From Paramoeba atlantica (Eukaryota > Protista > Discosea), in contig CDRNVI010000106.1 in assembly GCA_977017575.1 (NCBI GenBank), positions 1-38,005 on the forward strand: DNA of 38,005 nucleotides. The letters run 5' to 3'. The position numbers and the translations under genes were made by a program. Positions 1 to 38,005 of the stretch are shown one piece after another. Below the pieces are notes generated by a model that saw only the letters and a program-made list of their open reading frames with translations, was not told where the DNA came from and made no database searches. Positions within the stretch are counted from its first letter, which is position 1. The number at the start of each line of letters is the position of its first letter.

Positions 1-1
1 A

Positions 2-157
2 TCGGGTGCTTATGGGCCAACAGCATCTCCAGTGTATTTTCTAAGTCATGGCTTTCCTGCCGAAGTGATGGTGTATCAACAGCAGGCTTACGTAATACGT
101 CAGCGTGATTCGCTTGATGATATAAACGGCAAACAACGTAATATATTTAATAGTTAG
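2..157 (+). CDS. C-terminal end of a PLP-dependent decarboxylase (diaminopimelate decarboxylase/BtrK-like family); partial, starts before the window
   Basis: Not in the ORF track. Hand translation of frame 2 gives SGAYGPTASPVYFLSHGFPAEVMVYQQQAYVIRQRDSLDDINGKQRNIFNS* (TAG 155-157), matching the C-terminal GAYG..S..FLSH..PAEV motif of fold-type III PLP decarboxylases. Confidence 0.75.
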   Translation, partial: SGAYGPTASPVYFLSHGFPAEVMVYQQQAYVIRQRDSLDDINGKQRNIFNS

Positions 158-163
158 TAAGGA
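158..163 (+). promoter_or_regulatory. Shine-Dalgarno site for the ACP gene
   Basis: TAAGGA ending 8 nt before ATG 172. Confidence 0.7.
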
Positions 164-171
164 ATAATAAC

Positions 172-438
172 ATGCACAATAACGTATTTGATATTGTCTG
201 TCAGTCAATTATGGCGACACTTAATCTTGATGAGACACACGCGATTTCGCTGCAATCTAGGTTAAAAGATGATTTAGGACTAGATTCAATGAGCACATTA
301 TCCTTCTTAATGTCATTGGAAGACAATATAGACAACTTTATTGTGGATCCGGATTCATTGGATGCGAATGACTTAGACACAGTAGAAACTGTTGTCAAGT
401 ATGTGAATAGCCAATTGACGTTAGCAGAGGAAGAATGA
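172..438 (+). CDS. Acyl/peptidyl carrier protein
   Basis: 88 aa, acidic, phosphopantetheine motif DDLGLDSMSTL, C-terminal TV..VV.YV helix. Confidence 0.9.
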   Translation: MHNNVFDIVCQSIMATLNLDETHAISLQSRLKDDLGLDSMSTLSFLMSLEDNIDNFIVDPDSLDANDLDTVETVVKYVNSQLTLAEEE

Positions 439-1331
439 TGTCAACAGCCATTGCAATCCAACACATCTATTGTGCTGATTGGCAACGTCAGCATCTGCGT
501 ACACCACGCGATCGGTATAAACAATATTTTCAAGATTTATACGCGATTTATCCAGGTGAGGTAACCGATGAAACCTTTGCCGAAGGTGATCAACTCACTT
601 ACGCAGAATTAGGTGATCACTTGTTTCAACACGCATCGCTTAAAAAAGAATTGCCATCGATTGATTTGATCATCGTTGCGCATTGGTCACAAGAGTTTGA
701 TCCGGATTATGCATCATGTGGGCCGTATTTCTTACACAAATACGATTTGCAAACCGATATTTTTGATGTATGTGACAACGGTACATTAGCCACGTTTATT
801 GGGTTGAAAGTGCTGAACAGTTACATCAATGCAGGTAACAGCCAAAAGGTAATGTTACTGTGTTTAGAACAAACAACCGTACCCAGAGATAAGCGAAGCG
901 GCGATGTTATTCCGGCACAATCCGGTGCAGTGGCAGTTATCTTAAACAAGCATATCAATGACGCACACTATGTTATCAAGGCAACTGAAATCATCACGGA
1001 AGTCAATGTGTTAGCCAATTTAAATAAGATTGATCGGTATGTTATCCAACAAATTGCTGATCTAATTCTTAATAGTTCAACATTATTAATCGTTACCCGA
1101 AAATCGACAGCCTTCTGGAAAGTTATCGACTATTTATTACTGACTGATCACTGTGTATTTGAACGTGATCAATTTGATTTCATCGAGCCGATGCCAGGTT
1201 GTTTATCTGCATTAAAAAAAATGGATGACATTATCCACAGTGATAGCGAACATTCACACGTATTGATCGTTGATGAGGATGTGGAATCGATGACGCTTGG
1301 ATTATTACTATTGGAACGTCAATATGATTAG
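435..1331 (+). CDS. Ketosynthase III/thiolase-fold-like protein, apparently non-catalytic
   Basis: ATGA overlap with the ACP stop and GAGGA upstream. FDVCDNGTLATF aligns by eye with FabH FDV.AAC.GF but has Gly at the Cys position. VMLLCLEQ and SGAVAVIL resemble FabH LVVGAE and GDGAGA. Confidence 0.55.
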   Translation: MMSTAIAIQHIYCADWQRQHLRTPRDRYKQYFQDLYAIYPGEVTDETFAEGDQLTYAELGDHLFQHASLKKELPSIDLIIVAHWSQEFDPDYASCGPYFLHKYDLQTDIFDVCDNGTLATFIGLKVLNSYINAGNSQKVMLLCLEQTTVPRDKRSGDVIPAQSGAVAVILNKHINDAHYVIKATEIITEVNVLANLNKIDRYVIQQIADLILNSSTLLIVTRKSTAFWKVIDYLLLTDHCVFERDQFDFIEPMPGCLSALKKMDDIIHSDSEHSHVLIVDEDVESMTLGLLLLERQYD

Positions 1332-1614
1332 TTTATATAACGACAATACAACTCAGCCGTTTGTTTTCTCTGCCTGGAAAGCGCTGTGCAAATGGTATGG
1401 TATCGATGGTGTATTGGTTAACCAGCATAGTCTGTTATCAACAGTCTCTCAAAAGACATTATTACTCATAGATCAGCATGGTCATATCATCCAAGTCGAC
1501 CAGCAAGGGGTTAACACAAAAACGGATGCAATCCTAATGCAACATAACATCTTGTTGGGGGTTATTGGCGATAGGAGTCAATTAAAGACAAACAACACAA
1601 CAACAAGCATATAA
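1324..1614 (+). CDS. Small hypothetical protein; possibly the N-terminal part of a frameshifted acyl-CoA-dehydrogenase-like gene
   Basis: ATG 1324 overlaps the upstream stop by 8 nt (ATGATTAG), the same style of coupling as at 4366 and 7547. No motif recognised. Confidence 0.45.
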   Translation: MISLYNDNTTQPFVFSAWKALCKWYGIDGVLVNQHSLLSTVSQKTLLLIDQHGHIIQVDQQGVNTKTDAILMQHNILLGVIGDRSQLKTNNTTTSI

Positions 1615-1636
1615 CCATTTCTGTCATGAAATCTTA

Positions 1637-1966
1637 TTGGCAGAGTTTAACGAATATAAACAGTTTTTTTATCAAGTAATAGCGTATCTATCCACTCGCT
1701 ATTCTCAAGGTAAACCGATTACTGAACACAGTGCTGTTCGGATTGAATTATCCAAATGCATTGAATCGATGATGTTGTTGGATACGATGCTAGCAGATGA
1801 CATTGGTTTAGAACAATTACTGTGCATGTCGACCTTATTGCTTACTGGGATAAAAACATTAGCAATGTGCGCAGGTGGTAGAAGTGTTATTGGTGGCAAT
1901 ATTTTAGAATTGTTTTGGGTGTTTTCACTGTGCAACCATTTTTTGCTAAGGAATATCCAACAATGA
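1637..1966 (+). CDS. Acyl-CoA dehydrogenase C-terminal-helix-like fragment
   Basis: YLSTRYSQGKPITEHSAVRIELS resembles the ACAD Y...R.QFG.PI...Q.V...LA motif, with a later AGGRS. Stop overlaps the next start (ATGA 1963-1966). The TTG start is weak. Confidence 0.55.
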   Translation: MAEFNEYKQFFYQVIAYLSTRYSQGKPITEHSAVRIELSKCIESMMLLDTMLADDIGLEQLLCMSTLLLTGIKTLAMCAGGRSVIGGNILELFWVFSLCNHFLLRNIQQ

Positions 1967-3078
1967 CCATTGCAACACAGACTGTTATCAAACACTATGG
2001 TAAACATTATGTTGATCATGCCATCTTATTTCGTTCATTAGCAGATACCATCGACGACCAACCGGATGTGATTTTTGATTATGTTGATCAACAACCCGTT
2101 AGTGATTTATATACGCTACGCACATTGGATGCTGAGCGATTCTTTAAATTATACGAAGCCTCAGCTTATGGTGATGTTGGGGTGTTATTTGCTTGCCCAA
2201 GAACGTGTTTATCTGGCATTTTATTACAAATCATTGGCAATCAGTCACAACAAGATGATTATTTTGATTATGTTTCTACGCAAACAGCACGGACGTTCTT
2301 TGCGACTACTGAAGTGAATTTTGGTTCAGATGTCAGTCATATTGAAACCCAATTCATTCAAGAAAAATCGAAAGATAGCATTGCCATCACAGGCAAAAAA
2401 TTGTTAGTGGGCAATCTTGGTATTGCTAATATTGGGATTATTATTGGCAGAGTAGGGACGAGTCCACTCGGATTAACCGCAGCATTGATCAAGCCAGCTG
2501 ATTTTACCAATAATATCGATAGGGTCGATCGACAAACATTGCCAATGTTTGGGATTAAGCCAGCTTTATTAGGCAAAGCTGTATTTAAGCAATTTATGAT
2601 TCCGGCTAATCAACTGTTAGGTCAACAGATTCATCCAATGCAACGTGGGTTATCCGCTATTGTTAACACCTTTAATATTATGCGTTTGGCGATTGCCGGG
2701 CTTGCATTAGGACATGCCCAAGCAATGCTCGATTATATTTATACAACCAGAGCACGCATTAACACACATGAATCAACTAGATTATCCATTTGGCAATCCA
2801 CGTTGTCTGCTATCCGCAAAAAAGCACTGATTGCAGCCAATTATCATAATAAAATTGGAGTAAACACAGCGAATATTTCCCTAGTTAAAGTTCAATCAAG
2901 CCAATTGGTTGAGGCAATCGCAATGCATGCACATGAATTTTATGGTGAAGCATTTCTTTACGAACATCCTTATTTGCTTAAATCACTGCGCGATTGTTTT
3001 GCCTATGAGTATATGGATGGCACTAGCAATATTCAACGCAACAATATTTATCAAGGGTTTGCCCATGTTCGATGTTAG
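1963..3078 (+). CDS. Acyl-CoA/acyl-ACP dehydrogenase (FAD-dependent)
   Basis: Motifs FFATTEVNFGSD, ITGKKLLVGN, FNIMRLAIAGLALGHAQAMLDY, YEYMDGTSNIQR. ATG 1963 has AAGGA at 1948-1952 and is preferred over the track's 1915 start. Confidence 0.85.
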   Translation: MTIATQTVIKHYGKHYVDHAILFRSLADTIDDQPDVIFDYVDQQPVSDLYTLRTLDAERFFKLYEASAYGDVGVLFACPRTCLSGILLQIIGNQSQQDDYFDYVSTQTARTFFATTEVNFGSDVSHIETQFIQEKSKDSIAITGKKLLVGNLGIANIGIIIGRVGTSPLGLTAALIKPADFTNNIDRVDRQTLPMFGIKPALLGKAVFKQFMIPANQLLGQQIHPMQRGLSAIVNTFNIMRLAIAGLALGHAQAMLDYIYTTRARINTHESTRLSIWQSTLSAIRKKALIAANYHNKIGVNTANISLVKVQSSQLVEAIAMHAHEFYGEAFLYEHPYLLKSLRDCFAYEYMDGTSNIQRNNIYQGFAHVRC

Positions 3079-4373
3079 GCTAACCAAACAAACTGTCACA
3101 ATTGCTGTGCCTATTTTGATATCGAGCATTGCGGTATTAGTCAGTGTGATCACCAATGCGACCACTGTTAGTCATGCTAACGTGTCTAATTGGTATATAT
3201 TAACCTGTTATTTGCCGATCAGTCATTTAATATTGGGGTTGCTAGAATCAGGTCGAGTCTGTTGCATTACAGGTATTGGGAAGCACAGCAAATTATATCC
3301 AATTAAACACTGTACTGTGCTATCTGCATATTACAGTTTGCCATTTCTACTGATCTCACTATTGTTAATGGTTATGGCCACTGTTAAATTAAACCCATTT
3401 AACGTATCAACAATCCACTATGATACGTTCACCAAATTTGCTGCACTGTACTCATTAAGTTATAGCATTGTATCAGCCAACTCAATCTGTAATGCTGCAT
3501 TATTTGCTCTGGGTAACAGTGTGTTAGCTTGCATGAGTATTGTGATAACCAGCTTGCTTGCTATATTGTTTACTCACATTATTTTTTATCAGTTTGAGAT
3601 GGGGATATATGCCATTATTGTTGGCAATGCGATTGCGTACACGCTAGGTTTGATAGTGTCAATCATCATGATATTACTCACTACCCAACAGAAAGATGAT
3701 GTTGGGTACGCTTATTGGGAAAGGGGTTATCAACTGTGTCGAACAATCGGTTTACCTATAGTCTTGATCTATATTGCACTACCCATCGGTATTTATTTAG
3801 TAATTCATTATTTATCCGCGATTAATCAAGATGCACTCACCGGTTTTGGTATCGCTTACCGTATTCAGAGTATTATTCTATTACCAGCAGTGGCATTAGG
3901 GATTGCAGCTGGGATCAATAGCAATCGTAGTCATCACGCAACAGAAAAATACCATATTATCACCCATACCGTAATATTGACATGTATTGTTTATATTCCA
4001 ATTGTTACCACAACACTATTATTATCAGATCAAAATTAGCCAACTACTCACTCAAGATAAACACATACAAACAGTTATTCACGATTATTTTCACTATGTA
4101 TCTTGGTCGTATCTATTATATTGTCCCTTAGTCAGTGTCATTTCGATCTTGGAGCAAACCGGATTTGCTATCAAAAGTTTACTATTAAATATAGCGTTTC
4201 TGCTTGCCCAAATTGGGTTAGCGATGTATGTGGCGACATATCATTATTCAATTATTGATTTTTCCAGGCTGTTAACCGTCATTATGAGCATGGTGTCTAT
4301 CGTATTCATTACGATGATATTGTTGAATCATCACGGTTCAAAAAAACAGTATGGAAAATGGATATATGATTAA
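3065..4373 (+). pseudogene. MATE-like multi-pass exporter split by a +1 frameshift
   Basis: Hydrophobic ORFs 3065-4039 and ~4036-4373 with GFGIAYRIQSIILLPAVALG and ISQLLTQD motifs. Removing one A from the A4 run at 4032-4035 gives one ~435-aa ORF (..SDQ-ISQLL..). Could be a sequencing error. Confidence 0.7.
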
Positions 4374-5916
4374 TAGTTTAACCGATTATTTGGTTCGGTC
4401 AGCCGAACAACAGCCAGAAAAATTGGCCTTAGTGACAGATAAAGGCAGTTTAACGTACGCAGAACTGCTTAATATAGCCAACAGTGTTGCCAATTATTTA
4501 AAGCATCTTGGGATACACCATGCTGACCACATTGTATTGGCACTGGGTAATACAGTTGAAACAGTCATTTGTTTTTGGGGGGCATTACTAGCAGATGCCA
4601 TTGTCAGCATTATTGATCATCAACAGCCTCAAGAAAAAATAGCATATATCCTCAATGATCTGCATGCTAGTTGTGTCATTACGGATAACTGTTCACAACA
4701 CAGCCACCCATTTTCCAAACTTAAACATGAATTACATTGGTTAACGAGTGAGATAGTAGAACAATCTCAATCCCATTCTTCTGATCTCAACCTAAACACA
4801 CAGCATCTTGATATTGACTTGGCATCAATTATTTATACCTCTGGTTCAACGGGTGAACCTAAAGGGGTGATGTTAACTCACCGTAATATGCTAGCAGCTG
4901 CCGAATCGATTAACCATTATTTGAATCACTCAGATAATGATACGGTTATCTGTGCATTGCCATTATCATTTGATTATGGGTTGTATCAACTGATCATGAT
5001 GACAGCTGTCACTGGGACAGTCATCTTAGAAAAAGATTTGTTATTGCCGAGCCAATTGTTAAAGCACATTGAACAATATAACGTAACTGGCTTGCCACTG
5101 GTGCCGAGCATGGTGCTGTTACTTGTCAAGTTTAATCAACTGAAAACCTACGACTTAACCAGTATTCGTTATGTGACTAATACCGGCGCTCAATTGATGC
5201 CAAGCTATATTGATGCGATCAACACATTACTGCCACACGCCAAGCTCTTTTCAATGTATGGATTAACAGAATGCAAACGTTGTACGTATTTACCAGCTGA
5301 TCATGTGGATAAAAAACCAACGAGCATTGGGATCCCCATTCCTAACACGCAAATGTGGATTGTTGATGATGCTGGGCAGCGCTGCGGACCCAATCAGTTA
5401 GGTGAAATCGTAGTACGTGGACAAACAGTGATGCAGGGGTATTGGAATAAGCCTGAAGAAAGTTGCCAGAAATTAAAACCGGGACGATTACCTAATGAAT
5501 ACCTATTATTTACCGGTGATCTGGGCTGGATGGATAACGATGGCTATTTTTATTTTCATGGCAGGTTAGATGATGTGATTAAATCAAGGGGTATGAAAGT
5601 CAGTCCAAGAGAAATTGAAATGATAGTCAGTCAACACCAGGATATTATCGAAGTTGCTGCAGTAGGAGTAGCCGATCCCCCAAATGGACAAGCCATCGTG
5701 TTGTTTGTGTCATTATCCAATCATAACATCACTACTGAACGATTAACGGTGTTTTGCAAACGGGCATTGCAACCACATGAACAGCTAGTTGAGATCATCA
5801 TTGAAACGACATTACCTAAAACAGCCAATAGAAAAATTGACAAGCGTGCCTTAGTTAAATTATATCAGGATAACAATCACACTATGCGTGAAAGTAATAT
5901 ACTCAAAGCATTTTGA
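4366..5916 (+). CDS. AMP-dependent acyl-CoA/acyl-ACP ligase (ANL superfamily)
   Basis: IIYTSGSTGEPKG, LPLSFDYGLYQ, MYGLTECKR, FTGDLG, GRLDDVIKSRGMKVSP, LPKTANRKID. ATG 4366 overlaps the previous stop (ATGATTAA). Confidence 0.9.
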   Translation: MINSLTDYLVRSAEQQPEKLALVTDKGSLTYAELLNIANSVANYLKHLGIHHADHIVLALGNTVETVICFWGALLADAIVSIIDHQQPQEKIAYILNDLHASCVITDNCSQHSHPFSKLKHELHWLTSEIVEQSQSHSSDLNLNTQHLDIDLASIIYTSGSTGEPKGVMLTHRNMLAAAESINHYLNHSDNDTVICALPLSFDYGLYQLIMMTAVTGTVILEKDLLLPSQLLKHIEQYNVTGLPLVPSMVLLLVKFNQLKTYDLTSIRYVTNTGAQLMPSYIDAINTLLPHAKLFSMYGLTECKRCTYLPADHVDKKPTSIGIPIPNTQMWIVDDAGQRCGPNQLGEIVVRGQTVMQGYWNKPEESCQKLKPGRLPNEYLLFTGDLGWMDNDGYFYFHGRLDDVIKSRGMKVSPREIEMIVSQHQDIIEVAAVGVADPPNGQAIVLFVSLSNHNITTERLTVFCKRALQPHEQLVEIIIETTLPKTANRKIDKRALVKLYQDNNHTMRESNILKAF

Positions 5917-5988
5917 ATGTAGGCAAGGCGCAGGCAACAAAGCATAAATTTAAAACGCGAAGAGTATAGCATTGAAGGATGAACTGTT

Positions 5989-7554
5989 ATGCACAGCAAT
6001 GTGGGTAGTATGTTGCTCGATACAACAAGGCAATATGCAGAAAAAATTGCAATAGAATGCCAACATGAACAGTTGACGTATGGTGATTTGTTTTGGCAGG
6101 CAATGCCATTAATTGACGTGCTCATTGCGAACAAACAACAGCATGTTGCGATATTAATGGAAAGGGATGTGAGTACTTACTACGTTATATATGCCTGTTT
6201 TTTATCTGGGAAAGTGTATATGCCACTCTCGCCATCATTTGGTGATACTAGAATTGTTAATATGCTTCTTCAGACAAAGACTACGTTAGTGATTGTAGAT
6301 GCTAAACACCATGAGCGATTAACAAAAATAATCAATAACATTGATAAATGCATTGATACTATCTGCTATGAAGATCTACAACGTGCCAAATTAAAGTTGC
6401 CTAGCCAATCAGATATATTATCCAATATCTCAGTGCCAAATTCACGTAATGCGTACATTATGTTTACCTCTGGCAGCACCGGCGTTCCCAAAGCCATTGT
6501 GATTTCCCAGCAGCAATTAATTAATTATTTAAACAGGATGATACAACAATATCACCCTAATCAAACAGACCGATTTTCTCAAGTGATCGAATTTACCTTT
6601 GATTTATCGATACATGACATTTTATTGTGTTGGTCAGTAGGCGCAACGTTATTACCCTTTAATGGGGACAGTTATTTTCAATTACACCATTATATTAAAA
6701 CAGCACGACCGACGTTTTGGTTGTCTGTACCATCAACAGGGTTAGCATTAGACAGAGCAAAGTTAATAAAATCGGATTGTTACCCGAGTTTACGCGTAGT
6801 GTTGTTTTGTGGTGAGCCATTACCTTACTCATTAGCTGCCAAATGGCAACATGCTTGTCCTCACGCCAGCATAGACAATCTATATGGGCCAACCGAAGCG
6901 ACTATTGCATTTACCACCTTTCGGTTTAGTCAACCTATAGATAATGCTTCTCAACAAATAGTACCCATCGGGAAACCATTGCCAGGATTGAAAATTCGCA
7001 TTGTTAATCATGAATTAAACCAATGCCAGCCTAGTGAAATTGGGGAATTGTTACTGGGTGGTGATCAACTAATTAATGGCTATTTAACTAATTCAAACAC
7101 TGAAAAATTTATTACAACGCAAGATGGATTAAGTTGGTATAAAACTGGTGATTTGGCATGCATTGATGAGCATCATATCTTGCATTATAAAGGCCGTATT
7201 GATGATCAATTTAATGTCAGAGGCCAACGTGTTGAACGACTTGATTTAGAGAGTCAATTCAAACAAGTCTTAAACTTATCAAGCTTAGCGATTATTCCAT
7301 CTCCTGTGACTGAAGAAGGATTGGTGCTAGGCATTTCTCTTATTTACACCTCAACTGAAAAGCTGACAAAACAGACGATCATTAAATACTGTAGACATAC
7401 GATAGCATTATCGTGCTACCTATCAGCGTGTATCCGTGTTAATGAATTCCCAACAAATGCCAGTGGCAAGCTAGATTATAATGGCTTAAAACATCGTTAC
7501 CAACAGATCAGTTATCAAACAAGTACTGATCGTAAGGTGGGTGTGCATGACTAA
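5989..7554 (+). CDS. Stand-alone amino acid adenylation enzyme, DltA-like
   Basis: YIMFTSGSTGVPK, FTFDLS, LFCGE, NLYGPTEAT, YKTGDL, GRIDDQFNVRGQRVE, NASGKLD. GAAGGA at 5974-5979. Confidence 0.9.
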   Translation: MHSNVGSMLLDTTRQYAEKIAIECQHEQLTYGDLFWQAMPLIDVLIANKQQHVAILMERDVSTYYVIYACFLSGKVYMPLSPSFGDTRIVNMLLQTKTTLVIVDAKHHERLTKIINNIDKCIDTICYEDLQRAKLKLPSQSDILSNISVPNSRNAYIMFTSGSTGVPKAIVISQQQLINYLNRMIQQYHPNQTDRFSQVIEFTFDLSIHDILLCWSVGATLLPFNGDSYFQLHHYIKTARPTFWLSVPSTGLALDRAKLIKSDCYPSLRVVLFCGEPLPYSLAAKWQHACPHASIDNLYGPTEATIAFTTFRFSQPIDNASQQIVPIGKPLPGLKIRIVNHELNQCQPSEIGELLLGGDQLINGYLTNSNTEKFITTQDGLSWYKTGDLACIDEHHILHYKGRIDDQFNVRGQRVERLDLESQFKQVLNLSSLAIIPSPVTEEGLVLGISLIYTSTEKLTKQTIIKYCRHTIALSCYLSACIRVNEFPTNASGKLDYNGLKHRYQQISYQTSTDRKVGVHD

Positions 7555-8170
7555 TTTAATTGCCACCCAATTTGCTACCGATAACATTGTTAATATTAGA
7601 GAATGCTATAACAAACTTAATGTTAGCAAACTACAAGCCAGAGTATTTAACGATTTTTATGCTATTCGCACAGTGGCACTGTGTGAAGATAAAGGATTGG
7701 AAGAATTACTTTGTGAATCCATTCAAGCCACATTAGCTGGAAAGGTAAATCCTCAACAAATCGATTATGTAATCTTTGCGCACACCAGCTTAACCAACGC
7801 ACCATTTGCCTATGGATTATTAAATAGGGTTGTTACACAGTGTGGTTTAACCAATGCAACCTATTTTGGGGTAAATCTGAATAATTGTGCATCAACTGTT
7901 GAAGCCTTTTCTATCGTATCCACCTTGTTTTCTGCCAATAGCCAGGCGAAGTATAGTGTAGTGATCTCAGGTGACCGCATATTTACTAAACAACATCGAT
8001 TGTTACATAACGCGTCGATTGCAGGAGATGCTGCAGGTGCTGCTTTATTTGCTCAAACAACACAGTTTCACCACGGATTAAGATTATTATGTACGCAAAA
8101 ATGCCTATTCCCACAATTTTACAAAGGTGCATGGTTATCTGGTCAGCAAGCGCAAGCACTAGAGGCTATT
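7547..8170 (+). pseudogene. KAS III (FabH-like) condensing/transacylating enzyme, truncated at the junction after ~208 codons
   Basis: ATGACTAA overlap with the upstream stop. FGVNLNNCAS keeps the catalytic Cys; VISGD and GDAAGAALF are present. The C-terminal His/Asn half is missing, and the tail to 8269 is read-through into the repeat. Confidence 0.8.
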
Positions 8171-8181
8171 GGCGCGTTTTT
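8171..8181 (+). other. Junction: last 6 nt of tRNA-Ser (GGCGCG) plus T5 terminator fused to bacterial-type DNA
   Basis: ...GAGGCTATT|GGCGCGTTTTTGCGATTC here versus ...CCTGCTG|GGCGCGTTTTTGCGATTC in full units. Identity to the array starts at 8171. Confidence 0.9.
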
Positions 8182-9461
8182 GCGATTCTCTTCGTTCACA
8201 ATCGTGTGGCCGCTTTTGGGCGCGCGCGAGAGACGCAACGTGAATCGCAGAAGCAATGGTACATTTTAGGGTATTTTCTTTGCTGAAATGAAGTCTTTTT
8301 GGCCTGTGTAGCAGATGACGTTTTGGCGGCAGAGACGGTGAATGGGTAGATGGCCGTGCGCGTGTCAAATGTAAAAGCCCGAAAAGTGTACCGCTTTTTA
8401 GCGCATCATATCTTAAAATTCAAAATGACGTCAGATTTACCTCTTTCCGCCTGCACGGTGAAGGGGGGTTTTCAGATATCTCTGGACGCGACGTTTGCAT
8501 GACTTCCGTGCATGGCGTGCGTCGATTGCGAAACGCCGAACCAGCAAGCTACACCTCCTGAGTGGTCGTGCTTCGCGCGATATTTTCTGTAGAGATAGAG
8601 TTTTTCCGTTAGTCAGTATGATTGCGAAACAAAACGTGGGTTTCGCCAGTCCACTTTTTGTCCGTTCTTCCCTGAATCAAATCTTAAACAATTTTAACCC
8701 TTTCTAATTGATGAGCGTTCTGATCGCTCGTGCTTTGCTCTGATATTTGCTTTGGGCACTCTTTTCACATGATTTCACTGATACTATAAGACTTCCCCTC
8801 TTCTAACGCAAGAATTTGTTGTCATCGGACATTCTTTTAGTCAAATCAATGCTTGATTGCACAAGCTTCCTGCATCTCAAGGGGGGGGGTTGTATTTCTC
8901 TACACCTCTTTCACTTTTCACCTGCTCTTCCAAGCAACAGGGTCACAGGGCGCGCGCGTATTGTAATAGTGTGGTGGAAAAACGTCGGTTTCACACGAAA
9001 CTCGCATCCACCGTGCGACCCCATTCCGTGGAGAACGATCTTTGTTTTCTTCGATCGCACTGATTCCGTTAGATGCACAGAGCGTGATTTCACGTGAATC
9101 GAACAATTCCGCGAGATGTTTTACTTGGGGCAAAGCAGGGCAGCACATGAACAATGAAAACAGGACGCGCAATGGCGCGGAACACCTTCCACGTGACACC
9201 TTCCGAAACGCGTTCTGCACAATCCAGGTATAAAACAACGAATTTCTTCGCCCGGCCGTTGCAAAGACCCACCCCTTACCGATAGATTTCGTAGCTCTGC
9301 TCTAAACGTGAACGCATCGTGCTCAACCTCTCTTCCCGACTATGTCATCGCAAAAATTGTATGTGTCACTTCTGGGCCGTTCGCATGGGCATGTGTTGGG
9401 CACACTCAAACCCCCATTGCATTCATCAATGCGACCTACGGTTGTGAATGTCGCCTTGCTT

Positions 9462-9475
9462 GGGGGGGGGGGGGG
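9462..9475 (+). repeat. Length-variable poly-G tract ~110 nt upstream of each tRNA
   Basis: Counted G14, 14, 12, 13, 11, 11, 13, 15, 15, 12, 14, 16, 17, 14 in successive units; these counts reproduce the unit lengths. Confidence 0.95.
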
Positions 9476-9586
9476 CTGTAAGGATCGTTAAGCGAGCGAA
9501 ATCGGGGAGTTTCCATTATGACATGAATTAGCAAGGTAAAGTGCACCGCTATGGACACACAAAATTCGAGACACACCACGACGGAA

Positions 9587-9667
9587 GCGTCCATACCCAA
9601 GTGGTTAAGGGGCCTGACTTGAAATCAGGTGTGTTCTCACGCGCAGGTTCGAACCCTGCTGGGCGCG
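9587..9667 (+). tRNA. tRNA-Ser(UGA), eukaryote-type, copy 1
   Basis: Hand-folded: acceptor GCGTCCA/TGGGCGC, D arm CCC-AAGTGGTTAA-GGG, anticodon arm CCTGA-CT[TGA]AA-TCAGG, long variable arm TGTG-TTCT-CACG, T arm GCAGG-TTCGAAC-CCTGC, discriminator G. No CCA; followed by TTTTT. Confidence 0.95.
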
Positions 9668-9672
9668 TTTTT
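9668..9672 (+). terminator. RNA polymerase III oligo(dT) terminator (present after every tRNA copy)
   Basis: T5 immediately after the discriminator base. Confidence 0.8.
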
Positions 9673-11077
9673 GCGATTCTCTTCGTTCACAATCGTGTGG
9701 CCGCTTTTGGGCGCGCGCGAGAGACGCAACGTGAATCGCAGAAGCAATGGTACATTTTAGGGTATTTTCTTTGCTGAAATGAAGTCTTTTTGGCCTGTGT
9801 AGCAGATGACGTTTTGGCGGCAGAGACGGTGAATGGGTAGATGGCCGTGCGCGTGTCAAATGTAAAAGCCCGAAAAGTGTACCGCTTTTTAGCGCATCAT
9901 ATCTTAAAATTCAAAATGACGTCAGATTTACCTCTTTCCGCCTGCACGGTGAAGGGGGGTTTTCAGATATCTCTGGACGCGACGTTTGCATGACTTCCGT
10001 GCATGGCGTGCGTCGATTGCGAAACGCCGAACCAGCAAGCTACACCTCCTGAGTGGTCGTGCTTCGCGCGATATTTTCTGTAGAGATAGAGTTTTTCCGT
10101 TAGTCAGTATGATTGCGAAACAAAACGTGGGTTTCGCCAGTCCACTTTTTGTCCGTTCTTCCCTGAATCAAATCTTAAACAATTTTAACCCTTTCTAATT
10201 GATGAGCGTTCTGATCGCTCGTGCTTTGCTCTGATATTTGCTTTGGGCACTCTTTTCACATGATTTCACTGATACTATAAGACTTCCCCTCTTCTAACGC
10301 AAGAATTTGTTGTCATCGGACATTCTTTTAGTCAAATCAATGCTTGATTGCACAAGCTTCCTGCATCTCAAGGGGGGGGGTTGTATTTCTCTACACCTCT
10401 TTCACTTTTCACCTGCTCTTCCAAGCAACAGGGTCACAGGGCGCGCGCGTATTGTAATAGTGTGGTGGAAAAACGTCGGTTTCACACGAAACTCGCATCC
10501 ACCGTGCGACCCCATTCCGTGGAGAACGATCTTTGTTTTCTTCGATCGCACTGATTCCGTTAGATGCACAGAGCGTGATTTCACGTGAATCGAACAATTC
10601 CGCGAGATGTTTTACTTGGGGCAAAGCAGGGCAGCACATGAACAATGAAAACAGGACGCGCAATGGCGCGGAACACCTTCCACGTGACACCTTCCGAAAC
10701 GCGTTCTGCACAATCCAGGTATAAAACAACGAATTTCTTCGCCCGGCCGTTGCAAAGACCCACCCCTTACCGATAGATTTCGTAGCTCTGCTCTAAACGT
10801 GAACGCATCGTGCTCAACCTCTCTTCCCGACTATGTCATCGCAAAAATTGTATGTGTCACTTCTGGGCCGTTCGCATGGGCATGTGTTGGGCACACTCAA
10901 ACCCCCATTGCATTCATCAATTCGACCTACGGTTGTGAATGTCGCCTTGCTTGGGGGGGGGGGGGGCTGTAAGGATCGTTAAGCGAGCGAAATCGGGGAG
11001 TTTCCATTATGACATGAATTAGCAAGGTAAAGTGCACCGCTATGGACACACAAAATTCGAGACACACCACGACGGAA

Positions 11078-11158
11078 GCGTCCATACCCAAGTGGTTAAG
11101 GGGCCTGACTTGAAATCAGGTGTGTTCTCACGCGCAGGTTCGAACCCTGCTGGGCGCG
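11078..11158 (+). tRNA. tRNA-Ser(UGA), copy 2
   Basis: Same sequence as copy 1. Confidence 0.95.
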
Positions 11159-12566
11159 TTTTTGCGATTCTCTTCGTTCACAATCGTGTGGCCGCTTTTG
11201 GGCGCGCGCGAGAGACGCAACGTGAATCGCAGAAGCAATGGTACATTTTAGGGTATTTTCTTTGCTGAAATGAAGTCTTTTTGGCCTGTGTAGCAGATGA
11301 CGTTTTGGCGGCAGAGACGGTGAATGGGTAGATGGCCGTGCGCGTGTCAAATGTAAAAGCCCGAAAAGTGTACCGCTTTTTAGCGCATCATATCTTAAAA
11401 TTCAAAATGACGTCAGATTTACCTCTTTCCGCCTGCACGGTGAAGGGGGGTTTTCAGATATCTCTGGACGCGACGTTTGCATGACTTCCGTGCATGGCGT
11501 GCGTCGATTGCGAAACGCCGAACCAGCAAGCTACACCTCCTGAGTGGTCGTGCTTCGCGCGATATTTTCTGTAGAGATAGAGTTTTTCCGTTAGTCAGTA
11601 TGATTGCGAAACAAAACGTGGGTTTCGCCAGTCCACTTTTTGTCCGTTCTTCCCTGAATCAAATCTTAAACAATTTTAACCCTTTCTAATTGATGAGCGT
11701 TCTGATCGCTCGTGCTTTGCTCTGATATTTGCTTTGGGCACTCTTTTCACATGATTTCACTGATACTATAAGACTTCCCCTCTTCTAACGCAAGAATTTG
11801 TTGTCATCGGACATTCTTTTAGTCAAATCAATGCTTGATTGCACAAGCTTCCTGCATCTCAAGGGGGGGGGTTGTATTTCTCTACACCTCTTTCACTTTT
11901 CACCTGCTCTTCCAAGCAACAGGGTCACAGGGCGCGCGCGTATTGTAATAGTGTGGTGGAAAAACGTCGGTTTCACACGAAACTCGCATCCACCGTGCGA
12001 CCCCATTCCGTGGAGAACGATCTTTGTTTTCTTCGATCGCACTGATTCCGTTAGATGCACAGAGCGTGATTTCACGTGAATCGAACAATTCCGCGAGATG
12101 TTTTACTTGGGGCAAAGCAGGGCAGCACATGAACAATGAAAACAGGACGCGCAATGGCGCGGAACACCTTCCACGTGACACCTTCCGAAACGCGTTCTGC
12201 ACAATCCAGGTATAAAACAACGAATTTCTTCGCCCGGCCGTTGCAAAGACCCACCCCTTACCGATAGATTTCGTAGCTCTGCTCTAAACGTGAACGCATC
12301 GTGCTCAACCTCTCTTCCCGACTATGTCATCGCAAAAATTGTATGTGTCACTTCTGGGCCGTTCGCATGGGCATGTGTTGGGCACACTCAAACCCCCATT
12401 GCATTCATCAATGCGACCTACGGTTGTGAATGTCGCCTTGCTTGGGGGGGGGGGGCTGTAAGGATCGTTAAGCGAGCGAAATCGGGGAGTTTCCATTATG
12501 ACATGAATTAGCAAGGTAAAGTGCACCGCTATGGACACACAAAATTCGAGACACACCACGACGGAA

Positions 12567-12647
12567 GCGTCCATACCCAAGTGGTTAAGGGGCCTGACTT
12601 GAAATCAGGTGTGTTCTCACGCGCAGGTTCGAACCCTGCTGGGCGCG
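12567..12647 (+). tRNA. tRNA-Ser(UGA), copy 3
   Basis: Same sequence as copy 1. Confidence 0.95.
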
Positions 12648-14056
12648 TTTTTGCGATTCTCTTCGTTCACAATCGTGTGGCCGCTTTTGGGCGCGCGCGA
12701 GAGACGCAACGTGAATCGCAGAAGCAATGGTACATTTTAGGGTATTTTCTTTGCTGAAATGAAGTCTTTTTGGCCTGTGTAGCAGATGACGTTTTGGCGG
12801 CAGAGACGGTGAATGGGTAGATGGCCGTGCGCGTGTCAAATGTAAAAGCCCGAAAAGTGTACCGCTTTTTAGCGCATCATATCTTAAAATTCAAAATGAC
12901 GTCAGATTTACCTCTTTCCGCCTGCACGGTGAAGGGGGGTTTTCAGATATCTCTGGACGCGACGTTTGCATGACTTCCGTGCATGGCGTGCGTCGATTGC
13001 GAAACGCCGAACCAGCAAGCTACACCTCCTGAGTGGTCGTGCTTCGCGCGATATTTTCTGTAGAGATAGAGTTTTTCCGTTAGTCAGTATGATTGCGAAA
13101 CAAAACGTGGGTTTCGCCAGTCCACTTTTTGTCCGTTCTTCCCTGAATCAAATCTTAAACAATTTTAACCCTTTCTAATTGATGAGCGTTCTGATCGCTC
13201 GTGCTTTGCTCTGATATTTGCTTTGGGCACTCTTTTCACATGATTTCACTGATACTATAAGACTTCCCCTCTTCTAACGCAAGAATTTGTTGTCATCGGA
13301 CATTCTTTTAGTCAAATCAATGCTTGATTGCACAAGCTTCCTGCATCTCAAGGGGGGGGGTTGTATTTCTCTACACCTCTTTCACTTTTCACCTGCTCTT
13401 CCAAGCAACAGGGTCACAGGGCGCGCGCGTATTGTAATAGTGTGGTGGAAAAACGTCGGTTTCACACGAAACTCGCATCCACCGTGCGACCCCATTCCGT
13501 GGAGAACGATCTTTGTTTTCTTCGATCGCACTGATTCCGTTAGATGCACAGAGCGTGATTTCACGTGAATCGAACAATTCCGCGAGATGTTTTACTTGGG
13601 GCAAAGCAGGGCAGCACATGAACAATGAAAACAGGACGCGCAATGGCGCGGAACACCTTCCACGTGACACCTTCCGAAACGCGTTCTGCACAATCCAGGT
13701 ATAAAACAACGAATTTCTTCGCCCGGCCGTTGCAAAGACCCACCCCTTACCGATAGATTTCGTAGCTCTGCTCTAAACGTGAACGCATCGTGCTCAACCT
13801 CTCTTCCCGACTATGTCATCGCAAAAATTGTATGTGTCACTTCTGGGCCGTTCGCATGGGCATGTGTTGGGCACACTCAAACCCCCATTGCATTCATCAA
13901 TGCGACCTACGGTTGTGAATGTCGCCTTGCTTGGGGGGGGGGGGGCTGTAAGGATCGTTAAGCGAGCGAAATCGGGGAGTTTCCATTATGACATGAATTA
14001 GCAAGGTAAAGTGCACCGCTATGGACACACAAAATTCGAGACACACCACGACGGAA

Positions 14057-14137
14057 GCGTCCATACCCAAGTGGTTAAGGGGCCTGACTTGAAATCAGGT
14101 GTGTTCTCACGCGCAGGTTCGAACCCTGCTGGGCGCG
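14057..14137 (+). tRNA. tRNA-Ser(UGA), copy 4
   Basis: Same sequence as copy 1. Confidence 0.95.
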
Positions 14138-15544
14138 TTTTTGCGATTCTCTTCGTTCACAATCGTGTGGCCGCTTTTGGGCGCGCGCGAGAGACGCAAC
14201 GTGAATCGCAGAAGCAATGGTACATTTTAGGGTATTTTCTTTGCTGAAATGAAGTCTTTTTGGCCTGTGTAGCAGATGACGTTTTGGCGGCAGAGACGGT
14301 GAATGGGTAGATGGCCGTGCGCGTGTCAAATGTAAAAGCCCGAAAAGTGTACCGCTTTTTAGCGCATCATATCTTAAAATTCAAAATGACGTCAGATTTA
14401 CCTCTTTCCGCCTGCACGGTGAAGGGGGGTTTTCAGATATCTCTGGACGCGACGTTTGCATGACTTCCGTGCATGGCGTGCGTCGATTGCGAAACGCCGA
14501 ACCAGCAAGCTACACCTCCTGAGTGGTCGTGCTTCGCGCGATATTTTCTGTAGAGATAGAGTTTTTCCGTTAGTCAGTATGATTGCGAAACAAAACGTGG
14601 GTTTCGCCAGTCCACTTTTTGTCCGTTCTTCCCTGAATCAAATCTTAAACAATTTTAACCCTTTCTAATTGATGAGCGTTCTGATCGCTCGTGCTTTGCT
14701 CTGATATTTGCTTTGGGCACTCTTTTCACATGATTTCACTGATACTATAAGACTTCCCCTCTTCTAACGCAAGAATTTGTTGTCATCGGACATTCTTTTA
14801 GTCAAATCAATGCTTGATTGCACAAGCTTCCTGCATCTCAAGGGGGGGGGTTGTATTTCTCTACACCTCTTTCACTTTTCACCTGCTCTTCCAAGCAACA
14901 GGGTCACAGGGCGCGCGCGTATTGTAATAGTGTGGTGGAAAAACGTCGGTTTCACACGAAACTCGCATCCACCGTGCGACCCCATTCCGTGGAGAACGAT
15001 CTTTGTTTTCTTCGATCGCACTGATTCCGTTAGATGCACAGAGCGTGATTTCACGTGAATCGAACAATTCCGCGAGATGTTTTACTTGGGGCAAAGCAGG
15101 GCAGCACATGAACAATGAAAACAGGACGCGCAATGGCGCGGAACACCTTCCACGTGACACCTTCCGAAACGCGTTCTGCACAATCCAGGTATAAAACAAC
15201 GAATTTCTTCGCCCGGCCGTTGCAAAGACCCACCCCTTACCGATAGATTTCGTAGCTCTGCTCTAAACGTGAACGCATCGTGCTCAACCTCTCTTCCCGA
15301 CTATGTCATCGCAAAAATTGTATGTGTCACTTCTGGGCCGTTCGCATGGGCATGTGTTGGGCACACTCAAACCCCCATTGCATTCATCAATGCGACCTAC
15401 GGTTGTGAATGTCGCCTTGCTTGGGGGGGGGGGCTGTAAGGATCGTTAAGCGAGCGAAATCGGGGAGTTTCCATTATGACATGAATTAGCAAGGTAAAGT
15501 GCACCGCTATGGACACACAAAATTCGAGACACACCACGACGGAA

Positions 15545-15625
15545 GCGTCCATACCCAAGTGGTTAAGGGGCCTGACTTGAAATCAGGTGTGTTCTCACGC
15601 GCAGGTTCGAACCCTGCTGGGCGCG
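15545..15625 (+). tRNA. tRNA-Ser(UGA), copy 5
   Basis: Same sequence as copy 1. Confidence 0.95.
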
Positions 15626-17032
15626 TTTTTGCGATTCTCTTCGTTCACAATCGTGTGGCCGCTTTTGGGCGCGCGCGAGAGACGCAACGTGAATCGCAGA
15701 AGCAATGGTACATTTTAGGGTATTTTCTTTGCTGAAATGAAGTCTTTTTGGCCTGTGTAGCAGATGACGTTTTGGCGGCAGAGACGGTGAATGGGTAGAT
15801 GGCCGTGCGCGTGTCAAATGTAAAAGCCCGAAAAGTGTACCGCTTTTTAGCGCATCATATCTTAAAATTCAAAATGACGTCAGATTTACCTCTTTCCGCC
15901 TGCACGGTGAAGGGGGGTTTTCAGATATCTCTGGACGCGACGTTTGCATGACTTCCGTGCATGGCGTGCGTCGATTGCGAAACGCCGAACCAGCAAGCTA
16001 CACCTCCTGAGTGGTCGTGCTTCGCGCGATATTTTCTGTAGAGATAGAGTTTTTCCGTTAGTCAGTATGATTGCGAAACAAAACGTGGGTTTCGCCAGTC
16101 CACTTTTTGTCCGTTCTTCCCTGAATCAAATCTTAAACAATTTTAACCCTTTCTAATTGATGAGCGTTCTGATCGCTCGTGCTTTGCTCTGATATTTGCT
16201 TTGGGCACTCTTTTCACATGATTTCACTGATACTATAAGACTTCCCCTCTTCTAACGCAAGAATTTGTTGTCATCGGACATTCTTTTAGTCAAATCAATG
16301 CTTGATTGCACAAGCTTCCTGCATCTCAAGGGGGGGGGTTGTATTTCTCTACACCTCTTTCACTTTTCACCTGCTCTTCCAAGCAACAGGGTCACAGGGC
16401 GCGCGCGTATTGTAATAGTGTGGTGGAAAAACGTCGGTTTCACACGAAACTCGCATCCACCGTGCGACCCCATTCCGTGGAGAACGATCTTTGTTTTCTT
16501 CGATCGCACTGATTCCGTTAGATGCACAGAGCGTGATTTCACGTGAATCGAACAATTCCGCGAGATGTTTTACTTGGGGCAAAGCAGGGCAGCACATGAA
16601 CAATGAAAACAGGACGCGCAATGGCGCGGAACACCTTCCACGTGACACCTTCCGAAACGCGTTCTGCACAATCCAGGTATAAAACAACGAATTTCTTCGC
16701 CCGGCCGTTGCAAAGACCCACCCCTTACCGATAGATTTCGTAGCTCTGCTCTAAACGTGAACGCATCGTGCTCAACCTCTCTTCCCGACTATGTCATCGC
16801 AAAAATTGTATGTGTCACTTCTGGGCCGTTCGCATGGGCATGTGTTGGGAACACTCAAACCCCCATTGCATTCATCAATGCGACCTACGGTTGTGAATGT
16901 CGCCTTGCTTGGGGGGGGGGGCTGTAAGGATCGTTAAGCGAGCGAAATCGGGGAGTTTCCATTATGACATGAATTAGCAAGGTAAAGTGCACCGCTATGG
17001 ACACACAAAATTCGAGACACACCACGACGGAA

Positions 17033-17113
17033 GCGTCCATACCCAAGTGGTTAAGGGGCCTGACTTGAAATCAGGTGTGTTCTCACGCGCAGGTTCGAAC
17101 CCTGCTGGGCGCG
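17033..17113 (+). tRNA. tRNA-Ser(UGA), copy 6
   Basis: Same sequence as copy 1. Confidence 0.95.
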
Positions 17114-18522
17114 TTTTTGCGATTCTCTTCGTTCACAATCGTGTGGCCGCTTTTGGGCGCGCGCGAGAGACGCAACGTGAATCGCAGAAGCAATGGTACA
17201 TTTTAGGGTATTTTCTTTGCTGAAATGAAGTCTTTTTGGCCTGTGTAGCAGATGACGTTTTGGCGGCAGAGACGGTGAATGGGTAGATGGCCGTGCGCGT
17301 GTCAAATGTAAAAGCCCGAAAAGTGTACCGCTTTTTAGCGCATCATATCTTAAAATTCAAAATGACGTCAGATTTACCTCTTTCCGCCTGCACGGTGAAG
17401 GGGGGTTTTCAGATATCTCTGGACGCGACGTTTGCATGACTTCCGTGCATGGCGTGCGTCGATTGCGAAACGCCGAACCAGCAAGCTACACCTCCTGAGT
17501 GGTCGTGCTTCGCGCGATATTTTCTGTAGAGATAGAGTTTTTCCGTTAGTCAGTATGATTGCGAAACAAAACGTGGGTTTCGCCAGTCCACTTTTTGTCC
17601 GTTCTTCCCTGAATCAAATCTTAAACAATTTTAACCCTTTCTAATTGATGAGCGTTCTGATCGCTCGTGCTTTGCTCTGATATTTGCTTTGGGCACTCTT
17701 TTCACATGATTTCACTGATACTATAAGACTTCCCCTCTTCTAACGCAAGAATTTGTTGTCATCGGACATTCTTTTAGTCAAATCAATGCTTGATTGCACA
17801 AGCTTCCTGCATCTCAAGGGGGGGGGTTGTATTTCTCTACACCTCTTTCACTTTTCACCTGCTCTTCCAAGCAACAGGGTCACAGGGCGCGCGCGTATTG
17901 TAATAGTGTGGTGGAAAAACGTCGGTTTCACACGAAACTCGCATCCACCGTGCGACCCCATTCCGTGGAGAACGATCTTTGTTTTCTTCGATCGCACTGA
18001 TTCCGTTAGATGCACAGAGCGTGATTTCACGTGAATCGAACAATTCCGCGAGATGTTTTACTTGGGGCAAAGCAGGGCAGCACATGAACAATGAAAACAG
18101 GACGCGCAATGGCGCGGAACACCTTCCACGTGACACCTTCCGAAACGCGTTCTGCACAATCCAGGTATAAAACAACGAATTTCTTCGCCCGGCCGTTGCA
18201 AAGACCCACCCCTTACCGATAGATTTCGTAGCTCTGCTCTAAACGTGAACGCATCGTGCTCAACCTCTCTTCCCGACTATGTCATCGCAAAAATTGTATG
18301 TGTCACTTCTGGGCCGTTCGCATGGGCATGTGTTGGGCACACTCAAACCCCCATTGCATTCATCAATGCGACCTACGGTTGTGAATGTCGCCTTGCTTGG
18401 GGGGGGGGGGGCTGTAAGGATCGTTAAGCGAGCGAAATCGGGGAGTTTCCATTATGACATGAATTAGCAAGGTAAAGTGCACCGCTATGGACACACAAAA
18501 TTCGAGACACACCACGACGGAA

Positions 18523-18603
18523 GCGTCCATACCCAAGTGGTTAAGGGGCCTGACTTGAAATCAGGTGTGTTCTCACGCGCAGGTTCGAACCCTGCTGGGC
18601 GCG
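18523..18603 (+). tRNA. tRNA-Ser(UGA), copy 7
   Basis: Same sequence as copy 1. Confidence 0.95.
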
Positions 18604-20014
18604 TTTTTGCGATTCTCTTCGTTCACAATCGTGTGGCCGCTTTTGGGCGCGCGCGAGAGACGCAACGTGAATCGCAGAAGCAATGGTACATTTTAGGGTA
18701 TTTTCTTTGCTGAAATGAAGTCTTTTTGGCCTGTGTAGCAGATGACGTTTTGGCGGCAGAGACGGTGAATGGGTAGATGGCCGTGCGCGTGTCAAATGTA
18801 AAAGCCCGAAAAGTGTACCGCTTTTTAGCGCATCATATCTTAAAATTCAAAATGACGTCAGATTTACCTCTTTCCGCCTGCATGGTGAAGGGGGGTTTTC
18901 AGATATCTCTGGACGCGACGTTTGCATGACTTCCGTGCATGGCGTGCGTCGATTGCGAAACGCCGAACCAGCAAGCTACACCTCCTGAGTGGTCGTGCTT
19001 CGCGCGATATTTTCTGTAGAGATAGAGTTTTTCCGTTAGTCAGTATGATTGCGAAACAAAACGTGGGTTTCGCCAGTCCACTTTTTGTCCGTTCTTCCCT
19101 GAATCAAATCTTAAACAATTTTAACCCTTTCTACTTGATGAGCGTTCTGATCGCTCGTGCTTTGCTCTGATATTTGCTTTGGGCACTCTTTTCACATGAT
19201 TTCACTGATACTATAAGACTTCCCCTCTTCTAACGCAAGAATTTGTTGTCATCGGACATTCTTTTAGTCAAATCAATGCTTGATTGCACAAGCTTCCTGC
19301 ATCTCAAGGGGGGGGGTTGTATTTCTCTACACCTCTTTCACTTTTCACCTGCTCTTCCAAGCAACAGGGTCACAGGGCGCGCGCGTATTGTAATAGTGTG
19401 GTGGAAAAACGTCGGTTTCACACGAAACTCGCATCCACCGTGCGACCCCATTCCGTGGAGAACGATCTTTGTTTTCTTCGATCGCACTGATTCCGTTAGA
19501 TGCACAGAGCGTGATTTCACGTGAATCGAACAATTCCGCGAGATGTTTTACTTGGGGCAAAGCAGGGCAGCACATGAACAATGAAAACAGGACGCGCAAT
19601 GGCGCGGAACACCTTCCACGTGACACCTTCCGAAACGCGTTCTGCACAATCCAGGTATAAAACAACGAATTTCTTCGCCCGGCCGTTGCAAAGACCCACC
19701 CCTTACCGATAGATTTCGTAGCTCTGCTCTAAACGTGAACGCATCGTGCTCAACCTCTCTTCCCGACTATGTCATCGCAAAAATTGTATGTGTCACTTCT
19801 GGGCCGTTCGCATGGGCATGTGTTGGGCACACTCAAACCCCCATTGCATTCATCAATGCGACCTACGGTTGTGAATGTCGCCTTGCTTGGGGGGGGGGGG
19901 GGGCTGTAAGGATCGTTAAGCGAGCGAAATCGGGGAGTTTCCATTATGACATGAATTAGCAAGGTAAAGTGCACCGCTATGGACACACAAAATTCGAGAC
20001 ACACCACGACGGAA

Positions 20015-20093
20015 GCGTCCATACCCAAGTGGTTAAGGGGCCTGACTTGAAATCAGGTGTTCTCACGCGCAGGTTCGAACCCTGCTGGGCGCG
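20015..20093 (+). tRNA. tRNA-Ser(UGA), copy 8, variant with a 2-nt deletion in the variable arm (79 nt)
   Basis: TCAGG-TGTTCTCACGC instead of TCAGG-TGTGTTCTCACGC. Confidence 0.85.
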
Positions 20094-21504
20094 TTTTTGC
20101 GATTCTCTTCGTTCACAATCGTGTGGCCGCTTTTGGGCGCGCGCGAGAGACGCAACGTGAATCGCAGAAGCAATGGTACATTTTAGGGTATTTTCTTTGC
20201 TGAAATGAAGTCTTTTTGGCCTGTGTAGCAGATGACGTTTTGGCGGCAGAGACGGTGAATGGGTAGATGGCCGTGCGCGTGTCAAATGTAAAAGCCCGAA
20301 AAGTGTACCGCTTTTTAGCGCATCATATCTTAAAATTCAAAATGACGTCAGATTTACCTCTTTCCGCCTGCACGGTGAAGGGGGGTTTTCAGATATCTCT
20401 GGACGCGACGTTTGCATGACTTCCGTGCATGGCGTGCGTCGATTGCGAAACGCCGAACCAGCAAGCTACACCTCCTGAGTGGTCGTGCTTCGCGCGATAT
20501 TTTCTGTAGAGATAGAGTTTTTCCGTTAGTCAGTATGATTGCGAAACAAAACGTGGGTTTCGCCAGTCCACTTTTTGTCCGTTCTTCCCTGAATCAAATC
20601 TTAAACAATTTTAACCCTTTCTAATTGATGAGCGTTCTGATCGCTCGTGCTTTGCTCTGATATTTGCTTTGGGCACTCTTTTCACATGATTTCACTGATA
20701 CTATAAGACTTCCCCTCTTCTAACGCAAGAATTTGTTGTCATCGGACATTCTTTTAGTCAAATCAATGCTTGATTGCACAAGCTTCCTGCATCTCAAGGG
20801 GGGGGGTTGTATTTCTCTACACCTCTTTCACTTTTCACCTGCTCTTCCAAGCAACAGGGTCACAGGGCGCGCGCGTATTGTAATAGTGTGGTGGAAAAAC
20901 GTCGGTTTCACACGAAACTCGCATCCACCGTGCGACCCCATTCCGTGGAGAACGATCTTTGTTTTCTTCGATCGCACTGATTCCGTTAGATGCACAGAGC
21001 GTGATTTCACGTGAATCGAACAATTCCGCGAGATGTTTTACTTGGGGCAAAGCAGGGCAGCACATGAACAATGAAAACAGGACGCGCAATGGCGCGGAAC
21101 ACCTTCCACGTGACACCTTCCGAAACGCGTTCTGCACAATCCAGGTATAAAACAACGAATTTCTTCGCCCGGCCGTTGCAAAGACCCACCCCTTACCGAT
21201 AGATTTCGTAGCTCTGCTCTAAACGTGAACGCATCGTGCTCAACCTCTCTTCCCGACTATGTCATCGCAAAAATTGTATGTGTCACTTCTGGGCCGTTCG
21301 CATGGGCATGTGTTGGGCACACTCAAACCCCCATTGCATTCATCAATGCGACCTACGGTTGTGAATGTCGCCTTGCTTGGGGGGGGGGGGGGGCTGTAAG
21401 GATCGTTAAGCGAGCGAAATCGGGGAGTTTCCATTATGACATGAATTAGCAAGGTAAAGTGCACCGCTATGGACACACAAAATTCGAGACACACCACGAC
21501 GGAA

Positions 21505-21585
21505 GCGTCCATACCCAAGTGGTTAAGGGGCCTGACTTGAAATCAGGTGTGTTCTCACGCGCAGGTTCGAACCCTGCTGGGCGCG
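21505..21585 (+). tRNA. tRNA-Ser(UGA), copy 9
   Basis: Same sequence as copy 1. Confidence 0.95.
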
Positions 21586-22368
21586 TTTTTGCGATTCTCT
21601 TCGTTCACAATCGTGTGGCCGCTTTTGGGCGCGCGCGAGAGACGCAACGTGAATCGCAGAAGCAATGGTACATTTTAGGGTATTTTCTTTGCTGAAATGA
21701 AGTCTTTTTGGCCTGTGTAGCAGATGACGTTTTGGCGGCAGAGACGGTGAATGGGTAGATGGCCGTGCGCGTGTCAAATGTAAAAGCCCGAAAAGTGTAC
21801 CGCTTTTTAGCGCATCATATCTTAAAATTCAAAATGACGTCAGATTTACCTCTTTCCGCCTGCACGGTGAAGGGGGGTTTTCAGATATCTCTGGACGCGA
21901 CGTTTGCATGACTTCCGTGCATGGCGTGCGTCGATTGCGAAACGCCGAACCAGCAAGCTACACCTCCTGAGTGGTCGTGCTTCGCGCGATATTTTCTGTA
22001 GAGATAGAGTTTTTCCGTTAGTCAGTATGATTGCGAAACAAAACGTGGGTTTCGCCAGTCCACTTTTTGTCCGTTCTTCCCTGAATCAAATCTTAAACAA
22101 TTTTAACCCTTTCTAATTGATGAGCGTTCTGATCGCTCGTGCTTTGCTCTGATATTTGCTTTGGGCACTCTTTTCACATGATTTCACTGATACTATAAGA
22201 CTTCCCCTCTTCTAACGCAAGAATTTGTTGTCATCGGACATTCTTTTAGTCAAATCAATGCTTGATTGCACAAGCTTCCTGCATCTCAAGGGGGGGGGTT
22301 GTATTTCTCTACACCTCTTTCACTTTTCACCTGCTCTTCCAAGCAACAGGGTCACAGGGCGCGCGCGT

Positions 22369-22381
22369 ATTGTAATAGTGT
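22369..22381 (+). repeat. 13-bp target-site duplication, left copy (right copy 23930-23942)
   Basis: Empty: GCGCGT-ATTGTAATAGTGT-GGTGG. Filled: GCGCGT-ATTGTAATAGTGT-CTTG...GGAGG-ATTGTAATAGTGT-GGTGG. The first A could also belong to the tail. Confidence 0.93.
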
Positions 22382-23878
22382 CTTGTTGACTCTTACCGCT
22401 ATCTGGGAAACATTCAGGATTCAGGCGTTTCTTCGCCAGTAAAAGACCGCTTAAGGCTCACCTGGGCCGCATTTCGGAAGCTCAAGGGCATTTGGGACTC
22501 GCCACTGAGTGCATCAACAAAACTGCGTTTGTTTGATTGCCTCGTTTACCCAATCATGACCTTTGGTGCCGCTTCGCTTTCCATATCCAACAAAATGCTT
22601 CGGCAAACAGAAGTTGAGCTCAATATGATGCGAAGATTTTGCTGTAATTGTGCTAAATTGGACGAGTTTGGACACTGCTACCCTATCGAGTCACTTTATT
22701 GCGGCACTCCTCGTTTCTCCACCGTACATCGCGTTAGTCGGGCTAAAATTGTTGGTCACATTCTAAGGCACTCATTCATGTTTCGAGATCTTATCCAGTG
22801 GAAATGCAGCGATAGGAAACGAAATCTCTCACCAAGCGAAGCTTGCTTTCACGATCTGGACATTACCGAAGAACAAGCCCTCGTATACGCTCAGGATCGA
22901 GATCACTGGAAAAAGTTATGTGAAGATTTAAAGGTAGCACTCGAACCGCTTCCGGATTACGAAAGACTCTCTTCTCCTAGATGGAAAAGTAAACATGCCC
23001 ACGCCTTGAAGCAAGATACGCCTTACGATTTGCAATTTGTCGAAGAAAGTTCTGATCCTTTTCCATTAAAAGATGATGAGGTTCACTTCTATATTGATGG
23101 TTCAGTCCGTGCCTTGCGGGTGACAAACGAGATCAGAGCAGGTGCTGGAATTGTTGTGCTTCAACGATGGACAACCGATAAATGTTTTTCCTTAACATTA
23201 GATGTTGATAGTGCCGAGCAAGCTGAGGCTGAATCTTTTCGAGAGGCGCTTAAAAGAATACCGGACGGAGCAAAAGATATCGTAGTACACACAGATTCGT
23301 TCTATGTGTGGAACTTCTTTCATCACGTTCGCATCCGGAGACGGGTAATAGGGTATGACCGCGTCGTCAACAGAAACATTCTACAAGATATAGATCATCA
23401 GGTGCGGAAACTAAAATCTCAGAATGTTAATTTGTATGTGTGCAAAGTTAAATCTCATAATGGGAACGAATATAACGACAAAGCTGATGTCTTGGCTCTT
23501 TCGGCGTCACGAAGGCCGTTAAAATCACAAGAGGCAAAGAGGTTGAAGACGACAAAAGCTCCTTCTTCTTCTTCTTCTGACCCAATATCCTCGCCAGAAG
23601 CGACACTCATATTGCGCCCAAGAAGGAATGTTGACACTATTTCATCCAAACGCAAGAATAACACTACTGCAAGTGGGGCTCTATCCAAAAAGGGTAGCTC
23701 ACTGTCTGGAGAGCCTGGAGTGAAACCGTCTGAAAAAACGAATGCTATGATCCTGAGTAGGCCTGATGTCGGTAAAGAAAAAAGTTGCAAGGGAAATAGG
23801 GAGTCTGATAAGATCGTGGAAACAAAGGGAAAGAAGTCTCCCAAGAGAAAGAAGGCTTCACGAAAATTAGAACAGTAG
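22382..23878 (+). CDS. Retrotransposon ORF remnant, 498 aa, no native start: RT domain 7/thumb, RNase H, basic tail
   Basis: Extends the track ORF 49 codons upstream: LVDSYRYLGNIQDSGVSSPVKDRLRLTWAAFRKLKGIWDSPLSASTKLRLFDCLVYPIMTFG. Later AQDRDHWK. RNase H (~23081-23508) has YIDGS, SAEQAE, VHTDS and KSHNGNEYNDKADVLA. Confidence 0.9.
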   Translation, partial: LVDSYRYLGNIQDSGVSSPVKDRLRLTWAAFRKLKGIWDSPLSASTKLRLFDCLVYPIMTFGAASLSISNKMLRQTEVELNMMRRFCCNCAKLDEFGHCYPIESLYCGTPRFSTVHRVSRAKIVGHILRHSFMFRDLIQWKCSDRKRNLSPSEACFHDLDITEEQALVYAQDRDHWKKLCEDLKVALEPLPDYERLSSPRWKSKHAHALKQDTPYDLQFVEESSDPFPLKDDEVHFYIDGSVRALRVTNEIRAGAGIVVLQRWTTDKCFSLTLDVDSAEQAEAESFREALKRIPDGAKDIVVHTDSFYVWNFFHHVRIRRRVIGYDRVVNRNILQDIDHQVRKLKSQNVNLYVCKVKSHNGNEYNDKADVLALSASRRPLKSQEAKRLKTTKAPSSSSSDPISSPEATLILRPRRNVDTISSKRKNNTTASGALSKKGSSLSGEPGVKPSEKTNAMILSRPDVGKEKSCKGNRESDKIVETKGKKSPKRKKASRKLEQ

Positions 23879-23886
23879 TATCTTTA

Positions 23887-23903
23887 ATCGGTTTTTAACC
23901 GAT
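23887..23903 (+). other. 3'-UTR hairpin of the retroelement
   Basis: Perfect 7-bp inverted repeat ATCGGTT-TTT-AACCGAT just before the TAGGA tail. Confidence 0.7.
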
Positions 23904-24554
23904 CTATTAGGATAGGATAGGATAGGAGGATTGTAATAGTGTGGTGGAAAAACGTCGGTTTCACACGAAACTCGCATCCACCGTGCGACCCCATTCCGTG
24001 GAGAACGATCTTTGTTTTCTTCGATCGCACTGATTCCGTTAGATGCACAGAGCGTGATTTCACGTGAATCGAACAATTCCGCGAGATGTTTTACTTGGGG
24101 CAAAGCAGGGCAGCACATGAACAATGAAAACAGGACGCGCAATGGCGCGGAACACCTTCCACGTGACACCTTCCGAAACGCGTTCTGCACAATCCAGGTA
24201 TAAAACAACGAATTTCTTCGCCCGGCCGTTGCAAAGACCCACCCCTTACCGATAGATTTCGTAGCTCTGCTCTAAACGTGAACGCATCGTGCTCAACCTC
24301 TCTTCCCGACTATGTCATCGCAAAAATTGTATGTGTCACTTCTGGGCCGTTCGCATGGGCATGTGTTGGGCACACTCAAACCCCCATTTCATTCATCAAT
24401 GCGACCTACGGTTGTGAATGTCGCCTTGCTTGGGGGGGGGGGGCTGTAAGGATCGTTAAGCGAGCGAAATCGGGGAGTTTCCATTATGACATGAATTAGC
24501 AAGGTAAAGTGCACCGCTATGGACACACAAAATTCGAGACACACCACGACGGAA

Positions 24555-24635
24555 GCGTCCATACCCAAGTGGTTAAGGGGCCTGACTTGAAATCAGGTGT
24601 GTTCTCACGCGCAGGTTCGAACCCTGCTGGGCGCG
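24555..24635 (+). tRNA. tRNA-Ser(UGA), copy 10
   Basis: Same sequence as copy 1. Confidence 0.95.
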
Positions 24636-25431
24636 TTTTTGCGATTCTCTTCGTTCACAATCGTGTGGCCGCTTTTGGGCGCGCGCGAGAGACGCAACGT
24701 GAATCGCAGAAGCAATGGTACATTTTAGGGTATTTTCTTTGCTGAAATGAAGTCTTTTTGGCCTGTGTAGCAGATGACGTTTTGGCGGCAGAGACGGTGA
24801 ATGGGTAGATGGCCGTGCGCGTGTCAAATGTAAAAGCCCGAAAAGTGTACCGCTTTTTAGCGCATCATATCTTAAAATTCAAAATGACGTCAGATTTACC
24901 TCTTTCCGCCTGCACGGTGAAGGGGGGTTTTCAGATATCTCTGGACGCGACGTTTGCATGACTTCCGTGCATGGCGTGCGTCGATTGCGAAACGCCGAAC
25001 CAGCAAGCTACACCTCCTGAGTGGTCGTGCTTCGCGCGATATTTTCTGTAGAGATAGAGTTTTTCCGTTAGTCAGTATGATTGCGAAACAAAACGTGGGT
25101 TTCGCCAGTCCACTTTTTGTCCGTTCTTCCCTGAATCAAATCTTAAACAATTTTAACCCTTTCTAATTGATGAGCGTTCTGATCGCTCGTGCTTTGCTCT
25201 GATATTTGCTTTGGGCACTCTTTTCACATGATTTCACTGATACTATAAGACTTCCCCTCTTCTAACGCAAGAATTTGTTGTCATCGGACATTCTTTTAGT
25301 CAAATCAATGCTTGATTGCACAAGCTTCCTGCATCTCAAGGGGGGGGGTTGTATTTCTCTACACCTCTTTCACTTTTCACCTGCTCTTCCAAGCAACAGG
25401 GTCACAGGGCGCGCGCGTATTGTAATAGTGT

Positions 25432-26928
25432 CTTGTTGACTCTTACCGCTATCTGGGAAACATTCAGGATTCAGGCGTTTCTTCGCCAGTAAAAGACCGC
25501 TTAAGGCTCACCTGGGCCGCATTTCGGAAGCTCAAGGGCATTTGGGACTCGCCACTGAGTGCATCAACAAAACTGCGTTTGTTTGATTGCCTCGTTTACC
25601 CAATCATGACCTTTGGTGCCGCTTCGCTTTCCATATCCAACAAAATGCTTCGGCAAACAGAAGTTGAGCTCAATATGATGCGAAGATTTTGCTGTAATTG
25701 TGCTAAATTGGACGAGTTTGGACACTGCTACCCTATCGAGTCACTTTATTGCGGCACTCCTCGTTTCTCCACCGTACATCGCGTTAGTCGGGCTAAAATT
25801 GTTGGTCACATTCTAAGGCACTCATTCATGTTTCGAGATCTTATCCAGTGGAAATGCAGCGATAGGAAACGAAATCTCTCACCAAGCGAAGCTTGCTTTC
25901 ACGATCTGGACATTACCGAAGAACAAGCCCTCGTATACGCTCAGGATCGAGATCACTGGAAAAAGTTATGTGAAGATTTAAAGGTAGCACTCGAACCGCT
26001 TCCGGATTACGAAAGACTCTCTTCTCCTAGATGGAAAAGTAAACATGCCCACGCCTTGAAGCAAGATACGCCTTACGATTTGCAATTTGTCGAAGAAAGT
26101 TCTGATCCTTTTCCATTAAAAGATGATGAGGTTCACTTCTATATTGATGGTTCAGTCCGTGCCTTGCGGGTGACAAACGAGATCAGAGCAGGTGCTGGAA
26201 TTGTTGTGCTTCAACGATGGACAACCGATAAATGTTTTTCCTTAACATTAGATGTTGATAGTGCCGAGCAAGCTGAGGCTGAATCTTTTCGAGAGGCGCT
26301 TAAAAGAATACCGGACGGAGCAAAAGATATCGTAGTACACACAGATTCGTTCTATGTGTGGAACTTCTTTCATCACGTTCGCATCCGGAGACGGGTAATA
26401 GGGTATGACCGCGTCGTCAACAGAAACATTCTACAAGATATAGATCATCAGGTGCGGAAACTAAAATCTCAGAATGTTAATTTGTATGTGTGCAAAGTTA
26501 AATCTCATAATGGGAACGAATATAACGACAAAGCTGATGTCTTGGCTCTTTCGGCGTCACGAAGGCCGTTAAAATCACAAGAGGCAAAGAGGTTGAAGAC
26601 GACAAAAGCTCCTTCTTCTTCTTCTTCTGACCCAATATCCTCGCCAGAAGCGACACTCATATTGCGCCCAAGAAGGAATGTTGACACTATTTCATCCAAA
26701 CGCAAGAATAACACTACTGCAAGTGGGGCTCTATCCAAAAAGGGTAGCTCACTGTCTGGAGAGCCTGGAGTGAAACCGTCTGAAAAAACGAATGCTATGA
26801 TCCTGAGTAGGCCTGATGTCGGTAAAGAAAAAAGTTGCAAGGGAAATAGGGAGTCTGATAAGATCGTGGAAACAAAGGGAAAGAAGTCTCCCAAGAGAAA
26901 GAAGGCTTCACGAAAATTAGAACAGTAG
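25432..26928 (+). CDS. RT-thumb/RNase H ORF remnant, copy 2
   Basis: Translation identical to copy 1. Confidence 0.9.
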   Translation, partial: LVDSYRYLGNIQDSGVSSPVKDRLRLTWAAFRKLKGIWDSPLSASTKLRLFDCLVYPIMTFGAASLSISNKMLRQTEVELNMMRRFCCNCAKLDEFGHCYPIESLYCGTPRFSTVHRVSRAKIVGHILRHSFMFRDLIQWKCSDRKRNLSPSEACFHDLDITEEQALVYAQDRDHWKKLCEDLKVALEPLPDYERLSSPRWKSKHAHALKQDTPYDLQFVEESSDPFPLKDDEVHFYIDGSVRALRVTNEIRAGAGIVVLQRWTTDKCFSLTLDVDSAEQAEAESFREALKRIPDGAKDIVVHTDSFYVWNFFHHVRIRRRVIGYDRVVNRNILQDIDHQVRKLKSQNVNLYVCKVKSHNGNEYNDKADVLALSASRRPLKSQEAKRLKTTKAPSSSSSDPISSPEATLILRPRRNVDTISSKRKNNTTASGALSKKGSSLSGEPGVKPSEKTNAMILSRPDVGKEKSCKGNRESDKIVETKGKKSPKRKKASRKLEQ

Positions 26929-26979
26929 TATCTTTAATCGGTTTTTAACCGATCTATTAGGATAGGATAGGATAGGAGG
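25432..26979 (+). mobile_element. Non-LTR retrotransposon, copy 2
   Basis: Same ends, TSD and tail as copy 1. Confidence 0.93.
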
Positions 26980-27606
26980 ATTGTAATAGTGTGGTGGAAA
27001 AACGTCGGTTTCACACGAAACTCGCATCCACCGTGCGACCCCATTCCGTGGAGAACGATCTTTGTTTTCTTCGATCGCACTGATTCCGTTAGATGCACAG
27101 AGCGTGATTTCACGTGAATCGAACAATTCCGCGAGATGTTTTACTTGGGGCAAAGCAGGGCAGCACATGAACAATGAAAACAGGACGCGCAATGGCGCGG
27201 AACACCTTCCACGTGACACCTTCCGAAACGCGTTCTGCACAATCCAGGTATAAAACAACGAATTTCTTCGCCCGGCCGTTGCAAAGACCCACCCCTTACC
27301 GATAGATTTCGTAGCTCTGCTCTAAACGTGAACGCATCGTGCTCAACCTCTCTTCCCGACTATGTCATCGCAAAAATTGTATGTGTCACTTCTGGGCCGT
27401 TCGCATGGGCATGTGTTGGGCACACTCAAACCCCCATTTCATTCATCAATGCGACCTACGGTTGTGAATGTCGCCTTGCTTGGGGGGGGGGGGGGCTGTA
27501 AGGATCGTTAAGCGAGCGAAATCGGGGAGTTTCCATTATGACATGAATTAGCAAGGTAAAGTGCACCGCTATGGACACACAAAATTCGAGACACACCACG
27601 ACGGAA

Positions 27607-27687
27607 GCGTCCATACCCAAGTGGTTAAGGGGCCTGACTTGAAATCAGGTGTGTTCTCACGCGCAGGTTCGAACCCTGCTGGGCGCG
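27607..27687 (+). tRNA. tRNA-Ser(UGA), copy 11
   Basis: Same sequence as copy 1. Confidence 0.95.
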
Positions 27688-28483
27688 TTTTTGCGATTCT
27701 CTTCGTTCACAATCGTGTGGCCGCTTTTGGGCGCGCGCGAGAGACGCAACGTGAATCGCAGAAGCAATGGTACATTTTAGGGTATTTTCTTTGCTGAAAT
27801 GAAGTCTTTTTGGCCTGTGTAGCAGATGACGTTTTGGCGGCAGAGACGGTGAATGGGTAGATGGCCGTGCGCGTGTCAAATGTAAAAGCCCGAAAAGTGT
27901 ACCGCTTTTTAGCGCATCATATCTTAAAATTCAAAATGACGTCAGATTTACCTCTTTCCGCCTGCACGGTGAAGGGGGGTTTTCAGATATCTCTGGACGC
28001 GACGTTTGCATGACTTCCGTGCATGGCGTGCGTCGATTGCGAAACGCCGAACCAGCAAGCTACACCTCCTGAGTGGTCGTGCTTCGCGCGATATTTTCTG
28101 TAGAGATAGAGTTTTTCCGTTAGTCAGTATGATTGCGAAACAAAACGTGGGTTTCGCCAGTCCACTTTTTGTCCGTTCTTCCCTGAATCAAATCTTAAAC
28201 AATTTTAACCCTTTCTAATTGATGAGCGTTCTGATCGCTCGTGCTTTGCTCTGATATTTGCTTTGGGCACTCTTTTCACATGATTTCACTGATACTATAA
28301 GACTTCCCCTCTTCTAACGCAAGAATTTGTTGTCATCGGACATTCTTTTAGTCAAATCAATGCTTGATTGCACAAGCTTCCTGCATCTCAAGGGGGGGGG
28401 TTGTATTTCTCTACACCTCTTTCACTTTTCACCTGCTCTTCCAAGCAACAGGGTCACAGGGCGCGCGCGTATTGTAATAGTGT

Positions 28484-29980
28484 CTTGTTGACTCTTACCG
28501 CTATCTGGGAAACATTCAGGATTCAGGCGTTTCTTCGCCAGTAAAAGACCGCTTAAGGCTCACCTGGGCCGCATTTCGGAAGCTCAAGGGCATTTGGGAC
28601 TCGCCACTGAGTGCATCAACAAAACTGCGTTTGTTTGATTGCCTCGTTTACCCAATCATGACCTTTGGTGCCGCTTCGCTTTCCATATCCAACAAAATGC
28701 TTCGGCAAACAGAAGTTGAGCTCAATATGATGCGAAGATTTTGCTGTAATTGTGCTAAATTGGACGAGTTTGGACACTGCTACCCTATCGAGTCACTTTA
28801 TTGCGGCACTCCTCGTTTCTCCACCGTACATCGCGTTAGTCGGGCTAAAATTGTTGGTCACATTCTAAGGCACTCATTCATGTTTCGAGATCTTATCCAG
28901 TGGAAATGCAGCGATAGGAAACGAAATCTCTCACCAAGCGAAGCTTGCTTTCACGATCTGGACATTACCGAAGAACAAGCCCTCGTATACGCTCAGGATC
29001 GAGATCACTGGAAAAAGTTATGTGAAGATTTAAAGGTAGCACTCGAACCGCTTCCGGATTACGAAAGACTCTCTTCTCCTAGATGGAAAAGTAAACATGC
29101 CCACGCCTTGAAGCAAGATACGCCTTACGATTTGCAATTTGTCGAAGAAAGTTCTGATCCTTTTCCATTAAAAGATGATGAGGTTCACTTCTATATTGAT
29201 GGTTCAGTCCGTGCCTTGCGGGTGACAAACGAGATCAGAGCAGGTGCTGGAATTGTTGTGCTTCAACGATGGACAACCGATAAATGTTTTTCCTTAACAT
29301 TAGATGTTGATAGTGCCGAGCAAGCTGAGGCTGAATCTTTTCGAGAGGCGCTTAAAAGAATACCGGACGGAGCAAAAGATATCGTAGTACACACAGATTC
29401 GTTCTATGTGTGGAACTTCTTTCATCACGTTCGCATCCGGAGACGGGTAATAGGGTATGACCGCGTCGTCAACAGAAACATTCTACAAGATATAGATCAT
29501 CAGGTGCGGAAACTAAAATCTCAGAATGTTAATTTGTATGTGTGCAAAGTTAAATCTCATAATGGGAACGAATATAACGACAAAGCTGATGTCTTGGCTC
29601 TTTCGGCGTCACGAAGGCCGTTAAAATCACAAGAGGCAAAGAGGTTGAAGACGACAAAAGCTCCTTCTTCTTCTTCTTCTGACCCAATATCCTCGCCAGA
29701 AGCGACACTCATATTGCGCCCAAGAAGGAATGTTGACACTATTTCATCCAAACGCAAGAATAACACTACTGCAAGTGGGGCTCTATCCAAAAAGGGTAGC
29801 TCACTGTCTGGAGAGCCTGGAGTGAAACCGTCTGAAAAAACGAATGCTATGATCCTGAGTAGGCCTGATGTCGGTAAAGAAAAAAGTTGCAAGGGAAATA
29901 GGGAGTCTGATAAGATCGTGGAAACAAAGGGAAAGAAGTCTCCCAAGAGAAAGAAGGCTTCACGAAAATTAGAACAGTAG
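28484..29980 (+). CDS. RT-thumb/RNase H ORF remnant, copy 3
   Basis: Translation identical to copy 1. Confidence 0.9.
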   Translation, partial: LVDSYRYLGNIQDSGVSSPVKDRLRLTWAAFRKLKGIWDSPLSASTKLRLFDCLVYPIMTFGAASLSISNKMLRQTEVELNMMRRFCCNCAKLDEFGHCYPIESLYCGTPRFSTVHRVSRAKIVGHILRHSFMFRDLIQWKCSDRKRNLSPSEACFHDLDITEEQALVYAQDRDHWKKLCEDLKVALEPLPDYERLSSPRWKSKHAHALKQDTPYDLQFVEESSDPFPLKDDEVHFYIDGSVRALRVTNEIRAGAGIVVLQRWTTDKCFSLTLDVDSAEQAEAESFREALKRIPDGAKDIVVHTDSFYVWNFFHHVRIRRRVIGYDRVVNRNILQDIDHQVRKLKSQNVNLYVCKVKSHNGNEYNDKADVLALSASRRPLKSQEAKRLKTTKAPSSSSSDPISSPEATLILRPRRNVDTISSKRKNNTTASGALSKKGSSLSGEPGVKPSEKTNAMILSRPDVGKEKSCKGNRESDKIVETKGKKSPKRKKASRKLEQ

Positions 29981-30031
29981 TATCTTTAATCGGTTTTTAA
30001 CCGATCTATTAGGATAGGATAGGATAGGAGG
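28484..30031 (+). mobile_element. Non-LTR retrotransposon, copy 3
   Basis: Same ends, TSD and tail as copy 1. Confidence 0.93.
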
Positions 30032-30660
30032 ATTGTAATAGTGTGGTGGAAAAACGTCGGTTTCACACGAAACTCGCATCCACCGTGCGACCCCATTCCG
30101 TGGAGAACGATCTTTGTTTTCTTCGATCGCACTGATTCCGTTAGATGCACAGAGCGTGATTTCACGTGAATCGAACAATTCCGCGAGATGTTTTACTTGG
30201 GGCAAAGCAGGGCAGCACATGAACAATGAAAACAGGACGCGCAATGGCGCGGAACACCTTCCACGTGACACCTTCCGAAACGCGTTCTGCACAATCCAGG
30301 TATAAAACAACGAATTTCTTCGCCCGGCCGTTGCAAAGACCCACCCCTTACCGATAGATTTCGTAGCTCTGCTCTAAACGTGAACGCATCGTGCTCAACC
30401 TCTCTTCCCGACTATGTCATCGCAAAAATTGTATGTGTCACTTCTGGGCCGTTCGCATGGGCATGTGTTGGGCACACTCAAACCCCCATTTCATTCATCA
30501 ATGCGACCTACGGTTGTGAATGTCGCCTTGCTTGGGGGGGGGGGGGGGGCTGTAAGGATCGTTAAGCGAGCGAAATCGGGGAGTTTCCATTATGACATGA
30601 ATTAGCAAGGTAAAGTGCACCGCTATGGACACACAAAATTCGAGACACACCACGACGGAA

Positions 30661-30741
30661 GCGTCCATACCCAAGTGGTTAAGGGGCCTGACTTGAAATC
30701 AGGTGTGTTCTCACGCGCAGGTTCGAACCCTGCTGGGCGCG
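30661..30741 (+). tRNA. tRNA-Ser(UGA), copy 12
   Basis: Same sequence as copy 1. Confidence 0.95.
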
Positions 30742-31537
30742 TTTTTGCGATTCTCTTCGTTCACAATCGTGTGGCCGCTTTTGGGCGCGCGCGAGAGACG
30801 CAACGTGAATCGCAGAAGCAATGGTACATTTTAGGGTATTTTCTTTGCTGAAATGAAGTCTTTTTGGCCTGTGTAGCAGATGACGTTTTGGCGGCAGAGA
30901 CGGTGAATGGGTAGATGGCCGTGCGCGTGTCAAATGTAAAAGCCCGAAAAGTGTACCGCTTTTTAGCGCATCATATCTTAAAATTCAAAATGACGTCAGA
31001 TTTACCTCTTTCCGCCTGCACGGTGAAGGGGGGTTTTCAGATATCTCTGGACGCGACGTTTGCATGACTTCCGTGCATGGCGTGCGTCGATTGCGAAACG
31101 CCGAACCAGCAAGCTACACCTCCTGAGTGGTCGTGCTTCGCGCGATATTTTCTGTAGAGATAGAGTTTTTCCGTTAGTCAGTATGATTGCGAAACAAAAC
31201 GTGGGTTTCGCCAGTCCACTTTTTGTCCGTTCTTCCCTGAATCAAATCTTAAACAATTTTAACCCTTTCTAATTGATGAGCGTTCTGATCGCTCGTGCTT
31301 TGCTCTGATATTTGCTTTGGGCACTCTTTTCACATGATTTCACTGATACTATAAGACTTCCCCTCTTCTAACGCAAGAATTTGTTGTCATCGGACATTCT
31401 TTTAGTCAAATCAATGCTTGATTGCACAAGATTCCTGCATCTCAAGGGGGGGGGTTGTATTTCTCTACACCTCTTTCACTTTTCACCTGCTCTTCCAAGC
31501 AACAGGGTCACAGGGCGCGCGCGTATTGTAATAGTGT

Positions 31538-33034
31538 CTTGTTGACTCTTACCGCTATCTGGGAAACATTCAGGATTCAGGCGTTTCTTCGCCAGTAAAA
31601 GACCGCTTAAGGCTCACCTGGGCCGCATTTCGGAAGCTCAAGGGCATTTGGGACTCGCCACTGAGTGCATCAACAAAACTGCGTTTGTTTGATTGCCTCG
31701 TTTACCCAATCATGACCTTTGGTGCCGCTTCGCTTTCCATATCCAACAAAATGCTTCGGCAAACAGAAGTTGAGCTCAATATGATGCGAAGATTTTGCTG
31801 TAATTGTGCTAAATTGGACGAGTTTGGACACTGCTACCCTATCGAGTCACTTTATTGCGGCACTCCTCGTTTCTCCACCGTACATCGCGTTAGTCGGGCT
31901 AAAATTGTTGGTCACATTCTAAGGCACTCATTCATGTTTCGAGATCTTATCCAGTGGAAATGCAGCGATAGGAAACGAAATCTCTCACCAAGCGAAGCTT
32001 GCTTTCACGATCTGGACATTACCGAAGAACAAGCCCTCGTATACGCTCAGGATCGAGATCACTGGAAAAAGTTATGTGAAGATTTAAAGGTAGCACTCGA
32101 ACCGCTTCCGGATTACGAAAGACTCTCTTCTCCTAGATGGAAAAGTAAACATGCCCACGCCTTGAAGCAAGATACGCCTTACGATTTGCAATTTGTCGAA
32201 GAAAGTTCTGATCCTTTTCCATTAAAAGATGATGAGGTTCACTTCTATATTGATGGTTCAGTCCGTGCCTTGCGGGTGACAAACGAGATCAGAGCAGGTG
32301 CTGGAATTGTTGTGCTTCAACGATGGACAACCGATAAATGTTTTTCCTTAACATTAGATGTTGATAGTGCCGAGCAAGCTGAGGCTGAATCTTTTCGAGA
32401 GGCGCTTAAAAGAATACCGGACGGAGCAAAAGATATCGTAGTACACACAGATTCGTTCTATGTGTGGAACTTCTTTCATCACGTTCGCATCCGGAGACGG
32501 GTAATAGGGTATGACCGCGTCGTCAACAGAAACATTCTACAAGATATAGATCATCAGGTGCGGAAACTAAAATCTCAGAATGTTAATTTGTATGTGTGCA
32601 AAGTTAAATCTCATAATGGGAACGAATATAACGACAAAGCTGATGTCTTGGCTCTTTCGGCGTCACGAAGGCCGTTAAAATCACAAGAGGCAAAGAGGTT
32701 GAAGACGACAAAAGCTCCTTCTTCTTCTTCTTCTGACCCAATATCCTCGCCAGAAGCGACACTCATATTGCGCCCAAGAAGGAATGTTGACACTATTTCA
32801 TCCAAACGCAAGAATAACACTACTGCAAGTGGGGCTCTATCCAAAAAGGGTAGCTCACTGTCTGGAGAGCCTGGAGTGAAACCGTCTGAAAAAACGAATG
32901 CTATGATCCTGAGTAGGCCTGATGTCGGTAAAGAAAAAAGTTGCAAGGGAAATAGGGAGTCTGATAAGATCGTGGAAACAAAGGGAAAGAAGTCTCCCAA
33001 GAGAAAGAAGGCTTCACGAAAATTAGAACAGTAG
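31538..33034 (+). CDS. RT-thumb/RNase H ORF remnant, copy 4
   Basis: Translation identical to copy 1. Confidence 0.9.
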   Translation, partial: LVDSYRYLGNIQDSGVSSPVKDRLRLTWAAFRKLKGIWDSPLSASTKLRLFDCLVYPIMTFGAASLSISNKMLRQTEVELNMMRRFCCNCAKLDEFGHCYPIESLYCGTPRFSTVHRVSRAKIVGHILRHSFMFRDLIQWKCSDRKRNLSPSEACFHDLDITEEQALVYAQDRDHWKKLCEDLKVALEPLPDYERLSSPRWKSKHAHALKQDTPYDLQFVEESSDPFPLKDDEVHFYIDGSVRALRVTNEIRAGAGIVVLQRWTTDKCFSLTLDVDSAEQAEAESFREALKRIPDGAKDIVVHTDSFYVWNFFHHVRIRRRVIGYDRVVNRNILQDIDHQVRKLKSQNVNLYVCKVKSHNGNEYNDKADVLALSASRRPLKSQEAKRLKTTKAPSSSSSDPISSPEATLILRPRRNVDTISSKRKNNTTASGALSKKGSSLSGEPGVKPSEKTNAMILSRPDVGKEKSCKGNRESDKIVETKGKKSPKRKKASRKLEQ

Positions 33035-33085
33035 TATCTTTAATCGGTTTTTAACCGATCTATTAGGATAGGATAGGATAGGAGG
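31538..33085 (+). mobile_element. Non-LTR retrotransposon, copy 4
   Basis: Same ends, TSD and tail as copy 1. Confidence 0.93.
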
Positions 33086-33715
33086 ATTGTAATAGTGTGG
33101 TGGAAAAACGTCGGTTTCACACGAAACTCGCATCCACCGTGCGACCCCATTCCGTGGAGAACGATCTTTGTTTTCTTCGATCGCACTGATTCCGTTAGAT
33201 GCACAGAGCGTGATTTCACGTGAATCGAACAATTCCGCGAGATGTTTTACTTGGGGCAAAGCAGGGCAGCACATGAACAATGAAAACAGGACGCGCAATG
33301 GCGCGGAACACCTTCCACGTGACACCTTCCGAAACGCGTTCTGCACAATCCAGGTATAAAACAACGAATTTCTTCGCCCGGCCGTTGCAAAGACCCACCC
33401 CTTACCGATAGATTTCGTAGCTCTGCTCTAAACGTGAACGCATCGTGCTCAACCTCTCTTCCCGACTATGTCATCGCAAAAATTGTATGTGTCACTTCTG
33501 GGCCGTTCGCATGGGCATGTGTTGGGCACACTCAAACCCCCATTTCATTCATCAATGCGACCTACGGTTGTGAATGTCGCCTTGCTTGGGGGGGGGGGGG
33601 GGGGCTGTAAGGATCGTTAAGCGAGCGAAATCGGGGAGTTTCCATTATGACATGAATTAGCAAGGTAAAGTGCACCGCTATGGACACACAAAATTCGAGA
33701 CACACCACGACGGAA

Positions 33716-33796
33716 GCGTCCATACCCAAGTGGTTAAGGGGCCTGACTTGAAATCAGGTGTGTTCTCACGCGCAGGTTCGAACCCTGCTGGGCGCG
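33716..33796 (+). tRNA. tRNA-Ser(UGA), copy 13
   Basis: Same sequence as copy 1. Confidence 0.95.
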
Positions 33797-34592
33797 TTTT
33801 TGCGATTCTCTTCGTTCACAATCGTGTGGCCGCTTTTGGGCGCGCGCGAGAGACGCAACGTGAATCGCAGAAGCAATGGTACATTTTAGGGTATTTTCTT
33901 TGCTGAAATGAAGTCTTTTTGGCCTGTGTAGCAGATGACGTTTTGGCGGCAGAGACGGTGAATGGGTAGATGGCCGTGCGCGTGTCAAATGTAAAAGCCC
34001 GAAAAGTGTACCGCTTTTTAGCGCATCATATCTTAAAATTCAAAATGACGTCAGATTTACCTCTTTCCGCCTGCACGGTGAAGGGGGGTTTTCAGATATC
34101 TCTGGACGCGACGTTTGCATGACTTCCGTGCATGGCGTGCGTCGATTGCGAAACGCCGAACCAGCAAGCTACACCTCCTGAGTGGTCGTGCTTCGCGCGA
34201 TATTTTCTGTAGAGATAGAGTTTTTCCGTTAGTCAGTATGATTGCGAAACAAAACGTGGGTTTCGCCAGTCCACTTTTTGTCCGTTCTTCCCTGAATCAA
34301 ATCTTAAACAATTTTAACCCTTTCTAATTGATGAGCGTTCTGATCGCTCGTGCTTTGCTCTGATATTTGCTTTGGGCACTCTTTTCACATGATTTCACTG
34401 ATACTATAAGACTTCCCCTCTTCTAACGCAAGAATTTGTTGTCATCGGACATTCTTTTAGTCAAATCAATGCTTGATTGCACAAGCTTCCTGCATCTCAA
34501 GGGGGGGGGTTGTATTTCTCTACACCTCTTTCACTTTTCACCTGCTCTTCCAAGCAACAGGGTCACAGGGCGCGCGCGTATTGTAATAGTGT

Positions 34593-36089
34593 CTTGTTGA
34601 CTCTTACCGCTATCTGGGAAACATTCAGGATTCAGGCGTTTCTTCGCCAGTAAAAGACCGCTTAAGGCTCACCTGGGCCGCATTTCGGAAGCTCAAGGGC
34701 ATTTGGGACTCGCCACTGAGTGCATCAACAAAACTGCGTTTGTTTGATTGCCTCGTTTACCCAATCATGACCTTTGGTGCCGCTTCGCTTTCCATATCCA
34801 ACAAAATGCTTCGGCAAACAGAAGTTGAGCTCAATATGATGCGAAGATTTTGCTGTAATTGTGCTAAATTGGACGAGTTTGGACACTGCTACCCTATCGA
34901 GTCACTTTATTGCGGCACTCCTCGTTTCTCCACCGTACATCGCGTTAGTCGGGCTAAAATTGTTGGTCACATTCTAAGGCACTCATTCATGTTTCGAGAT
35001 CTTATCCAGTGGAAATGCAGCGATAGGAAACGAAATCTCTCACCAAGCGAAGCTTGCTTTCACGATCTGGACATTACCGAAGAACAAGCCCTCGTATACG
35101 CTCAGGATCGAGATCACTGGAAAAAGTTATGTGAAGATTTAAAGGTAGCACTCGAACCGCTTCCGGATTACGAAAGACTCTCTTCTCCTAGATGGAAAAG
35201 TAAACATGCCCACGCCTTGAAGCAAGATACGCCTTACGATTTGCAATTTGTCGAAGAAAGTTCTGATCCTTTTCCATTAAAAGATGATGAGGTTCACTTC
35301 TATATTGATGGTTCAGTCCGTGCCTTGCGGGTGACAAACGAGATCAGAGCAGGTGCTGGAATTGTTGTGCTTCAACGATGGACAACCGATAAATGTTTTT
35401 CCTTAACATTAGATGTTGATAGTGCCGAGCAAGCTGAGGCTGAATCTTTTCGAGAGGCGCTTAAAAGAATACCGGACGGAGCAAAAGATATCGTAGTACA
35501 CACAGATTCGTTCTATGTGTGGAACTTCTTTCATCACGTTCGCATCCGGAGACGGGTAATAGGGTATGACCGCGTCGTCAACAGAAACATTCTACAAGAT
35601 ATAGATCATCAGGTGCGGAAACTAAAATCTCAGAATGTTAATTTGTATGTGTGCAAAGTTAAATCTCATAATGGGAACGAATATAACGACAAAGCTGATG
35701 TCTTGGCTCTTTCGGCGTCACGAAGGCCGTTAAAATCACAAGAGGCAAAGAGGTTGAAGACGACAAAAGCTCCTTCTTCTTCTTCTTCTGACCCAATATC
35801 CTCGCCAGAAGCGACACTCATATTGCGCCCAAGAAGGAATGTTGACACTATTTCATCCAAACGCAAGAATAACACTACTGCAAGTGGGGCTCTATCCAAA
35901 AAGGGTAGCTCACTGTCTGGAGAGCCTGGAGTGAAACCGTCTGAAAAAACGAATGCTATGATCCTGAGTAGGCCTGATGTCGGTAAAGAAAAAAGTTGCA
36001 AGGGAAATAGGGAGTCTGATAAGATCGTGGAAACAAAGGGAAAGAAGTCTCCCAAGAGAAAGAAGGCTTCACGAAAATTAGAACAGTAG
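34593..36089 (+). CDS. RT-thumb/RNase H ORF remnant, copy 5
   Basis: Translation identical to copy 1. Confidence 0.9.
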   Translation, partial: LVDSYRYLGNIQDSGVSSPVKDRLRLTWAAFRKLKGIWDSPLSASTKLRLFDCLVYPIMTFGAASLSISNKMLRQTEVELNMMRRFCCNCAKLDEFGHCYPIESLYCGTPRFSTVHRVSRAKIVGHILRHSFMFRDLIQWKCSDRKRNLSPSEACFHDLDITEEQALVYAQDRDHWKKLCEDLKVALEPLPDYERLSSPRWKSKHAHALKQDTPYDLQFVEESSDPFPLKDDEVHFYIDGSVRALRVTNEIRAGAGIVVLQRWTTDKCFSLTLDVDSAEQAEAESFREALKRIPDGAKDIVVHTDSFYVWNFFHHVRIRRRVIGYDRVVNRNILQDIDHQVRKLKSQNVNLYVCKVKSHNGNEYNDKADVLALSASRRPLKSQEAKRLKTTKAPSSSSSDPISSPEATLILRPRRNVDTISSKRKNNTTASGALSKKGSSLSGEPGVKPSEKTNAMILSRPDVGKEKSCKGNRESDKIVETKGKKSPKRKKASRKLEQ

Positions 36090-36140
36090 TATCTTTAATC
36101 GGTTTTTAACCGATCTATTAGGATAGGATAGGATAGGAGG
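34593..36140 (+). mobile_element. Non-LTR retrotransposon, copy 5
   Basis: Same ends, TSD and tail as copy 1. Confidence 0.93.
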
Positions 36141-36767
36141 ATTGTAATAGTGTGGTGGAAAAACGTCGGTTTCACACGAAACTCGCATCCACCGTGCGAC
36201 CCCATTCCGTGGAGAACGATCTTTGTTTTCTTCGATCGCACTGATTCCGTTAGATGCACAGAGCGTGATTTCACGTGAATCGAACAATTCCGCGAGATGT
36301 TTTACTTGGGGCAAAGCAGGGCAGCACATGAACAATGAAAACAGGACGCGCAATGGCGCGGAACACCTTCCACGTGACACCTTCCGAAACGCGTTCTGCA
36401 CAATCCAGGTATAAAACAACGAATTTCTTCGCCCGGCCGTTGCAAAGACCCACCCCTTACCGATAGATTTCGTAGCTCTGCTCTAAACGTGAACGCATCG
36501 TGCTCAACCTCTCTTCCCGACTATGTCATCGCAAAAATTGTATGTGTCACTTCTGGGCCGTTCGCATGGGCATGTGTTGGGCACACTCAAACCCCCATTT
36601 CATTCATCAATGCGACCTACGGTTGTGAATGTCGCCTTGCTTGGGGGGGGGGGGGGCTGTAAGGATCGTTAAGCGAGCGAAATCGGGGAGTTTCCATTAT
36701 GACATGAATTAGCAAGGTAAAGTGCACCGCTATGGACACACAAAATTCGAGACACACCACGACGGAA

Positions 36768-36848
36768 GCGTCCATACCCAAGTGGTTAAGGGGCCTGACT
36801 TGAAATCAGGTGTGTTCTCACGCGCAGGTTCGAACCCTGCTGGGCGCG
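36768..36848 (+). tRNA. tRNA-Ser(UGA), copy 14
   Basis: Same sequence as copy 1. Confidence 0.95.
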
Positions 36849-37643
36849 TTTTTGCGATTCTCTTCGTTCACAATCGTGTGGCCGCTTTTGGGCGCGCGCG
36901 AGAGACGCAACGTGAATCGCAGAAGCAATGGTACATTTTAGGGTATTTTCTTTGCTGAAATGAAGTCTTTTTGGCCTGTGTAGCAGATGACGTTTTGGCG
37001 GCAGAGACGGTGAATGGGTAGATGGCCGTGCGCGTGTCAAATGTAAAAGCCCGAAAAGTGTACCGCTTTTTAGCGCATCATATCTTAAAATTCAAAATGA
37101 CGTCAGATTTACCTCTTTCCGCCTGCACGGTGAAGGGGGGTTTTCAGATATCTCTGGACGCGACGTTTGCATGACTTCCGTGCATGGCGTGCGTCGATTG
37201 CGAAACGCCGAACCAGCAAGCTACACCTCCTGAGTGGTCGTGCTTCGCGCGATATTTTCTGTAGAGATAGAGTTTTTCCGTTAGTCAGTATGATTGCGAA
37301 ACAAAACGTGGGTTTCGCCAGTCCACTTTTTGTCCGTTCTTCCCTGAATCAAATCTTAAACAATTTTAACCCTTTCTAATTGATGAGCGTTCTGATCGCT
37401 CGTGCTTTGCTCTGATATTTGCTTTGGGCACTCTTTTCACATGATTTCACTGATACTATAAGACTTCCCCTCTTCTAACGCAAGAATTTGTTGTCATCGG
37501 ACATTCTTTTAGTCAAATCAATGCTTGATTGCACAAGCTTCCTGCATCTCAAGGGGGGGGTTGTATTTCTCTACACCTCTTTCACTTTTCACCTGCTCTT
37601 CCAAGCAACAGGGTCACAGGGCGCGCGCGTATTGTAATAGTGT

Positions 37644-38005
37644 CTTGTTGACTCTTACCGCTATCTGGGAAACATTCAGGATTCAGGCGTTTCTTCGCCA
37701 GTAAAAGACCGCTTAAGGCTCACCTGGGCCGCATTTCGGAAGCTCAAGGGCATTTGGGACTCGCCACTGAGTGCATCAACAAAACTGCGTTTGTTTGATT
37801 GCCTCGTTTACCCAATCATGACCTTTGGTGCCGCTTCGCTTTCCATATCCAACAAAATGCTTCGGCAAACAGAAGTTGAGCTCAATATGATGCGAAGATT
37901 TTGCTGTAATTGTGCTAAATTGGACGAGTTTGGACACTGCTACCCTATCGAGTCACTTTATTGCGGCACTCCTCGTTTCTCCACCGTACATCGCGTTAGT
38001 CGGGC
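37644..38005 (+). mobile_element. Non-LTR retrotransposon, copy 6 (runs off the window end)
   Basis: Same 5' junction ATTGTAATAGTGT|CTTGTTGAC at 37631-37652. Confidence 0.9.

What the first reader, a model, noticed from the sequence alone, without database searches (positions are those of the whole stretch)
22382..23929. RTE-like non-LTR retrotransposon with an intact C-terminal RNase H, inserted in a tRNA array spacer
Seen: 1548-bp insert, 13-bp TSD, tandem-repeat tail, 5' truncation right at RT domain 7 (VDSYRYLG). It continues R..W.AF.KL..IW.S.LS..TKLRLF...V.P...FG and AQDR..W, then an RNase H with all D-E-D-H-D residues, then a ~120-aa Ser/Lys-rich tail. Established: these features are hallmarks of target-primed reverse transcription. 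The post-RT motifs are typical of RTE-clade LINEs, which classically lack RNase H (it is typical of I-group clades such as I, R1, Tad1, Ingi, and of some plant L1). Known tRNA-associated LINEs (Dictyostelium TRE, fish Dewa) are L1/Tx1-type. Inference: a possibly undescribed RTE-related lineage that gained RNase H and may target this spacer. Only one insertion event is evidenced here, so site specificity is unproven.
Basis: partly seen in the sequence, partly recalled or inferred. Interest (0 to 1): 0.85.

Follow-up and report, generated by a model that had tools for sequence, protein, structure and literature searches.

The report
Dead LINE copy multiplied in tRNA array
This is a cut-short, dead copy of a jumping gene that landed once in a spacer of a repeated tRNA-Ser gene array and was then multiplied with the array. 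Its intact relatives belong to an apparently undescribed RTE-like lineage that carries an extra RNase H domain, but it does not aim at this site.

Summary
A 1548-bp insert lies at 22382-23929, flanked by an exact 13-bp duplication, and empty units show the precise unfilled site. It starts at RT motif 7, keeps an RNase H with all five catalytic residues, a basic Ser/Lys tail and a (TAGGA)4 end.

- **Parent element.** It is the last third of a 4566-bp LINE. An intact copy on another contig encodes one 1483-aa protein: APE endonuclease, RT (YADD), RNase H.
- **Not site-specific.** At least five other insertions lie at unrelated sites with different duplications. The 13-14 array copies share one truncation point and are 99.9-100% identical, so one insertion was amplified with its unit.
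- **Clade.** The RT trees put the family in a 100/99-supported RNase H-bearing clade known only from unnamed metagenome proteins. That clade is nested among compact elements without RNase H and lies next to sequences whose motifs match published RTE and RTE-X. The motifs do not fit Ingi or the I group.
- **Limit.** No labelled Repbase reference could be loaded, so the RTE-group placement is about 65% likely, not proven.
- **Earlier scan notes.** Others in this scan described the family's 18-bp repeat heads on other DNA and called such elements Ingi-like.

Verdict: real but dead copy; new variant of a known kind; moderate interest.

The parts
22369..22381 (+). Left copy of the 13-bp target-site duplication ATTGTAATAGTGT
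   Evidence: It is single in empty units and duplicated around every insert.
22382..23929 (+). 5'-truncated LINE copy: nt 3022-4566 of the 4566-bp full-length element
   Evidence: 99.4% identical to the intact copy L032:505-5070:-. The upstream element sequence is present in the C7, C43 and C87 copies.
22382..22996 (+). C-terminal part of the RT, from motif 7 (VDSYRYLG) through the post-RT region ending in AQDRDHW
   Evidence: Translation. Corresponds to residues 986-1190 of the full protein. Weak DUF6451 match at residues 30-52.
23078..23506 (+). RNase H domain, with catalytic codons D 23096-23098, E 23225-23227, D 23294-23296, H 23456-23458 and D 23486-23488
   Evidence: Pfam PF00075 at E 7e-14. 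Invariant columns in alignment A1. Coordinates.
23507..23881 (+). Basic Ser/Lys-rich C-terminal tail and stop codon
   Evidence: In the 118 aa counted: K 21, S 18, pI 10.4. Only 34% identical to the sister family, but still basic there.
23887..23903 (+). Candidate 3'-UTR hairpin (7-bp stem, 3-nt loop) just before the tail
   Evidence: Present in the minimum-energy fold. A hairpin sits at the same place in the sister family and in a metagenome relative. The fold energy is not better than shuffles, so this is a lead only.
23908..23929 (+). 3' tail: (TAGGA)4 plus GG
   Evidence: The same pentamer tail ends copies on C7, C43 and C87, the sister family, and a relative from a public metagenome.
23930..23942 (+). 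Right copy of the target-site duplication
25432..26979 (+). Identical copy in the next array unit
   Evidence: 0 differences, same duplication.
28484..30031 (+). Identical copy in the next array unit
   Evidence: 0 differences, same duplication.
31538..33085 (+). Identical copy in the next array unit
   Evidence: 0 differences, same duplication.
34593..36140 (+). Identical copy in the next array unit
   Evidence: 0 differences, same duplication.
37644..38005 (+). Start of a sixth copy, cut by the contig end
21505..21585 (+). tRNA-Ser(UGA) gene upstream of the insert, 797 bp away
   Evidence: ARAGORN.
24555..24635 (+). tRNA-Ser(UGA) gene downstream of the insert, 626 bp away
   Evidence: ARAGORN.

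Best explanation
The stretch is a dead-on-arrival, 5'-truncated copy of a young, low-copy 4.57-kb LINE.

The parent element encodes one 1483-aa protein: APE endonuclease, reverse transcriptase, RNase H, then a basic tail. It has a very short 5' leader made of 18-bp repeats. Its roughly 50-nt 3' UTR has a candidate hairpin and ends in a (TAGGA)n tail.

Shown: one insertion occurred in the spacer of a tRNA-Ser(UGA) array unit, with a 13-bp duplication. Inferred: the endonuclease nicked the spacer, reverse transcription started at the pentamer tail, and it stopped or switched 1548 nt in.

Shown: every filled unit carries the same truncation point, duplication and sequence. Inferred: the filled 3.05-kb unit spread by unequal crossing-over or conversion within the array.

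The RNase H frame is intact only because the copy is young. It has no start codon or promoter of its own.

The family belongs to an RNase H-bearing clade of RTE-group-like LINEs found so far only in this euglenozoan-type protist and in unnamed metagenome proteins. In that clade, the RNase H was most likely added to the C-terminal end of a compact APE-RT ancestor. The element does not target this site or tRNA genes.
For: - **Insertion anatomy:**
- **Full-length copy and domains:**
- **One event, amplified:** 13 full copies on C106, C96 and C56 share start, duplication and tail, and are 99.9-100% identical.
- **Other insertions:** C7 is truncated at nt 960 with duplication ATCACCCTTT. C29/C49 has duplication TTGAGTTTTTA. 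C43, C87 and C1 all have different flanks. Only C29/C49 has tRNA genes nearby.
- **RNase H under constraint:** between families, dN is 0.31, like the endonuclease at 0.33, while dS is saturated.
- **Relatives:** 13 metagenome proteins at 37-76% identity, 10 of them with RNase H on record (the other three end at or just after the RT). 39 cluster representatives have a family-type RNase H at E below 1e-30. None of those looked up carries an organism name.
- **RT tree:** the RNase H clade has 100/99 support. Its sister P0014/P0015 and the wider 36-row clade lack RNase H. RTE-type sequences are the next group, an RTE-X-type sequence lies outside that, and L1-type further out.
- **Labels:** sequences classed as RTE, RTE-X and Ingi in PMC10294476 Data S2 and Tables S5/S7 were compared with my motif table. 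'Group B' matches RTE almost letter for letter.
- **The element's own motifs:** NWRPICLV, GILQGDVLAPYLFVLVVD and LTDINYADDIALLA share RTE features (NWR, xQG[C/D], VD, TDxxYADDIALL). They lack the I-group GVPQG...INDL.
Against: - No labelled reference sequence could be placed in the tree. The clade names rest on motif matching by eye and on which database proteins score best.
- No I-group or Jockey-group sequence is in the tree. Only one PQGS-type hit came up, at E 8e-11, and it was left out of the careful tree.
- The join between the 36-row clade and the RTE group is only 88/95.
- The host has a kinetoplastid-type spliced leader, and the resident APE LINE of kinetoplastids is Ingi, which has the same domain order. 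Other first readers called sister elements 'Ingi-like'.
- The nearest RNase H outside the family belongs to another LINE, P0259. RNase H could therefore be older in this group, with losses, rather than newly gained.
- Expression and array structure could not be checked with reads.
Confidence: 0.65

Rival explanations
1. The family is a member of the Ingi clade (I group), the usual APE-RT-RNase H LINE of kinetoplastids. On this reading RNase H is ancestral and nothing is new.
For: - Kinetoplastid-type spliced-leader sequence at 11 loci, none in the control.
- Same single-ORF domain order as Ingi/L1Tc (PMC12278014).
- Duplications of 10-13 bp.
- Other readers labelled sister elements Ingi-like.
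Against: - The RT motifs differ from sequences classed as Ingi in PMC10294476: SYRPISLT, GVPQGGVLSP...INDL and ALYADDLVMW against NWRPICLV, GILQGDVLAP...VVD and INYADDIALLA.
- No trypanosomatid, Bodo or Perkinsela protein is among the 127 hits, and none appears among the 120 listed, although such proteins are named in public sets.
- No poly(A) tail.
- No HDV-like ribozyme or other Rfam match at the 5' end.
- The 5' end is an 18-bp repeat, not a 77-nt Pr77-type leader.
- No C-terminal zinc finger.
Confidence: 0.12
2. The family belongs to another already named clade reported to carry RNase H (such as Proto1), or to a named RTE-group clade (RTETP, Proto2) whose RNase H-bearing members are already in Repbase.
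For: - Proto1 is listed among RNase H-bearing clades (PMC4640811).
- I could not obtain any Proto1 or RTETP sequence or description.
Against: - L1-type hits (with zf-RVT) are far away, at E about 1e-10 and 20% identity, outside RTE and RTE-X in the tree.
- The Proto2 motifs read do not match.
- Full-text searches found no paper on RNase H in RTE-type elements.
Confidence: 0.12
3. The element targets this array spacer or tRNA genes, and the many copies are repeated independent hits.
For: - 13-14 copies sit at the same 13-bp site.
- A second insertion (C29/C49) lies 439 bp from a tRNA Asp-Gly-His-Arg cluster.
Against: - All array copies share one 5' truncation point and tail, and are 99.9-100% identical.
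- The insertions on C7, C43, C87 and C1 have no tRNA gene in the fetched flanks, and their duplications differ.
- The genome has about 3400 tRNA-like candidates, so two of about seven landings near a tRNA is unremarkable.
Confidence: 0.03
4. The open RNase H frame in the array is a domesticated or expressed host gene.
For: 498 codons are open and identical in every unit.
Against: - No ATG at the start of the frame; the listed ORF begins at a TTG inside it.
- The sequence is 99.4% identical to the mobile element, so there has been no time for selection to act.
- An earlier follow-up in this genome reached the same conclusion for similar 'stand-alone' RNase H frames.
Confidence: 0.02

Closest known systems
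RTE clade / RTE group of non-LTR retrotransposons (RTE-1, BovB, RTE-X)
   Same: - One ORF with an N-terminal APE endonuclease followed by RT.
- No ORF1.
- Very short 3' UTR ending in a short tandem repeat instead of poly(A).
- RT motifs NWR..., xQG[C/D], ...VD and TDxx[FY]ADDIALL.
- Post-RT R..W.AF..L..IW and AQDR..W.
- RTE-type proteins are the best-scoring relatives I could assign to a named clade, and the adjacent group in the tree.
   Different: - Carries a C-terminal RNase H plus a basic tail (about 290 aa extra).
- Has a longer N-terminus and a longer APE-RT linker: 1483 aa and 4.57 kb, against about 1000 aa and 3.2-4 kb.
- Motif 4 reads LQGDVLAP, not [KR]QGC.LSP.
- Forms its own 100/99 clade, apart from the sequences that match labelled RTE.
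Ingi clade (ingi, L1Tc) of trypanosomatids
   Same: Single ORF with APE, RT and RNase H; duplications of about 12 bp; a host with a kinetoplastid-type spliced leader.
   Different: No poly(A) tail, no Pr77-type leader or ribozyme match, no zinc finger. The RT motifs lack the I-group PQG/INDL signature. No similarity hit to trypanosomatid proteins.
Other LINE lineages that added RNase H secondarily (plant L1, oomycete Utopia)
   Same: A modular gain of RNase H within a lineage whose relatives lack it (PMC4640811).
   Different: - Those domains are 'archaeal-like', with R in place of the catalytic H. In Utopia the domain lies upstream of the RT.
- Here the domain is downstream of the RT and keeps D-E-D-H-D.
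- Its nearest outside relatives are another LINE's RNase H and cellular RNase H1 or HI.
tRNA-gene-associated LINEs (Dictyostelium TRE)
   Same: A copy lies between tRNA genes.
   Different: No fixed distance or repeated independent hits; most insertions are away from tRNA genes.

Membership tests
Non-LTR retrotransposon insertion by target-primed reverse transcription | Target-site duplication around the insert, with a precise empty site | tested here: met
   13-bp duplication; the empty units read straight through.
Non-LTR retrotransposon insertion by target-primed reverse transcription | Variable 5' truncation with a constant 3' end among copies | tested here: met
   The 5' ends fall at nt 1-9, 38, 111, 960 and 3022. 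All copies end in the (TAGGA)n tail.
RTE clade / RTE group | RT groups with RTE references in a phylogeny | tested here: inconclusive
   No labelled reference could be loaded. In the tree the family's 36-row clade joins, at 88/95, the group whose motifs match published RTE. An RTE-X-type sequence lies outside. No I-group or Jockey-group sequences were included.
RTE clade / RTE group | Single ORF, APE then RT, no ORF1 | tested here: met
   One 1483-aa ORF with APE at 191-443 and RT at 732-994.
RTE clade / RTE group | ORF ends soon after the RT; no RNase H; compact element of about 3.2-4 kb | tested here: not met
   RNase H at 1218-1360 plus a tail; element length 4566 bp.
RTE clade / RTE group | Short 3' UTR ending in short tandem repeats rather than poly(A) | tested here: met
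   About 50 nt, ending in (TAGGA)n.
Ingi clade | APE-RT-RNase H in one ORF | tested here: met
Ingi clade | RT of I-group type, grouping with ingi/L1Tc | tested here: not met
   Motifs differ from sequences classed as Ingi in PMC10294476. No trypanosomatid hit. This was a test by motif and similarity rank, not by a labelled tree.
Ingi clade | Pr77-type 5' leader with HDV-like ribozyme, and a poly(A) tail (trypanosomatid members) | tested here: not met
   The 5' end is an 18-bp repeat with about 60 nt before the ATG. No Rfam match. The tail is (TAGGA)n.
Site-specific / tRNA-targeting LINE | Independent insertions recur at one sequence or at a fixed distance from tRNA genes | tested here: not met
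   The three readable duplications all differ. Four of six loci have no tRNA gene in the fetched flanks.
Proto1 clade | RT groups with Proto1 references | not testable with these tools
   No Proto1 sequence or description could be obtained.

The most novel reading that the evidence does not exclude
A so far unnamed clade of RTE-group LINEs is widespread in uncultured protists and present as several families in this euglenozoan. It added an RNase H to the C-terminal end of a compact APE-RT protein, independently of the I group, plant L1 and Utopia. Its sister lineages still show the RNase H-less state.
Probability: 0.5. Interest if true: 0.55.

Novelty: new variant of a known kind. Interest (0 to 1): 0.45.

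Why it matters
RNase H is taken as a marker that separates LINE groups, and its gains and losses are used to argue how retroelements assemble from modules. An RTE-type lineage that carries RNase H, with close sisters that lack it, would add another natural case of domain gain. The before and after states would both be available for comparison.

It would also caution against classing LINEs by domain order alone. Here the same elements were called both 'RTE-like' and 'Ingi-like' within one scan.

The window copy itself has no function. Its value is as a dated marker showing that this tRNA array turns over by unit duplication.

Tried and rejected
- **Labelled references.** Kapitonov 2009 and Kojima 2011 are not held. 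The RTclass1 FASTA supplement of PMC3708506 is not held. The PDB holds only R2 and L1. Cluster look-ups gave no clade or organism names. The Atlas gave only generic APE-RT clusters.
- **Published alignment.** I did not copy reference sequences from the supplement of PMC10294476 into a script, because long strings without a reference are not to be typed. A labelled tree was therefore left out. I compared short motifs by eye instead.
- **RNase H word search.** A word-based search with the RNase H part alone found only two close relatives. The exhaustive profile search replaced it.
- **Rfam.** No ribozyme or other family at the 5' end.
- **3' hairpin.** It is no more stable than shuffled sequence. 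I kept it as a lead only.
- **dN/dS between families.** dS is saturated, so only dN is informative.
- **Two-genome idea.** The literature suggested an amoeba plus a kinetoplastid endosymbiont. I dropped it because the same retroelement families occur on contigs with and without spliced-leader hits.
- **Third protein search.** No query seemed likely to return clade-labelled names.
Full report
**1. The observation**

The window is a whole 38-kb contig (G000:C106). From about 8.2 kb onward it is a tandem array of tRNA-Ser(UGA) genes. Nine units of about 1490 bp are followed by units of about 3052 bp.

The 13-mer ATTGTAATAGTGT occurs once in each short unit and twice, 1561 bp apart, in each long unit. 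That is 20 matches against 0.03 expected. The short units read straight through the site.

The 1548 bp between the two 13-mers (22382-23929) translate as one open frame of 498 codons. The frame begins LVDSYRYLG and ends at a stop at 23879-23881. Pfam finds RNase H at residues 233-375 with E 7e-14. The residues D239, E282, D305, H359 and D369 fall in invariant columns of a family alignment. The 3' end is four TAGGA units plus GG.

One correction is needed. The window carries five identical copies and the start of a sixth. Contigs C96 and C56 carry eight more full copies, and C96 also starts with a partial one.

**2. What it is part of**

Copies on four other loci continue upstream with a shared sequence. 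Pairwise comparison defines a 4566-bp element.

The copy on C43 has one intact ORF of 1483 aa. It contains an Exo_endo_phos endonuclease at 191-443 and RVT_1 at 732-994 with YADD. When the C-terminal part is scanned on its own, it shows RNase H. The window copy starts at nt 3022, which is residue 986, and is 99.4% identical to that element.

The element's 5' end is made of 18-bp repeats: 2-3 units on C87 and a long array on C43. Its 3' UTR is about 50 nt, with a small hairpin before the pentamer tail. The sister family (76% identical in the RT region) and a 70%-identical relative from a public metagenome have the same layout. The hairpin is no more stable than shuffles.

**3. One event or many; targeting**

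All array copies share the same first base, the same duplication and the same tail, and differ by at most one base. Independent target-primed events would differ in truncation point. The copies were therefore multiplied with the array unit.

Filled and empty units are interspersed. C56 has a single filled unit among empty ones, and on C96 the spacing alternates. This fits unequal crossing-over.

Elsewhere the family has inserted at unrelated places:

| Locus | 5' end | Duplication / flanks |
|---|---|---|
| C7 | nt 960 | ATCACCCTTT |
| C29 and C49 (a duplicated segment) | nt 38 | TTGAGTTTTTA |
| C43 | full length | different flanks |
| C87 (two copies in a duplicated segment) | nt 9 | different flanks |
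| C1 | nt 111 | different flanks |

Only the C29/C49 site has tRNA genes nearby, 439 bp away. With about 3400 tRNA-like candidates in 45.7 Mb, two of about seven landings near a tRNA is unremarkable. Site specificity is refuted. A weak tRNA bias is not supported.

**4. Which kind of LINE**

*Host.* The host has a kinetoplastid/diplonemid-type spliced-leader sequence at 11 loci, with none in the control. It is crowded with retroelements: 1851 RVT_1 candidates. Other first readers used the Ingi label for sister elements.

*Relatives.* The closest database proteins are 13 unnamed metagenome proteins at 37-76% identity. Ten of them have RNase H on record, and the other three end at or just after the RT. 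Next come many compact APE-RT proteins of about 1000 aa at 26-34% identity. No trypanosomatid, Bodo or Perkinsela protein appears. An exhaustive profile search with the RNase H domain finds 39 cluster representatives at E below 1e-30, all fragments or full copies of the same kind. After those come cellular RNase H1 or HI. None of those looked up has an organism name.

*RT tree.* I rooted the tree on restriction-like-endonuclease families of the same genome. A careful run gave ultrafast bootstrap / SH-aLRT supports:
- The element, three other families of this genome and ten metagenome proteins form an RNase H-bearing clade (100/99).
- Its sister pair P0014/P0015 lacks RNase H (100/99).
- Both lie in a 36-row clade (100/99) of elements that otherwise end 0-108 aa after the RT.
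- That clade joins, at 88/95, a group containing 'group B'. P0110 lies outside it (94/92), and L1-type hits lie further out.

*Labels.* To name these groups I read labelled sequences in Data S2 and Tables S5/S7 of PMC10294476 and compared them with my motif table.
- Group B matches RTE almost letter for letter (NWRGITLL, QAGFRKGRSC, GV[RK]QGC.LSP, LEDLDFADDIALLS).
- P0110 matches RTE-X (GV.QGENLSPFLF..FLN, LLYADDT).
- Sequences classed as Ingi read SYRPISLT, GVPQGGVLSP...INDL and ALYADDLVMW.
- The element reads NWRPICLV, QFGFRPERST, GILQGDVLAPYLFVLVVD and LTDINYADDIALLA.

This is RTE-like, and it lacks the PQG/INDL signature seen here in the Ingi- and CR1-classed sequences of that alignment. 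From memory it marks the I and Jockey groups generally. Only one PQGS-type protein was hit at all, at E 8e-11.

*Other Ingi features.* The element also lacks poly(A), a Pr77-type leader, any Rfam ribozyme and a zinc finger.

I therefore place the family in or beside the RTE group, as a separate clade, with about 65% confidence. This is not a labelled phylogeny, and I say so.

**5. The RNase H**

[quoted passage not shown] My full-text searches found no later report.

In the RT tree the label 'has RNase H' needs at least three changes: the clade, P0088 and P0259. In a quick RNase H tree the family's domains form one group (96). P0259's domain is their sister (97). P0088's domain lies elsewhere.

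The simplest reading is a single addition at the base of the 14-row clade, placed directly after the AQDR..W end of a compact ancestor. An older presence with losses, or a transfer between LINEs, is not excluded.

The domain is under constraint. Between families its dN is 0.31, like the endonuclease at 0.33, with dS saturated.

**6. Mechanism**

Shown:
- the anatomy of the insertion;
- the parent's coding capacity;
- the amplification with the array unit;
- the non-specific targets.

Inferred:
- The endonuclease nicks the bottom strand at the left edge of the duplication.
- The RT primes on the (TAGGA)n end of its own RNA, perhaps recognising the adjacent hairpin, as 'stringent' LINEs do.
- The RNase H removes the RNA from the hybrid.
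- The basic tail binds nucleic acid.
- The second nick falls 10-13 bp away.

The window copy is dead on arrival. Its open frame reflects youth, not use, in line with an earlier follow-up on similar RNase H frames in this genome.

**7. Verdict**

It is wrong about targeting. The copy itself is ordinary. The lineage is a new variant of a known kind, pending a check against Repbase and Dfam.

Reads could not be consulted. The labelled-reference tree was left out because the reference sequences have no session reference.

Noticed in passing
window 1-8170: The first 8 kb have 38% G+C against 48% in the array. Other readers noted a bacterial-looking gene cluster and an abrupt junction at about 8150-8200. 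This could be a chimeric contig or a transfer.
   Followed up: no
L032:5071-5700 (C43), L042 upstream of 6638, L051 upstream of 5493: Each family of this LINE clade starts with its own 18-bp tandem repeat: TATAAAGAACACACTTTT, TTTTTTGTAAGACCATCG or AAGCTTGTAAATTTTATT. The number of units ranges from 2-3 to dozens. An earlier follow-up describes heads of up to more than 430 units.
   Followed up: partly
L031:5925-5952 (C7 copy, 5' junction): Eleven extra bases (ATAGGGTGACC) lie between the duplication ATCACCCTTT and the truncated 5' end. They are nearly the reverse complement of the duplication itself, which suggests a snap-back or template switch at the end of reverse transcription.
   Followed up: no
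L033 / L034 (C87:66-76 kb and 95-105 kb): Two copies of the element share flanks, so they lie in a segmental duplication. One of them is split by a 3.5-kb insertion. The C29 and C49 copies also share flanks.
   Followed up: partly
L038:7130-7584 and L039:7200-7654: A tight cluster of tRNA-Asp, Gly, His and Arg genes, 50-60 bp apart, is duplicated between C29 and C49.
   Followed up: no
L045-L049, L052: Several families have intact ORFs of 1529-1637 aa with RT and, in most, a weak zf-RVT match, but no APE domain. They are probably restriction-like-endonuclease LINEs (CRE-like). They gave the strongest RVT_1 matches in the genome.
   Followed up: partly
L053:1054-4407 (C27): An APE-RT family of 1118 aa without RNase H, on a long branch near the RTE-type group. 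About 280 nt downstream of its stop codon lies an (ATC)n run that may be its tail; I did not map the element's 3' end.
   Followed up: partly
P0259 (ENA metagenome protein, 1546 aa): A second APE-RT-RNase H LINE with RQGC-type RT motifs. It falls near the RTE-type group, and its RNase H is the sister of this family's RNase H. RNase H in RTE-like LINEs may be more widespread than one clade.
   Followed up: partly
G000 contigs C137-C185: Most of the best-scoring tRNA matches lie many to a contig on high-numbered contigs, out of about 3400 candidates in all. They could be arrays, tRNA-derived SINEs or non-host contigs.
   Followed up: no
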